Assembly (NCBI GenBank): GCA_964195975.1
Contig: CAXMQZ010000037.1
Coordinates: forward strand, 23,721 to 87,720
Origin: an uncultured Polyangiaceae bacterium
GTDB lineage: Bacteria; Acidobacteriota; Thermoanaerobaculia; Multivoradales; JAHEKO01
Direction: 5' to 3'
DNA: 64,000 nt
Each line of letters begins with the position of its first letter. Positions within the stretch are counted from its first letter, which is position 1. This document shows positions 1 to 64,000 of the stretch, in pieces. The position numbers and the translations under genes are program-made. Under the pieces are notes generated by a model. The model ran no database searches, was not told the DNA's origin, and was given only the letters and a program-made list of their open reading frames with translations.

Positions 1-966
1 GAAGTCGATGCGAGATGATTTTGGTGATCGGCACGCTCTCTTTGGGGATCAATCCGAGGGTGATGTCCAGGAAGTGTCTAGCCGAACAGCGTCCTATTTT
101 GAAAGTCAGGTTCTTGTCGTACGCCAGAATCGGAGAAAAAGCGAAGCTCGGCTCGGTATGCACCCCGACAACAGAGACGATTCCTCCTGGCCGCACCAGG
201 TCGACCGCCAGTCGACTAGCCGCTTGAGAGCCGACTGCTTCGAGCACGACGTCTGATCCTCGCGCTTCGGTCGCCTCCGCAACGATCTGGTGGGGCAGAT
301 GGGTCTCGAAATTGTAGACCTCAGCACCGAACAGCTCTGCTAGAGCGAGACGCTCAGCGATGCGATCAAAAGCGATGACCCGTTCAGCTCCCAGGAGTCG
401 AGCCGCCAGCGCCGCCATCAGGCCCACGGGACCGCACCCCAGAACCACGACGATTTTGCCTGGACCAACCTCTCCAGCCGCTGCGCCATAGTAGCCGGTC
501 GAGAAGACGTCTCCGGCCAGTAGAGCTTCTTCAGGCGTCACGCTCTCGGGGATTGCCACGAGGGTCGTATCCGCGATTGGCACTCGAACAAACTCAGCCT
601 GTGCACCATGAAGACCGCGACCTCGTTCTCGCCAACCAAAGAGCTCGCCCTGGACGCATCGCGCGGTAAGACCTCGCTGGCAGAAGAAGCATTCGCCGCA
701 ACTTGTTGTGAAAGGGCAAACGACCTTGTCGCCCGGTTTGAATCGGGTCACATCCGAACCGACAGCTAGAATCTCTCCGACAAATTCATGCCCCATGATT
801 GTTTCGAGGTCGAGGCCGGTCTCTCTACCGTGGTAGACGTGTAGGTCGGAGCCACAGACACCTGCTAGATGCACCTTGACGAGCGCATCGCCAGTCGCTT
901 CGATGGTCGGATCAGGGGCACCTTGGAAAGAGACCCTCTCGATGCCTTGAAATGTGATTGCTTTCA
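1..966 (-). CDS. Zn-dependent alcohol dehydrogenase (MDR superfamily), 3'-partial: C-terminus runs off the window start. Probable TTG/GTG start near 966
   Basis: Reverse translation gives ...KAITFQGIERVSF...DALVKVHLAGVCGSDLHVYHG...GHEFVGEILAVG...CGECFFCQ...VLGCGPVGLMA.... These are the GroES-like and Rossmann motifs of Zn-ADH. Absent from the ORF track because no stop lies inside the window. Confidence 0.7.
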
Positions 967-1093
967 AACCTTGGACCCGCAAATCTCTTCCCAGAGGATG
1001 CGCTGCGAGTTTACGGCCTCGGTCCGTCGGAAGCTAGCCTCGGTGGGGTAGAACCCACAGGGAGAGCTGAAATGGGCATGCTACACTGCCGCG

Positions 1094-2080
1094 ATGTTCA
1101 ACCTCGCTAGGACCATTGCTCTTACCGCACTCGGACTCTCAATAGTGGCTTGCGGCGAGAGCGACACCTCAGAGGCTCCCACTCCCTCTAGACAGTTCTT
1201 GAGTGTTGGAACCGCGCCGCCCGGAGGAGCTTTCTTCGTGGTTGGTGGAGCGTTGAGCGACGTAGTCCAACAAAACATGGCCGGCGAAGGATGGCAAGTC
1301 ACCGCCGAGGCGACCAAAGGAACCAAAGAGAATATTCGACGACTCTCTTCTGGGGAGCTCGACTTCGCATTGGCAAATGCGGCCATCACGTACTTTGCGG
1401 TTCGAGGTGAGGGCGATTGGGGTGCACCGCAGAAAGTCCAAACTGTGATGACGCTGGCTCCGAACGTAGCTCTTTTTATCTCTCCGAAAGGTAGCGGGAT
1501 CGAGCGGATAGGCGACCTGGCTGGAAAGCGAGTCGTGGTGGGTCCAGCCGGGGCAGGATTCGAATATTTTGTCGGGCCCATTCTCGAGGCCCATGGGGTG
1601 TCCTACGAGGATTTCAACCCGCTACATAATACCCAGGCCGGCGCGGTCGACATGTTGGCCGACAGGTCAGCGGCGGCGGCCTTCCTCGGTGGAGCGGTAC
1701 CCACAGCATCGATTACGCAAGCCTCGACGACTCAGGACATTCTCTTTGTACCGTTTGATTCTGAGGCGGTCGACTCACTCGTTGCCGAATACCCGTTCTT
1801 CGACAGGGTAACGGTACCAGCGGAAACCTACACCGGTCAGGATCAACCGTTTGACGGCATGAACGTCGGATCCATGCACTTGATAACCGCTGCAGACGCT
1901 GGCGAAGAGGTTGTCTATCAAGTCACGAAAACGATTTGGGAGCATCGCGACGAAGTGGTCGAGAGGCACGCTGCGGGGCGTGCGATCCAAGCTGGGGTGG
2001 TCGTTCGTGACACAGGAGTCGAGTTTCATCCGGGTGCGGTACGTTTCTATCGAGAGATAGGCATCTGGCCCGAGGACTGA
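1094..2080 (+). CDS. TRAP transporter solute receptor, TAXI family (lipoprotein)
   Basis: 328 aa. Lipobox-like signal LSIVAC. The overall architecture is consistent with TAXI-family periplasmic receptors, and it sits directly upstream of a fused TRAP permease. Confidence 0.8.
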   Translation: MFNLARTIALTALGLSIVACGESDTSEAPTPSRQFLSVGTAPPGGAFFVVGGALSDVVQQNMAGEGWQVTAEATKGTKENIRRLSSGELDFALANAAITYFAVRGEGDWGAPQKVQTVMTLAPNVALFISPKGSGIERIGDLAGKRVVVGPAGAGFEYFVGPILEAHGVSYEDFNPLHNTQAGAVDMLADRSAAAAFLGGAVPTASITQASTTQDILFVPFDSEAVDSLVAEYPFFDRVTVPAETYTGQDQPFDGMNVGSMHLITAADAGEEVVYQVTKTIWEHRDEVVERHAAGRAIQAGVVVRDTGVEFHPGAVRFYREIGIWPED

Positions 2081-2098
2081 GCTCCCCACCATTCAAAA

Positions 2099-4024
2099 AT
2101 GAGACTGGGGTCAAATCGGCAGGCCGTCGTGACGGCTTGTGCCGTAGTCTTGCCGATTTTTGTGCTCGTGGAGGTGAATTACCCCCACCTTTCTCCACAG
2201 TCCCAACTGGCTCTCTTTGCGCTATTGGGCTTTGTCTTGATCTATCTCGGCGGGGACTCCAGCCCGAAACGAAGCCTCGTGTCGCGGTCTGTCGATGTCA
2301 TATTTGCAATCGCTTCCGTCGTGACGTGTGGGTACATCGTTGTTCAAAATGAACCGTTGTTTTCGTCTTGGTGGTTTCAGGGCCAGTCGCTAGGCAACCG
2401 GGCTGGCGCAGAGGGCCCAGTCGACATTGCCATAGGGGTGGTCGGATTGGTGGTTGTTCTCGAGGCTGCACGGCGAGTTATGGGATGGACCTTGCCGATT
2501 CTGTCGAGTCTCTTTCTGATGTACGCCTGGCAGGGCTCGCTTCTACCCAATTGGTTGCTTCCACATCGGGGCTATTCGATCGAGAGGATTGTTTCCCAGA
2601 CGTTCCTTCACAGCCAGGGGGTCTTGGGCGTGGCGCTCAAGGTGATGTTCTCCTACGTCTTCCTATTCGTCCTGTTTGGTGCGATTCTCGAGGCTACCGG
2701 CGCCACTCGCTACATCATCGACATCGCAGGTCGTCTTTTTCGTAACACGGCAGGCGGACCGGCCAAGGTGGCCGTGCTGAGCAGTGGGCTCATGGGCTCG
2801 CTGTCTGGTAGCGCGGTCGCCAACACCGCTACGACTGGAACATTTACGATTCCGATGATGAAGAGTGCAGGTTTCCCGGCTCATCAGGCAGCGGGTCTGG
2901 AGGCCGCTGCCAGCTCTGGCGGCGCACTGGTGCCTCCGATCATGGGTGCCGGTGCTTACATGATGCTCGAGATCATCGATCCTCCTGTGACCTATCTGCA
3001 GATCATTCGTGCCGCGCTTCTTCCAGCGATGCTGTACTACCTGTCGATCTTTCTGATCGTGCATTTCAAGACCCGAGGTGTCGCGGGTCTGACCGCGAAC
3101 GACGATCCGGTGAAGCCTGTGAGGTGGCAGTGGGAGGGAGTCGTCTTCTTTTTCGGTCTTTGTAGTCTTGTCGGATTCATTATTGCTGGCCAGAGCATCT
3201 TCAGAGCTGTCTCTTTGGCGATGATAGTGGTCTTGCTTGCAAGCGCTGTCAACAACAGGACTCGAATAGGTCCTGGGGAGTTGCTCGAAGCCTTCAAGAA
3301 GTCTTCGCGGGGTGGAGTACCGCTTGTAGCTGCTGCATCGTGTGTCGGTGTAATCATCGGCGTCGTCACTCTGACAGGGATAGGAACCCGACTACCGGCT
3401 CTGATTCTTCCCTTGGCGCAACACCATTTGCTGTTGGCTTTGGGCGCGTTGATGGTTTCCTCGATTATTCTCGGAATGGGACTGCCGTCAGCGGTTTGCT
3501 ACCTGCTTCTCGCCACAATAGTCGGACCCGTCCTGGGCAAGCTGGGGGTGGCGCCGCTTGCCGCTCATCTATTCATCTTCTACTTCGGTCTGATGTCGAT
3601 GGTAACGCCACCGGTGGCGCTGGCGGCCTATGCTGCGAGCTCGCTGGCGGGTTCGAATTTTCTTCAAACCAGCTTTGCCGCGTTTCGCTTTGCCTTCGTA
3701 GGGATGCTCTTGCCCTACATCTTTGTTTATCGTCCTGAGCTGCTGATGATCGACAGTACAGGGGCGACCGCTACGCCGATGAGAATCGTGCTGGCATTTG
3801 CCATCGCGGCACTGGGACTGTTCCCATTTGCGGCCGCGATCGCTGGTCGGCTGAAGGGAACGTTGACAATGGGTGTCCGAGCTCTACTACTAGTCGCCGC
3901 CCTTGCAATCCTGTTCCCAGGGCCGCAGCAAGCTCAGATCGCCCCGGGGCTCTCAGGGATGGCCCTGGTAGGTCTCGCTTTGTTCGGTGCGGTGCTTTGG
4001 CAGCAGCGATCCGAGACAACCTAG
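2099..4024 (+). CDS. TRAP transporter fused 4TM/12TM permease
   Basis: 641 aa, highly hydrophobic polytopic membrane protein. It follows the TAXI receptor gene with an 18-bp gap. Confidence 0.85.
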   Translation: MRLGSNRQAVVTACAVVLPIFVLVEVNYPHLSPQSQLALFALLGFVLIYLGGDSSPKRSLVSRSVDVIFAIASVVTCGYIVVQNEPLFSSWWFQGQSLGNRAGAEGPVDIAIGVVGLVVVLEAARRVMGWTLPILSSLFLMYAWQGSLLPNWLLPHRGYSIERIVSQTFLHSQGVLGVALKVMFSYVFLFVLFGAILEATGATRYIIDIAGRLFRNTAGGPAKVAVLSSGLMGSLSGSAVANTATTGTFTIPMMKSAGFPAHQAAGLEAAASSGGALVPPIMGAGAYMMLEIIDPPVTYLQIIRAALLPAMLYYLSIFLIVHFKTRGVAGLTANDDPVKPVRWQWEGVVFFFGLCSLVGFIIAGQSIFRAVSLAMIVVLLASAVNNRTRIGPGELLEAFKKSSRGGVPLVAAASCVGVIIGVVTLTGIGTRLPALILPLAQHHLLLALGALMVSSIILGMGLPSAVCYLLLATIVGPVLGKLGVAPLAAHLFIFYFGLMSMVTPPVALAAYAASSLAGSNFLQTSFAAFRFAFVGMLLPYIFVYRPELLMIDSTGATATPMRIVLAFAIAALGLFPFAAAIAGRLKGTLTMGVRALLLVAALAILFPGPQQAQIAPGLSGMALVGLALFGAVLWQQRSETT

Positions 4025-4046
4025 TACTCCCGGCCGGGAGTACTAG
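4021..4046. terminator. Perfect palindrome TAGTACTCCCGG/CCGGGAGTACTA between convergent genes; candidate bidirectional intrinsic terminator
   Basis: Seen directly: ctagtactcccggccgggagtactag. The stem overlaps the TAG stop of the TRAP permease and the stop of rne on the opposite strand. Confidence 0.5.
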
Positions 4047-5977
4047 TCGCTACTCACGGGTTTTGAACCTGTTGGCGTCGCATCCGCCGCCGCTGTCTTC
4101 GACGGTCGCCGCGGTCGGCGTGGACGAGTTCGTCGACGTGGTTGCGCTTTCTTTTCTGGTGTCTTTTCTGGTGTCTTTTCTGGTGTCGAACTCGAATCGG
4201 GACCCGGGTCGAGGCGCTGGGTAGCCGATGCTTCAGAGGATTCAACGGGGACTGGGGTTGCAGGCTGTCGATCCGGGTCGGATTTGACCGCATCTGGCTT
4301 TTTCCCCCGTCTGGACCTACGGCGCGATCGAGGTGCTTCAGAAGGTTTTGGTTTGGTCTCCGAACGGTCGCTCGATTTGCGAGGAATTTGTGATTTCTGC
4401 GTTCGACTGCCTGAACCCGCCGAGTCTCCAATTGTCAGAGGCTGAGGATGCTTGCCTGTGGAGGGTTGATCGGGGCTTTCGAATTCCTTTGCAATCCACT
4501 CGACCTCTTCTTGAGAGCGATGAAGACTGGTCGAGGCAATTACCTCAATCCGGATACCAAACTCCCTTTCCAAGGAGACAAGCTCGAGGCGACGAGTGTT
4601 TTGAAAGGCATCGGCAAGCTCGGGGTGAAGTGAAATGCGAACAATTCCCTTGAAGCCTTCAGCAGCTCGGGCATCGATTCGCCGAAGAAGTCGAAGACTA
4701 ATCAGCTCAGGGCTGGCGATTCGACCGGTGCCTTCACAGGTCGGGCAGGATCTGTGAGTTCTGAGTAATAGAGCCTGTTGGACTCGCTGGCGATTGATCT
4801 CTAGCAGACCGTTCAGGCTGATCCGACTAATCGCGTGCCGAGCCTTGTCCGGCTTCATCGCCTCTTTCATCGATTTCTCGACCCGACTGCGGTTGCCACG
4901 CTTGTCCATATCGATGAAGTCGACAACAAGAAGGCCGCCCAGATCTCTCAAACGAAGCTGTCTGGCCACCTCCGCAGCAGCTTCTAGATTCGTGTTCAGA
5001 GCCGTCTCTTCTTGACTGGAGGCACGAGTCGAGCGCCCAGAGTTCACGTCGATTGCTGTCAGCGCCTCGGTTCGATCAATAACGATCGATCCGCCGCTCG
5101 GCAGGTCCACCTTTCTCTCGTAGATATTCTCGATCTGTGTGTCGAGGTCGTATCGAGCAAAAAGAGGTCTACGATCGGAATACCGGATCAAGCGAGTCTT
5201 GGTACGCGGCATGAAGGCTCGCATATACTCCTGTGCCTTTGTGTAGGCCTCATCGGTGTCGGTCAGGAGCTCTTGAACCGAGTTGTCCAGGTGGTCCCGC
5301 AACGCTCGAAGGATCAGGTCCTGATCGCTATAGAGCAACTGGATGTCTTGCCCCGTTCGAGCTTCGGTGCTGATTCTCTTCCAGAGACGAAGCAACGCGT
5401 TGAGGTCTTTGTTGAGGGCGGCCTTGTTCTGTCCAAGTGCATTGGTGCGAATAATGATGCCACTACCCTGGGGCCGGTCGAGCTTATTGACCAGGTCCTT
5501 TAGACGCCGACGGGTTTCCTCGTCTTCCACTTTCCGGGAGACTCCTTGCGAATCATTGAAGGGCGTCAGGACCATGTAACGGCCAGCGAGACTGAGGTTG
5601 GTAGTCAGAGCGGCTCCCTTGTTCCCCTCCGGTTCTCTTGTTGCCTGGACGACAATCGGGCGCCCGCGCTCGAGAACACCGTCGATACGTGGACGTATCG
5701 ACGGCTTTGGTTGTCGATAGTAGGCCGCCGGGACGACGTCCTGAATGGCGAGGAATCCATGGCGCTCGGCGCCGTAATCGATAAATGCTGCGTTCAGGCT
5801 CGGTTGAATCGAAACAATCGTGCCGCGATAGATATTGCCTCGTGTAAGTCCACGGTCGGCGACTTCAACTTGGTAGTTCTCGAGGGTCGATCCCTCGATA
5901 ATTGCAATGCGGATCTCTTCTGGAACCCGCGCATTGATAAGCATTCTTCTTGTCACAGTAACTCCATGATAAGTCAT
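4043..5977 (-). CDS. rne: Ribonuclease E/G family endoribonuclease with Pro/Glu/Lys/Thr/Arg-rich C-terminal tail
   Basis: 644 aa. N-terminus MLINARVPEEIRIAIIEG...RGNIYRGTIVSIQPSLNAAFIDYG is the S1 domain of RNase E/G, followed by a conserved catalytic core and a low-complexity basic tail. Confidence 0.85.
   Translation of the reverse strand: MTYHGVTVTRRMLINARVPEEIRIAIIEGSTLENYQVEVADRGLTRGNIYRGTIVSIQPSLNAAFIDYGAERHGFLAIQDVVPAAYYRQPKPSIRPRIDGVLERGRPIVVQATREPEGNKGAALTTNLSLAGRYMVLTPFNDSQGVSRKVEDEETRRRLKDLVNKLDRPQGSGIIIRTNALGQNKAALNKDLNALLRLWKRISTEARTGQDIQLLYSDQDLILRALRDHLDNSVQELLTDTDEAYTKAQEYMRAFMPRTKTRLIRYSDRRPLFARYDLDTQIENIYERKVDLPSGGSIVIDRTEALTAIDVNSGRSTRASSQEETALNTNLEAAAEVARQLRLRDLGGLLVVDFIDMDKRGNRSRVEKSMKEAMKPDKARHAISRISLNGLLEINRQRVQQALLLRTHRSCPTCEGTGRIASPELISLRLLRRIDARAAEGFKGIVRISLHPELADAFQNTRRLELVSLEREFGIRIEVIASTSLHRSQEEVEWIAKEFESPDQPSTGKHPQPLTIGDSAGSGSRTQKSQIPRKSSDRSETKPKPSEAPRSRRRSRRGKKPDAVKSDPDRQPATPVPVESSEASATQRLDPGPDSSSTPEKTPEKTPEKKAQPRRRTRPRRPRRPSKTAAADATPTGSKPVSSD
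4149..4190. repeat. 12-nt tandem repeat (about 3.5 copies) encoding (TPEK)n in the rne C-terminal tail
   Basis: Seen directly: tcttttctggtgtcttttctggtgtcttttctggtgtc. The translation contains TPEKTPEKTPEKK. Confidence 0.8.
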
Positions 5978-6632
5978 AACCAGCCGAGTTACGGCTGGCG
6001 GAGGCGAATTCTAGCGATTGAGGGATGGATGAGACGAATCGGGCCTCGCTCGACCTCCCGATCCTTGAATTCTAGCAGATCGATCGGGCAACGACACCCA
6101 AGCACCTCTCAATGGGAGTGCCAGGTTGCGCCAGCGGACTACGTCTAAGTATGCATGAGATGGGAAAAAACGGCTCTGGGGAAAGCCCAGAGGACGACCC
6201 AGGGTACGAAAAGAATCGAGCGGACTCGGATCTATCTGTCGCCGGTCTTCGTGGCAATCGCTCTATTTGGATTCGAATCGCAAAAGCCAGAAGAGGAGGT
6301 GTCGGTCGAGGAGCCGAGGCTCGTCATGGCAACGAGCAAAGGCCCATCCGAGCTTCTCAAACGCAAAATGCAGTGCTGGTACTGTCAATCTGAGGCGGTC
6401 CTATCGGAAATCAGGACTAGCTGGTCTGGTGTAGCCCTGGCGATTGGACAAGGAGGCAAGAATCGGATCGAGGAGCCTTGCCGCCGACTTCGAGCCGATG
6501 TCGATGCCTTGGTGGCTAGAGCACCTCCACCGGCACCCGATTCGATAACGCGGATTTACCTGTCGCGAGGTATCACACTGATTCGCAAGGCTACCGAGAA
6601 TTGTACGGAGAATCGGATCTTCGCGCTCTCGC
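5978..6632 (-). promoter_or_regulatory. Long intergenic region upstream of rne; candidate rne promoter and long structured 5' leader
   Basis: About 650 bp without a convincing gene between the rne start (5977) and rnd. In E. coli rne carries a long autoregulatory 5' UTR; conservation is not verifiable here. Confidence 0.3.
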
Positions 6633-6751
6633 ATGGCCTGTCGGAGGCTCGCCAGATGTTTAGAGAGGTCGACCACAGGCTGTCAGTTCTGGAGGCGGGA
6701 TCCTGCTACCTTTCGAGGGCGAACAGAGAGACTTGTGGCGAGTCTCGATAA
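6155..6751 (+). CDS. Hypothetical protein (one predicted TM segment); doubtful gene
   Basis: 198-aa ORF with no recognisable motifs. It overlaps the rne leader region and the 5' extension of the rnd ORF. Confidence 0.2.
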   Translation: MRWEKTALGKAQRTTQGTKRIERTRIYLSPVFVAIALFGFESQKPEEEVSVEEPRLVMATSKGPSELLKRKMQCWYCQSEAVLSEIRTSWSGVALAIGQGGKNRIEEPCRRLRADVDALVARAPPPAPDSITRIYLSRGITLIRKATENCTENRIFALSHGLSEARQMFREVDHRLSVLEAGSCYLSRANRETCGESR

Positions 6752-6785
6752 TCACCACCGCAGCACTGCTATTATCAGCGGCGCT

Positions 6786-7937
6786 TTGAAGCGTGCGCCA
6801 ACCTTTCCGGCAGACGGGCCGGTTTCGTTCGACTGGGTGAGCAGCCCACAGGCCTTGGAGAGTCTAGCCGAGATTCTCGGGGACTTGACGGAGTTTGCTC
6901 TTGATAGCGAATCCAATTCCGGGTTTGCCTACGAAGAAAAGCTCTGCCTGCTCCAAATCAATGCAGCCGATAGTCTTTGGCTTGTCGATCTGCGCGCGCT
7001 ACCGGCAGGGCAACAGGCCCTGGATCCCCTTCGAGCAATCATGGAGGATCCGAAGATCCGGGTGTATGTCCATGGTGGTGAGTTCGATGTCGGATGTTTC
7101 AAGCGTGATTACGACATAGGTCTGCGAGGCGTATGGGATTCCCAACAAGCGGCAAGCTATCTGGGCTGGGAAAAGACCGGCTATGGTGCGGTTGTCGAGA
7201 GAGTCCTGGGTCTGAAGCTGCCCAAGGAACATGCACACTACGACTGGAGCCGGCGGCCGATTGAAGGCGACGTGCTCAAGTATGCGCTCAACGATGTGCG
7301 GTTTCTACCTCGCGTATGTCACAGCTTGCAGCAGGAGATTCTCGAAGCCGATTTGGAGGAAGAAACCGACATCGCCTTTCGAGCGGTTGAAGAAGCAACG
7401 TGGAACGGTGGATACCAGCCGGCCGGCTTCTGGAGTCTCAAGGGGACCGGCAACATTCCAAGCGATTCAAAGCCGCTGCTTTTTGATCTGTACAGATGGC
7501 GTGATGACATTGGTCGTCGTTTGAACCTACCTCCTGGGAGGGCACTCCACACGGAGCTCATCCTGGCGCTGACCCGAAATCCCCCTTCGAACGCATCCGA
7601 GCTCAAACGCCTGGGTCTGCCGCGAAGGATAACGTCGAAGTGGTCTTCGGAGCTTCTCGATCGGATTGCCAAGGCCCGCCGCGAACCACCTGACTTGCCA
7701 GCGCGGCCGCCACGGCTCGTGTTGGGCCGAAGCCAGCAGAAGCGTGGAGATCGATTGAAACTATGGCGTCGACAAGAGGCCAAACACAGAACGGTTCCGT
7801 TGCAAGTTGTGTTACCTCTCGTGGCTCTGAAGTATCTGCAAAGAGAGGGTGCAGACGACCTCGAGGCTGTGCCTCAATTGGGTGCCAAGCGGATCGAGCT
7901 CTATGGCGACCAAATCAGGCAGCTCTGTAGAACTTGA
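6786..7937 (+). CDS. rnd: Ribonuclease D (DEDDy 3'-5' exonuclease plus HRDC); start uncertain (ORF opens at 6633, TTG near 6786 gives canonical length)
   Basis: ...FALDSESNSGFAYEEKLCLLQI...VYVHGGEFDVGCF...HYDWSRRPIEGDVLKYALNDVRFL shows the Exo I-III motifs. A C-terminal HRDC-like region is present. Confidence 0.8.
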   Translation: MKRAPTFPADGPVSFDWVSSPQALESLAEILGDLTEFALDSESNSGFAYEEKLCLLQINAADSLWLVDLRALPAGQQALDPLRAIMEDPKIRVYVHGGEFDVGCFKRDYDIGLRGVWDSQQAASYLGWEKTGYGAVVERVLGLKLPKEHAHYDWSRRPIEGDVLKYALNDVRFLPRVCHSLQQEILEADLEEETDIAFRAVEEATWNGGYQPAGFWSLKGTGNIPSDSKPLLFDLYRWRDDIGRRLNLPPGRALHTELILALTRNPPSNASELKRLGLPRRITSKWSSELLDRIAKARREPPDLPARPPRLVLGRSQQKRGDRLKLWRRQEAKHRTVPLQVVLPLVALKYLQREGADDLEAVPQLGAKRIELYGDQIRQLCRT

Positions 7938-7951
7938 TCTGCAGGCGATCT

Positions 7952-10900
7952 CTACTCGGCTTTGAGGGCTGGCAACAGTGGTATTCGGAGACTAGTGAGG
8001 ACGGCTCCGATACTGGCCAGGAGACCCACTCCGAACACTGTTGTCAGGATGGCGGCGAGAGACCGCCAGGGTACGGTGATATGACCTGTGATCAAGTGGG
8101 GCGCCACGGCCACAATGCCGGAGATTGCACCGATAAGTAGGCCGACGGCTAGTAAGAAAGCGTTTTCTGCCACGACCATCGAAGCAATCCTCGCCTTGCG
8201 ATATCCGAAGGCTCGCAGGGTAGCCAGCTCTCCTTGACGTTCGATCACATTTCGCAGCAGGACAACTGCAAGACCCAGGGTCCCCAGAATAAGACCGAGA
8301 CCACCAAGGGCTTCGAAGGTTGCGAGATACATGTTCTCAACAGCCTGGTAGCTGGCCAGTCGCTCAGAAGAAGATCCTGCATCGAAGCCAAAGGGTGTCA
8401 GAAGCTCTTCGAGATGATCGATGCTGCTCGACAGCTCGCTGTTCGGTGGAGAAGCCAGGAAATAGCCATATCCGGCCTGGCCCGGGAAGTGCTCTATGAA
8501 GTTATCTTCAGAAATCAATAGCTCGCTCTGAAAGATGCTGGCATCGAGAAGACCGACGATACGCAGATGAATCTCGGTGCCGCTGTCATCGTGCATGACG
8601 AGATCCTTGCCCAGGCCGAGATGGAGGATCCAAAGAACTGAGTTGTAGTCACCTACGGCGGGGATCGCCCCATCTTCGAACGTCGTCTGGAGCAGGGTCC
8701 ATGGATTGTCGACCTCCTCCAGTGAACTGCGGAATCGGAATGCATCCCGAGCCACAAAATCCTCGGGAACACCTAGTATGCGGGGCTTCTCGGGTTGGTA
8801 GAGATTGAGGCAGCTTACGTCCTCGCCCCGGAGTAGTCTCAGGCTCAAGACTTCGGGTGGAGGCTCAGGACTTTGTTGAGAATGGTCATCGGCAACGAGT
8901 CCTGTCCCCAGTTGTTCGAGATAGGTGGTCAGCTGAACGGGCAGCGAGATGTCGCTTTCGGCAACGAGAGTGAGTCCGCCGATCCCCGAGTGAAGATCGA
9001 GCGCGCCTGCCAGAGGGTTTTTGCGGTTGGCGGTGACGCTGACCAATACAAAAGAAGCGCTAGCCACGAGCGCCACGCTCAATAGGCTGCGACCAGAATG
9101 TCGGGCGCTATTTCTAGCGGCAATCTGAAGCATGGAGGTTCGACAAAAACGAGTCTCGGTTCGGCCCGACCTCCTACACCAAAGGGAGAAGCCAGCTATT
9201 CCGGCTGCGACCAGCGCCGCGCCGATGCCAAAAAACAGTGCTGGCGAGGAGTCTTGAGCAGCCGTGATGGAGGTGACAAAGAGACCCAGGGCGAGAGCCA
9301 GGCTGAGAGCCGTGACGATCAGGGGTCTGCGAGTTTGGCCAGATGTCTTCGTGGCAAGTTCGACCTCTCCAGCCAGAAGACGGCGGGCAGGAACTCGACT
9401 TATTCGGCGGACGGCCTTGAGGATCGCCGCAAGGACCAGCACGACGGATATCAAAGCTCCCATCAGTATGGTGACGGGCCGCACGTGAATCTCGAGAAAT
9501 GTGGATTCGACAACGGGCGCCCACCAGGTTTCCAGGCCCCTGAGCACCAGCCTGGCGTAGAAGAGCGCTAGGATTGCGCCACCCGCTGCCCCGATGGTTG
9601 CCAACAGTCCTCCCTCGAGCATCATTTTTCGCTGCAGCTGTCTGGGCTGATAACCAAGAGCCAACAGCAAGCCAGCCTCCCTACCTCGCTGTTCCACCAA
9701 GAGGGTGAACAGCAACACAACCAGTAGAACCGCAGCGACGATCAGAAACAGGCTGAAACCAGAGAAGAGGCCGGCAAAGTCGGAGGTGCCAGAGGCTGCA
9801 TCCAGGCCCTGTTGGCGGACTGGGAGCCAGCTGAATCCAGCCGCGATGGGCGAAAGGTCAGTCGGCAAGTCCCGTCGTAGGACTTGTTCGAGCTCGTCGA
9901 GTTTGGCACTGTCTCGAGGCAGCAGGCGAACCGAGGTGATCTGGCCATATCGACTCTTCCAGAGTTCCTGCCCCACGTCGATATCCACGAAGGCTTTGGG
10001 CGTGGCACCGTAGAGGTCCCAATACTCTTCGTCCTGAGGTCGGACAAGATCGAGATCGACCGGAAACGGTGGATCCCATGAGGCCATATCGTCCGCTCCA
10101 GTGACTCCAGGAACGTCGGGGGTGAGAGTTGAATCGGCTGCAAGACCCTCGAGCTCGACAATGGCCGTTACTTGAAAGGTGCGGGACTCGGTAACGAGCT
10201 CGTCCTTGGCACCCACCAGAAAATAGCTCATGCGGATTTCGTCACCGACATCAACATCGAGATCCTCAGCTGCCCACGTGTTGAGGACGATCTGATCTGG
10301 GGTCAGGACTATAGGCGAGGTTTCATCGGAGTATCGAAAAAGGCCAAGTGAGCTGGGCGCAGGTAGGGAAAGCGCCGTTACGGTGGAGTAGGGCAGGGTG
10401 TGCCCGGGTGACTCGATCTGGTTTGCCAGGTAGGTCAAAACGGGCCAGCTATCCGCCTCGGCCTCGGCAGCGAGACGATCGATCGCTGATGCAATACCGG
10501 GTCGGATCACGAGCTCACGACTCTCGATGGTCAGATAGGAATCCTGTTTCGTGATCTCGAGGCCCAGGTCTCCTACCTCCAGGACTCTCTCCAGAGCGGC
10601 GTCGAGAGCCGCGTGGATCTCTCGAGACTGTGAGACTGGAAGAAGTAGAGCATTGATCTGGTCGGGTCGATCCAGCCGGCGCTGCAACAGCGCGAGATCG
10701 ACAAATGCGTTGAGAGGTCGAGTCTGCTGCGGTCTTAGACCAAATCTTCCGGGCCCACGAGCTGGAATGACTCCGGCAACTGTGAGACGAAGCGTGTCCA
10801 AAAGGTCGGCGTCTTCTCGCCTTCCAAGCAGACTGACCCTGGGGACGTCGCTCGAGCGTCCAAAGGAGACAAGGACATCATCGCCAACCTCGACCCCCAA

Positions 10901-11350
10901 CTCTCGCTGCAAAGGCGCGTTGATCACCACCGACGGGAAGATCTGATCCAGCTGCTTTTCTAAAACGAAATTCGCGGTGGACCCGAAGTCGGGGAAGAGC
11001 TGCAGAAATTCTTCTTCGACCCCCAGGAGATCTACGCCTGATGCACGCCGCCCGGATGACGGGTTCTTGATCGATCCTCGAAGCAAGATCGAGCGCCCGA
11101 CCGATCCGGTCTCCAAATGGGACGAAACATCCGGCTGCTCGAGAATTCGGTCAACCAGAGCCACATCGAAGAAGCGATCATTGAGCAGAACCTGGTCTAT
11201 GTTCCCAAGCCTGTCGAGAGTAAGCCGGCGGAGACTCTCACGCATCGAATCGCCGACCAGAAGAGCGCCAGTTACCACCGCCGTCGTGATCGCCACTCCG
11301 GCAATCACTGCGAGATTCATCCGCCAGAAATAAATCAGATTTCTAAACAC
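7952..11350 (-). CDS. ABC transporter permease with two FtsX/MacB-type permease domains (YbbP-like)
   Basis: 1132 aa. Repeated blocks of four TM helices separated by large extracytoplasmic domains. It overlaps the upstream ATPase gene by 16 nt. Confidence 0.75.
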   Translation of the reverse strand: MFRNLIYFWRMNLAVIAGVAITTAVVTGALLVGDSMRESLRRLTLDRLGNIDQVLLNDRFFDVALVDRILEQPDVSSHLETGSVGRSILLRGSIKNPSSGRRASGVDLLGVEEEFLQLFPDFGSTANFVLEKQLDQIFPSVVINAPLQRELGVEVGDDVLVSFGRSSDVPRVSLLGRREDADLLDTLRLTVAGVIPARGPGRFGLRPQQTRPLNAFVDLALLQRRLDRPDQINALLLPVSQSREIHAALDAALERVLEVGDLGLEITKQDSYLTIESRELVIRPGIASAIDRLAAEAEADSWPVLTYLANQIESPGHTLPYSTVTALSLPAPSSLGLFRYSDETSPIVLTPDQIVLNTWAAEDLDVDVGDEIRMSYFLVGAKDELVTESRTFQVTAIVELEGLAADSTLTPDVPGVTGADDMASWDPPFPVDLDLVRPQDEEYWDLYGATPKAFVDIDVGQELWKSRYGQITSVRLLPRDSAKLDELEQVLRRDLPTDLSPIAAGFSWLPVRQQGLDAASGTSDFAGLFSGFSLFLIVAAVLLVVLLFTLLVEQRGREAGLLLALGYQPRQLQRKMMLEGGLLATIGAAGGAILALFYARLVLRGLETWWAPVVESTFLEIHVRPVTILMGALISVVLVLAAILKAVRRISRVPARRLLAGEVELATKTSGQTRRPLIVTALSLALALGLFVTSITAAQDSSPALFFGIGAALVAAGIAGFSLWCRRSGRTETRFCRTSMLQIAARNSARHSGRSLLSVALVASASFVLVSVTANRKNPLAGALDLHSGIGGLTLVAESDISLPVQLTTYLEQLGTGLVADDHSQQSPEPPPEVLSLRLLRGEDVSCLNLYQPEKPRILGVPEDFVARDAFRFRSSLEEVDNPWTLLQTTFEDGAIPAVGDYNSVLWILHLGLGKDLVMHDDSGTEIHLRIVGLLDASIFQSELLISEDNFIEHFPGQAGYGYFLASPPNSELSSSIDHLEELLTPFGFDAGSSSERLASYQAVENMYLATFEALGGLGLILGTLGLAVVLLRNVIERQGELATLRAFGYRKARIASMVVAENAFLLAVGLLIGAISGIVAVAPHLITGHITVPWRSLAAILTTVFGVGLLASIGAVLTSLRIPLLPALKAE

Positions 11351-12033
11351 CGGCCTTCTTGGAGCTCCATTCGGCGATCGAATCGGTTGGCTAGATCCAT
11401 GCTGTGGGTCACGACAAGGAGCATGTTGGACTCCCGACGGTGGAGATCGAACAGAAGGGTCGTGATCGAGTCGGCTGTGGTGCTATCGAGGCTCCCAGTG
11501 GGTTCGTCGCAGAGCAGCAAACGGGGTCGGGTCATCAAGGCCCTGGCGACGGCCACTCTCTGGCGCTCTCCGCCGGACAACTCGGCGGGCCGGTGATGCA
11601 GGCGATCCGACAGACCCACCCGTTCCACAAGGGATCGCGCCCAGTCGTCCTCTTCCTTGCTACAACGTCCGAAGGCGAGGGCGGGCATCAATACGTTTTC
11701 CAGAACGGAGTACTGAGGCAGGAGATGAGAATCCTGGAATACAAATCCAACCGTCCTGTTTCGAAAGTGGGCTAGATCGTAACCGGACAGGTCCGAGGTG
11801 TCTTGACCTGCAATCTCAACCCGACCCGAGGTCGCCGTATCGAGAGTCCCGATGATATGAAGCAGAGTGCTTTTTCCCGATCCTGAAGGACCGGTCAGTA
11901 CGACCTTTCCGGCGGCTTCGAGATCGAACGTGACTCCTCGGAGCACTTCAACCCTCTGAGATCCAAGCTCGAATGTTTTTGTGAGCTCCGAGATTCGAAG
12001 CCCAAGGTTTTCTTTCGATGGTTGTGTGTCCAT
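11335..12033 (-). CDS. ABC transporter ATP-binding protein (LolD/MacB/YbbA-like)
   Basis: Walker A GPSGSGKST, signature LSGGERQRVAVARAL, Walker B LLLCDEPTGSLD. Confidence 0.9.
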   Translation of the reverse strand: MDTQPSKENLGLRISELTKTFELGSQRVEVLRGVTFDLEAAGKVVLTGPSGSGKSTLLHIIGTLDTATSGRVEIAGQDTSDLSGYDLAHFRNRTVGFVFQDSHLLPQYSVLENVLMPALAFGRCSKEEDDWARSLVERVGLSDRLHHRPAELSGGERQRVAVARALMTRPRLLLCDEPTGSLDSTTADSITTLLFDLHRRESNMLLVVTHSMDLANRFDRRMELQEGRCLEI

Positions 12034-12349
12034 AGGACTATTTAGATCCTGAGGTCGAAAGTTGTTTCGGCCAGGGAGTCAAAGAGAGCGTATCGCCTGG
12101 GTTGGATGTTTTCCACTCGTCGAGTTGGACCTGTAGTCACCATCGCCTAGACGCCAATCCGATTTCTGTGGCCGTGACGCCAATGAGAGCTCCCTGCTGT
12201 GAGACTACCTACGGGTTTCGAGTGCGTGAGTTGCCTACCGCGCAGGCTATTCTTTTTCGATAAGATTCCCTACTTCCGTACCACAGATATCGGGCATACT
12301 AGGGGAACCCTCATTATCGCCAAATCTCGAAGCGAAAAACGGAACCATT

Positions 12350-14812
12350 ATGAACGCCCAGCAAGAGATTGAACCCTACGATCCTTCCTCGATCGAGTCG
12401 AAATGGCAGCAGCGGTGGGAAGAGCAGGGTCTGTATCACGCGAATGTCGACCCAGATCGTCCGAAGTTCTACGCTTTGACGATGCTGCCCTACCCGTCAG
12501 GTGAGCTTCATGTCGGGCATTGGTACTCCGTGACTCCGCCAGACGCTCGGGCGCGGTTCAAGCGGATGCAGGGTTTCAATGTGATGTTTCCGATGGGCTT
12601 CGATGCTTTTGGGCTGCCGGCGGAGAACGCTGCGATCCAAAGAAAGATTCACCCTCGAGAGTGGACCTACGGGAACATCGACCGCATGCGGGAGCAATTT
12701 CGCCGTATGGGAGCCATGATCGATTGGCGACGCGAAGCAGTGTCGGCCGATCCAGAGTACTTCCGCTGGACTCAGTGGTTCTTCTTGAAGCTGTTGGAGC
12801 ATGACCTGGTCTACCGGCAGAAAGCTCCGGTCGACTGGTGTCCGAGCTGCAATACGACGTTGGCTCGCGAACAGGTCTGGGGCGACGACCGGAGGTGTGA
12901 GCGCTGTCGAACGCCTGTGATCCGCAAGGAGCTGGAGCAGTGGTTTTTTCGCACTACCCGATATGCCGACGAGCTACTGGATTTTTCGGAGATCGACTGG
13001 CCGGAAAGAGTGCGAGTGCTACAGACAAACTGGATCGGTCGATCTGAGGGTGCCAATGTCGTCTTCCAGACTGAGACCGAGGACGAGATCGAGGTCTTTA
13101 CCACCCGACCCGACACCCTCTGGGGTGCAACCTTCATGGTGCTCGCACCAGAACATCCGTTGGTGCCCAGTCTTACCACCGAGGATCAGCGCGACGCTGT
13201 CGAAACCTATGTCCTTGATGCGAGTCGACAGACGGCTATTCAGCGTGAGTCGGCCGATCGGGAAAAGACCGGTATTTTTACCGGATCCTATGCCATCAAC
13301 CCGGTTACCGATGAGCGCATTCCTATCTGGATCGCCGATTATGTTCTGACCAGCTATGGCACCGGAGCGATCATGGCCGTGCCGGCCCACGATCAGAGAG
13401 ATTTCGAATTTGCTCGAAAGTACGATCTGGAGATTCGACCGGTGATTCAACCTGTCGATGAACCTCTCATCGACGGGCATCAGATGGAATTTGCCACGAC
13501 GCACCATGGAACCATGGTTCACTCTGGACCTCTCGATGGCACCCCAGCCAACGAGGCCGTGGAGGCCGCTATCACGTATTTGGAAGAGAAGGAAGCCGGA
13601 GTCGGGGCAGTGGGCTATCGACTTCGGGACTGGCTGATCTCACGACAGAGATACTGGGGCACTCCTATTCCGGTCATCTACTGCAAGAGCTGCGGACCTG
13701 TTGCGGTGCCCGAAGACGAGCTTCCTGTAGAGCTTCCGGAGGATGTCGAGTGGTTGCCCACTGGTGAGAGCCCACTCAAGCTTCATCCAAGCTGGAGATT
13801 CACCTCTTGCCCAAAATGTGGCGAAGAGGCAGAGCGCGAAACCGACACGATGGACACGTTTGTCTGTTCGTCTTGGTATCACCTGAGATATCTGAGCCCC
13901 CAGTATTCGGAGGGTCCATTTGATCCTCGGGAGTACGACTATTGGATGCCGGTGGACAGCTACACAGGAGGGATCGAGCACGCGACGATGCACCTGATCT
14001 ACACCCGTTTCTTTCATAAGGCTTGTAGGGACATGGGTATCGTCAAAGGCGATGAGCCGATGCAACAGCTCCGCAATCAAGGTCTGGTGCTCGGCGAGGA
14101 TTCCGAGAAGATGTCGAAGAGCCGCGGCAATGTCGTCGCGCCTGATGAGCTCGTCGACCGCTATGGCGCGGATGCGGTTCGCAGCTACTTGATGTTTTTT
14201 GCTCGTTGGGATCAGGGCGGACCTTGGAGCAGCTGTGGCATTGAAGGCACCTGGAGATGGCTCAAACGATTCTGGAACCTCGTGCTGGAGCCGGTCGAGG
14301 AATCTTCCGCCGATTCAGAGACGAGCCGGCAGCTGCGGAGAAAGGTCCATCAGACTCTGGCCCAAGTCACCCACGCCTTCGAGTCCTATCAGTTCAACAC
14401 GATCGTTGCTGCCCTGATGGAGCTGATGAACGAGATGATTCGCGCCCGCAGGGTGGGTGGAGCAGATAAGGAAGCATGGGATGAAGCTGTAGACATCTAC
14501 CTTCGAATGATGGCTCCCATTACTCCTCACATCTCGGAGGAGCTCTGGCAACGTTTGGGAAAATCAGGGTCGGTTCATGTCCAGAGTTGGCCTGAGGTCG
14601 ATGAGCTCGCACTCGTCGAAGACGAGATTACTCTAGTCGTTCAAGTAAACGGAAAGGTGCGAGATCGCCTCGTCATGCCTGTGTCGGCAACCGACGACGA
14701 AGCCAAGGAGAGGGCCCTTCAGAGTGAAGGAGCCCTGCGGTTTACCGATGGAAAGACCATTCGCAAGGTCATCGTGGTTCCAGGGCGCCTGGTCAACATC
14801 GTCGCCAACTGA
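12350..14812 (+). CDS. leuS: Leucine--tRNA ligase
   Basis: 820 aa. HIGH-type motif ELHVGHWYS, KMSKS motif EKMSKSRGN and the CP1 editing region are all present. Confidence 0.95.
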   Translation: MNAQQEIEPYDPSSIESKWQQRWEEQGLYHANVDPDRPKFYALTMLPYPSGELHVGHWYSVTPPDARARFKRMQGFNVMFPMGFDAFGLPAENAAIQRKIHPREWTYGNIDRMREQFRRMGAMIDWRREAVSADPEYFRWTQWFFLKLLEHDLVYRQKAPVDWCPSCNTTLAREQVWGDDRRCERCRTPVIRKELEQWFFRTTRYADELLDFSEIDWPERVRVLQTNWIGRSEGANVVFQTETEDEIEVFTTRPDTLWGATFMVLAPEHPLVPSLTTEDQRDAVETYVLDASRQTAIQRESADREKTGIFTGSYAINPVTDERIPIWIADYVLTSYGTGAIMAVPAHDQRDFEFARKYDLEIRPVIQPVDEPLIDGHQMEFATTHHGTMVHSGPLDGTPANEAVEAAITYLEEKEAGVGAVGYRLRDWLISRQRYWGTPIPVIYCKSCGPVAVPEDELPVELPEDVEWLPTGESPLKLHPSWRFTSCPKCGEEAERETDTMDTFVCSSWYHLRYLSPQYSEGPFDPREYDYWMPVDSYTGGIEHATMHLIYTRFFHKACRDMGIVKGDEPMQQLRNQGLVLGEDSEKMSKSRGNVVAPDELVDRYGADAVRSYLMFFARWDQGGPWSSCGIEGTWRWLKRFWNLVLEPVEESSADSETSRQLRRKVHQTLAQVTHAFESYQFNTIVAALMELMNEMIRARRVGGADKEAWDEAVDIYLRMMAPITPHISEELWQRLGKSGSVHVQSWPEVDELALVEDEITLVVQVNGKVRDRLVMPVSATDDEAKERALQSEGALRFTDGKTIRKVIVVPGRLVNIVAN

Positions 14813-14814
14813 GG

Positions 14815-15306
14815 ATGAAATTGGACAAGAATCGAGAACCGTCGCTTCAAGAGCGCTATGCGCCAAACAACAAGTGTTTTGGCTGCGGCCCCTCAAACGC
14901 GCAGGGTTTGAGAATACGCAGCTTTCCAATCGAGGGCTCTCCGCACAGCGAAGTCGTCGCCGAATGGACACCTCGGCCCTGCTACGAGGCATTCGACAAT
15001 ATTCTCAATGGCGGCATCATCGGAACGCTCATGGATTGCCATAGCAATTGGACCGCTATCTGGCATTTGATGTGTCGTGACGATCTGGATAAGGCACCTC
15101 ACACGGTCACAGCGGATTTTCACATCATGCTGAGACGCCCAACACCAACTGATCGTCCGGTCAGACTCATAGCTCAGGCTGTGGAATCCGATGGTCCTCG
15201 GGTGAGGGTCGAGTGCAAGCTGCTGTCGGGCGAGACGGTAACGGCCTCATGTACAGGGAATTTTGTAACGGTAGGGCCTGGTCATCCTGCATATCGGCGC
15301 TGGTAG
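14815..15306 (+). CDS. PaaI-family hotdog-fold thioesterase
   Basis: 163 aa. The N-terminal ...NNKCFGCGPSNAQGLRIRSF motif is, as far as I recall, characteristic of PaaI/4HBT-type thioesterases. It begins 2 nt after the leuS stop. Confidence 0.55.
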   Translation: MKLDKNREPSLQERYAPNNKCFGCGPSNAQGLRIRSFPIEGSPHSEVVAEWTPRPCYEAFDNILNGGIIGTLMDCHSNWTAIWHLMCRDDLDKAPHTVTADFHIMLRRPTPTDRPVRLIAQAVESDGPRVRVECKLLSGETVTASCTGNFVTVGPGHPAYRRW

Positions 15307-15316
15307 GCGAGATCGA

Positions 15317-15784
15317 TCAGATAGCAGTTTCGCTGCTGTTTTCCGACGCGACGATTTTGTCCGCAATAGAGGTTGGGATCGCTATCGGGCGTAGGCCCTC
15401 CGGATCGTCCATGACGCAGCAAACCGATGCTGTCTGACCACGCGCGATGAGTTCCCCGTCGACTGTGAAGGTGATCTCGTAGCTCATCGATCGGCGGCCT
15501 ACTTTGAGTATCTGGACCCGAATCTCCAGGACGTCGCCAAGTCGTGCCGGACGGAAGTACTGACACTTGGCCTCCACCCGAGGCCACCCGATATGAAGTC
15601 CATCGATCTCCATATGGACTTCGGCACCCAGGACGCGGAGAAGCTCGTGCTCGGCGGTCTCCATGAAGACGAAGAAACGGGAGAAGTGAACGATCCCGCC
15701 CATGTCGGTGTCGGCAAATTCGACTCTACGGGACGTGTGGATCTCCGATACAGGAAATACGACATCTCGATCGGAATCAGGCAT
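15317..15784 (-). CDS. YbgC/4HBT-family acyl-CoA thioesterase (hotdog fold); start at internal Met (MPDSDRD...)
   Basis: C-terminal 155 aa ...VVFPVSEIHTSRRVEFADTDMGGIVHFSRFFVFMETAEHELL... resembles YbgC-type thioesterases. The upstream 67 codons of the ORF are Arg/Ser-rich and overlap the GT4 gene, so the internal ATG is used. Its start overlaps the GT4 stop (ATGCCTGA). Confidence 0.55.
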   Translation of the reverse strand: MPDSDRDVVFPVSEIHTSRRVEFADTDMGGIVHFSRFFVFMETAEHELLRVLGAEVHMEIDGLHIGWPRVEAKCQYFRPARLGDVLEIRVQILKVGRRSMSYEITFTVDGELIARGQTASVCCVMDDPEGLRPIAIPTSIADKIVASENSSETAI

Positions 15785-17093
15785 GAATAGCCCCCTCCTT
15801 GCTACGGCTGAGAATGTGCTCGTAGACCGCGAGAGTACGGCGGGCCATCGCTTCAGCGTTGTAGATCTGCTCGACTGCACGTCGTCCCTGCTTCCCGAGC
15901 TCGAACCTCTGGAATTGATTGTCCCCGAGCTCGCGAATCGTCTCGGCCAGGGCCTCGCTGGAATTTGGCTGAACGAGGAGGCCACCTCCCGAATTCTCGA
16001 TCAGCTCGGTGAAGGCGCCATGATTTGGCTGGACCACCGGTGTGGAAGCGGCCCAGGCTTCGAGGACAAACAGACCCTTCGGCTCCCGGTAGGTCGTCGG
16101 GACGGACAAAATATCGATATCGTGCAGCATCGCAATCTTCTGGGCTCGGTCGACCTCGCCGAGACTCTCGACGCTACCGTCGGCGATCCAGGGAGACAGT
16201 TTGCTGAGCTGCTCCTCGAAATAGACTTTGTCTCTGCTGCTCAGATAGCCAGCCAGCTTGAGCTTGAAGCGTTCGCCGCCGGGTTCCCGCTTGATCTGGT
16301 CGAAGGCATCGCAAAGAAGATGCAGTCCTTTTTCCGGACACAGCCGAGCGAGGTACCCGATGGTTACCGTGTCGAGATCGGTCTCGGTCTCTTCGGCTAC
16401 TTCGAAGTCGTCCAGGTGGATTCCCAGAGGTACGACTTGAATCCGTTCTGATGGCACTTGGAGTAGCCTCGTCATTTCCGAGGCGTAGTAGCGACTCGTA
16501 GCGACAAAGCCATCGATCTGATTTGCGTGAGCAACCATCTCGCGATGGACTCCGCGACGAAAATCGTCGGTCAATTCGGCGAGGTAGAGATCTTCCCCGG
16601 TAAGCCCACAAACCACAGGAACATCGAGCTCCTGTCGAATTGCGCCGCCGATGCCAAGAAACATGGCGTTGGTAATTTGAACCAGATCCGGTTTGAAAGT
16701 CTCCACAAACTCGAGCAACCGATGCAATTCCTTCTGCTGATACCCATCCTCTGCTTGTAGCACCGATAGAGTGAGGGCTCCGAGCAACCCGGCATCGGTC
16801 GAGCCGGCAAATCGAGACACCCAGCGGAGTAAACCTGGGCGGTCGAGGAGCCTGTCGAGAAAGCGAGGCGACCGCCTGAATAGTGAAGATTTCTGTTGCA
16901 GATAGACGTTGACCGCTCCGTAGAAGACCGGTTCGAGGCTGACGTCCTTCTCATCAGTTTTCATCGGTGTATAGGTCGGGATGAGAGCGACATCATGGCC
17001 TTTGTCGATCAAGGCCGAGGCAAGAGTGTTGTCATGTAGACAACTCCCGCAATACATACCGGCCGCGCCGGCGGCTATGTAGGCAATCTTCAC
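15777..17093 (-). CDS. Glycosyltransferase family 4 (GT-B, group 1)
   Basis: 438 aa. The EX7E region ...EPKGLFVLEAWAASTPVV is present. An N-terminal Rossmann-like domain is present. Confidence 0.8.
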   Translation of the reverse strand: MKIAYIAAGAAGMYCGSCLHDNTLASALIDKGHDVALIPTYTPMKTDEKDVSLEPVFYGAVNVYLQQKSSLFRRSPRFLDRLLDRPGLLRWVSRFAGSTDAGLLGALTLSVLQAEDGYQQKELHRLLEFVETFKPDLVQITNAMFLGIGGAIRQELDVPVVCGLTGEDLYLAELTDDFRRGVHREMVAHANQIDGFVATSRYYASEMTRLLQVPSERIQVVPLGIHLDDFEVAEETETDLDTVTIGYLARLCPEKGLHLLCDAFDQIKREPGGERFKLKLAGYLSSRDKVYFEEQLSKLSPWIADGSVESLGEVDRAQKIAMLHDIDILSVPTTYREPKGLFVLEAWAASTPVVQPNHGAFTELIENSGGGLLVQPNSSEALAETIRELGDNQFQRFELGKQGRRAVEQIYNAEAMARRTLAVYEHILSRSKEGAIHA

Positions 17094-18568
17094 GATTTGG
17101 ACTTCGTCTCAGTCAATCCGTCTGAGAAAAACCTGTTCACCACTCGAGGTTCTGGCTTCGGGCTCAAAAGCGATCCCACAATCATCGCGACAATCGCGGC
17201 CGCGAGTATGACAGCCACGGGCATAATCCCTGTACTCGCAACGGTGTAGCCGGGAGTGGCCCAGGCTTGGGACAGGAAATAGGTCCAGAGGACTGCGACG
17301 GTCAAAAGGACCGCCCAGGCTCCTTGTTTGGTGCTTCGTCGCCAGTACAGGGCCGCGACTACGATCGGAAAGAGGGAGGCGAAACCGGTAAACGACCAAA
17401 TACCAAGACGAAAAATACTCCGGTTTGAGACGAGCGAAAGCAAGTAGGTAGCCACCAGGAGCGCTACCACGAACCAGCGGCCTGTTCGTACGACACTTCG
17501 TTCTTCCGCTCCCTCGGTGGAAGCATGTCTCTTCACGATGTCCTGAGTGAAGAGTGTGCTGAGCGATAGGATTTGCGAGTCCAATGACGACATCACGGCT
17601 GCAAAAACACCTGCACCGAGCAGTCCCGCGAGCACTTTTGGGGCGAACTCCGAAATCATACGCAAGAGAACGGCATTGGAGGCTGGACCTTGTAGGTCAG
17701 GTACTGCGGCGCTTCCGGCTACGCCCAGAAGCACGCTGGGCACCCAAACGATGGCGATGCAGATTGGGTAGGCCACGATCGCGAGCTTGAACGTTTCTAC
17801 TCGCTGGGCGGTGAGCCAGTGCATGAAAATGTGGGGAAACATTCCGATCGACAGAGGTATGAATGTATAGCTGATCAATGTAGTGGCCGGGATCCTGCTG
17901 CCGTGCATCAACAAGGCTGGATCGACGCTCTTCAGGGCGCCATCGAGACCGCCCAGGTGACGAAAGATGATGACAACGGAAACGGCACCCAGAGTCATGA
18001 AAACCAGTGCCTGGAGTGTGTTGGCCCATGAGGTCGATCGGACACCCCCAACGACGACATAGATTGCTACGACAAGACATATCAGCAGGCTGCCGAGCCA
18101 TTGCGGCACCAAACCGTCGGTGATCGCTTCGAAGGTAATACCGGCTCCCATGACACCGATGAGGAGGTAGGGAACCAAGAGGGCGACAAGCAGTACGAAG
18201 AGTCCGACCCCTAGGCTTGGAGAATCCCATCGCTCGCGAAAAAACTGAACTTGGGTCACGAAACCGTGACGTTTTCCGAGTACCCACAGGCGCGTACCGA
18301 CAAACATAAACACGACTGGCACGACGAAGGCGGAGCTCGAGGCCATCAGGCTAAATACTCCGATTCCCTGGTGATAAGCCTCGCCCGAAGCTCCTAGCAT
18401 GGCAAAGGCGGTCATGTGAGTGCCAAACAGAGTCATCAGGAGCACAAATGGACCGATGGTCCGACTTGCCAGGAAGTAGTCCTCGCCGGTGCCACGGAAG
18501 AGACGATGGCCGAGCAATCCGACGCTCAAGACGAGGACGAGATAGAGAACGAGAACTGCGAGAGTCAT
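17090..18568 (-). CDS. Sodium:solute symporter family (SSS) transporter
   Basis: 492 aa polytopic protein with SSS-like topology. A DUF3311-like small partner sits immediately upstream with a 4-nt overlap. Confidence 0.8.
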   Translation of the reverse strand: MTLAVLVLYLVLVLSVGLLGHRLFRGTGEDYFLASRTIGPFVLLMTLFGTHMTAFAMLGASGEAYHQGIGVFSLMASSSAFVVPVVFMFVGTRLWVLGKRHGFVTQVQFFRERWDSPSLGVGLFVLLVALLVPYLLIGVMGAGITFEAITDGLVPQWLGSLLICLVVAIYVVVGGVRSTSWANTLQALVFMTLGAVSVVIIFRHLGGLDGALKSVDPALLMHGSRIPATTLISYTFIPLSIGMFPHIFMHWLTAQRVETFKLAIVAYPICIAIVWVPSVLLGVAGSAAVPDLQGPASNAVLLRMISEFAPKVLAGLLGAGVFAAVMSSLDSQILSLSTLFTQDIVKRHASTEGAEERSVVRTGRWFVVALLVATYLLSLVSNRSIFRLGIWSFTGFASLFPIVVAALYWRRSTKQGAWAVLLTVAVLWTYFLSQAWATPGYTVASTGIMPVAVILAAAIVAMIVGSLLSPKPEPRVVNRFFSDGLTETKSKS

Positions 18569-18768
18569 CGATCGGCCGGTTCTGTGGCACCCAGGCGCCG
18601 GACCAAAAAGGCCATGGCGAGGGAGATCAAAAGACAGTAGCCGATATGATAGGCGAGACCGACAGGGATTCCACCTAGTACGGTGTCATATCTCCGCCAG
18701 AGCCAGAAATCGTTGTGAAGGAGGTAGAGCACCGCCAACATGAACGCAACAGTGAGACTTCTATTCAA
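18565..18768 (-). CDS. DUF3311-like small membrane protein (SSS-transporter partner; YhdT-like)
   Basis: 67 aa with two TM helices. ATGA overlap with the symporter gene. YhdT/PanF-like small subunits typically sit upstream of SSS transporters. Confidence 0.5.
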   Translation of the reverse strand: MNRSLTVAFMLAVLYLLHNDFWLWRRYDTVLGGIPVGLAYHIGYCLLISLAMAFLVRRLGATEPADR

Positions 18769-20030
18769 GACGTGGTCTCCGCCGCTGCCATCTGGGAAGT
18801 TGGCGAAACGGTCTCATCGAGCCCCTTGAGAAGGTCGTCCACCGGTCGGGTGAAGACATGCCCCATCAGTAGATCGACAAGTTGTCCCTTGCACTCAGGG
18901 TAGCGTCTCAAGAATTTTGAAAAACTGAAATCGGGATCGTAGAAAGCGGATACCAGCTTGCGCATCGCTTCGGCACCTCTTCTGAGCTCAGGCTCGAAAG
19001 CACGAAGCTTGTCGATATCGATCTCGGGCTCGGACAGAGCCGCGCAGATACATTCGGCAGCCATCGCGCCTGACTTGAGAGCGAGAAACACACCCGTGGA
19101 ATATATGGGATCGACAAAACCCCCTGCGTCGCCGACTAGGACCCAACTGTCACCAACCATGGACTCGACACTGTAGGAATAGTCCTTGGCTACCAAAACG
19201 GGTCGGGCCTGTCGCGCACCCTCGAGCCGTGGACTCAAGGCGGGGCACCGTTCCAGCTGGAGTTGGAAAACACTCTGTGGATCTCCGTTGGCCCCTCGTG
19301 CCAGGTAGTCGACAGGGCCTACCACCCCTACACTGACTCGATCGTCGGGTAGTGGGATGAACCAGAACCACGCCTTGTGGTCGGTCGTGTGGAGAATGAG
19401 GGTCGCCCCGGCATCGCGCCCGCAATCACGTTGCGCCCCTTCGAAATGAGTGTAGTAGGCGGCATGGCGTAGGGTGGGATCTGGAACCAGGAGCTCGAGC
19501 TGCCGAGCAAGGAGGGCTCTTTGACCGGTTGCATCTACAACGATTCGGGCGTCGAGCTCTCCTACGGTCCCGAATTCGTCTTCGAAGCGAACACCTGTGA
19601 TCCGATCATCCTTCTCCAGATAGCGTTTCGCCCAACAACCTCGTCGGATTTCTGCGCCTCTTGTTGCTGCCTGATTGATAAGCATTTGGTCGAAGCGGCT
19701 TCGCAACACTTGCCAGGTCCGTGAGCTCTCTACCGGATCGTGATCCTCGAAATAGAACGGTGTCGTTGCTTTGCCGTTGCCGGCAAAGAACTGGACACTA
19801 CCCTTGACTGGAAATGAGCTCGTTTTCATAGTCTCGAGAACTCCCAGCTTCTGAAAAATCTGATAACAGGCCGGCATCAGAGACTCACCTATGCTAAAGG
19901 TGGGCTGAGAAGAGCGTTCCAATACGACAACTCGGTAGCCTTGCTGAGCAACAAGATTTGCAACCGTGGCGCCTCCAGGACCGCCTCCGACAACGATTAC
20001 GTCATAGTTTTCGTGTGCTTCGATGGCCAT
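18765..20030 (-). CDS. FAD-dependent oxidoreductase of the flavin-dependent halogenase family (tryptophan-halogenase-like)
   Basis: GxGxxG VVGGGPGGA, GDAGGFVDPIYSTG and the halogenase signature WxWxIP (KAWFWFIPLPDD) are present. Confidence 0.65.
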   Translation of the reverse strand: MAIEAHENYDVIVVGGGPGGATVANLVAQQGYRVVVLERSSQPTFSIGESLMPACYQIFQKLGVLETMKTSSFPVKGSVQFFAGNGKATTPFYFEDHDPVESSRTWQVLRSRFDQMLINQAATRGAEIRRGCWAKRYLEKDDRITGVRFEDEFGTVGELDARIVVDATGQRALLARQLELLVPDPTLRHAAYYTHFEGAQRDCGRDAGATLILHTTDHKAWFWFIPLPDDRVSVGVVGPVDYLARGANGDPQSVFQLQLERCPALSPRLEGARQARPVLVAKDYSYSVESMVGDSWVLVGDAGGFVDPIYSTGVFLALKSGAMAAECICAALSEPEIDIDKLRAFEPELRRGAEAMRKLVSAFYDPDFSFSKFLRRYPECKGQLVDLLMGHVFTRPVDDLLKGLDETVSPTSQMAAAETTS

Positions 20031-20032
20031 GG

Positions 20033-22243
20033 TCAGAATTTGTACTGTAGCCCGAGAATCGCGGAGAAGGGGCGGCCCGGTATGACGGAGAAGCCGCCGA
20101 AACCTCTGGTTTCGTACTCGGTGTCGGCGACATTATCCAGATTCAGCGACAGACGCCAATCACCAAGCACATAGGCGGCAACCAGGTCCAGAAGCGCATA
20201 ATCATCAAGCTCTGTTTCGTTGTCCTCGGCAATAAATTGATTGCCGACATAGCGAATACCCCCGCCCACGGTGAGTCCGCTGTCAAACTTCTGCGTCATC
20301 CAGAGCTTGGCCAGATGCTCGGGTGAAAAGGTGCTTCTGTTACCTGACCGATCCACCGTTACAAAGGCTGGAGGAAACGTGGGGATCACTACAGTCTCTG
20401 CAAATCTCGTGAGCTCTGAGACCGAGTAGGCGTAGGAAAAGAGGCCGGTCAAGCCGCTGCTCAGATGCGCTGTGACCTCGAGCTCGATCCCTCGAGACCG
20501 TTGATCACCAGACTGTTGAGTAAATCCATTATCGTCCGGGATCGCGATGTTCTCGCGCTCGAGCTCATACAAAGCGATTGTCAGACGAGCACGTCCGTCG
20601 AACAGTTCGTTCCGAATGCCGACTTCGATCTCTTGACTCTCTTCGGCGCTGCGTTCTCCGACGACCCTGGGGGAAGGTGGGGCGAAGGCGCGCGAAAAGT
20701 TGCCGTACAGCGAGATCCTCTCGGTGGGTCGATAGACCGCTCCGAACATCGGACTGACCTGACCGTCGTTACGTGAAGTATCTGTCACGTCGTCCTCGAA
20801 ATCGATCGAGTCGTAGCGGGCGCCCAGAAGTAGTTGGAATTTGGAGTTGAAGGCCATCTCGTCGATGGCGTAGGGAGCGATAACTCGAGTCTGAGAGTTC
20901 CCCGACGCCGATACATTCGGCAGCTGAAAGAGAGGCTCCATCGCTGTCTCGATCGGATCGTTTATCGATATCGGCGGCAGCAGTGCCACATCGAGCCCAT
21001 AGATGTCGTCAAATCGCGACAGCTCGATCCCAGTCAGCAATCTGTGTCGAATTGGACCTGTTTGCGCCATGAGCACGGTCTCGAATTGATTGCCAAAAAA
21101 GTCCTGCTTGTCATCGAGCTGGAGCAGAGACCGTGTGACCAGGTCTGCGGATGGCACTTGGCCTGGAATCACGAAGCCCAGTAATGTGCCATCGGTATCC
21201 CAGTCGAGCTGCCGGAAGTAGGTCTTGTTTCGAATCGCGAACGTTTCCGAGAAGCGATGCTCGACATCCACTTGGCCCCGATGAATTTTTTGTTGGGAGA
21301 AATCGAAGGGAGATCCATAGGAGGTCTCTCGATCGACCTCCGATCGATCCAGAGCGGTGACAGGAATGCCTGCGTCTGGGCTGTAGTCGGAGTCGACGTA
21401 TTCGTAATTCACATTCAGAGTCGTGTTCGGGCCCGGTCTCCACGAAAAAGCTGGATTGAGAGCCCCCGTGCTGCCCTCGGTGTTGTCTCGGTAGCCGTCG
21501 GTGTCTCGATAGAGACCGTTGAACCGGAATGCGAACTCGCCGTTTTCCGAGGCACGGTTGATGTCTAGAGCCCCCTCGTAGGTGCTAAAACTTCCGGCCG
21601 AACCTGAAAAAGTTCCAAAGTTGGCCAGGGCGGGCTGTTTGCGCACAATGTTGACCGCTGCAGCAAGTGGGTTCGGACCGTACAAGAATCCAGCGGGCCC
21701 CTTGAGCATCTCGATTCGTTCAGTGTTGTAGAGCTGGTAGAAGGTGACTTCTGGCTCGGGCGCTCCATCAGTAAGAATCAGACTACTCGACAGCGAGTCG
21801 AATCCACGAACCACGAAGAAGTCGAAAACGCCCGAACCAGTCTGTGGGTTCACGCCACTGATGTTTTCTAGCGCATCTCCCAATACGATCGAGTTCTGCT
21901 CTTGCATCAGAGCTTTGCTGACCGCACCTACGTTGAATGGTGTCCAAACCAGATCGATCGGAAGCTTGGTCGAAATGGTATTCGATGAAGGGATCAGCGG
22001 CATTGGCGCTTCCACAACCACTGTCTCCTTCTGAGTCGCTACGGGCTCGTCCTCGGAGATGTTCCCGGAATCCTGATTCTCGGGAGCGATCTCGGCCGCA
22101 TCGGCCTCAACGGCACTTGCGAGAACCGAGTTGGCGAAAAGGACGCCGACTAGCGTACAGGTAACCAGAATCCTCAACAGGGATCCTGGTCCTCTGTAAA
22201 TACTCTGCGGAGATGATTCTGGGTTCATGATTTTTCTCTTCAA
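20033..22243 (-). CDS. TonB-dependent outer-membrane receptor
   Basis: 736 aa. N-terminal signal peptide, plug/barrel architecture, C-terminal ...LGLQYKF terminal aromatic. Its start lies 3 nt from the stop of the halogenase-like gene. Confidence 0.85.
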   Translation of the reverse strand: MKRKIMNPESSPQSIYRGPGSLLRILVTCTLVGVLFANSVLASAVEADAAEIAPENQDSGNISEDEPVATQKETVVVEAPMPLIPSSNTISTKLPIDLVWTPFNVGAVSKALMQEQNSIVLGDALENISGVNPQTGSGVFDFFVVRGFDSLSSSLILTDGAPEPEVTFYQLYNTERIEMLKGPAGFLYGPNPLAAAVNIVRKQPALANFGTFSGSAGSFSTYEGALDINRASENGEFAFRFNGLYRDTDGYRDNTEGSTGALNPAFSWRPGPNTTLNVNYEYVDSDYSPDAGIPVTALDRSEVDRETSYGSPFDFSQQKIHRGQVDVEHRFSETFAIRNKTYFRQLDWDTDGTLLGFVIPGQVPSADLVTRSLLQLDDKQDFFGNQFETVLMAQTGPIRHRLLTGIELSRFDDIYGLDVALLPPISINDPIETAMEPLFQLPNVSASGNSQTRVIAPYAIDEMAFNSKFQLLLGARYDSIDFEDDVTDTSRNDGQVSPMFGAVYRPTERISLYGNFSRAFAPPSPRVVGERSAEESQEIEVGIRNELFDGRARLTIALYELERENIAIPDDNGFTQQSGDQRSRGIELEVTAHLSSGLTGLFSYAYSVSELTRFAETVVIPTFPPAFVTVDRSGNRSTFSPEHLAKLWMTQKFDSGLTVGGGIRYVGNQFIAEDNETELDDYALLDLVAAYVLGDWRLSLNLDNVADTEYETRGFGGFSVIPGRPFSAILGLQYKF

Positions 22244-22282
22244 ACGGCTGAATAGCCCGGGAGGTACGGTGGTTGTGGTGGA

Positions 22283-23614
22283 TTAGGTGTATCTTCCGCC
22301 GCGGTGCTCTGGGTCATAGAACTCTGGCAGCAGCGTATCGACCCGGAGGAGCCCTTTTGTAGTCAGACAAATCTGGTCTCCGTCGACATACAACATCCCT
22401 CGGCTCTCAAAGCTGCGAAGCTGATCGGAGAAAGCATCGACAACATCGACGTCGAACTTGGAAGTGAAGTATTCGGCGTTCACACGACCAAGCTTGAGTT
22501 GCAGAATCAGCTCACGAATAAGCTGCTCTCTTGCGGAGGTCGAATAGGCCCGTGCTATCGGCAACTCAGGCACGTCGATCCGCGACAGATATTCACCCCA
22601 ACTGTCGACATTCTGAAAGTGGACTCCGCCGATGTGCGAAAACGAGGCTACTCCTGTGCCCAGCAAGTCGCATCCATGCCAGACCGAATCGCGATAAACA
22701 AAGCGGGCTCGCGCAGGGTCACGCACCATGGTGTAGGCGCTCGAGACCTGGTATCCGACCTTCGCCAGTTCCTGAAAGGCGTAGTCGTGCCAGGCTCGTT
22801 TGTCATCCCAGTCCGCCAGAGGTTGATCGAATGAGCCCTCGAGGATATTGCGCGAGTATCGGGTGTTGAAAGGCAGCTCCAACTGGTAGATGGTGACGCT
22901 GTCCGGTGCCAAGTCGACCGTTCTGGCCACCGAGTGGCGCCACGTATCCCAGGTTTCACCCACCATTCCCGCGATGAGATCGATATTGAGCTGATCGAAA
23001 TCGAGCTCATCGATCCAGGGGAGGCATCGGTCGATTTCCTTGGAGACGTGGGCACGCCCATTGGCGCTCAATATGGAGTCGTCAAAGCTCTCGATCCCGA
23101 GACTCAAGCGAGTTACACCGATGTCGCGAATTGCTTCCAGCTTGGAGCGAGTCAGAGTTCCCGGTTCGCACTCGAAAGTCACCTCTTCAACGCCAGTCCA
23201 GGGGATTGCTTCCTTGAGTCGAGCTGCCAAGGCTCGGAGGTGAGTGGAGCTTATGAACGACGGAGTTCCTCCTCCGAAATATACAAACTTGGGTTGTCTG
23301 TCGCGAATCGCGGTATGGGTGCTGAAAAGCTCGACTTCGGTAGCCAGGGCATCCAGGTAGCGACCAATCTCGTCGGAGCTCTTGTCGGTAAAGACCTTGA
23401 AGTAGCAGAATTTGCAGCGTTTGCGGCAAAACGGGATGTGGAGATAGAGACCGAAGTCTCTTGCAGTTTCTGGTTCGCGATCAAGGGCTTCAAGGGCCAC
23501 ATTCAGCCCATCATGGCGCCAATGGGAGTAGGGAGGATAATTCGACACGAAGACACTGCCGACCTCGGTCTCGGTGTGGGTAGGTGGCGTGGTCGCTGAC
23601 TCTGGTTGGCTCAT
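22283..23614 (-). CDS. Radical SAM enzyme of the HemN/HemW/HutW (coproporphyrinogen-III-oxidase-like) family
   Basis: CxxxCxxC as HIPFCRKRCKFCYF, followed by GGGTPS. Length 443 aa with a HemN C-terminal domain. Confidence 0.8.
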   Translation of the reverse strand: MSQPESATTPPTHTETEVGSVFVSNYPPYSHWRHDGLNVALEALDREPETARDFGLYLHIPFCRKRCKFCYFKVFTDKSSDEIGRYLDALATEVELFSTHTAIRDRQPKFVYFGGGTPSFISSTHLRALAARLKEAIPWTGVEEVTFECEPGTLTRSKLEAIRDIGVTRLSLGIESFDDSILSANGRAHVSKEIDRCLPWIDELDFDQLNIDLIAGMVGETWDTWRHSVARTVDLAPDSVTIYQLELPFNTRYSRNILEGSFDQPLADWDDKRAWHDYAFQELAKVGYQVSSAYTMVRDPARARFVYRDSVWHGCDLLGTGVASFSHIGGVHFQNVDSWGEYLSRIDVPELPIARAYSTSAREQLIRELILQLKLGRVNAEYFTSKFDVDVVDAFSDQLRSFESRGMLYVDGDQICLTTKGLLRVDTLLPEFYDPEHRGGRYT

Positions 23615-24738
23615 AATTTACGTACCGGTTCTGCGAAAGCGAAGAGAGTACCATCGACCGTGCCTATTATCAGATATCCCGCCGCGACGCTGGGCGAGGC
23701 GGTCATTGACTCGCCGGTGTCGAAGTTCCATACGACGGAACCGGTCTCCAGGTTTAGAGCCAGGAGCTGGCCGGCCTGGGTTGCGATGAATACTCGATCC
23801 CCTACAATTACGGGGGAAGAGTCAATCCGGTCGCCGGTTGTGTACGTCCATCGGATCTCTCCGGTCTTGGGGTTCAGGGCGTACACGTTCTTGTCGCGGC
23901 CACCGAGGACAGCCAGCTGCTGCGTAACTGCAGCCGAGGCGTAGAAGGGAAAGTCTCGTTCGGGATTGTCGTAGGTCCAGGCCAATTCGCCTTTCGCCAG
24001 ATCGATCCCCAGAATCTGGCTCTCGAAGTTGCCAACTACCGAGATATTTCCTACAACAGCTGAGCTAGCCCCTACATACCCGCCGAGAGATATTCGCTTG
24101 ATCTCCTGACCGTCGTTCAACCGCACGACCCGAAGATATCCGTCGCACCCAGCCGAGATTGCGTTCTGTTGCCAGATTGCGGGGGTCGCGTTTACATAGC
24201 CCTCGGTTTCAAGCCTCCAGCGCAGCTCTCCCGACTCGGGATCTAGGCAGTAGAGGTAGTTGTCATAGGAGCCAAAGAGCAGGCATCCGCTGCCGAGATT
24301 AGGCGAGGAGGTAATTCCAGCGTCGGTCTCGAAAACCCATTTTTTTGTGCCTGAGGTGGCGTCCAGGGCGTGGAGGAGTCCTGATTCGTTGCCAAAGAAG
24401 ATGGTGCCGTCGGACACCAGGGGTGAAGATTTGATTTCTGAATCGCTCTCGAATCGCCATCGCTCTCGGCCTGAGCGCAGATCCAACGCCCAGAGCGTTC
24501 CGTCCATGTCACCGGTGTAGACGCTGTTGCCAGAGATTGCGACTGTGGCTTCGAAACCGGACTCATCGTGAAAGACCCAGCGAGGCGCGAGATCTTCAGG
24601 CAGGTTGCTTTCGGTAAACCCGCTGAGCTGAGGGTTGTGGCGGAAACTGGCCCAGTCGCCTTCATTGCCGTGCTGAGCCTCGTCGGCAATCACCGAGTGG
24701 GCAGGACCCCCAAGGATGATGAGAGCCAATGTGAGCAT
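23611..24738 (-). CDS. PQQ-repeat beta-propeller protein (BamB-like), secreted; start at internal Met MLTLALIILGG
   Basis: Repeated ...G.l.AlD..tG...W modules (WALDLRSGRERW, LHALDATSGTKKW, LYCLDPESGELRW, VYALNPKTGEIRW, LLALNLETGSVVW). Confidence 0.7.
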   Translation of the reverse strand: MLTLALIILGGPAHSVIADEAQHGNEGDWASFRHNPQLSGFTESNLPEDLAPRWVFHDESGFEATVAISGNSVYTGDMDGTLWALDLRSGRERWRFESDSEIKSSPLVSDGTIFFGNESGLLHALDATSGTKKWVFETDAGITSSPNLGSGCLLFGSYDNYLYCLDPESGELRWRLETEGYVNATPAIWQQNAISAGCDGYLRVVRLNDGQEIKRISLGGYVGASSAVVGNISVVGNFESQILGIDLAKGELAWTYDNPERDFPFYASAAVTQQLAVLGGRDKNVYALNPKTGEIRWTYTTGDRIDSSPVIVGDRVFIATQAGQLLALNLETGSVVWNFDTGESMTASPSVAAGYLIIGTVDGTLFAFAEPVRKL

Positions 24739-24787
24739 CTTGAGGCTTTGCCTCGAGAGCAAGTATTGCCCACAGGTTTCGAGAAGG

Positions 24788-26002
24788 TCAGTATGCCGAT
24801 TCATAGATCTCGAAAAGCTCCGCCTGGCTCACGGGTCTGGGATTAAATCGTGCCGTCCACTCGAGGACGGCCGCCTCAGCCAGTGCTTCCAGATCCCCGC
24901 GCGAGACACCGAGATCGTGCAGGCTGTCCGGCAGCTCGAGAGTCTGACGAAGCTGCTCGATATAGGTAGCCAGGGTGTCTCCAGGTTCATCTTTTCGGTT
25001 CAGTCCGGCGAGGTCGTTTAGAGTTGAGTAGTCGTCGGCTACCACGCTGCTGTTAAAGCGGACGACATGCGGCAATAGAACACCAATAGCCTGTCCATGA
25101 GAAATTCCGTACGTCGCAGTCAATGGGTTTGCGCAGGCATGCGCGGCGCCGAGCATCGACTGCTCGATCGCGGCGCCCGCTAGGTGTGCCCCCAAGAGCA
25201 TCTCTCCTACATCTGCTAGGTCGGCTTCTTTCGACAGAGGCGATTGGAGGCTCGAATGGAGAAGCTCCCAGGCTCGCATCGACCAGACTCTCGAGATTGG
25301 GTTTCTACGTGTGCTGACATGACTTTCGATTGCATGGCTGAGGGCATCGATGCCGGCCGCGGCCGCCACTCGAGTGGGCGCGGAAGCGATCAATCCAGGA
25401 TCGAGGACCACTGTACGGAACAGGGCCTGCGGATCACCGCAGGCCATTTTGCGCCCCGATTCGGAGTCTGAGATCAGGGCAAACGACTGCGCTTCGCTGC
25501 CCGTTCCGGCGGTCGTCGGAATTCCGATCGAAGGCAACATTGAAGCATGGGTCTGGCCATAGCCCCAATAGTCGGTTATGGATCCGCCATTGGTGAGCAA
25601 GAAGTTGATGGCTTTGGCGCAGTCCATGCTACTGCCGCCGCCCAGTCCAACAATGCAGTCCGGCTCGAAGTCCGCAACCTGTCTCGCAGCGGCTTCTACC
25701 AGGTCGGTAGTAGGATTCTCGGTGGCACCATCATAAAGACGGACTTCAATCGAGCCTGTAGAGAGCGTTTCGAGTGCCCTTTGTACATGACCAGCCTGGT
25801 GCACCCCCTGGTCGGAAACGACCAGCACCCTCTTGGCGGCGAGATCCTCGACAATGGTTCCTAGCTCGCCTAGGCGACCCTCGCCAAAAAAAACCCGGAT
25901 AGCTCCCACATCGGCTTCCCAGTGGTACCGAGGACCGGTGCCGAGATAGCGGCTCCGCGCGGCCTCAGAATCGGTATCGAGACCGTTTCGTCGTTGTTTG
26001 TT
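24788..26002 (-). CDS. Iron-containing (group III) alcohol dehydrogenase; start at internal ATG 4 nt after the upstream stop (GAGG RBS)
   Basis: GGGSSMDCAK motif and ...RVLVVSDQGV.... The ORF-track N-terminal extension overlaps the upstream gene by 59 nt and is probably not translated. Confidence 0.8.
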   Translation of the reverse strand, partial: NKQRRNGLDTDSEAARSRYLGTGPRYHWEADVGAIRVFFGEGRLGELGTIVEDLAAKRVLVVSDQGVHQAGHVQRALETLSTGSIEVRLYDGATENPTTDLVEAAARQVADFEPDCIVGLGGGSSMDCAKAINFLLTNGGSITDYWGYGQTHASMLPSIGIPTTAGTGSEAQSFALISDSESGRKMACGDPQALFRTVVLDPGLIASAPTRVAAAAGIDALSHAIESHVSTRRNPISRVWSMRAWELLHSSLQSPLSKEADLADVGEMLLGAHLAGAAIEQSMLGAAHACANPLTATYGISHGQAIGVLLPHVVRFNSSVVADDYSTLNDLAGLNRKDEPGDTLATYIEQLRQTLELPDSLHDLGVSRGDLEALAEAAVLEWTARFNPRPVSQAELFEIYESAY

Positions 26003-26009
26003 CATTGCC

Positions 26010-27488
26010 TCAGACGCCGCCGCTCGCGGCTGAGTCGCCGACGTTTGTCGGCGACCCGCTGGATTCATGGGGTCCCTGAAGCGCTCTCTGACGGTAGAGA
26101 TGCTCGAACAGATTGCCTTCGTGCGGCTGATCCCAGGCGACTTCGCAGGTCGAGTAGGCGCCCAGGTTCAAGCGTTCGATGTTCGGTGCGGTCATCAACT
26201 CCTGTCGGAATTGGGGGTCCTCGGTGAGTGCGGTTACGACCAAGCTCGACCCCATGTTTTCGACGATGGCACTCTGTCTCATCTCGACTACTGTGACGAA
26301 AGGGAATAGGTATTCGGCCTTGGCCAGGGGGTGGTCTGGGTCGCTGCAATAGATCACGGTAGGCAGCAAGAAAGCGCAGCCATCTACGTGGGCGACACGA
26401 TCTCCGCGGCGAAGCTTGGAGGTAATGTCCTCGGCTCCCGGTTGTCGCAGCTGCGAATCGATCTGAGCCGACAAACGATCGGCGATCCGGGCGTCGGGAA
26501 AGGCCGCCAGCCGGGCGTCGGGGTCGTCGAGGGGGAGGGCCTGGATTTGGACCAGGCGCTCGGCCAGGGCTTCGGCTATCTCTCTGCCGGACTTCGCGGT
26601 CCAGACACCTGACGCGTTGATGCACGACCTACCACCGTTCTTGGCCACAGAATCAACCGTTAGATCGAGATACTCCTGCCAACGGTCCGCTCCATCCTCT
26701 CCCAAGATCACCTTGCTCCAGCCTGGGCCGTGAATTTGGACTCTCGGATCGCCTTCCCACGGCTCTACGGTTGCTCGGTCTCCGAACAGCATCGACCGAC
26801 CACATCGTAGAAGGATCTCACCGACCCCCGAGTAGTCTGTCGGGTAAAAACTGATGGCTTCGGGTGCGCAACCGGCCGCTAGAAACGACTGTGCTATCCG
26901 GAACGGGGACCACGGTTCACGGCTGCCAGGTTTGAGCACCAATGGGACTTTCAACGGGATGGCTGGAATCCAGAGCGAGTGAACTCCCGGTGAGTTGCTT
27001 GGCAGAATGACTCCGAGGGAGTCCGTTTCACGACGGAAGGAAAGACAGCGGCCTTCCTGTAGCGTCCACCCTTGATCTATGACCTCTGGCTCGATCCCCC
27101 TCGTCAGCCCACCCAAGACTGTCTCCATCTCGGCCATCACGAAACGGATCTTCTCCATATTCGATCGGACGAGCGCCTGTGGCATGCCGGTAGTCGAAGA
27201 AAGCTGCTCGACATAGAGATCGGGTGATTGAGACGATGTGCCGACTGGAAGCTCCGAGTCCATGAAGAATCCTGCCGCTTTGCGGCAGATTTCCAGGAGC
27301 TCTCTTGCGCTGAGACTTTCGAGTGCCTGCCTGTTGGATCGAGTCGATCCGAGATCTCGAGCTATCAGGCCCGAATTGGCCATGCTGACCTCAGCCACGA
27401 CGTCACCCGTTCGGACGTCTGTCAGGGAGTTGGTCGCAAGGCTCGTATAGGAGGTGCCTGCTCTGAGCAGCGGGATCTGGATCATCAA
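26010..27488 (-). CDS. Aldehyde-dehydrogenase-superfamily protein, LuxC-like acyl-CoA/acyl-protein reductase candidate
   Basis: 492 aa. ALDH-like core ...ILPSNSPGVHSLWIPAIPLKVPLVLKPGSREP... with a candidate catalytic Cys in NGGRSCINASG. It is paired with an adenylating enzyme immediately upstream. Confidence 0.5.
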   Translation of the reverse strand: MMIQIPLLRAGTSYTSLATNSLTDVRTGDVVAEVSMANSGLIARDLGSTRSNRQALESLSARELLEICRKAAGFFMDSELPVGTSSQSPDLYVEQLSSTTGMPQALVRSNMEKIRFVMAEMETVLGGLTRGIEPEVIDQGWTLQEGRCLSFRRETDSLGVILPSNSPGVHSLWIPAIPLKVPLVLKPGSREPWSPFRIAQSFLAAGCAPEAISFYPTDYSGVGEILLRCGRSMLFGDRATVEPWEGDPRVQIHGPGWSKVILGEDGADRWQEYLDLTVDSVAKNGGRSCINASGVWTAKSGREIAEALAERLVQIQALPLDDPDARLAAFPDARIADRLSAQIDSQLRQPGAEDITSKLRRGDRVAHVDGCAFLLPTVIYCSDPDHPLAKAEYLFPFVTVVEMRQSAIVENMGSSLVVTALTEDPQFRQELMTAPNIERLNLGAYSTCEVAWDQPHEGNLFEHLYRQRALQGPHESSGSPTNVGDSAASGGV

Positions 27489-28600
27489 TACACTCCAACC
27501 ACAACCGATTCTTCAAAACGGGAGAAGAGACGCAAGTTGCTGACACCGTCCCAAGGGTAGGGCTCGATCGGCTCGGCTCGCTCGCCCTCGTCTCGCTCCA
27601 GAAACCGAGGCATCAGAAACTCTTTGGTAAGAGTTGTCAGCATGACGCGGCCGGTCTGGCCATATGGGACCGTCTTGCCCGTGTCTTCAGGGTCGACCAA
27701 TTCAAAGACGGCTCGAGGCGAGGGCGGGTAGTAGGTGATCTTGTAGTCATCATGGCGGTCGAATGGCTTACAACAAGCCAAGCCCATAAGAGTATTTCCG
27801 TAGGTAGGGATGAAATCTACTCCTGGCACCAGCTCTTCACGTGCAAACCGGTGGAATTGAGCGTTCATCTCCGTGCCGCCACAGAAGATGCCGGTAATTC
27901 CCATCTTGGTGAGGGAGATTTTTTCGCAAACAGCTTCAAGCAGCTTTGGAGTCGTGAAAATGCAAGTGACGTTTTCATGGGATCTAAGAATCTTGAGTCC
28001 CTGGTCGACGATATGGTCCTTGTAGTCTTGGAGATCTTGATGACGGCCCAAACGGATCAACCGGTTTACCCAACGAGGGTCGAGATCGACATGAAAGGAA
28101 ACCCCACCCCGATGTTGAGCCAGATGTTCGATCGCCAATCTCAGCCGTCTTGGTCCGGTGGGTCCTAGCATCAGCCAATCGGCGCCAGATGGGAACGTAG
28201 TGCTGTCGAGGGTGTCACTGAACATCTCATAGTCGGTTTGGAAGTCCCGAATATTGATCCGTGACTTGGGAAGGCCGGTCGAGCCACCGGTTTCGAAGAC
28301 ATAGAGAGGCTCGTCTTGCAACGCCTTCGGCACCCATCTTCGAATCGGACCGCCACGGAGCCACTCGTCTTGAAAGTGTCCCAGAACCTTCAGATCGCCA
28401 TAGTTATGGATGACTTCCCGAGGGTCGAAATCTAGCTTGCCAGCAAAGTCGAGCCAGAAGGGACAACCTGTTTCCGGACCGAAATGCCAAAGAATCATCT
28501 CTCGTACATGCTCGTCGAGAGTCTTCTTTGCGGCCTCGATCCGAGTCTGGAGAGCCGTAGGATCCTTGTTCGTAGCGGGGTCACTGTGATGATCGGTCAT
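27485..28600 (-). CDS. LuxE/PaaK-like acyl-adenylate-forming enzyme (acyl-protein synthetase family candidate)
   Basis: 371 aa. The adenylation motif ETGGSTGLPK matches the (S/T)(S/G)G(S/T)TGxPK consensus. Its length fits LuxE rather than full ANL ligases. Confidence 0.5.
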   Translation of the reverse strand: MTDHHSDPATNKDPTALQTRIEAAKKTLDEHVREMILWHFGPETGCPFWLDFAGKLDFDPREVIHNYGDLKVLGHFQDEWLRGGPIRRWVPKALQDEPLYVFETGGSTGLPKSRINIRDFQTDYEMFSDTLDSTTFPSGADWLMLGPTGPRRLRLAIEHLAQHRGGVSFHVDLDPRWVNRLIRLGRHQDLQDYKDHIVDQGLKILRSHENVTCIFTTPKLLEAVCEKISLTKMGITGIFCGGTEMNAQFHRFAREELVPGVDFIPTYGNTLMGLACCKPFDRHDDYKITYYPPSPRAVFELVDPEDTGKTVPYGQTGRVMLTTLTKEFLMPRFLERDEGERAEPIEPYPWDGVSNLRLFSRFEESVVVGVY

Positions 28601-28687
28601 GGCGTGCAGAGTCCTCTAGTTTGAAATCCAAGATGCCAGTGTGATCACTGGGAGTGATTATTTCAAGCTGTGTGGCAGTTCCAGGGT

Positions 28688-30247
28688 TCACCCTTTTGCG
28701 GTAGCCCTGAGCTCCTCTTGAGTGACGACACGCTGGTAGGCAATGTAGTACTTGTAGATATTGCTGACGTACTGCACGGTTTCGCGACCGATGTCATGGG
28801 CGGCTGCGACCTCGACATTGCGGAACCATTTGTTCGGATCCAGGCCCATCTTGGCGGTTTTCGCTCTGACTTTCGCGATTCGACTCGGCCCTGCGTTGTA
28901 GGCCGCAAAGGCGAGCAGGGTGCGATTCACCTCGTTGATCTCGGGGTCGGAGAAGTAGCGGTCGGAGAGAAACCTAAGGTATTTGACCCCTGCGTGAACA
29001 TTATTCTCGATCTTGTCGATCTCCTCGACGCCGACGTTTGGATCGGAGGCAGTGCTCCTTAGCAGTTGCATGATTCCAATTGCGCCTGCACGACTCCGCT
29101 TGCTCTGGTCTAGACCCGATTCTTGGTAGGCCTGGGCAGTGATCATCAGGTGGTCAAACCCAAAACTGTCGGCGTATTTCTGAAACAGCCCGATTGTCTC
29201 GTCGAATTGGGCCATTTTCTCTGGTGTCAGAGAGTTTTCGACCCAGGAGGTATCTTTGAGGTAACGATTGAGGAGGATATTGCCTAGAAGTGTCCCCTTC
29301 TTTCGTACTTTTACGAAGTCGTTCATCAGGTGTTTCAGCTCCGGACTATCCTTACGGATCGCCCAACTGATCTGATCTCCGGAATGAATCGTGATTCCGG
29401 GGTGAACCTGAATATTATCGAGAACCTGTTTCCAAAAATCTGCCAGATAGCTATCCGCTATTGTTATATCAACCAATCCGGCGTTGACCATCTCGAGAAT
29501 GTCTTCGGTCTCGAGGAGCTCGTCGGCTGGCTTCAGACGGACCGGTTTCAGACCTGATTTCTCAAAGAATGACTCATTGAGCTCTACGAGGTGTTCCCAG
29601 TAGCTGCTCGAGCGTCGGATATAAACAGTTTTCCCGGCCAGGTCCTCGAGAGACTCCAGCGCCGGACCCCCAGGACCGGTCACTACGACTTCGCTGACGT
29701 CGGTTAGGAAAGGTTCCAGGAATTCGACGTGCTGCTTTCTCTCCGGTGTCGGGGTCAGATTTGTGGCAGCAATATCGCCTCGGCCCGCCACGAGATCGGG
29801 TATCACGCGATCGCGAGTTGTCGGTATCACGAGTACATAGATCTTTAGATTGCCTGTCTTTCTCTTTTTGTTGATCTCTTCCTCGAGCTGGGTAAGCAGC
29901 TCGTATGTCACTCCGCGTTGAGTGGCACCATCCAAGAAGTACGACATCTTGTTGGGAGTGACCAGAGCCCGGATAACCCGTCGTTCGACCATCCCTGGGA
30001 AGTCTCCCGCCCAGGAGGTTTTCATGACCTCACCGACGGGTAGATTGGAGCCGCCGGCCAGGTCTGCGATCGAGAGAAGCTCCCCGTCGGCTACCAACTC
30101 GGGGTGCTTGGTCAAAGATCGGTCCGAGTCGCTGGTCCCGGATTTCGAGCATGAAGTCGAGACCAGGAGGGTGAGGCAGAAGAGGAAAAGGGTCGAAAAC
30201 ACAGTTTTTGTCATTTGAACCCCGAGTTTGAGCCTGGTTTTTTCCAA
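28688..30247 (-). CDS. mltF: Membrane-bound lytic murein transglycosylase F-like (SBP_bac_3 domain plus SLT domain), lipoprotein
   Basis: 519 aa. Lipobox LVSTSC, an N-terminal family-3 solute-binding fold and a C-terminal SLT catalytic motif ...RAGAIGIMQLLRSTA... Confidence 0.8.
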   Translation of the reverse strand: MEKTRLKLGVQMTKTVFSTLFLFCLTLLVSTSCSKSGTSDSDRSLTKHPELVADGELLSIADLAGGSNLPVGEVMKTSWAGDFPGMVERRVIRALVTPNKMSYFLDGATQRGVTYELLTQLEEEINKKRKTGNLKIYVLVIPTTRDRVIPDLVAGRGDIAATNLTPTPERKQHVEFLEPFLTDVSEVVVTGPGGPALESLEDLAGKTVYIRRSSSYWEHLVELNESFFEKSGLKPVRLKPADELLETEDILEMVNAGLVDITIADSYLADFWKQVLDNIQVHPGITIHSGDQISWAIRKDSPELKHLMNDFVKVRKKGTLLGNILLNRYLKDTSWVENSLTPEKMAQFDETIGLFQKYADSFGFDHLMITAQAYQESGLDQSKRSRAGAIGIMQLLRSTASDPNVGVEEIDKIENNVHAGVKYLRFLSDRYFSDPEINEVNRTLLAFAAYNAGPSRIAKVRAKTAKMGLDPNKWFRNVEVAAAHDIGRETVQYVSNIYKYYIAYQRVVTQEELRATAKG

Positions 30248-30422
30248 TTTATGAGTGTAAATCTAGCAGACCGAGGCCTCGAGAGCTGGCGCGGAGCCCG
30301 TGATGTGACAAAACGGGTGGGTGAGATGCCTTTCACTGACCTGGGTGAGGACTTCGAGTAACATCCCACTTCTGAGAACGTGACAAGCAAGCCGACCGAC
30401 CGCGTCACTGAGAGCCCAGGCC

Positions 30423-31220
30423 ATGACCAAGAAATGCAAGATTTCGATTCGCAATGGACGGAAAGAGATTTCTCATTTGGCAGTGCGGATCGCTGAACCA
30501 GAGGGTGGTAGCGAGCTGCCAGTCGCACTGCTGTTTTTACATGGCTTCGGTTCGGGCCAGGAAGGCGACAAGGCCGGTTTCTTCCGGCAGAAGGCACTTC
30601 AAAGTGGTCTCACCTTCTGTTCCTTTGATTTTCAGGGACATGGTGATTCAGGTGGGGAGATGAACGGACTGACGCTGTCTCGTAATCTCGAAGACGTGCG
30701 GCGAGTCCATGCCGTTCTGAGATCACGTGGGCATCGTCGGATCGTTCTTCTCGGATCTTCGATGGGTGCTCTGACTGGCCTCTGGTATTCGGCCCTACAC
30801 CCCACGGAATTGGTCGCCGGACTTCATATTTCTCCGGCGCTCGGGCTCGAAGAGGGCCTGGCTGGTTGGGCCGGAGAAGAGGGGCTGAGACGATGGGAGG
30901 ACGACGGTAGTCTCGAAGTCGAGAACGAAAATGGCTCCTGGGATCTGGATTGGAGTTTCATGCTCGATCTCTGCTCCTACCACGATCATAAGCTCCTCGA
31001 TCTCTATCGCACCCCGTGCTTGATTTTGCAAGGCCAGCAGGACGATCGCGTCGATTGGACTCGAGTTCAAGACTTTGCTGCTGAATGTCCGTATCGAGAT
31101 ATCGAGTTCCATCTTTTTGCCGATGGAGACCACCGACTGGTAGATCGAAAAGATCGGCTGTGGGAGTTGATGGTCGGCTACCTACGTGGCAAGGGATATC
31201 TCAACGGCGAAGCCTACTGA
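30423..31220 (+). CDS. Alpha/beta hydrolase (dienelactone-hydrolase/peptidase S9-like fold)
   Basis: HGFGSG oxyanion region, nucleophile elbow GSSMG, C-terminal ...DGDHRL. Confidence 0.75.
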   Translation: MTKKCKISIRNGRKEISHLAVRIAEPEGGSELPVALLFLHGFGSGQEGDKAGFFRQKALQSGLTFCSFDFQGHGDSGGEMNGLTLSRNLEDVRRVHAVLRSRGHRRIVLLGSSMGALTGLWYSALHPTELVAGLHISPALGLEEGLAGWAGEEGLRRWEDDGSLEVENENGSWDLDWSFMLDLCSYHDHKLLDLYRTPCLILQGQQDDRVDWTRVQDFAAECPYRDIEFHLFADGDHRLVDRKDRLWELMVGYLRGKGYLNGEAY

Positions 31221-31249
31221 CGCCGAAACTGCCATTTGACAAGGTTTTC

Positions 31250-31999
31250 TTATTTGAGACGCAGGACAAGCTGACGGTTTTGTCTTTCGAGAACTACCTG
31301 TTGCGGGTCGATCTCGCGGACCATGAATCCGCTGATCGACTCGCCGATTCCAACCACACGGCCGTTTAGCAGCGCAAAAGGTCCGGACTCCGACCAGGCG
31401 ATGCCGCCGAGTTCGATCGAGACGTTCCCGCCAAGATCGACATATCGAATGTACGACTCGGTGATTGGATCCGTGTCGACCTGATAGGAAGTCGGTTCAG
31501 GTGCGCCGAGTGCTGTCGAGTCTTCGCCACTGAATTCCCTCGGTCGGGCGGAGCCATTTTCGGTGGTGGCCACGTCGCTTCGAGTGACAGAGTTCGTGGG
31601 AGACAGAGTCGGGGCCGTATCTGTTGCCGCCTTCGGAGAACTAGTGCTTTTGCCCGAAACATCTGCCGTCTGCGCGGTCGTCGCTGCGCCGGTTTCAATA
31701 GCTGGGCTCGAGGCTTCGATACCAGGCTGAACCCCAGACCCTAGAGCGTCATTGGATCCAGAGTCGGAGGGCTCCAAGAGAGCACTCTCGGTAGTAGCTG
31801 AAGGTAGTCGCCAGGCGAAACCCAGCAGGGCGATCACGCTGACTGCAAGAGCGACTGCCAGGACCAATACGGCGAGTGAAAGCCAGACACTCTTCTCTTT
31901 GGGTCGAGCAGCCGGCGCTAGGGGAACACCTTTCTTTGCCGCTTCTTGTCGAACCGCCTCCTCTCGTGCTCGCTGCAGGGCCTCATTGATCAAGCTCAC
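31250..31999 (-). CDS. GspB/ExeB-like protein (N-terminal MSLINEALQRA, single TM, low-complexity periplasmic region)
   Basis: The N-terminus resembles GspB MSYILDAL.... It is translationally coupled to the ExeA-like ATPase gene by a 4-nt overlap. Confidence 0.45.
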   Translation of the reverse strand: MSLINEALQRAREEAVRQEAAKKGVPLAPAARPKEKSVWLSLAVLVLAVALAVSVIALLGFAWRLPSATTESALLEPSDSGSNDALGSGVQPGIEASSPAIETGAATTAQTADVSGKSTSSPKAATDTAPTLSPTNSVTRSDVATTENGSARPREFSGEDSTALGAPEPTSYQVDTDPITESYIRYVDLGGNVSIELGGIAWSESGPFALLNGRVVGIGESISGFMVREIDPQQVVLERQNRQLVLRLK

Positions 32000-32808
32000 C
32001 GGAAGTGTCCCTCCAGCTCCTTGATGGCCCGACGAAGGTGTCGCGCGGTCAGGTGATCCTCGCCCTCGACATATCCACAGAGAAGAGCTTTGTCACAGAC
32101 GGCATTGATCAACCGAGGAACGCCCTCCGAGTAGCGATGAATTCGTCGGAGGGCAGACCGGCTGAAGGTGGGTCTGCCGTTAGCGCCGGCCACTCGCAGA
32201 CGATGCCAGATGTATTGTTCTGTCTCGGTGAGGTTTAGTGGCGTCAGGTGGTAGCGAACCGTGATGCGCTGGCGCAGTTGGCGCAGCCCTCGGTCGTCAA
32301 GCATCCTGCGGAGCTCGGGCTGACCGATCAATACGATTTGGAGTAGTTTTTGCCGGTCCGTCTCCAGGTTTGATAGAAGCCGCACTTGCTCCATGAGCTC
32401 GACGCTCAGATCTTGTGCTTCGTCTATCAGCAAGACGACATTGTGTTCCTCTTCGACTTGCTCGAGTAGGAACCGATTCAGGGTTTCGAGCCAAACTACG
32501 CGGTCGTTTCGTGAGGCTGACAGCCCGAATTCGGCCAGCACCGAGCGCAAAAGTTGAGGTCCAGTCATGCATGGGTTGAGGATGAGCGCAGTTCGATAAC
32601 CGTCGCCGAGCTCTTCGAGCAGCGCCCTGCACAGAGTCGTCTTTCCCGTTCCAACTTCACCGGTGATTTGGATAAAGCCCTTTCGCTCACGGATGCCAAA
32701 AACCAGGTGATCAAAAGCCTCCTGGTGACGTCCGCTGAAGAAAAGAAAGCGCGGATCGGGAGTGATATTGAATGGCGACTCGTAGAAGCCGTAAAACTGC
32801 TGGTACAT
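31996..32808 (-). CDS. ExeA/GspA-family AAA ATPase (short form without peptidoglycan-binding domain)
   Basis: Walker A GEVGTGKTT, Walker B LLIDEAQDL, and the family-typical N-terminus MYQQFYGFYESPFNITPDPRFLF. Confidence 0.75.
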   Translation of the reverse strand: MYQQFYGFYESPFNITPDPRFLFFSGRHQEAFDHLVFGIRERKGFIQITGEVGTGKTTLCRALLEELGDGYRTALILNPCMTGPQLLRSVLAEFGLSASRNDRVVWLETLNRFLLEQVEEEHNVVLLIDEAQDLSVELMEQVRLLSNLETDRQKLLQIVLIGQPELRRMLDDRGLRQLRQRITVRYHLTPLNLTETEQYIWHRLRVAGANGRPTFSRSALRRIHRYSEGVPRLINAVCDKALLCGYVEGEDHLTARHLRRAIKELEGHFR

Positions 32809-32991
32809 AGCTGAATGGTTGGGCCGGTCTGCAACTCGGCGCCGGGGTTCAGTCTAGCACCGAACACCGACGTGCTACTCTCGGCACTCGCCAGCCGCGC
32901 GACTTGACCCGCATGATTCACGAGCCGCGGGGCTCATGAATAAGGCGGGCTAGATATTCAGAACCACAAACGAAGTGTTGAGGCGACCAAG

Positions 32992-33561
32992 ATGACTCGA
33001 TATTCCGCATCGAAGCTTTGTGGAACGATTTTTGTGCTGCTCATCCTGGCTGCGTACGGGTCACCTGCGGTCGGCGCCGTAGCCCAGTCCTCCGGTGACG
33101 ACTACGACCCTGAGGGGCGTATCGAGGAGCTGGGGCTCGTCCTACCTGAGCTTCCCCCTTCGATCGCGAACTACGTCAGGACCGTGCGTACGGGCAATTT
33201 GGTCTTTACCGCCGGCCACGGCCCATTGCAAGCCGATGGCACCTATTTGAGCGGGAAGCTTGGGAGCAATTTGGATGTTGAACAGGGCTATGGCGCGGCT
33301 CGGCTGACGGCTGTTGCGCTTCTCTCATCGCTAAAGGCTGAGATTGGTGATTTGAACCGAGTTCGGCGAATCGTGAAGGTGACCGGGATGGTCAACTCGA
33401 CCCCCGATTTCACAGATCAGTCCAAGGTGATAAACGGTTGTTCGGATTTACTGGTAGAGATCTTCGGAGATCGTGGTCTCCATGCTCGTGCGGCGGTGGG
33501 TATGGCGTCTCTGCCAAGGGGGTTTGCGGTAGAGATCGAAATGATTGTCGAGGTGGAATAG
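32992..33561 (+). CDS. RidA/YjgF-family protein with N-terminal signal peptide
   Basis: 189 aa. The C-terminal 130 aa ...GNLVFTAGHGPLQADG...AARLTAVALL...AVEIEMIVEVE has the chorismate-mutase-like RidA fold. A predicted signal peptide precedes it. Confidence 0.7.
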   Translation: MTRYSASKLCGTIFVLLILAAYGSPAVGAVAQSSGDDYDPEGRIEELGLVLPELPPSIANYVRTVRTGNLVFTAGHGPLQADGTYLSGKLGSNLDVEQGYGAARLTAVALLSSLKAEIGDLNRVRRIVKVTGMVNSTPDFTDQSKVINGCSDLLVEIFGDRGLHARAAVGMASLPRGFAVEIEMIVEVE

Positions 33562-33566
33562 GGCTG

Positions 33567-34985
33567 ATGCCAATGAAATTCGCCTGGATGACGGACATGC
33601 CCATTTCCTGTTCGAGACGGGTTTCTGTTGCTTTGCTGCTTATTTGCGCCGCTAGCGCGGGGTTTCCTCTATCGTTGAGAGGCGAAGACCAGGACGTCCG
33701 ACAGGGTCGCGTGATCAAGGGCCCTGGACAAGTCATTCCGTGGAGAGAGAGGGTTCAGGTAGTCAATGACTCATTAGCCGAGCGGCTGAGCTCGTTGCTG
33801 CCCGTCCTGATGAGAGAGGTCGGCATCGACATGTGGCTGGTCGTAAACCGGGAGTACGCAGAGGATCCGGTCTATTTCAGTCTCGTGCCGGCACCGGTCT
33901 TTGCGGCGCGCCGGACAACGATGCTGGTTTTCTTCGATCGAGGTGATGGGCAAGAGATCGAGCGTCTCACAGTGAATCGATATCCTCTTGGGGAGCTTTA
34001 CCAACCCGCCTGGGAAGGGGGAGATCTCGAGGAGCAGTGGAATCGTTTGGCGCAGATCATTCGCGAGCGTGATCCGAAAAGGATCGGTATCAATGTCAGT
34101 CGTCATTGGCCGGTAGCAGATGGTCTGACTGCCGGCCTACGGGTCCGGCTTGAAGAGGCTGTGGGTCCGGATATCGAGTCTCGTTTCGTCAGCAGCGAAA
34201 ATCTTGTAATTCGTTGGCTGGAGTCCAGATCGGATCTCGAGTTGCAGCGTTATCCGCACATTGTCGAGCTCGCCAGAGGCGTAATTTCCGAAGCCTTCTC
34301 TGGAAGTGTGATCACGCCAGGCGTTACGACCACGGATGATGTCGCTTGGTATATCCGCCAACGCTTTTCAGATCTGAATCTCCCGATTTGGTTCATGCCA
34401 GATGTCAACGCGCAACGATCCTCGATCGCCTGTGAGCGGGACTCGCCTTTTTGTGGGATCCAAGACACGGTGATTCGCCCGGGAGACGTCTTGCACACCG
34501 ATGTTGGTATCTGCTACCTGAGGCTGTGCACCGATACTCAAGAGATGGGGTATGTGTTGCGTCTGGGGGAGAGCACGGTTCCGGAGGGGCTTGCAAAGGC
34601 CCTCGCCGTAGGGAATCGATGGCAGGATCTACTTACCCGGGAGTTCGTCACTGGCCGCACCGGGAACGAGATTTTGGCAGCGGCAAAGGGCTCGGCAGAG
34701 GCGGAAGGGATCCACTCGGCAGTCTACTCCCATCCATTAGGAGTGTTTGGGCATGCTCCAGGCCCTACGATCGGAATGTGGGATAACCAAGGACCCGTCG
34801 CAGATAGAGGCGATTGGAAGCTGTTGCCGAGCACTGTCTACGCTATCGAAGGCAATGTGATGGTGGGCGTACCCGAGTGGGACGGGCATCTGGTTCAAAT
34901 CAAGCTCGAACAGAGCGCGGTGTTCAACGGCGAGGCTGTGGACTACCTCGCAGGCCGACAGACAGAGTGGCATCTGGTGCATTGA
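33567..34985 (+). CDS. M24-family metallopeptidase (Xaa-Pro aminopeptidase/creatinase-like), secreted; start at internal ATG after the RidA stop
   Basis: Signal peptide MPMKFAWMTDMPISCSRRVSVALLLICAASAG followed by a pita-bread fold (...HTDVGICY..., ...HPLGVFGHAPGP...). The ORF-track start at 33438 overlaps RidA. Confidence 0.7.
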   Translation: MPMKFAWMTDMPISCSRRVSVALLLICAASAGFPLSLRGEDQDVRQGRVIKGPGQVIPWRERVQVVNDSLAERLSSLLPVLMREVGIDMWLVVNREYAEDPVYFSLVPAPVFAARRTTMLVFFDRGDGQEIERLTVNRYPLGELYQPAWEGGDLEEQWNRLAQIIRERDPKRIGINVSRHWPVADGLTAGLRVRLEEAVGPDIESRFVSSENLVIRWLESRSDLELQRYPHIVELARGVISEAFSGSVITPGVTTTDDVAWYIRQRFSDLNLPIWFMPDVNAQRSSIACERDSPFCGIQDTVIRPGDVLHTDVGICYLRLCTDTQEMGYVLRLGESTVPEGLAKALAVGNRWQDLLTREFVTGRTGNEILAAAKGSAEAEGIHSAVYSHPLGVFGHAPGPTIGMWDNQGPVADRGDWKLLPSTVYAIEGNVMVGVPEWDGHLVQIKLEQSAVFNGEAVDYLAGRQTEWHLVH

Positions 34986-35047
34986 GTTCCAAGGAATCCG
35001 ATCGTTCGTCACCTTCTTCGTCTGGGGTTTCTGGACGAAGCGACCCG

Positions 35048-37231
35048 ATGTTGGATCTTCCCCTGAGTCCCGGGTCATCGTCGGAGGACTCTCCCCCTGG
35101 CTTCCCACCTGCGCCAACGACCCAAAGGGCTCGAACCAGGAAAACTGGTCGTCAGAGAGGCAGGAGAAGGCTCGGCCGCCCAGTCAACAAGAAGAAGCGG
35201 GTCTTGATTGTAGGGCTGGTTGCCTTAGCAGTCGCGGCAGCGTATCTCGTGTTCTGGCCCAAGCCACCACAGGCTGCTTTCTCGCCAGTACCGTTTTCCT
35301 CCGGTCCTCAGCGAGTGTCCATAGGTGGAGACATGAAGGAGATCACCCTATCCAATATCGGTGAGCGACCGATGGCGATCTCGTTGGTGACAATCACGGA
35401 TGATCCCGGGACCGAGTTCGAGCTCGTTAATGACACCTGTACCGATCGGCTGCTGGAACCCCAGCAGAGCTGCGTAGCCGCAGTGGTTTTTAGCCCGGGA
35501 GAGATGGGGGACAGAGGCGCTGCTCTCGAAGTCCATGCCGAGATGCCGGACTCACCCGCTCGTCTCGAGCTTACCGGAGAGGGGGTTGCGCCGCTTGTTG
35601 AGCTGTCTCCGTCGACTCTGTCTTTTGGCTCTCAGGATGTTGGTACAACATCGGGTGCCAAGACTATTACGGTGAGCAACTCCGGGACAGCGCCCCTCGA
35701 GATCGAGGGGTTGAGTCTCGAGGGTGGCGGCGCCAGAGACTTTCGTCGCCGGAGCGACAAATGCTCGAAACAGACGCTGCAGCCCGGGTCAGAGTGTACG
35801 GTTCAGTTTGCGTTCGCCCCGCGGGCGGCGGGTGCGCGATCAGTGGAGTTGAGGATCAGTAGCGATGCGCTCCATCCTCCACCGGCTTTGGCTATCTCGG
35901 GTGAAGGGATATGGACCGGCGCAGCCTTTGCTGTCGATCCCAAGAGCCTCCAATTCGGAGATCACATTGTCGGATCAGGTCTGGAGAGGCAGAAGGTCGT
36001 GGTTACAAACCGTCAAAGCTCAGTCCTGCGTGGTCTTGAAGTCGAGCTGGTAGGAGAGAATGCCGGTTTTTCCGTGACCAAGGAGTCGTGCTCGGGACGG
36101 TCGATTGATCCAGGTGAAAGCTGTGTGATCCAGGTCGGGTTCGCCGCTCCAGAAGAAGGTGATTTCAACGGCTTGTTGCAGCTCGGTAATGATCGTCTTG
36201 GACTCCTGGGACTCGAGGTCGAAGGACGTGGTGTGGCACCTCGATGGGTTTTGAGTACGGACGCTCTGGATCTTGGCCAAGTAAGAGTCGGTTCTAAGAG
36301 TGATCCGCTTGGAGTCGAGCTGGCGAACGAAGGAAGTGCAGCGGCAAAGGTGTCCAAGGTGGAGATCATAGGAGCAGATGCCAAGCAATTCAAAAAAGGG
36401 AGTGATTCCTGCACGGAGAAATCGATCGAGCCCGGAAGCTCATGCTTGGTCGAAATTGCATTTCTTGGTGATAGAGAGGGACCGCACCATGCAGAAGTTC
36501 GCATCCATACTGCTGCCGGTATCAGTCCCCAGACATTCGTTCTGTCTGCGTTGGCGGCAGCTCCTCGTTTGACTCTCGATCTCGAAATGGCCGAGTTCGG
36601 TCAGGTTCACCGCACGACTCTTCAAGAGCTGATCGTGACCGCGTCCAACCCTGGAACTGCTCCGCTCCAGCTCGACAGCTTCACAATAGAGGGTGAATCG
36701 GCCGGCAGTTTCAGGATTTTGGGTGGAACTTGCTTCCCTCAGGCTACGGTTCCACCGCGGCAGCGCTGCACCGTTAGAATTGGTTTCGATCCGGTGACCA
36801 AAGGACGTAGTACAGCTCGTCTCGAGATTCAGCATGACGGTTTTTCCGGACCTAGGTCTGTTCCTTTGTCAGGTACCGGGCTACCTCCTCCAGCGCCTGA
36901 GATCTATCTCTCGACGCGACGGTTGGATTTCGGTCCTGAGCCCGTCAGAGAACGCAGCCCGATTCTGACGGTTACGATAAATAGCGCCGGAACAGGCCAA
37001 CTTCGACTCGAAGACTTCCTGGTCGATGGGGACGATGCCGGCAGTTTTCAGATCATTCCGGCCACCTGCCATGCGGCGCCATCGCTTCTGCCAGGAAGTA
37101 GCTGTGCGGTTGGCGTTCGGATGACTCCAGCAACTGCGGGACCGAAGAGGGCTCGGCTGGTTGTTCGACACAATGCGGGGCCAAGAGCCAGCACCGTAGA
37201 CCTGGTTGGTGAAGGTCTTGGTGGTTCCTAG
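35048..37231 (+). CDS. Large surface/periplasmic protein with about six tandem choice-of-anchor-D-like beta-sandwich repeats, each with a conserved Cys pair. N-terminal Arg-rich cytoplasmic tail plus a single TM anchor
   Basis: Repeating ...F...VG..S.......N.G...L.I..........F........C....L.PG.SC.V.V.F.P...G...A.L.I... modules. Anchor KKKRVLIVGLVALAVAAAYLVFW. The ORF-track start (34814) overlaps the M24 gene. Confidence 0.55.
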   Translation: MLDLPLSPGSSSEDSPPGFPPAPTTQRARTRKTGRQRGRRRLGRPVNKKKRVLIVGLVALAVAAAYLVFWPKPPQAAFSPVPFSSGPQRVSIGGDMKEITLSNIGERPMAISLVTITDDPGTEFELVNDTCTDRLLEPQQSCVAAVVFSPGEMGDRGAALEVHAEMPDSPARLELTGEGVAPLVELSPSTLSFGSQDVGTTSGAKTITVSNSGTAPLEIEGLSLEGGGARDFRRRSDKCSKQTLQPGSECTVQFAFAPRAAGARSVELRISSDALHPPPALAISGEGIWTGAAFAVDPKSLQFGDHIVGSGLERQKVVVTNRQSSVLRGLEVELVGENAGFSVTKESCSGRSIDPGESCVIQVGFAAPEEGDFNGLLQLGNDRLGLLGLEVEGRGVAPRWVLSTDALDLGQVRVGSKSDPLGVELANEGSAAAKVSKVEIIGADAKQFKKGSDSCTEKSIEPGSSCLVEIAFLGDREGPHHAEVRIHTAAGISPQTFVLSALAAAPRLTLDLEMAEFGQVHRTTLQELIVTASNPGTAPLQLDSFTIEGESAGSFRILGGTCFPQATVPPRQRCTVRIGFDPVTKGRSTARLEIQHDGFSGPRSVPLSGTGLPPPAPEIYLSTRRLDFGPEPVRERSPILTVTINSAGTGQLRLEDFLVDGDDAGSFQIIPATCHAAPSLLPGSSCAVGVRMTPATAGPKRARLVVRHNAGPRASTVDLVGEGLGGS

Positions 37232-37238
37232 AAGAGAA

Positions 37239-37270
37239 GAGGGCCACCCTTCGCAAAAAGGATGGCCCGT
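37239..37270. terminator. Imperfect hairpin GGGCCACCC-N11-GGATGGCCC between convergent genes (anchor-D protein and cspA); candidate bidirectional terminator
   Basis: Seen directly: 9-bp stem with one mismatch, located between the stops at 37231 (+) and 37295 (-). Confidence 0.35.
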
Positions 37271-37294
37271 GGAACTGAAGTGCTGACCTGGAGA

Positions 37295-37507
37295 TCAGTC
37301 GGCGACCCGGACCACGTTGCTTGCGGCCGGGCCCTTGTCTGCTTGGACGATCTCGAACTGCACCCGCTCACCCTCGGCCAGGGTCCGGAAACCCTCCGAG
37401 ACGATCGAGCTGTGATGCACAAAGCAATCCTGATCACCTTCCTCGGGCGTGATGAATCCAAAGCCCTTTGCATCGTTGAACCACTTGACTCTTCCGTAAA
37501 TAGTCAC
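37295..37507 (-). CDS. cspA: Cold-shock protein (CspA family), GTG start preceded by AAGGAG
   Basis: [35 protein letters not shown]... contains the RNP1/RNP2 motifs. The upstream part of the listed ORF is not CSD-like. Confidence 0.9.
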
Positions 37508-37835
37508 ACTACTGCTCCTTCGGGTTCGTTGTCGCTTCGGCGGGTCCCATGCCCGCCGTGCAGCAACGGTTTCGGCTGATCGGCGTTCCTGGGCGATGCT
37601 CGAGGGACGAACGCCATCTACAAATCCCCCTTCGCTCACAAACACCCTGCTAGCTAGGCGAACCTACTTTCGATTGTTGGGGTTCAATTCTTAGGAATAT
37701 CGGTTGGCTGTGCCACGAGCGGCTTGCCAAAAGACTTTTGAACGGTAGCAGATCCGACAAGGGTAGTCGAGGCCTGTTTTGGCACGTCTCGGCTGGATGT
37801 CGAGCGTTGAGTGGCTAGATGTGGCATCGTGTCGA

Positions 37836-38420
37836 TCACGGATAAAGACGTTGAACCGACCAGCCCTCGCAGCCCTTTTTATATAGAAATCGATCGTGTA
37901 GCCGATGTAGTTGATTGTGCCAAACCTCCATCCTCTCCGGTACGAGTCGGTATCCGCCCCAGAACTCAGGCCGGGGGATCGCTTTGTTGAGAAAGCGGGT
38001 CTTGATCTTGAGATAACGAGCCAGCAATTCTTGTCGGGAGCTCAACGGCTGACTCTGTTTGGATGTCCAAGCGGCGACCTGACTCCCGCGTGGTCTTGAA
38101 TCGAAGTATGCGTCTGATTCCTCATCACTGACTCGCTCGATACCTCCCTCGATTCTGACCTGAGTGTCCATCCATGGCCAATAGATACATAACGCGGCAC
38201 GGGGGTTGGCATCGATGTCGCGGGCCTTTCGACTCTCGAAGTTGGTGAAGAAGACAAAACCGCGATGGTCTACGTGCTTTAGAAGAACGGCTCGTGCAGA
38301 AGGTCGAGCTTCAGTGTTTGCGGTCGCGAGGGTAGCAACCGTTGCATCGGCACCGTCGTGTCGTTGGGCCCTCTCGAAGAGGTCAATAAACTCTTGAATT
38401 GGATCCGGAGGGGCGCGCAT
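37836..38420 (-). CDS. pdxH: Pyridoxamine 5'-phosphate oxidase
   Basis: ...TLATANTEARPSARAVLLKHVDHRGFVFFTNFESRKARDIDANPRAALCIYW...RIEG...FWGGYRLVPERMEVWH..., ending in the characteristic ...RLYP. Confidence 0.85.
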   Translation of the reverse strand: MRAPPDPIQEFIDLFERAQRHDGADATVATLATANTEARPSARAVLLKHVDHRGFVFFTNFESRKARDIDANPRAALCIYWPWMDTQVRIEGGIERVSDEESDAYFDSRPRGSQVAAWTSKQSQPLSSRQELLARYLKIKTRFLNKAIPRPEFWGGYRLVPERMEVWHNQLHRLHDRFLYKKGCEGWSVQRLYP

Positions 38421-38564
38421 CTCGTGCTCGAGCTTGGTTCGCGAGCACAAGGCTCGAATTCGAGCTTCGAGGCTAACACAGCCAAATACGCCCAGCTGGG
38501 TTCGGTTTCGGGTCCGAAGTCACTCGGGCTGGGCGTACCGCAAATACTGAGGATGTTCAGGGCG

Positions 38565-39068
38565 TTATCCACCGCCTGGGTCAATGCGAGGCGGTTTGCT
38601 ACCTCTGTGGTGTTTCGGGCCGGAGAAATCTCTAGCCGCCTGCAGGGCCTCGAAACGCTCCCGCTGTTCGGCGGTCAGAATCGAGTCGAGATCCGACGTG
38701 ACTTGGTCTCTCTCCAGTCGGGAGGCTTCGAGCTCAGTGTAGATATCGAGCGCTATCTGTCCTAGAACCTCCAGGTCGGGAGAGCTTTGATCAGCTATCT
38801 CCTTGAACCGAGCTCGCAGTTCCATGATCTGATCCCGCCTCGAGGTTCTACGATTTTGTTGGTCATCGATGATCTGAAGCCATTGCTCGGTTTGGATTGC
38901 GTCAAGCTCCAGATACTGAGTAATTCTCTCGAGCCTCCGAGAGTGGTTCCAATCGCCGGTCCACTCTTGATCAAAAGCTCTGTCGAGCGGCTGAGCCGAT
39001 AGGACGTATGCAACACAGCCGATCATCAATGCGGCGATCGCTCCGAGGATGATTGATCTCTTGGTCAT
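38565..39068 (-). CDS. Spy/CpxP/ZraP-like periplasmic protein (LTxxQ motif), start at internal Met MTKRSIILG
   Basis: Signal peptide, then a helical protein with LTAEQRERFEALQ (LTxxQ). The upstream 44 codons of the ORF lack an RBS context. Confidence 0.45.
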   Translation of the reverse strand: MTKRSIILGAIAALMIGCVAYVLSAQPLDRAFDQEWTGDWNHSRRLERITQYLELDAIQTEQWLQIIDDQQNRRTSRRDQIMELRARFKEIADQSSPDLEVLGQIALDIYTELEASRLERDQVTSDLDSILTAEQRERFEALQAARDFSGPKHHRGSKPPRIDPGGG

Positions 39069-39262
39069 TTCCTGGTCTCCTTTGTATTCACGTTCTGAGA
39101 GTCTGAGTTTTGTCTTGATAAGGTCACTCCAACGCTTCTGATAGATGAAACCCGGAGGATTCGAGTTTCTTGCGCAGCAGGGCTGTCGAGGGAAACTCAC
39201 TCCGATAAACTACCTGGCAGGTTCAGTCGGGTAGTCAAACTGACAAGAGATCAATTTTAGAG

Positions 39263-40648
39263 ATGAAGCAATCAGAGATGGCTCGCGAGCGTATGTCGTC
39301 GGTCGATCGGGCGTGGTTGGGGATGGATCATCCGACCAACCTGATGATGATCAACGGCCTCCTCTTTTTTGATCGGTCGCTGAGCCGCGAGGAAGTGCAG
39401 CCGGTGCTGGAGGAACGATTGCTCGTCGTGTCGAGATTTTCGCATCGCGTCACCGCAGCCACAGGACGGTCGGGTCACGAGTGGGAGTCTGTGTCGCCAG
39501 ACATGAGCTATCACCTTGTCGAGCATGAGCTCGACGCACCGGGTGATGATCGCCATCTCCAGGACCTGGTCAGCGGTTGGATGAGCACGTCTCTGGATCG
39601 ATCGAAGCCGCTATGGCGTCTTCACCTGGTACACGGTTATCAACAGGGTGCAGTGCTGCTTTGGCGACTTCATCACTGCATCGGTGATGGTCTGGCGCTC
39701 ATGCTGGTGCTCCTGTCGCTGACAGAGCCGTCCCCAGATGGACAACCCAGCATGGATTCGAATCCCTTGCGGCGTTTTTTTGGTCCCGAGCCCCTCAGTC
39801 CTGAAACTGCAAAGGGGATTCTCCAAGAGGTCATGCCTGCGGCAGCCAAAATCCTTACGGCTCCGGCCGAGCAGCTTGGCACCCTGAGCTGGTGGAAAAA
39901 AGGCGGAGCCTCGGTCCCTGCTCTGAGTCGACTCGTTTTGAGACCTCCAGACTCGAAGACTCTTTTCAAGGGCGAACTCGGAGCCGAGAAAAGTGCGGTC
40001 TGGTCCGATTCCATACCTTTGAGCGATGTCAACCGTATCCGTGGGGCGTTAGGCGGCACAGTCAACGACATCCTCACCAATGCCGTTGCTGGTGGCTTGA
40101 GACGCTACCTCGAATCTCGCGGTGGTCTTAGAAATCGCCTGAACATAAGGGCCGTCGTGCCGGTGAGTCTGAGGCCGGTGGAGGGAATGGCATCTTTGGG
40201 GAATCAGTTTGGTCTGGTTTTCCTATCGCTGCCCGTGGGTATAGCCGATCCCCGCGAGCGGTTGGCAGAGCTGGGTCGTCGTATGAATCGACTGAAGCGC
40301 TCTTTCGAGCCGGTTGTAGCCCTCAAGCTCCTGGGCTTGATCGGCTCGCTCCCACCCACTCTTCGGGAATTGGCAATCAGAAATTTTGGCGCCAAGGCCA
40401 CCGCAGTGCTTACCAATGTTCCGGGTCCTCTGAAAACCATGTACTTCGCCGGTAAACCCATCAGGAGCTTCTTGTTTTGGGTCCCCGGGAGATTTGGTAT
40501 CGGGATCAGTATCGGGAGCTATGACGGTCAGGTGCGCGTCGGCATCGCCACTGATACGGGTCTGGTCCCAGATCCTGAAGCGATCGTTGCTGGATTTCAC
40601 CAGGAGTTCAGCGCCATGCTGCGACTCGCTGCAACCCAGGAGGTCTGA
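39263..40648 (+). CDS. Wax ester synthase/acyl-CoA:diacylglycerol acyltransferase (WS/DGAT)
   Basis: Catalytic HHxxxDG motif LHHCIGDG about 130 aa from the N-terminus. 461 aa with a C-terminal DUF1298-like region. Confidence 0.8.
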   Translation: MKQSEMARERMSSVDRAWLGMDHPTNLMMINGLLFFDRSLSREEVQPVLEERLLVVSRFSHRVTAATGRSGHEWESVSPDMSYHLVEHELDAPGDDRHLQDLVSGWMSTSLDRSKPLWRLHLVHGYQQGAVLLWRLHHCIGDGLALMLVLLSLTEPSPDGQPSMDSNPLRRFFGPEPLSPETAKGILQEVMPAAAKILTAPAEQLGTLSWWKKGGASVPALSRLVLRPPDSKTLFKGELGAEKSAVWSDSIPLSDVNRIRGALGGTVNDILTNAVAGGLRRYLESRGGLRNRLNIRAVVPVSLRPVEGMASLGNQFGLVFLSLPVGIADPRERLAELGRRMNRLKRSFEPVVALKLLGLIGSLPPTLRELAIRNFGAKATAVLTNVPGPLKTMYFAGKPIRSFLFWVPGRFGIGISIGSYDGQVRVGIATDTGLVPDPEAIVAGFHQEFSAMLRLAATQEV

Positions 40649-40690
40649 CTCGATCGAATCGAGTCATCTCGACGACTTCTCGAATACCGT

Positions 40691-41921
40691 GATAGAGACA
40701 CTCAGCAGTATTGAGTTCTGGAAGCACCTGAGCATCCCGTTTGTGGCTGCTCTGGTCGGGTGGAGCACCAACTGGGTGGCCATCAAGTTGACTTTTCTTC
40801 CTTTGGAGTTCAGGGGAATTCGACCGATATTTGGTTGGCAGGGGATCATTCCTTCCAAAGCCGAAAAGATGGCGTCCACCTTCGCTGAGTCCACCATGTT
40901 CCGACTCGGAACCCTCAGTGAGATCTTCCATCAAATGGATCCCGATGCCATCGCCGACCATATCGCTGAGGAGATCTCCCCACATCTGGACGCCTATATC
41001 GAAGAGGTTCTCTTCTACGGCGGCAATGGAACGATCTGGCGGGCACTTCCTGAGATCGTCCGAAGGCGAATCTTCGATCGAGTCCGAGCTCAAATGCCAC
41101 AGCTGGTGCACGATCTGATGATCGATGTCGATGAGCAGGTCGATGACCTGTTGGATTTCAAGCATATGCTGGTGACGCAGTTGGTCGAAGACAAAGCTCT
41201 TTTGAATCGGTTGTTTCTCGAGGCTGGCAGTGAGGAGTTCAAGTTCATTATCAGGTCAGGCCTATATTTCGGTTTCCTGTTTGGTCTGGTGCAGGTTGCA
41301 GTGTGGTGGATCTACAAGGGTTGGTGGGTTCTGCCACTGTTTGGTGGCTTGGTCGGATTCCTCACGAACTGGATCGCCATCAACTTGATTTTCCGTCCCT
41401 TGAATCCCAAGAAGATCGGTCCATGGACCGTGCAGGGTTTGTTTCTCAAGCGCCAATCCGAAGTCGCCGCAGTCTGGTGTCGCCTCGTAACTAGGGAAAT
41501 TGTCACAATTCGACAGATCATCGAATCGATGCTGTACGGGCCTCGGTCGGATGCGACGCAAGCCCTGATCAGGCGCCACATCCAAAGTGTCGCCGACGAA
41601 GCGTTGGGAGCTCTTCGCCCGGCAGCTCGGCTCACGGTCGGCAGCGAGAGACTCGAAAGTATTCGCGAAGATGTGGGCGATAAGGCCGTCGAGATATCGA
41701 TCGAACCCTTCAAGAACTGGAGATTTATCGAGGACCGTGCGAGCCTCCTGGAGACTCTTCTCAACGAACGCATGGCGAGTTTGCCACCCGAAGAGTTCCA
41801 GGATCTGCTCAGACCCTGCTTTCAGGAAGATGAGTGGAAGCTGATCCTGATGGGTGGTGTATTGGGTTTGCTCGCGGGAACAGCGCAGCTGATACTCGTA
41901 TTTGGAGGCTTTGCGTCTTAG
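40691..41921 (+). CDS. DUF445-family membrane protein; start uncertain (ORF opens at 40494, overlapping WS/DGAT; GTG near 40691 proposed)
   Basis: TM helices at both ends flanking a helical cytoplasmic domain (...LPLFGGLVGFLTNWIAINLIFRP...). The architecture is typical of DUF445. Confidence 0.5.
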
Positions 41922-41923
41922 GT

Positions 41924-44011
41924 TCAGCTGGACGGTGTCTCTGATTTGGGCTTGCGGCGAAGAATCCATAACAGCATCGATGCGGCGCCAATCAAAAGCA
42001 TCACACCGCGCCGCGGACTGCCCAGGATCAGGTCTCCTGTGCCGGCCAGCGAACCGAATAGGACGAAGAGGGCGGCTCCAAACCTCAACGCAGTACCAGC
42101 CATCGACTCGGGAGGTGTTGGACTCCAACGGGCCCAGGCCTTTGAAGGGGGTCGTACCAGAGTGGCAAATCGCCTCAGCGTAGCGTCGTCGTTTCGAGGG
42201 CCGAAAAGCGAGACTGGAATCCATGTGGCCAAACTGACTCCGGCGATCATCATGATCTTGCTCCATCCCGGCACTGCGGTTACGAAGAACGGATTGGGCC
42301 CTCCAAACAGGGTTTCGGTGCCAAAGACTTCGAGCCCCACACCAAGAAGCGTCGTGACACCCATGGCTGCGAGCTCGGCATAGGCAGTCACTCGTGGCCA
42401 GAACCATCTCAGGGCGCTCACCGAACCCAGCCCTGCACCGAGCGTGACCAGAAACCGCCAAACGGAAGCGATATTTTGAATCTGCAGTGCGACCAGCCCT
42501 GCGATGACCGCGATCAGGAGCACGCTGAGTCTCGAGACAAAAACGTAGTGTTGTTGACTCTGATCCGGGCGAATAAAGCGACGATAGAGGTCCTGGACGA
42601 GATACGAGGCGCCCCAGTTCACATGCGTGTCAATGGTGCTCATGAAGGCAGCCAACAGACTTGCCACGACAAGGCCGAGGAGGCCACTCGGAAGCACCTC
42701 TCTCATCACGAGAGGGTAGGCCATCTCGCGATCGAGCAACTCGATGCGGAAGCCGGAGAAGTGCACTCCCGGATCCTGGCCCGGACATGAAAGGCGAAGA
42801 TCGAAGACTCCGGTGTCATCGAAGCCGCGAAAGGACGCCATGTGTTTGCCTGGGCCGACTTTCTCGAGCGGTCGGCTCTGTCCTGCCAGATCCGCGTCGC
42901 AGTTGTCAGGTAGCCCAAGAAAGACCAGTGTGCCACCGGTCGCGAGATCGAGGGTCGATGGGGAAACCAGGGCAGTGTGGGTACCCTCAGGATCGATGGG
43001 CCCTTGAATCTCCAGTCTTGCATCGGGGTTCCCGGGCAGTTGGGGGAACAAGATCAATGATCCCAGTCCAATCAAGATCCACGGCCAGGGTCTGAACGCG
43101 TTGTGCACCACCGCGAACCAGATCATGGCGCCTTCGGCCTGAGCCTCGTCGCGGCATGCTGCCATTCGCTGTACGAAGTATCCGACGCCTTCTGCCCATC
43201 GCCACCAACCCGCAATGAGTAGAGTCAAGAAAAATATCGGGGGAAGGGTAGGGTGATCCGAGGGCGGTATCAGGTCCAGAACGTCGGCCAGCGATCGATC
43301 GCCGGTGGTCTCGACCGCTGTAGCGACTGCGCCCAAGAGGCCTGAGGGTGCCTCTGTTTCTGTTGGTGCATTACCGAGACCGCCGAATTGACTGACCAGC
43401 AAGACCGCTAGAACTATGGCTCCGACGGCGCTGAGTCCAAACTGAACGAGATCGGTGACCACAACACTTCTGAATCCACCCATCAGCGTGTAGCTCACCG
43501 AAACCGCAATACAGATAGAGATGACGACGATGGGCTCGACCTCGAAAAAGGCTCGACTGATCTTTACCATGGCGGCGATGACCCAGGCCATGGTCAGACA
43601 GTTGATGAAGAGACCGAAGTACAGAGCTTTGATCATGCGAAGTGCCGCCGCGGGTCTTCCGCTGTAGCGAATCTCGGTTATCTCGGCATCTGTAATGACA
43701 CCGGAGCGACGCCACATTCGCGCGAAGAAAAAAGCCGCTGTCAGATGAGCGATAGCGACGGCCCACCAGATCCAATTTCCGCTGACTCCGTCTGTTGCAA
43801 CTATGCCGGTAACCAGCAGCGGCGTGTCAGCTGCGAAGGTCGTTGCGACCATCGAGGTGCCCGCGACCCACCAGGCGAGTTTCCGATCGCCAACAAAAAA
43901 GCTTTCGGTACTCCGGCCAGCTTGCTTTGAGAAGAAGACCCCGGCACCAAGGGCGAAGGCCATATAGGCGGCTATGATCGAGAGATCGAGAAGGGATAGG
44001 CCGTCGGGCAC
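41924..44011 (-). CDS. Sodium:solute symporter family transporter with a large (about 150 aa) soluble insertion
   Basis: 695 aa. SSS-like N-terminal helices, an inserted hydrophilic segment ...FPQLPGNPDARLEIQGPIDPEGTHTALVSPSTLDLATGG...RLSCPGQDPGVHFSGFRIELLDREMAYP..., then further helices. Confidence 0.7.
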   Translation of the reverse strand: MPDGLSLLDLSIIAAYMAFALGAGVFFSKQAGRSTESFFVGDRKLAWWVAGTSMVATTFAADTPLLVTGIVATDGVSGNWIWWAVAIAHLTAAFFFARMWRRSGVITDAEITEIRYSGRPAAALRMIKALYFGLFINCLTMAWVIAAMVKISRAFFEVEPIVVISICIAVSVSYTLMGGFRSVVVTDLVQFGLSAVGAIVLAVLLVSQFGGLGNAPTETEAPSGLLGAVATAVETTGDRSLADVLDLIPPSDHPTLPPIFFLTLLIAGWWRWAEGVGYFVQRMAACRDEAQAEGAMIWFAVVHNAFRPWPWILIGLGSLILFPQLPGNPDARLEIQGPIDPEGTHTALVSPSTLDLATGGTLVFLGLPDNCDADLAGQSRPLEKVGPGKHMASFRGFDDTGVFDLRLSCPGQDPGVHFSGFRIELLDREMAYPLVMREVLPSGLLGLVVASLLAAFMSTIDTHVNWGASYLVQDLYRRFIRPDQSQQHYVFVSRLSVLLIAVIAGLVALQIQNIASVWRFLVTLGAGLGSVSALRWFWPRVTAYAELAAMGVTTLLGVGLEVFGTETLFGGPNPFFVTAVPGWSKIMMIAGVSLATWIPVSLFGPRNDDATLRRFATLVRPPSKAWARWSPTPPESMAGTALRFGAALFVLFGSLAGTGDLILGSPRRGVMLLIGAASMLLWILRRKPKSETPSS

Positions 44012-44047
44012 GATGCGATCATTCCTGGCGATTGGAACAGGACGGGC

Positions 44048-45568
44048 TCACTGCGGTCGAGCCCGCCCCCGTCGGATCCCGACAAGACTTGCCAGGAACC
44101 GCCAGTCTTTTCGTCCAGCGAGCCCGGTCAGGGTCGCCAGGGTTGCGAAAACCGGAAGATAAATCGCGACCTTGATCAGAAGATCGAAGGCGGCCGAGGC
44201 ATCGATCATTCTTGCCGCCAACAGTGCCGGGATGCTGGCCAGAGCGGCAACCGTGAGTGTGCGGCAGTAGAAACCAAAAGGGAACACCTCTCTCAGCGGT
44301 ACGTTTAGAACTTGACTGAGAGCAAGCAGGACATAGAGCCAGGCTATGAACGTTGCGATCAAGGTAGATATGGCGGCACCGACCATTCCCAGCCAGAGGA
44401 CAAAAGGCACACTCAAGATCAGATTTATGACGGCTGATAGTCCTGCCCAAGCCGTAATGACACGAGTCTTGTTGATCGCTTTTAGGACTGCACTGTAGTC
44501 AGCCACTCGCTGAAAGAGGGTCAGAGAATAAATGCTGAACACGATTGCTGCGCCTTCGTACTCCCGTGAAAAGAGCAGCACGATGAGCTCCCGCGAAATC
44601 AGAACGAACATCACCATCAGAGGTAGGACCATCACGCTCACCTTGGTGATCGACTTCGTCCAAAGTGACAAAAGCTCCTCTTTGTTGCCTTCCAAGTAGG
44701 AGGTGACCAAAGGGATCATCATCACCGAGGCGACCGAGGTGGCAATCATCGGTACGAGAGGTATCTCCCAGGCCCCAACTGAGTATTCCGCAAACACGAC
44801 CACCGGGAGCAGAAACATTACGACGTACTTGTCGATGAATTGGTTGATCTTCCAAAGCAGGTCTGCGATTCCAAGGGGCACCGAGTAGCCCAGGACCTGC
44901 CAAACCATATCGCCGGGTAGAGTTGCACCTGTCTTCTCGAGCTCATGCGAGAAACAGATACTGGTCACGATGACCCGAAAGACGCCATAACCAACGAGTG
45001 CATAGCAGACAGTCTGTATTGGCCGACCTAGGGCAGCAGGAACGACCATGGCTGCAAACAACACAAAACTGAACAAAATCGTAACTCGGGCCGCCTGCTT
45101 GGTCTTTCCGAGTGCGATCAGAACGTTTTGGATGGGATAGGTGGGCAGCTCAATGATGACCAGAAAGGCCAACGGGATCATCAGCCCGACAACGTCGTAG
45201 CCCCGTGAGGAAGCGATCAGGCCGATCAGCAAGAGCAGCAGAGCACCACCGACCGCGATGTAGAATAGGATCCTGCTGATCAAGAAAACGAAAGCGCGAT
45301 GTGCATCCTCCTTCACGATCCCGAGGTAGTAGAAGACACTACCGGGTAGACCGAGTTGGGCCAAAGAGGTGACTGCCAAATAAGTCAGGAGAGCAAAGCT
45401 GAGCAGGCCAAAATCTGGTTTGGGCAGCAACCGGGCGAGAATAGCGATCCCAGCGATACGCGTGATCCCACCGACCGCTTTGCTGACAACGAGAATGCTG
45501 GCTTTCGAGGCGAGCGCGGTCTTCTCCGAGGGACCTGAGCTCTGATCAGCTGGGGACGAAGTGGTCAA
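44048..45568 (-). CDS. MOP-superfamily flippase (Wzx/polysaccharide biosynthesis protein family)
   Basis: 506 aa with about 14 TM helices. N-terminus ...ASILVVSKAVGGITRIAGIAILARLL... is typical of the Wzx/PST family. Confidence 0.7.
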   Translation of the reverse strand: MTTSSPADQSSGPSEKTALASKASILVVSKAVGGITRIAGIAILARLLPKPDFGLLSFALLTYLAVTSLAQLGLPGSVFYYLGIVKEDAHRAFVFLISRILFYIAVGGALLLLLIGLIASSRGYDVVGLMIPLAFLVIIELPTYPIQNVLIALGKTKQAARVTILFSFVLFAAMVVPAALGRPIQTVCYALVGYGVFRVIVTSICFSHELEKTGATLPGDMVWQVLGYSVPLGIADLLWKINQFIDKYVVMFLLPVVVFAEYSVGAWEIPLVPMIATSVASVMMIPLVTSYLEGNKEELLSLWTKSITKVSVMVLPLMVMFVLISRELIVLLFSREYEGAAIVFSIYSLTLFQRVADYSAVLKAINKTRVITAWAGLSAVINLILSVPFVLWLGMVGAAISTLIATFIAWLYVLLALSQVLNVPLREVFPFGFYCRTLTVAALASIPALLAARMIDASAAFDLLIKVAIYLPVFATLATLTGLAGRKDWRFLASLVGIRRGRARPQ

Positions 45569-45651
45569 CGCGGGGCGGCCTCTTGGGCTCGCTTTTCAGC
45601 TGCATGTAGGGGAGAAGTGTCGCTAGGCTCGATGCTCCCCATTCGAACCAC

Positions 45652-46629
45652 CTACCTCGCCTCGAGGGCGTTGCGGTCACAAGTATACCAAGCATGGGTT
45701 CTGCCAAGACCTTCATTCAAATTCACCTGCGCCGTGAAATCCGTGGCCTTTTGTAGCTTCTTCGGGCTGCACACGAACCCCTCCGACAGGATCTCGCGAT
45801 ACTTCGATGGTGTCAGCAACGGGTTGAGACCGAGCTTCGCAGCGGGTACTCCAAGGGCCATGACCAACCAAAGAATGTTTCGAGGCACCCGAGTTGGCCG
45901 GTAGGTTTTATGGCAGGTCCGTGCCAGCACGCTTAGGAAGTCGTCGGCTGTGTGTGGCTCGTTGTGAGCGACAAAAAACACCTCCGACAGGGCCTGTGGG
46001 TGACAACCGACGATCTCGATAGCTCGAACCAGATCGCTGATGTAGAGGAATGAGAACGCCGAGTCAGGCTTGGCCAGCACCGGGAAGAAGCCACGCCAGG
46101 CGCAGCGGAAAAGAGAGAGAAAGTCCCGATCGCCGGGACCGTATACTGCGCTGGGTCGCAGGATCGTATAGGCGAGGCCGTCGATTCTGCGGACTGCCTG
46201 CTCACCGGCCAGCTTACTCTTGCCGTAGTCAGTTATCGGGTCAGGGATATCTGTTTCGGTCCGAGGCTTTTGTAGAGTTCCGGTGCCGGCAGCGGCCTGA
46301 CTCGATACATGGACGAGTCGAGCTCCGCTAGCCCGAGCCGCCAGCGCCACTTGTTCTGCTGCCCCCGCATTTGCGGGCAGATAGTCCTTCAAGCTCGGCG
46401 CACGGGTTTTCCCGGCTAGGTGAATCACCAGGTCGCAGCCATTGAAGGCCACGGTCAGCTCGTTGCGCTGCAGCGGGCTGACGACAGGCTCCGACTCTGC
46501 CGGAGGCGCTCTTGTGGTCTCGGGCCGCAGAATCGCGCGAACCTGCCAACCAGCTCTCGCCAGATGCAGAGAGAGGTGTCGCCCAATAAAGCCGGTCGAG
46601 CCCGTGACAGCAACTTTGCCTTCCATCAC
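45652..46629 (-). CDS. NAD-dependent epimerase/dehydratase-family (extended SDR) protein
   Basis: Rossmann motif VAVTGSTGFIGRHL. 325 aa with a YxxxK region. In this context it is a candidate 3-ketosphinganine-type reductase (inference). Confidence 0.8.
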   Translation of the reverse strand: MMEGKVAVTGSTGFIGRHLSLHLARAGWQVRAILRPETTRAPPAESEPVVSPLQRNELTVAFNGCDLVIHLAGKTRAPSLKDYLPANAGAAEQVALAARASGARLVHVSSQAAAGTGTLQKPRTETDIPDPITDYGKSKLAGEQAVRRIDGLAYTILRPSAVYGPGDRDFLSLFRCAWRGFFPVLAKPDSAFSFLYISDLVRAIEIVGCHPQALSEVFFVAHNEPHTADDFLSVLARTCHKTYRPTRVPRNILWLVMALGVPAAKLGLNPLLTPSKYREILSEGFVCSPKKLQKATDFTAQVNLNEGLGRTHAWYTCDRNALEAR

Positions 46630-46689
46630 AGCTGTTCTTGAAAGATCCGATAGGTTTTGTAGACAATGCCACCCGCGACCCTGATTTCG

Positions 46690-47913
46690 CTAGATGACAC
46701 CCAAGGACTTCCCGACGCGGTCGAAGGCGAACAGGATCTCTTCGATGTCGTCGTGGCTATGTCTGGCAGTAATGCTCGTCCGGACAATACACTCACCGTC
46801 GGGCACGCCTGGTGGTACTGCAGGCGACGTGAAGATCCCCTCGTCCCACAGCGCTTGCCAGAAGCGAAATGTCTTTGATTCCTCGCCTATCAGAACCGGC
46901 ACAATCGGGGTCTCGGAACCGAGGGTGTCGAAACCCAGTTCATGCATGCTTTTGCGGTAGAACTTGACATTCTGCTGTAGCTTTTCGCGTCGCCAGGTCT
47001 CTTTTTGAATTAATTCGAGGGCCTTGGTAGTGGCAGCGATCTGCATTCCGGGGAGCGCAGCCGTAAACATGAAGGGTCGCGCGACGCAGCGAACATAGCC
47101 CACGATATCGGTGTCTCCGCCGATAAACCCTCCTACCGAGCCGAATGCCTTGGAGAAGGTGCCCACGACGAGGTCTACACCCTGTTCCTGACCAAGATGC
47201 TCCGCAGTGCCACGACCTGCCTTGCCAAGGACTCCGGTTCCGTGTGCATCGTCGACTAGAAGGCCAGCATCGTACCGCTCGGCCAGCTCTACGAGTCGAT
47301 CCAACGGCGCGATGTGACCGCTCATGGAGAAGACACCATCGGTGACGATGAGCCGCCCACCGGGGCGATCGGAGTCCTTCTCGAGGAGGTGCGCGAGCTG
47401 GTCTATGTCGTTGTGTCGATATTTTCGGATCTTCGAGAATGAGAGTCTCGAGCCGTCGTAAAGACTGGCATGATTCTCACGATCAAAGTAGAGAATATCC
47501 TTTCGACCTCCGAGGGCGCTCAAGGCGCTCAGGCAGCCTTGAAATCCGGTGCTGAAGGTGAGAACACTCTCGACCTGAAGAAACTCGGCCAACTGTTCTT
47601 CTAGACGGTCATGCAACACCAGGGTTCCGGTGAGAAACCGTGAGCCGGTACAGCTCGTGCCATAGCGATCGAGAGCGCGGCGTGCGGCGGCCTTGACTCT
47701 CTCATCGCAAGCCAGGCCAAGATAGTCGTTGGAGCATGCAACAAGCTTCTCCTCTCCTTCGACCATCCATCGAACACCAGCATTGGTTTCGACTTGGCGA
47801 AAGTAGGGTTTGAAACCGGCCGCGGCAAGGTCTGCCAAGCGGACGTACTGCTGTGCTTTCTCGAACACGGCCTTGGGCCGTCTCGAGTCGTCGACTGTCT
47901 CAGGAATCACCAT
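46690..47913 (-). CDS. Alpha-oxoamine synthase family PLP enzyme, serine-palmitoyltransferase-like
   Basis: 407 aa. The PLP-lysine region GTFSKAFGSVGGFIGG is FSK...GGF as in SPT, unlike GTLGKA of BioF/Kbl. Confidence 0.7.
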   Translation of the reverse strand: MVIPETVDDSRRPKAVFEKAQQYVRLADLAAAGFKPYFRQVETNAGVRWMVEGEEKLVACSNDYLGLACDERVKAAARRALDRYGTSCTGSRFLTGTLVLHDRLEEQLAEFLQVESVLTFSTGFQGCLSALSALGGRKDILYFDRENHASLYDGSRLSFSKIRKYRHNDIDQLAHLLEKDSDRPGGRLIVTDGVFSMSGHIAPLDRLVELAERYDAGLLVDDAHGTGVLGKAGRGTAEHLGQEQGVDLVVGTFSKAFGSVGGFIGGDTDIVGYVRCVARPFMFTAALPGMQIAATTKALELIQKETWRREKLQQNVKFYRKSMHELGFDTLGSETPIVPVLIGEESKTFRFWQALWDEGIFTSPAVPPGVPDGECIVRTSITARHSHDDIEEILFAFDRVGKSLGVI

Positions 47914-47961
47914 TGGACACCACCCTTGTTCTATGTTTTCACTAATAAACGTCGGGAGAGA

Positions 47962-48585
47962 CTAGCTGTCAGCCTCCAGTGCGTCGATTCGATTCCTGAG
48001 ACGCTCGATGACAGTTTCTACCGACGAGACTCTCAACATTCTCGCAAATTGTTTTCGATAATTCTTAATCGTATCCACTCCATCCACAACGTAGTTGGTG
48101 ATCACCCAACTATCTTCGGATGGAATCAAATAGTAGTCGAGCTCAATGTCATCCTCACCATAGCGCGCGATCGTTCGCACAGTTGCTGTCTCGCCATCGA
48201 TATCCTCGCCTACGTACTCAAAACTATCGGCGCGATACCTTCCAAGTTTTCTTACCGACGAGACTCGAAGAAGCTCCCTGAAGACCTCTTTGAAGGTCTC
48301 GCAATCATCGCCAGCGGCAGGATCACAGAGACCGTCGATCGCCTCATTCGCAATGGTCGAAAAAGAGGTCATCTGATCCATAACATCGAAAACCTGTTCG
48401 TTCACGTCCGAGTCGGCTCTGCCGGAGTCTTTCGAATAGAGATCCAGGATCTCATCGTTCGACTCTCGAATTACCTGTAATGGTCCTTCTTGGGCAACAG
48501 CCGGAGAAATTGAGACCAACAGGAGAGTTACCGTGGCGGCATACCGCAACAGATCTACAATTTTAGCTGATTTCGACCGTTTCAT
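47962..48585 (-). CDS. Secreted hypothetical protein, possibly MlaC/Ttg2D-like lipid-binding periplasmic protein
   Basis: Signal peptide MKRSKSAKIVDLLRYAATVTLLLVSISPAVAQ. About 200 aa of mixed alpha/beta composition. Context only; no diagnostic motif. Confidence 0.35.
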   Translation of the reverse strand: MKRSKSAKIVDLLRYAATVTLLLVSISPAVAQEGPLQVIRESNDEILDLYSKDSGRADSDVNEQVFDVMDQMTSFSTIANEAIDGLCDPAAGDDCETFKEVFRELLRVSSVRKLGRYRADSFEYVGEDIDGETATVRTIARYGEDDIELDYYLIPSEDSWVITNYVVDGVDTIKNYRKQFARMLRVSSVETVIERLRNRIDALEADS

Positions 48586-49981
48586 GATCAATCCACTCCA
48601 GGTAGAGCTCAATGCGCCCCAATGTCAACGCTATGCGGGCCAGGGCGAGCTGATACTGAGCTTCTTGCTCGATGACTATCGCACCGAGCTCGTAGTATTG
48701 GCCGTAGGCGTCTACCAGCCGGTCGACGCTACCAAGACCGAGGTCCCAATTATCACCGCTTAGTCTCAGCCAGCGTTTTGCCGCCTTCTTGGATCTCTTG
48801 GCAGCATCGAGTAAATCTGAGAGAGCCTTTGCTTCCGCATAGGCTCGGGTGACCTCGATAATCAGTCGATCTTCGAGAACCGACAGTTGCTCGATGGCTT
48901 CCTGCCGCTCGACAGATGATTGGCTGATGGCCAGTCGGTGATCGGCAAACTTGAGGTTCCACCGAAGACCCAAGAAACCACCGATTGTCCGCAGGTTGAA
49001 TGGATCCAGAATGAAAGGATTTCTGATATCGGTTCGGTTTGGAGCGCGAGCGTAGGCCCCACCCAAAGCGAGAAAGATGTCGGGCCACCTGGACGCCTCG
49101 GCTAGCGCCAATTTACTATCGAGTGCGCCGAGGCCGGCACGGGCTTGTTGGATCGGCGGACTCGAATCCATTGCCATTGTGATTAGTGAGTCCAACATGT
49201 CCTCGTCTGGTAGCCCCGGTGTCCCCGCAGGAGCGAAGCTATCCGAATCGAGCTTGCCCCAGTCGAGCAGGACCTCCAACGATGCACCCGCAATCTCCTG
49301 ATTCTTGACACTCTGTCTGCCCGCGGCTCTAATCCCGTACTCGAAGCTCTGCACTTCGAATAGGCGTGTGTCATCTACGTCGGAGTCGGGGTCATTCGCA
49401 GCTCGCTCGACCTCCTCGAGCAATCTCTCGTAGTCCTTTTGCAAATCCTCGGCCAGATTGACACCACGATTTGCCGATTCAAACCCCCAAAACGCCTGCA
49501 CGACTTGGAATCCGAGCTTCGCAGCTGTGAAATCTCTACCGAACTCCCGTACGAGAACACCCTGCTCGGCCGCGGCTCGAGCGGAGGCGATCTTTCCAAA
49601 AGTCGTAAGCGGCTGGGCGATCCTAAGGTCGAATCGATAAAATACCCCCAGATTGTTGAGGTCTTCGTTGGAGTCCGGTGACTCGAAGATGTTTCCTTTT
49701 GCTTGCGGGACCAAACCCGTCTTGAAGTCGAGATCGATACTGGGTAGTTTTGTGTTCTTGACTTCCTTGACGTCGAGCTCGGCACGCTGCACTTTGTAGC
49801 GCTCGGCCTGAACGACTGGATGGGTCGCAAGGGCGTGTTCGACGGCTTCGCGTAGGGTATGGCGTGCGGAGTCGTCAACCGCGTCGGTCGTCTGGCTGTG
49901 GGTCACTTCGGGGATTAAAAGGCACAAGAACAGTACTGTCCACGGTAGCGACCGCGGGCTGTTTGACAATGAATTGTGCAC
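48563..49981 (-). CDS. TolC-family outer-membrane efflux channel
   Basis: 472 aa. Signal peptide plus an internally duplicated helical/beta structure. The N-terminal ...LREAVEHALATHPVVQAERYKVQRAELDVKEVK is the typical OEP start. Confidence 0.75.
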   Translation of the reverse strand: MHNSLSNSPRSLPWTVLFLCLLIPEVTHSQTTDAVDDSARHTLREAVEHALATHPVVQAERYKVQRAELDVKEVKNTKLPSIDLDFKTGLVPQAKGNIFESPDSNEDLNNLGVFYRFDLRIAQPLTTFGKIASARAAAEQGVLVREFGRDFTAAKLGFQVVQAFWGFESANRGVNLAEDLQKDYERLLEEVERAANDPDSDVDDTRLFEVQSFEYGIRAAGRQSVKNQEIAGASLEVLLDWGKLDSDSFAPAGTPGLPDEDMLDSLITMAMDSSPPIQQARAGLGALDSKLALAEASRWPDIFLALGGAYARAPNRTDIRNPFILDPFNLRTIGGFLGLRWNLKFADHRLAISQSSVERQEAIEQLSVLEDRLIIEVTRAYAEAKALSDLLDAAKRSKKAAKRWLRLSGDNWDLGLGSVDRLVDAYGQYYELGAIVIEQEAQYQLALARIALTLGRIELYLEWIDHETVEIS

Positions 49982-50080
49982 TCTTAGGACGGACCCTGGA
50001 CTTAGTTCAACACTTGGAGTCGAGCGGGGTGGCTCAGATCTTCTACGAGCGGGACGGCGTTCCAGCTTCGCGCGATCGGA

Positions 50081-50764
50081 TCACCGTGTGGTCCGTACTC
50101 TTCGTTCCCTGGAGATACGGGTTCCAAACGCCATGTCCCAGATGACGCTGCTGACACCGAACCCGCGGTCGGGATCATGGTAATGGTGCACCACATGGTG
50201 TTCTTGGAGACGCTTCCAGATAGGGTGGCGAAGCGGCGCATGATAAACGGCGTAATGGATCATGTCGTAGGCTAGATAGCCGACCAGAAACCCGGCTGAT
50301 GCAGCATAAAAGACACCACCATTTCCGAGGGTCAGCCGAAATAGCAGGTAGAAAGGAATCACCAGAATCACTGCCAGGAGCGGTGGCATCACAAGCCGTT
50401 TCTGATCGTTTGGGTAGTCGTGGTGAATACCGTGTAGCAGGAAGTGCCACCTTTTCCCCAGATCGCTCGAGGGTTCGTAGTGAAATACGAACCGGTGAAG
50501 CAAGTATTCGGACAAGGTCCAAAAGAAGACGCCACCCGTAAAGAAGAGAAGCAGCTGCGCGGGCTGGTTGCCTGAAAATTGTGCGGCTTTATACAGACAA
50601 AAGCCGACTATCGGAACCCAAAAAATCAGAGGGTAGGACCAGTGGACGTATGACTGAGCGTCGAGCGTTGGGTTTTTGAAGAGTCGGATCGACTCCTTCG
50701 CGTTTGAAACATACATTTTGGACACTTGGATCTCACCTCCGCGGAGACCGGCGCATCCCTCCAC
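50081..50764 (-). CDS. Fatty-acid hydroxylase superfamily (sterol desaturase/FA2H-like di-iron membrane enzyme)
   Basis: Four His boxes: HRFVFHY, HGIHHDYP, HYAVYH, HHVVHHYH. Confidence 0.8.
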   Translation of the reverse strand: MEGCAGLRGGEIQVSKMYVSNAKESIRLFKNPTLDAQSYVHWSYPLIFWVPIVGFCLYKAAQFSGNQPAQLLLFFTGGVFFWTLSEYLLHRFVFHYEPSSDLGKRWHFLLHGIHHDYPNDQKRLVMPPLLAVILVIPFYLLFRLTLGNGGVFYAASAGFLVGYLAYDMIHYAVYHAPLRHPIWKRLQEHHVVHHYHDPDRGFGVSSVIWDMAFGTRISRERRVRTTR

Positions 50765-50841
50765 AAACGCGCCCTACTTTGCCGTCTTATGCCTGGACAA
50801 AACGGCTGACAACGTCGAAGTATACTGTACTCGATGAGAGG

Positions 50842-51813
50842 CGAACCGTGTTAGAGATCCTGACCCGGCTCAAAGCGGACCTGCAGCGTGTAGGGAAGCC
50901 TCGAGAGGTTGAAGGTGTTCTGGATCGCTTTCTCATCCGACCTTGCGGGTATGTAATAGCGCGATGGCTGACGCCGAGTTGGGTAAGCCCCAATTTTCTG
51001 TCGTTGTTGGCCTTAGCCTTCGGATGGCTCACCGCTTACTGTCTCTTTGAAACGGCCAGATTGGGAAACCTTCCCGTCTACTCCGGGCTTGCCGCTCTGT
51101 CGATGGTACTTCACTCTGCTTTCGACAGCGCCGACGGTCAGCTGGCCCGTGCTAGAGGGACGACCAGTGAGTTTGGCCGCATACTCGATGGGATATGTGA
51201 CTATCTCAGTTTTGCAGCTATCTATCTGGCTATCGGTCTCGGTCTGGGAGTCAGAGCAGGAACGGGAATGACTCCCTTCGTTCTTTCAGCGGTGGCGGCG
51301 GGTCTATCGCATGGCCTTCAGTGCGCTGTGGTCGAGAATCAACGCAATCTGTACCGACACTACGTACATGGCGCCGAGCTTCCCTTCGACGCTTCAGAGC
51401 CCGAACCAGGTGCGCAGATCGAGAGCGAGTTGGGCTTCCTACAACTCATACACGGGGCCTACTCCAAGCTTCAGATGGTTTTTGGGGGCTCGAGTCTTCG
51501 CTTGTGGCGCAAGGTCGACGGCTGGCAGCAGAGCCATTCTAGCGACTCGGATCGAATCGTTGGCCTGATAGTTGCTAATAACTTGAAGCGATTGCCTTTG
51601 TGGGCCCTGCTGGCGCCAAATTCTCACAAAGTAGGGATGATCGTCGGAGCTTTTATTCCAGTAGGAAGCAGTACGGTTTTCGGAGAACTGGGTCTGTTTT
51701 GGTACTTTCTCTATGTCGTTGTAGGTCTGAATCTACTGATGATCGTAATGATTTTCACCCAATCATTGGTAGATCGCCGAACCTGGGTTGCGCTAATGGA
51801 AGATTCCCACTGA
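50842..51813 (+). CDS. CDP-alcohol phosphatidyltransferase family protein; start uncertain (ORF opens at 50704, overlapping the hydroxylase; GTG near 50842 with GAGAGG upstream)
   Basis: Signature D-x2-DG-x2-AR-x8-G-x3-D-x3-D as DSADGQLARARGTTSEFGRILDGICD. Confidence 0.75.
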   Translation, partial: RTVLEILTRLKADLQRVGKPREVEGVLDRFLIRPCGYVIARWLTPSWVSPNFLSLLALAFGWLTAYCLFETARLGNLPVYSGLAALSMVLHSAFDSADGQLARARGTTSEFGRILDGICDYLSFAAIYLAIGLGLGVRAGTGMTPFVLSAVAAGLSHGLQCAVVENQRNLYRHYVHGAELPFDASEPEPGAQIESELGFLQLIHGAYSKLQMVFGGSSLRLWRKVDGWQQSHSSDSDRIVGLIVANNLKRLPLWALLAPNSHKVGMIVGAFIPVGSSTVFGELGLFWYFLYVVVGLNLLMIVMIFTQSLVDRRTWVALMEDSH

Positions 51814-51814
51814 A

Positions 51815-53152
51815 GTGCTCGGGCGCGATGGCTCGACTAGCCGGAACAAGTCTCGGACGATGAGATCAATCGTCACTGTTACAACTCCCCGTGCCTTCGA
51901 CGAGCTCGGCGGACTCATGTTGTGGCAACGTGTGATCAGGACTCTGGGACATCTAGGCTCAGAGTCGGTTCAACTGATCATCGTTCCCGAATTGTCTGAG
52001 TTGGGATTGAAAGAGAGTGTGTGGCAAGAGTCGTATCTCGATGATGGCGATATCCAGGCCGTTGCGGGGAAGTCTCTGACTTCGGTCGATCTCCTCGAGA
52101 TGGCCGGGGAGGGCGAGGGGCCGATTCTTGTCGTGCCCGGAGAATCCGTTTTTGACCCGCGGATCCTCGAATTCTGTTTGAACCAGACCGCTCCGGTTGC
52201 CTGCGTCGACCGAGATCCGCCGGCAGAGTGGCGAGCACTGGTGGAAAACGCCCCACGGGTCGGCGATGCTCGATTCTGTGGTCCCGTGGTAGTAACAGAT
52301 GAATGGCTGAATCGGTATCCAGGGGACTTTCCTGACGCTGTCGCAAAGACTATTGCGCATGGATCACTGCCGACAGTTGACGTCGACTCCTTGCCGACAA
52401 GAGCAGGGAATCTACGACGAGATGTCAGACCCTTTTGGTTCCCAGCGCCAGATTCCAAAGACAGAAGCTTGGCAAGGCGTCTGCTGTTGTCTTCGACTCA
52501 GAAGGGCTCACTCGACCTTCCTGCAATGGTTCATGCTCCGATTGAGAAGCTCGTGGCCTGGAGCCTGGCGGGGACCAAGATCACTCCCAACATGGTCACT
52601 GTTCTGACTACTCTGGTTGCCTGGGTTGCCACCGTCATGTTTATCCGGGGCCATCTTGTCACCGGTCTCGTACTTGCTCTGATGGTTGGAGTATTGGATG
52701 GTGTTGACGGCAAACTGGCGCGTCTACGATTCGAGTTCTCCAGATTCGGCGAGCTCGAGCACTGGCTGGATTTTCTGTACGAATGGTCGTGGTGGGTCGC
52801 GCTGGCCTACTACTTCTCGAGCTCTGGTCTGCTCCCACAAGCCTGGCGCGTTCTTGGACTGCTAGCCTTCTTCGAAGTTGTCGATGGCTTGGCCAAGGCG
52901 ATCAGTATTGTCTCGTTTGGGCGTCTCATCGACGAAATATCTCCGTTTGAAAGGATGGTGCGAATCTTTGGTGGTAGGCGTAACGTATATATTTGGCTCA
53001 TGGTTCTCGGAACGGTCTTGGGAAAGCCTGCAGCGGCCTTTGAGATTTTGCCAATCTGGCAGGGAGCTACCGCGATTCTTCACTGGATAAGACTCCCCTG
53101 GCTTTTTGCCAATTCTCGTAAAGAGCAGCGGATAGGTGGAATCACCGGATGA
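51815..53152 (+). CDS. Two-domain protein: N-terminal ~230-aa soluble domain (possibly degenerate nucleotidyltransferase-like) fused to a CDP-alcohol phosphatidyltransferase membrane domain
   Basis: C-terminal domain has LDGVDGKLARLRFEFSRFGELEHWLD (CDP-OH_P_transf-like). The N-terminal domain lacks a clear GxGTR motif. Confidence 0.6.
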   Translation: MLGRDGSTSRNKSRTMRSIVTVTTPRAFDELGGLMLWQRVIRTLGHLGSESVQLIIVPELSELGLKESVWQESYLDDGDIQAVAGKSLTSVDLLEMAGEGEGPILVVPGESVFDPRILEFCLNQTAPVACVDRDPPAEWRALVENAPRVGDARFCGPVVVTDEWLNRYPGDFPDAVAKTIAHGSLPTVDVDSLPTRAGNLRRDVRPFWFPAPDSKDRSLARRLLLSSTQKGSLDLPAMVHAPIEKLVAWSLAGTKITPNMVTVLTTLVAWVATVMFIRGHLVTGLVLALMVGVLDGVDGKLARLRFEFSRFGELEHWLDFLYEWSWWVALAYYFSSSGLLPQAWRVLGLLAFFEVVDGLAKAISIVSFGRLIDEISPFERMVRIFGGRRNVYIWLMVLGTVLGKPAAAFEILPIWQGATAILHWIRLPWLFANSRKEQRIGGITG

Positions 53153-55563
53153 TGGACCGGTTGTGGCGGATTGTCTCGCGGGTCTCAGCAGAACATACCT
53201 GGTGGGTGCTGGGCATGACCCTGTTGGTCAGTATTCCTGCCTTCTTGTCGGTAAAGAATATCGGGCTCGACACCAACCTGAAGCGACTTCTTCCTGAGCA
53301 TGCGCCGTCGGTCCGGTGGAGCCGCGAGCTCGAGGAGTCGGTCGGAGACGGGGGGTACTTCGCGATCCTAATAGAGGGAGATGATCGTCAAGTATTGATC
53401 ACTACGATCGAAGAAATAGCCGACAGGGTAGGGGATCTCCCCTCGATTCAATCAGTTGATTATCGAAACCCCAAAGAGTTTGTCGACGAGTATCGCTACA
53501 CCCTGCTACCCAACTCACTTCTCGAGGAGCTCAGAGACGAGATCGAGCGGTGGGAGATCGAAGTCAATCCGTTTCTACTCGACCTGGATGCCCCCGAGAC
53601 CTCCGATACCCAAGCTGATGACGACGAGGAGGATGCCGATCGCTTGGAGAAATTCCTGACTCACTACGTGCATATGGACGAATATCAGGCCGACTCGGAG
53701 GGTCGTATTTTTGGCATGATCATTAGACCCAAGGAAGGTATCTCGAATCTAGCCAGCCTGAGAGAGCTGTACGGTGAGCTTCAGAGGATCACTGCCGAAT
53801 CGGTCGAGGGGAAGGGGTTGTGGTGGGGCATCGGAGGTAATCTTCGTACGCGGGTCGACGAGTTCGATCTGATCGTCTCGGATCTAGGAAGGGCCGGATG
53901 GGTCTCGGCAATAGCGATTCTGCTGACTTTGGCGATCAGCTTTCGGTCCTTCAAAGTCCTGCCAGTTATCCTCTACCCTTTGGCGATGGGTCTTCTGTGG
54001 TCGTTCTGCTTTGTCCCGACTTTGGTGGGAGATCTGAATACTATTACCGCGTTTCTCTTGTTGGTGTTGTTTGGCATGGGCGTGGACTATGCAATCCACC
54101 TCGTGAGCCGATTTGAGGTCGAATTGACCTCGCGGTCTCCCGAAGAGGCGCTAGAGGAGACCCTTCGATCGACAGGTAGATCGGTAGCGACCTCCGGTGC
54201 GACTACGGCCATAGCTCTACTGATTCTGTCGGTGTCCGATTTTAGGGGTTTTTCGGACTTTGGCATCATCGGCGGAACCTCGATCGGAGTCATCACATTG
54301 GCAATGCTTTTTGTATGGCCGGCCTGTGCCGTCGCCGGCGTCAAGCTCGGACTCGTCTCGGCGGGAAAGCCCTCGACCGAGGGATGGGCTCTACCGCTCC
54401 CAGGGCCTATCGTAATAGTTGGGGTGTTAACGCTTGTTGGCCTATCGATATTCGCCGCTCGGGAGTACCTTCAGTTCGACTACGACTTCACCAAATTAAG
54501 CGCCACTATCCCGGGCAAGGAAGAGATCAACGAGAAACAGAGAAAGGTCTATCCTGCCACCTCTGCACCTGCGGCTCTCTATGTAGCCAGAGACCTCGAA
54601 GCTCTCGATCAGATTATGGCTTTGCTGGAGAAAAAGCGCGACGAAGCAGCCGATTCCCCGACTATTGGCACGATCAACAGCATCAGAAATTTCGCTCCGA
54701 GCCGTTCGCAGTTCGACCGTCGACTCGAGACTATCGCCGAGATGCGGGATTCACTCCAAGGTCGGTGGGTAAGAAAGATCGACGATCCTGATCGAAAGGA
54801 GATCATTGAAGACTTTCTGGCATTCGAGCCACCGAACAACCCCCCACGCATCGACGAGGTTCCAGTATCGATCAGCCGAGAGCTGATGGCTCGCGATGGC
54901 TCTGGAGCGTTGGTGACCGTCGACACCGATGGGCGCAGTCGGGATGGCAGGATGGCCATGGCGTTTACCAGGGACCTTTATGAGATCGACCTTCCTGAGG
55001 GCGTGCGGGGACCCACAGGTGAAAAACTCGTACTTGCGGAGATACTTTTCCTGGTCACCGGCGAGAGTGCCTGGATTGTGGCTCTCACTTTTGGAGGGAT
55101 TTTTATCCTGGTCCTCCTGGATCGGAGATCGGTCATCCAGACAGTCTGGGTCTTGGTGCCGCTGGCGGCTGGCATTCTTCTGACTCTGGGAGCCATGGTA
55201 GTACTCGGCTGGAAGCTGAATTTCTTCAATCTGGTCGTACTGCCAACGATGTTAGGAGTTGGGGTGGATCATGGTGTGCACTACTACCGGCGATGGCGGG
55301 AGGTCGACGGCGACACCCGTTCGACCCACTACGAGTTGTTTGGACCCATCACGATCGCGTCGGTAACCACGATGATGGGTTATCTCGGCATGGTGCTCGC
55401 ACACCACCCAGGCTTGCGCTCGATCGGACTGCTCGCGCTTGTCGGATTGACGGCTACCTGGTTTACAGCTCTGGTGCTGCTACCGGGTCTTCTTTGCTGG
55501 CAGAGGGGTTGTATGCCAGGTCTTCTTCGATTGCAGAAGAGTCCTAGGACTGAAAGTTCGTAA
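53149..55563 (+). CDS. MMPL/RND-superfamily exporter (HpnN/MmpL-like lipid transporter)
   Basis: 804 aa with two 6-TM bundles, each preceded by a large periplasmic domain. 4-nt overlap with the upstream gene. Confidence 0.8.
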   Translation: MMDRLWRIVSRVSAEHTWWVLGMTLLVSIPAFLSVKNIGLDTNLKRLLPEHAPSVRWSRELEESVGDGGYFAILIEGDDRQVLITTIEEIADRVGDLPSIQSVDYRNPKEFVDEYRYTLLPNSLLEELRDEIERWEIEVNPFLLDLDAPETSDTQADDDEEDADRLEKFLTHYVHMDEYQADSEGRIFGMIIRPKEGISNLASLRELYGELQRITAESVEGKGLWWGIGGNLRTRVDEFDLIVSDLGRAGWVSAIAILLTLAISFRSFKVLPVILYPLAMGLLWSFCFVPTLVGDLNTITAFLLLVLFGMGVDYAIHLVSRFEVELTSRSPEEALEETLRSTGRSVATSGATTAIALLILSVSDFRGFSDFGIIGGTSIGVITLAMLFVWPACAVAGVKLGLVSAGKPSTEGWALPLPGPIVIVGVLTLVGLSIFAAREYLQFDYDFTKLSATIPGKEEINEKQRKVYPATSAPAALYVARDLEALDQIMALLEKKRDEAADSPTIGTINSIRNFAPSRSQFDRRLETIAEMRDSLQGRWVRKIDDPDRKEIIEDFLAFEPPNNPPRIDEVPVSISRELMARDGSGALVTVDTDGRSRDGRMAMAFTRDLYEIDLPEGVRGPTGEKLVLAEILFLVTGESAWIVALTFGGIFILVLLDRRSVIQTVWVLVPLAAGILLTLGAMVVLGWKLNFFNLVVLPTMLGVGVDHGVHYYRRWREVDGDTRSTHYELFGPITIASVTTMMGYLGMVLAHHPGLRSIGLLALVGLTATWFTALVLLPGLLCWQRGCMPGLLRLQKSPRTESS

Positions 55564-55603
55564 CGAGATTCTCTGTTCGGGACGGGGACCTGGCACAGTT
55601 CGA

Positions 55604-56554
55604 CTATTCGGATTCTTGCCGTCGAAAGGAATCCGTAGCTGATGCCCTCCGCACGCACGAGATCGTGCACCGGTCTTCGCAGCCCTTTCGAGTATAGAAC
55701 TCTCTCAGGCGATGATCTTTGGTGTACTCGCTCAACGGGATACCAGGATCATTTCGTCGCTGACTGCAGTATGAGACGATCCCGTCCTCATCTACATAGA
55801 GATACCGGGCGCCAGCGCGGCATTTCCAGGGAGCCGAACCGTCTCTAATGATCTTCGACTCCCAGCCTTCACCAACGTGGTGGAGAAGGCTCTTACGGCT
55901 TCGCCCATGAATCTCTTGATAGAAATCCGCCAGACTGTCGCCGAGAAGACCGGGGTCGAGTTGGCCCTCCTGGTCATGCATCAGGCCGACGGTCATATAA
56001 AAGCCCATTTCTTGAACACCCTGCACGACCTCACGTGTTTCCTCGAGGTTGCTGGATCCGAGCACGGCGTTGACGGTCACCTTGAACTTGGCATGATCGC
56101 GCAGCAGGGCCAGACGCTCCTTTAGACTCGACCAGGATTTTTCGGAAACTTCGTTGGGCTCCAGGTTGTCGATTGAGACCTGTAGGATCGTGAGCCCGGA
56201 GTCGTTGAGTCGCTCGATCCAGCGTGAAGTCAAGGTGTATCCGTTCGTGATCGACGTACAAACCATCCCGCGCGATACTGCGTAGCGGATCAATTCGTCC
56301 AACATTGGATGGAGAAGAGGCTCACCGCCCGTCAGGGTCAATACAACTGTGCCTGCATCGGCAATTTGATCGATGCGCTCGATCAAGTCTCTGGTGTCGA
56401 CTGGCGGAGAAACGTGGTCAAACTCGTTACAGTACCCGCAGGCAAGATTGCAGCGACGGGTGACAACTAGTTGGACAAGGACAGGTTTTGAAGGCGAAAG
56501 TATTGCCGCGCCCGCTCGGGCCAGGGAGCGAATAGGTGGGTTGGGTAGAAGCAT
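55604..56554 (-). CDS. Radical SAM enzyme with C-terminal Cys-rich (twitch/SPASM-like) region, function unknown
   Basis: CNLACGYC (CxxxCxxC) and GGEPLL. C-terminal cysteines ...WKCRAGARY...SYCSQ...KGCEDRCTISC. Confidence 0.75.
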   Translation of the reverse strand: MLLPNPPIRSLARAGAAILSPSKPVLVQLVVTRRCNLACGYCNEFDHVSPPVDTRDLIERIDQIADAGTVVLTLTGGEPLLHPMLDELIRYAVSRGMVCTSITNGYTLTSRWIERLNDSGLTILQVSIDNLEPNEVSEKSWSSLKERLALLRDHAKFKVTVNAVLGSSNLEETREVVQGVQEMGFYMTVGLMHDQEGQLDPGLLGDSLADFYQEIHGRSRKSLLHHVGEGWESKIIRDGSAPWKCRAGARYLYVDEDGIVSYCSQRRNDPGIPLSEYTKDHRLREFYTRKGCEDRCTISCVRRASATDSFRRQESE

Positions 56555-56569
56555 CGGTGGTAGGTCTGG

Positions 56570-57343
56570 CTAGTCTGAGGTCGATCGAACGGATAGCTCG
56601 GTCAACAGATCGCGGGCGTCGGATGTTGCCAGGCGAAGATCGTCCGGTGTGTCGATATCGATCCACATGCGTGGTCCAGGGAGAGTCGCAGCCAGGACCA
56701 ATCCCTTGGAAGCGCAGTGCCGAACACCGTCGGAGAGTGAGAACCGGGAATTTGCCTGTGCGGTCTCGAGACCCTCTGCAAGAGTTTTGGTGCAATAGAA
56801 AAGCCCGGAATCACCGGCATCCCACGACGTAAGCTCTTTACCGATGGCGACTACGTGACCGGCTTCGGTTTGTACTTTTGTCAGATCATCGAGATCGACG
56901 ATCGATCCCGGAAAGGGATCCACGGCCAGAGTGATCTTGTCTGCGTCCATGTCAAAATCGATCAGGTACCTGATCATCTGGGGAGAGAACAAGTGGTCAG
57001 CCATAGAAAGTAGGAACGGTCGCGGCGAGAAGGATCGAGCGAGGGCCAAAGCCGTGACACCGTTTCCCTTCTCCCAACCCTGGACGGTCACGAACTCGAT
57101 ATCGATCCCAAGTCGTTCAGCAATATCCAAGTAGTTATTACGCACCATGTCGGCTTTGAACCCGAGCCCGACTCGGAACTCGCGCACTCCGGCGGCGTAG
57201 AATGCATTCAGACTCCACTCCGCAATGGTTGCCCCATGAAGTGGCATGCATGGCTTCGGTAGTTTCTCGTCCACTCCTCGCAGCCGGGTGCCTTCACCGG
57301 CAGCGAGAATGGAGACGGGTAGGGGTAGAGCAGTCTCCATCAC
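56570..57343 (-). CDS. Nucleotidyltransferase (sugar/alcohol-phosphate cytidylyl-/guanylyltransferase fold); candidate CTP:inositol-1-phosphate cytidylyltransferase
   Basis: ILAAGEGTRL (GxGTRL) motif near the N-terminus. 257 aa. Adjacent to inositol-3-phosphate synthase. Confidence 0.65.
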   Translation of the reverse strand: MMETALPLPVSILAAGEGTRLRGVDEKLPKPCMPLHGATIAEWSLNAFYAAGVREFRVGLGFKADMVRNNYLDIAERLGIDIEFVTVQGWEKGNGVTALALARSFSPRPFLLSMADHLFSPQMIRYLIDFDMDADKITLAVDPFPGSIVDLDDLTKVQTEAGHVVAIGKELTSWDAGDSGLFYCTKTLAEGLETAQANSRFSLSDGVRHCASKGLVLAATLPGPRMWIDIDTPDDLRLATSDARDLLTELSVRSTSD

Positions 57344-57445
57344 GCGATTACCTGCCCTTCCAGCTTTTCGCTGGTGGTGGCTTGGGCCTTCGGCGATTCA
57401 AAATCGGTCTCGCCTATTAGCCCGCGCGGTCGTGAATCATGCGCG

Positions 57446-58591
57446 CTAGGACTCTTTGACGTCTACGAGAGGTGTGGCCTGCACTGCTGTTTCGATGACA
57501 TCATCCGCCAGAAAATCCTCCAGAGCTCGTTTTGCTTCAGAGTCTGAGATTTGCTGGGGCGGATGCTTCATCGTGTAAGCAGACGCTGCGATGAGAGGAC
57601 CCGATATCCCTCTGTCCAGAGCCACCTTGGCGCAGCGGATAGCGTCGACTACCACACCCGCTGAGTTAGGTGAGTCTTCGACACTGAGCCTGGCCTCCAA
57701 GTGCATTGGAACGCCGCCAAATCCTCTTCCCTCGACCCGGATAAAACAGACTTTGTTGTCCTTTTGCCAGGGAACATAGTCCGATGGGCCGATGTGGATT
57801 TGATCGTCGGGGAGCCGGATTGCAAGCTCCGCCTGAACCGACTCGGTCTTGGATTCCTTCTTGCTTCGCAACCGAGTCCTCTCGAGCATATTGAGGAAGT
57901 CGGTGTTGCCGCCGGTGTTGAGCTGATAGGTACGATCGATCCGCACTCCTCGATCTCCCATCATCTTCGCCAGGGTACGATGCATGATAGTCGCACCGAA
58001 CTGGCTCTTGATGTCATCACCAACGATTGGAATACCCTTTTCGCTAAACCGGGCGGCGTACTCTGGATCCGAGGCGATAAAGACCGGAACACAGTTGACC
58101 ATGGCAACGCCGGCCTCCAGACATGCTTCGGCATAGGCCCGAACGGCCTGCTCTGAGCCCACCGGCAAATACGAGATGAGAACCTCGGCGCCTGACTCCT
58201 TCAGGGCTTTGGCTACATCTACGGGTTCGGCATCTGCCACCCGAAAGGCCTGGTTCTCCGGATAGTTCGCCATGTGGTCTGCGACGCCATCCAAGACTGG
58301 GCCCATCTGGACCATGATTTCCTGCGAATTGACGGATGGCTCGAAGACCGTCGTGCAATTCGGCTCAGCGAATACGGCTTGATTGATGGATCGACCAACC
58401 TTTCTTCGATCAACATCGAAGGCAGCAACAGGTCGAATACTCCCGACGCTGTAGGAACCAATTACTTCACGCATCAGTCCGATCGGTTCTTCGTTGTTGT
58501 TCTTTTTGTAGTGGTCGATTCCCTGCAGGAGGGCGCTAGCGCAGTTTCCAACACCAGCGACTGCAATACGTACGTCGTTCTTCATCTTCAA
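57446..58591 (-). CDS. ino1: myo-Inositol-1-phosphate (inositol-3-phosphate) synthase, archaeal/bacterial type
   Basis: NAD-binding IAVAGVGNCASALLQG, ...NGSPQNTF-like core ...YQLNTGGNTDFLNML.... 381 aa. Confidence 0.85.
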   Translation of the reverse strand: MKMKNDVRIAVAGVGNCASALLQGIDHYKKNNNEEPIGLMREVIGSYSVGSIRPVAAFDVDRRKVGRSINQAVFAEPNCTTVFEPSVNSQEIMVQMGPVLDGVADHMANYPENQAFRVADAEPVDVAKALKESGAEVLISYLPVGSEQAVRAYAEACLEAGVAMVNCVPVFIASDPEYAARFSEKGIPIVGDDIKSQFGATIMHRTLAKMMGDRGVRIDRTYQLNTGGNTDFLNMLERTRLRSKKESKTESVQAELAIRLPDDQIHIGPSDYVPWQKDNKVCFIRVEGRGFGGVPMHLEARLSVEDSPNSAGVVVDAIRCAKVALDRGISGPLIAASAYTMKHPPQQISDSEAKRALEDFLADDVIETAVQATPLVDVKES

Positions 58592-58741
58592 GTCACCTGT
58601 TGTCGATTTCTATCGGAGTGGCCGGCCCCCACGACCACCGGCTTTGCCCTCAGGAGCCCAGTTGGAATCCAGAGTGCGACGGTAAAGACTACCACGGAGT
58701 GAGCTCTTCGCGCTGGGAATGTCGCTTTCTCCACATTGCGA

Positions 58742-61729
58742 CTAGAACTTGGGCTTCAATATGATTCCTTCGCCATGGCGTCCATCGAGAGCGATCGTCA
58801 GCGGCGAATTCAGCCTTAGATGTTTGAGGTGAGTCGTCTCGGTTTCTGCTTGGCACTCATCGAGCCAGCTCCAGTCGAGAAACTGACCGTTTTTTTCACT
58901 AGATTCTTCCGCACCTGGTGGCAAAGTGAGGTATCCGATCCTTAAGGACGAAATGTTTTGAAAGAAATGAGTTCCCTGAGACGGCTCGACATCGTATCCC
59001 TCTGGTGATGCTTCTACGATTGCGCCGACATTTGAGATCTGTCCCCACTGTACCGGAATTCCGAGCCATGGATCTGCTGTCCCCCAGCGTCCGGGACCAA
59101 TCAGCAAATAACGACGGTTTTCGGTTTCGAGCATCTTGTTGATATGGCCTACTTGCGCCGCGATGTCCTTGTTCTGTGCAGCTTCCCAGTTTTCGCGTCG
59201 GACATAGACGATATCCTCGATCTCGTCCTCGATCCCATGCCCTAGGCTCGAGTGTGAAACACAGAGCTCCTGACCTGGGTCATAGGACAGCTGCGCGATC
59301 TCCTTTTCGGCAGACCGGCTTACAAAGGGTCGTACCTGCAGAAGATAGAGTACGGGGCGCTTCCTGGGGTGGCCCGGAAGCACAGGTTTGCCCCAATCAC
59401 CCATGTCGCAAGCGAACTCGATCTCGACTGGAGATCCTAGTCCCAGTTGCGAGATCATGAGGAGGTGCTCGAGAGCGTCCGCCAATGGGATTGCCCCGTG
59501 GCGCAGGATGTTGTTGAAGGTGACGACTCGGGGCCCAGAGTGCTGCAGGTCGTCACGGATGGTCTGATCTTCGGGGCTGTACACGCTTCCAACAACCTGG
59601 AGAGTCCCGTCATCTTCAGCCTGGGCCAGGTCGTGGAACTTGATGTTGGCATAAGGATCGGTCAGCGGTAGACAACAAGTCGAATCAACATCGAGGGCGT
59701 AGAACCCCCGTTGGGTGGTGTCGAGAAACGTCTTTGAAGTGGCGTCCTGAGCCAGAACTCGTGGATATCTAGGGCTGAACCGCAAGGCAAGTCCACCGTC
59801 GACAACCAACCGACCGAGCCCCAGTCCGACATGGGCTACACCATCTTCCGGACTCTGAGGCCCTATGGGGTAGAAATTGTGAGACTGTGCGACGCCGGCG
59901 AAATGCGGATAGAAAAGAGAACCATGCTGCTGGCCGACAAGACGCTGGACAATGACGGCCATTTTCTCTTCCTCGAGCCGGTGACCCGTGCTGGCCAGAT
60001 ACGCATTGGCGTTGCCATAAAACGTCGATGCGTAGACGAGCTTGATTGCACTGCAAAGCTCAGCCAAGCGCTGCTCCGGATCTCGGCTCTGATTTGGGAT
60101 CATTACGGTTGTGTAGATCCCCGCGAGCGGCTGATGCATCGAGTCTTCGAGAAGGCTTGATGACCGTATCGCAAGCGGCCCACCCATGTGGTGGGCCACA
60201 TAAGTGAGATCGTTTCTCAGGTCATCGTCGAGTCGACCTGCAACAAACCGCTTAGCGATCTCAAGATCATCATCGCTCGCGTAGGCGAATTCCCTGAGGT
60301 TGTTGTTCTCGACGAATTCATCGAAGAATTCAGTGGTGATGATTACGCTTTTGGGTATGTGTATTTCGAGACCCTCGATCTCTGCAGAGCCGCTTTTGGC
60401 GAGGGTCATGTTCAGAAACGCGAGTCCGCGAGCCTTGCCGCCGATCGAGCCTTGGCCGATTCTCGAGATGATGTCGCGATCGAACTCTTTCCGGTTGAAG
60501 TCCGCGATGACTCGTCGGTAGGTGCTGTGGTAGGACTCTTTGAGCGCGTTGGTCAGATACTTACGCAAATCCTCGGTTGAGCCGAACTCGGACGCCTGAC
60601 GTGGCCTCAGACGTTCGGCCAGTTCGAATTCACTACGGGCCATCAGCCAAATTGAGAAATGATTGTGGGCAGCGTGATACTTGAGACACTCCTCTGGAAC
60701 GACCGCCAGATGGCGTTCCAAGTCACGGACATCCTTGGCGCGAGCAATCTCCTCGCTGCCATCCGATGAACGGAAGACAAAATCGCCAAATCCGAGGTTA
60801 CTCCTGAAGAAACTGCGGATGTCGGCTAGCAGGCTCTCGGAATTCTTGTCGACAAAGATAGCGCCGAGCTCCTTTGCTCGGGCGGCATTGCTCTTCTCGG
60901 CTGACTGGAGCAGGATGGGTAGATCCCGATCATGCTCTCGCGTAAAGCGGGCGAAATCGAGACCCCCGACAGGGTCGAGTTTTCCCTCGCGCGGAATTCG
61001 AATATCGCTTACGATGCCCAGAATATTTCGACGGTAGCGTTTGAACAGTTGTACACCCTGCTCATACGAAGTGGCGTGAAGAATCTTTGGACGCGATCGC
61101 ATGTACATTCGACGATGAAGCTCGTTGACACCTTCGGCGTAGAGCGAGTGAGACTGAGCCATCAACTCCTTGTACAGCATCCCCAGAAGAGCGGAGTAGT
61201 ACCTGGGCGAGTCTTCCAGAACCAGAATGACCCGGACATGACCATGTTGAATATCGTGATCGACGTTTTGTCGATCTTCAAAATACTTGATGATTGCCAC
61301 CAAGATCTGGGAGTCTCCAGACCACAGAAAGACTCCATCGACAGCGTCTCGATCGAGAGCACTGTGTGCCAGGTCGAGCTCGCGACGGTCGAGTGCCAAC
61401 AACACGACGGGTCGCCCCGGGCGGAGCTCCTTGATCTTGCGGGCAAGTGCATTGACCCCCATGTCGATCACACTCGTCATAACCAGAATCAGATCGAACC
61501 TCTGGTCATCGAGCCTTTTCAAGGCTTGCTCACCCGAGGGCACGTGGGTCACCCGAGGAGGGCCGGACAGGCTTACATCGCGATACTCGAAGAAGACCTG
61601 TTCTGTGAGTTGCCCGTCTTCCTCGAGAATAAAGGCATCGTACGGCGAAGACACGAGCAGCACCTCACGCACTCGAAAGGGCATGAGGTCGTGAAACCGG
61701 CGGTGTTGAAAAGTGCGTTGTAGCGGCAT
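58742..61729 (-). CDS. Multidomain protein: pseudo-receiver + receiver (REC) + PEP-synthase/PPDK-type N-terminal ATP-grasp (PPDK_N) domain + degenerate swivel-like C-terminal region
   Basis: REC2: ILVLEDS...IVSDIRIP...PILLQSAE. PPDK_N: GGKARGLAFL, AIRSSSLLEDS, MAVIVQRLV, GVAHVGLGLG. The C-terminal LLIGPGRWGTADPWLGIPVQWG resembles the PEP-utilising mobile domain but lacks the His. Confidence 0.65.
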   Translation of the reverse strand: MPLQRTFQHRRFHDLMPFRVREVLLVSSPYDAFILEEDGQLTEQVFFEYRDVSLSGPPRVTHVPSGEQALKRLDDQRFDLILVMTSVIDMGVNALARKIKELRPGRPVVLLALDRRELDLAHSALDRDAVDGVFLWSGDSQILVAIIKYFEDRQNVDHDIQHGHVRVILVLEDSPRYYSALLGMLYKELMAQSHSLYAEGVNELHRRMYMRSRPKILHATSYEQGVQLFKRYRRNILGIVSDIRIPREGKLDPVGGLDFARFTREHDRDLPILLQSAEKSNAARAKELGAIFVDKNSESLLADIRSFFRSNLGFGDFVFRSSDGSEEIARAKDVRDLERHLAVVPEECLKYHAAHNHFSIWLMARSEFELAERLRPRQASEFGSTEDLRKYLTNALKESYHSTYRRVIADFNRKEFDRDIISRIGQGSIGGKARGLAFLNMTLAKSGSAEIEGLEIHIPKSVIITTEFFDEFVENNNLREFAYASDDDLEIAKRFVAGRLDDDLRNDLTYVAHHMGGPLAIRSSSLLEDSMHQPLAGIYTTVMIPNQSRDPEQRLAELCSAIKLVYASTFYGNANAYLASTGHRLEEEKMAVIVQRLVGQQHGSLFYPHFAGVAQSHNFYPIGPQSPEDGVAHVGLGLGRLVVDGGLALRFSPRYPRVLAQDATSKTFLDTTQRGFYALDVDSTCCLPLTDPYANIKFHDLAQAEDDGTLQVVGSVYSPEDQTIRDDLQHSGPRVVTFNNILRHGAIPLADALEHLLMISQLGLGSPVEIEFACDMGDWGKPVLPGHPRKRPVLYLLQVRPFVSRSAEKEIAQLSYDPGQELCVSHSSLGHGIEDEIEDIVYVRRENWEAAQNKDIAAQVGHINKMLETENRRYLLIGPGRWGTADPWLGIPVQWGQISNVGAIVEASPEGYDVEPSQGTHFFQNISSLRIGYLTLPPGAEESSEKNGQFLDWSWLDECQAETETTHLKHLRLNSPLTIALDGRHGEGIILKPKF

Positions 61730-61736
61730 CCAGAGC

Positions 61737-63203
<1,467 letters not shown>

Positions 63204-63278
63204 TTAGACATCGGTAGGGTAGTGGTAGAGGCGAAAATTGTTGCTTGTAATCAGGGTGCCAGGGGTCGAGATTTTGTG

Positions 63279-64000
63279 ATGATACGAAGGATCGTCGACA
63301 CGTGTGGGGTTTGGACAGTGGTACCCGTCTCAGTGTTGCTTCTGGCCAGCTGTCAATCCGACGGGGAGAGGTCTGTAGAGCCGTCGATCTCTCCTACGGC
63401 TCGGATCGATATCGTCGAGGCTTTGCGAGCCGATCTTGCCGCCAAGCGTAGTCCATCCGACGGTGGGGGAACGGTCCGGTTCGACGGCGAACCGGAGGTG
63501 GCCACGGTCGGTGTCCCGGGACAGTGGAAGTTCGTATTCAACGTAGGTCCCGAAGGCATCGAAGAGGGCGGTCACATTCTCTTCCAGGTGCCTCCGTTCT
63601 GGGGATGGAGCACGCCCCAGGTTCTGTCGCCTGACCGCCTCGGCTACACCACTGTGTCTGACGGACCAGAGGACGTCGATCTGGACCTAGCCACGATCGA
63701 TCAGGGCTTGCTCTCAATCGAGGTGCAAAACGAGCCACTGGTGGAGGGTGATCGCATCGAAATTCATTATGGCGCAGGGCCCGCTGGCGCCATGCCCGAC
63801 TCCTACTCTGAAAGTCGGTCTTGTTTCTTTCTGGGAGTCGATGGGGATGGTGATGGCATCCGAGCACTGCTGGATGATCAGCCATGTCTCGAGGTCGCGC
63901 CAGGACCGGCATCTGTCCTTGTCCTGACCCTTCCAACTACGGCTACGGTGGGAGAGACCGTCGGTTTGGCGATAGCCATACTCGACCAACGAGGTAATCG
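63279..64000 (+). CDS. Hypothetical lipoprotein, 5'-partial view (continues past the window end)
   Basis: MIRRIVDTCGVWTVVPVSVLLLASCQSDGE... has a signal peptide and lipobox. No stop before the window end, hence absent from the ORF track. Confidence 0.4.
   Translation, partial: MIRRIVDTCGVWTVVPVSVLLLASCQSDGERSVEPSISPTARIDIVEALRADLAAKRSPSDGGGTVRFDGEPEVATVGVPGQWKFVFNVGPEGIEEGGHILFQVPPFWGWSTPQVLSPDRLGYTTVSDGPEDVDLDLATIDQGLLSIEVQNEPLVEGDRIEIHYGAGPAGAMPDSYSESRSCFFLGVDGDGDGIRALLDDQPCLEVAPGPASVLVLTLPTTATVGETVGLAIAILDQRGN

Follow-up and report, generated by a model that had tools for sequence, protein, structure and literature searches.

A multidomain protein joining tandem receivers to a PEP-synthase-type ATP-grasp domain and a candidate histidine-bearing tail is recurrently encoded beside NADP-glutamate dehydrogenase genes

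A 995-amino-acid protein encoded in the window (the entire 64,000-nucleotide stretch of DNA analyzed) carries two receiver-type domains, a DUF5752-type domain, an ATP-grasp domain of the PPDK/PEP-synthase type, and a C-terminal tail, and genes for its homologues recurrently reside near those for NADP-specific glutamate dehydrogenase (GDH). On balance, we favor a model wherein the protein would be a receiver-gated, histidine-carrying ATP phosphotransferase of the PPDK/PEP-synthase type, in which the usual substrate TIM barrel has been lost and which acts at the GDH node. A previous sequence-only reading of this DNA had proposed the ORF and the order pseudo-receiver, receiver, PEP-synthase-type ATP-grasp domain, and swivel-like tail. 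The ORF is real and its boundaries are exact, and the domain order holds. That reading was mostly right but overlooked the DUF5752-type module located between the second receiver and the ATP-grasp domain. The features are as follows.

58742..61729, minus strand: ORF of 995 amino acids plus stop codon, encoding REC1, REC2, the DUF5752-like domain, the PPDK_N ATP-grasp domain and the swivel-like tail (ORF list)
61250..61675, minus strand: REC1, aspartate-less pseudo-receiver, amino acids ~19-160 (Pfam Response_reg, AF2 model, Foldseek matches to PleD)
60800..61240, minus strand: REC2, divergent but complete receiver, amino acids ~164-310 (conservation, tandem-receiver structural matches)
60515..60793, minus strand: mid domain, DUF5752-type, amino acids 313-405 (DUF5752 scan, predicted secondary structure)
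59324..60469, minus strand: PPDK_N ATP-grasp nucleotide-binding domain, amino acids ~421-802 (Pfam PPDK_N, BLASTP, Foldseek)
58745..59272, minus strand: C-terminal tail, predicted divergent swivelling beta/beta/alpha domain, amino acids 820-995
61737..63077, minus strand: GdhA, NADP-specific glutamate dehydrogenase of 446 amino acids, the upstream partner gene (Pfam, NCBIfam)

Full-length homologues share 54-99% identity with the protein, and all five modules are found in every homologous locus long enough to show them. The AF2 model of the protein (pLDDT 84, pTM 0.78) includes two receiver-type domains with a (beta/alpha)5 secondary structure, in agreement with the two CheY-like domains predicted earlier. 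Foldseek matches the receiver region with probability 1.0 to PleD, FixJ, CheY and others, and the best structural matches for amino acids 1-310 of the model are PleD-type structures with two receivers.

The first receiver was correctly recognized as lacking the acidic pocket and the phospho-Asp. It reads VLLVSS, the acidic pair being replaced by S27/S28, and has M84 at the site of the phospho-Asp. Across the family, M, T, F or V occupies the Asp position while S/A-S/T replaces the acidic pair. REC1 is an aspartate-less receiver, with a receiver fold whose phospho-Asp has been replaced (ALR class, Maule 2015). The second receiver carries the canonical aspartate that had been noted in IVSDIRIP, D242 (codon 61004-61006), together with E172/D173, S276 and K295, none of which has a counterpart in REC1. 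This acceptor set, including the acidic pair, is kept in 85-96% of divergent members (D242 in 95, S/T276 in 98 and K295 in 95 of 104 sequences). In scans with Pfam Response_reg (PF00072), REC1 just passes the cutoff of 30.2 bits (amino acids 57-133, 30.9 bits), but REC2 falls below it, scoring 17.6 bits in the protein itself and no more than 23.8 bits in relatives. The shortfall is due to an insert after beta1/alpha1, which bears an invariant R213-P214-K215. When the insert is deleted in silico, REC2 aligns to positions 1-93 of the 111 in the profile with E = 5e-5.

D242 and/or K295 are lost in 14 of 103 representatives, in which every ATP-grasp and tail invariant is still kept. Moreover, there are stand-alone and tandem proteins composed of the ATP-grasp domain and tail that have no receiver fused or adjacent and yet keep the tail histidine. 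A few receiver-less stand-alone forms of ~585 amino acids are genuine, complete genes, whereas most other short members (about 550-880 amino acids) are 5'-truncated gene calls and were rejected as variants. The losses in REC2 and the receiver-less complete genes favor a role for REC2 as an input rather than an acceptor. Unbiased ORF clustering of 83 homologous loci revealed no recurrent kinase family among the neighbors. Since no histidine kinase recurs nearby, we regard the protein as an orphan regulator, and the cognate kinase for REC2 may be encoded elsewhere in the genome.

The mid domain is predicted by AF2 to form a beta-hairpin and a helical bundle, and it carries a GFGDFVF motif and an invariant W361. 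Scanned alone, amino acids 313-405 score 28 bits with the DUF5752 (PF19027) profile, above its cutoff of 23, although the match spans only profile positions 19-106 of 208 and the score in the full-length scan is sub-threshold (20.8 bits). The mid domain matches this family in 22 of 32 diverse members. A profile search for free-standing relatives of the domain yielded one fragment only.

The assignment of a PPDK_N/PEP-synthase nucleotide-binding domain is strongly supported. Pfam PPDK_N (PF01326) matches amino acids 428-810 with E = 2e-35 and 123 bits, and the domain carries the motifs K432 (GGK), R522-S-S-S, E528-D529, E769/E771 and Q798-x-R800. Among 104 sequences that share 31-56% identity, K432, R522, E528, D529, E771, Q798 and R800 vary little or not at all. 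In a BLASTP alignment of the domain with residues 24-236 of E. coli PpsA, the motifs stay in register, and Foldseek matches the domain to PPDK (1kbl) and, as the top structural match, to HpeI (9goj), which is the free-standing ATP-grasp subunit of an enzyme of the PEP-synthase type. NCBIfam equivalog matches are restricted to amino acids ~450-605, and all score far below their cutoffs (Rph 18.4 bits versus 999, PEP_synth 27.5 versus 740, PigC 48.3 versus 1300). Thus, orthology to rifampin phosphotransferase or PEP synthase paralogues is not seen and the architecture is distinct from theirs. Neither a PEP-utilizers_C TIM barrel nor a rifampin-binding or other acceptor-substrate domain was found by Pfam or NCBIfam, and the protein ends with the tail.

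The tail is marked by an invariant GPGRWG loop (878-883), E906, and the motif S917-x-G-[S/T]-H921-F. Of 262 tail copies, stand-alone and tandem forms among them, 261 retain the G-[S/T]-H portion. In the AF2 model, H921 (codon 58967-58969, minus strand) comes after strand 901-907 and starts helix 920-928. This predicted placement resembles that of the T-S-H of real swivel domains by secondary-structure order rather than by residue-level superposition, and relative to the PPDK/PEP-synthase swivel the tail is expanded by a long helical insertion and by longer loops. Pfam found no match for 25 tails to PF00391 at E <= 10, hmmsearch with a tail profile gave no significant match among PDB sequences, and hhalign of the tail against six real swivel sequences returned probabilities of 0.6-1.2%, including a local run with the 262-sequence alignment. 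A Foldseek search of the PDB with the tail likewise gave no swivel matches. Since these searches were negative, the alignment of the tail with the swivel motif that was made by eye is supported by predicted structure only.

The sequence-only reading had described the tail as His-less and the protein as a possible pseudo-dikinase. The segment on which this was based, LLIGPGRWGTADPWLGIPV, indeed has no histidine, but the invariant His921 lies thirty residues downstream, at the N terminus of a helix in a predicted swivel-type fold. Thus, the structure model offers a candidate phosphocarrier, and the tail probably does have a histidine able to carry phosphate. The likeness of LGIPV/LGIPA to the swivel motif, on which that reading drew, was rejected, given that it is a 7-residue match with an HH probability of 1.2% and that this register puts the His position in an AF2-predicted loop rather than a helix.

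In the window, the gdhA stop codon is located 7 nucleotides before the ATG of the 995-amino-acid ORF. GdhA is counted from the ATG at 63077, and the longest ORF extends to 63188. The gene product matches Pfam ELFV_dehydrog and scores 752 bits against a cutoff of 536 for NCBIfam NF006929. An NADP-glutamate dehydrogenase gene is found near the gene in 37 of 83 homologous loci and is directly adjacent in 26, where four orientations or arrangements occur. The adjacency is observed in Acidobacteriota, Myxococcota, Desulfobacterota, Bacteroidota, Ignavibacteria, Fibrobacterota, Eisenbacteria and Krumholzibacteriia, and the cultured species Gillisia limnaea DSM 15749 also carries the gene adjoining gdhA. 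GDH was the sole broadly recurrent neighbor in the ORF clustering (35 loci versus 8 for the next family). About half of the loci, many Bacteroidales among them, show no GDH within their sequenced flanks. The conserved partner of the family is NADP-GDH rather than the inositol genes that follow in the window. Such adjacency may reflect direct action on GDH or simple co-regulation alike. FabD, FolE, QueD, SodA and a 2-oxoacid:ferredoxin oxidoreductase also recur as minor neighbors. These are confined to one Bacteroidales group, and so we read them as lineage synteny.

In our favored model, ATP would be bound by the ATP-grasp domain and used to phosphorylate His921 on a mobile, swivel-like tail. 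The phosphoryl group would then move on to an acceptor for which the protein has no recognizable domain. Phosphorylation of Asp242 in REC2 by a kinase encoded elsewhere would act as the on/off switch, probably relayed by the Asp-less REC1 and the DUF5752-type domain, which would serve as adaptors or for docking. We infer that the site of action is the GDH node of nitrogen assimilation, where the likeliest target would be GdhA itself or else one of the metabolites or cofactors in the reaction it catalyzes.

A tentative possibility, to which we assign a low probability, is that the protein is a signal-gated GDH kinase of a new mechanistic type, wherein the ATP-grasp domain charges the swivel histidine for direct phosphorylation and control of NADP-GdhA. 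If true, this would constitute a two-component-driven, post-translational switch for ammonium assimilation in Bacteroidota, Acidobacteriota, Myxococcota, Desulfobacterota and other phyla. GDH in Bacteroides reportedly undergoes reversible inactivation in vivo, and direct phosphorylation might explain this behavior.

It is rather unlikely, in our estimation, that the protein is a receiver-regulated dikinase for a small molecule unrelated to GDH, with its adjacency to gdhA reflecting shared transcriptional control such as a nitrogen- or energy-responsive system. To our knowledge, PTS Enzyme I is the one exception among characterized PPDK_N/swivel enzymes, the others all acting on a small molecule or a glucan, and the substrate of HpeI is a small molecule. 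The DUF5752-type domain could serve as a ligand pocket, and the many loci whose sequenced flanks lack GDH are consistent with an unrelated substrate. However, the adjacency survives at least four rearrangements across many phyla and no other enzyme recurs beside the gene, which is a pattern typical of direct functional coupling.

We consider it unlikely that the protein is a catalytically silent scaffold or sensor, wherein the ATP-grasp domain reports the energy state by binding nucleotide, the tail is purely structural, and partners are regulated allosterically. The lack of sequence homology between the tail and swivel domains, the negative Foldseek search, the absence of an acceptor domain and the degeneration of the first receiver to a pseudo-domain would all fit this explanation. 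However, all residues for the nucleotide partial reaction are invariant at ~31-56% identity, as are His921 and the GPGRWG loop. This is far stricter than nucleotide binding alone needs and thus argues against a silent scaffold.

Quite unlikely is a self-contained, non-canonical phosphorelay in which the ATP-grasp domain and swivel histidine stand in for a histidine kinase, His921 passes its phosphoryl group to Asp242 of REC2 within the same protein or dimer, and phosphorylated REC2 signals to GDH or another partner by contact. Transfer from His to Asp is chemically standard, and Enzyme I provides a precedent for transfer from a swivel histidine to a protein. The REC2 acceptor set is present in over 90% of members, no other acceptor domain is present, and no cognate histidine kinase recurs beside the gene. 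However, the representatives without D242 and/or K295 that retain all catalytic and tail invariants, and the receiver-less proteins that retain the histidine, both speak against this scheme, which would also leave no output domain after REC2.

Least probable is the proposal that a His-less pseudo-dikinase or response-regulator-controlled dikinase either regulates an intermediate of the neighboring inositol-phosphate operon or phosphorylates it, and this model is largely refuted by the neighborhood data. The gene was correctly placed upstream of this operon in the window, where 150 nucleotides without a recognizable terminator separate it from the inositol-3-phosphate synthase gene, encoded downstream on the same strand, and the tail segment cited in favor of the model does lack histidine. 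However, the arrangement is not conserved, as genes for MIPS, NTP-transferase and radical-SAM proteins are near none of the 83 homologous loci, and the inositol genes of the window belong to a larger, adjoining lipid-type cluster. The presence of His921 and the poor score and loop placement of the LGIP register further weaken this model. When the junctions were scanned for promoters and terminators, matches were as numerous as expected by chance.

At least 598 species-level genomes encode members of the family, among them those of Bacteroidales from the gut and mouth, and clustering at 50% identity divides it into ~900 groups. Its members are named "PEP/pyruvate-binding domain-containing protein" or "hypothetical" in databases. 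Although the architecture had been called unrecognized, a fusion of REC and PPDK is listed in two censuses of response regulators (Maule 2015, PMC4395418; Galperin 2018, PMC5847659). Regulators composed of "REC + pyruvate phosphate dikinase" are described there as Bacteroides-like, and they very probably represent the same family. PPDK also appears among the effectors enriched with aspartate-less receivers (PMC4395418), which fits detection by Pfam of REC1 only. It seems probable that the family was filed under aspartate-less receivers because Pfam misses the real receiver, REC2. As far as the relevant passages of the censuses show (PMC4395418, PMC5847659), the description is of Pfam-level architecture only, without REC2, the DUF5752-type domain, the His-bearing tail or the linkage to gdhA. 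Beyond the two census mentions, we found no literature on a characterized member, DUF5752 or a link to GDH, in accord with the earlier statement that no protein with this arrangement has been characterized.

If the mechanism we favor is right, two-component input has been joined to dikinase chemistry without the usual substrate barrel. The conserved coupling to gdhA suggests that the 2-oxoglutarate/glutamate branch point is subject to a further layer of control, so far undescribed, in phyla whose regulation of nitrogen assimilation is poorly understood. Cultured Bacteroidota that carry the gene make the receiver-gated phosphotransferase model testable.

Several known systems resemble parts of this protein. 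PPDK and PpsA are ordered as a PPDK_N ATP-grasp domain, a PEP-utilizers swivel domain with its His, and a PEP-utilizers_C TIM barrel. The 995-amino-acid protein likewise has GGK, RSS..ED, E-x-E and Q-x-R-P in register within its ATP-grasp domain, followed by a predicted swivelling beta/beta/alpha domain with G-[S/T]-H at a helix N terminus. Unlike these enzymes, it has no C-terminal PEP/pyruvate TIM barrel, its tail goes unseen by PF00391, and REC-REC-DUF5752 modules have been added at its N terminus. Among the substrate-swapped dikinases, which include Rph, PigC/RedH, HpeI (a PEP-synthase-type ATP-grasp protein) and glucan water dikinase, none is fused to receivers, and our protein differs from them also in having no rifampin-binding or other known acceptor domain. 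PleD similarly places one phosphorylatable receiver and one pseudo-receiver ahead of an enzymatic output domain. In our protein, however, the pseudo-receiver comes first, REC2 has an insert with an invariant RPK, and the output module is of the dikinase type where PleD has GGDEF. Two further systems are functional analogies. Enzyme I demonstrates that a phosphorylated swivel histidine can phosphorylate a protein, HPr, although in that enzyme PEP and a TIM barrel take the place of ATP and an ATP-grasp domain. AceK, whose fold is unrelated, acts on isocitrate dehydrogenase and thus exemplifies a branch-point dehydrogenase controlled by a kinase from the same operon.

The RR-dikinase gene occupies 58742-61729 on the minus strand and encodes 995 aa, exactly where the sequence-only reading had placed it (ORF list). 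Pfam assigns a PPDK_N domain to aa 428-810 (E = 2e-35) and a single Response_reg match to aa 57-133 that passes marginally (30.9 bits vs a threshold of 30.2), and a DUF5752 match at aa 330-404 falls below threshold in the full-length scan. NCBIfam matches to PEP synthase, PigC/RedH and rifampin phosphotransferase are weak and partial, all confined to aa ~450-605, and their scores are far under the cutoffs, which places the protein outside these families. A full-length AlphaFold2 model, made with 58 homologues as input, is confident (pLDDT 84, pTM 0.78) and consists of two receiver-type domains, a beta-hairpin plus helical domain, an ATP-grasp domain and a mixed alpha/beta tail. Foldseek matches the whole model to PPDK, PleD-type REC-REC regulators and HpeI, a stand-alone PEP-synthase-type ATP-grasp protein. 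The Pfam PPDK_N match, these modules and receiver alignments indicate that the earlier domain reading, receivers fused to a PEP-synthase-type ATP-grasp domain, was largely right.

The family, recognized by two motifs in its tail, is present in at least 598 species-representative genomes. Among the matches listed are Acidobacteriota, Myxococcota, Desulfobacterota, Bacteroidota, Ignavibacteria, Chlorobiota, Calditrichota, Fibrobacterota, Spirochaetota and Eisenbacteria; the listed Bacteroidota comprise, among others, Gillisia limnaea DSM 15749, Prevotella, Alloprevotella and Parabacteroides. When aa 320-995 served as the query of an exhaustive HMMER search, 898 cluster representatives (50% identity) matched at E <= 1e-30; the majority are ~1000 aa long and share the same layout. 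All five modules were found wherever the contig was long enough at 83 fetched loci. Most shorter members are 5'-truncated gene calls, and a few are genuine stand-alone genes for ATP-grasp and tail. P0230 (L086 6001-7758) and P0267 (L085 3599-5344) are complete ATP-grasp plus His-tail genes of ~585 aa that have no receiver, DUF5752 domain or nearby glutamate dehydrogenase (GDH) gene; thus, this module is self-contained. P0149, P0153 and P0183 (1523-1654 aa) carry two tandem copies of it and no receivers, and P0183 adds a C-terminal Pol-beta-type nucleotidyltransferase domain.

Residue conservation was assessed in two alignments of the query, one to 120 close homologues and the other to 103 divergent full-length representatives (31-56% identity). 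In REC1 (aa ~19-160), S/A-S/T replaces the acidic pair and M/T/F/V replaces the phospho-Asp, and by these alignments REC1 is a pseudo-receiver. REC2 (aa ~164-310) carries E172-D173, D242, S276 and K295, each retained in 85-96% of divergent members. Its Pfam scores lie under threshold (17.6 bits in the query, at most 23.8 bits in relatives) because an insert follows alpha1; when the insert is removed in silico, the match extends to profile positions 1-93 of 111. The proposed pairing of a degenerate REC1 with an Asp-bearing REC2 is therefore borne out by the alignments, with only REC1 passing the Pfam threshold. The REC2 insert contains an invariant R213-P214-K215 motif (window 61085-61093, aa 213-215). 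At the start of REC1, LLVSSPYDAFILEEDG (window 61610-61663, aa 23-40) ranks with the most strongly conserved parts of the protein, although residues 30-41 have pLDDT <50 in the model.

When the mid domain (aa 313-405) is scanned alone, DUF5752 matches at 28 bits vs a threshold of 23, and the match recurs in 22 of 32 diverse family members. Its motifs include GFGDFVF and an invariant W361. A profile search aimed at free-standing relatives was unproductive, yielding one fragment, and we found no literature on DUF5752.

The ATP-grasp core is nearly invariant. K432 (GGK), R522-S-S-S, E528-D529, E771 and Q798 are retained in 103-104 of 104 sequences (the query plus the divergent representatives); R800 is retained in 102 and replaced by Lys in the remaining two. 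We take K432, R522, E528-D529, E771, Q798 and R800 to be the residues of the nucleotide partial reaction known from PPDK enzymology. The core motifs are in register with E. coli PpsA residues 24-236 (BLASTP).

The tail had been called His-less from an alignment of LLIGPGRWGTADPWLGIPV to GGRTSHAAIIARELGIP, and this does not hold, as a conserved H921 sits thirty residues downstream. The likeness amounts to a 7-residue LGIP match (HH probability 1.2%), and its register would put the His position on R881, in a segment predicted as loop by AlphaFold2. The S917-x-G-[S/T]-H921-F motif is retained in 102 of 104 divergent full-length proteins and in 261 of 262 tail copies, stand-alone and tandem-duplicated modules included. 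In a tail-only model (pLDDT 89, pTM 0.88), strand 901-907 and a loop precede H921, which opens helix 920-928 and is followed by strand 932-936. Phospho-His swivel domains have the same order of strand, T-S-H helix and strand. Swivel chains stand at ranks 2, 3, 5, 7, 15 and 28 for the tail (Bacillus pyruvate kinase extra domain, maize PPDK, Enzyme I, rifampin phosphotransferase, EI-Ntr and Enzyme I again). Profile searches of the tail against PDB sequences and Pfam found nothing, hhalign against six genuine swivel sequences was negative, and Foldseek did not recover swivel folds. On structural and conservation grounds, we regard the tail, with moderate confidence, as a swivel-type domain that has diverged strongly, and H921 as its probable phosphocarrier.

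A functional link to the adjoining inositol genes had also been proposed, and the family's neighborhoods speak against it: inositol-phosphate synthase, NTP-transferase and radical-SAM genes are near the family gene in none of the 83 loci. In the window, these genes sit within a larger lipid-type cluster (45652-58591), which in this Acidobacteriota-like genome is a candidate pathway for inositol-(sphingo)lipids.

Genes of the lipid-type cluster (window coordinates)
45652-46629, NAD-dependent epimerase/reductase
46690-47913, SPT-like class I/II aminotransferase
50081-50764, fatty-acid hydroxylase
50704-51813, first CDP-alcohol phosphatidyltransferase
51815-53152, second CDP-alcohol phosphatidyltransferase
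53149-55563, MMPL transporter
55604-56554, radical SAM protein
56570-57343, IPCT-like cytidylyltransferase (NTP-transferase)
57446-58591, inositol-3-phosphate synthase

Unbiased clustering of all neighboring ORFs at the 83 loci identified GDH as the single broadly recurrent neighbor (35 loci vs 8 for the next family) and revealed no recurrent histidine kinase. By tblastn, a GDH at least 50% identical to that of the window occurs in 37 of 83 loci and lies within 400 nt of the family gene in 26, where it is on the same strand upstream (11) or downstream (10), convergent (3) or divergent (2). Restricting the count to loci flanked by at least 3 kb on each side leaves 50; GDH is present in 25 of these and is the immediate neighbor in 19. 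By our estimate, chance adjacency would be well under 1% for a gene with one or two copies per genome. The window copy is an NADP-specific GdhA equivalog (752 bits vs a cutoff of 536, NCBIfam), and its stop codon is 7 nt ahead of the RR-dikinase ATG. The longest GDH ORF (61737-63188) opens at GTG 63188 and spans 483 aa. Because homologues are 446 aa long and an ATG at 63077 (MPQSID...) gives precisely this length, the first 37 residues of the longest ORF probably remain untranslated.

Other genes also occur nearby. Alpha and beta genes for 2-oxoacid:ferredoxin oxidoreductase lie 3-6 kb upstream in one Bacteroidales group (L021, L034, L037, L041, L047, L056 and L074), as does an alpha subunit gene in L003; these genes may reflect either a second connection to the 2-oxoglutarate node or mere lineage synteny. 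Further PpsA-like (PPDK_N) coding regions are found a few kb away in L031 (~5751-6404), L044 (~5783-6436), L038 (~2998-3789) and L012 (~13073-13555).

That the ATP-grasp site and H921 are both invariant points to genuine catalysis, predicted to run from ATP through His~P at H921 to an acceptor. REC2 would serve as a regulatory input rather than the phosphoryl acceptor, since D242 and/or K295 have been lost in 14 of 103 representatives, all of which keep the catalytic and tail invariants in full, and receiver-less proteins retain the tail His. The query contains no acceptor domain, and therefore the acceptor would be bound by the DUF5752-type domain or act in trans. Given the gene linkage, GdhA or a metabolite of its reaction is the leading candidate.

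Maule et al. 2015 (PMC4395418) and Galperin et al. 2018 (PMC5847659) mention fusions of REC and PPDK without characterizing them, and we found no functional study in the literature. The RR-dikinases are a real, widespread and uncharacterized enzyme family. Its new elements are the hidden true receiver REC2, the DUF5752-type module, a swivel-like tail that bears a His, and the conserved partnership with gdhA. The tail also has a Gly-rich G-P-G-R-W-G loop (window 59081-59098, aa 878-883). Its three Gly and R881 do not vary across 262 tail copies, and W882 is retained in 259. This loop, which has no motif counterpart in known swivel domains, might cradle phosphate or His~P, or provide a surface for docking.
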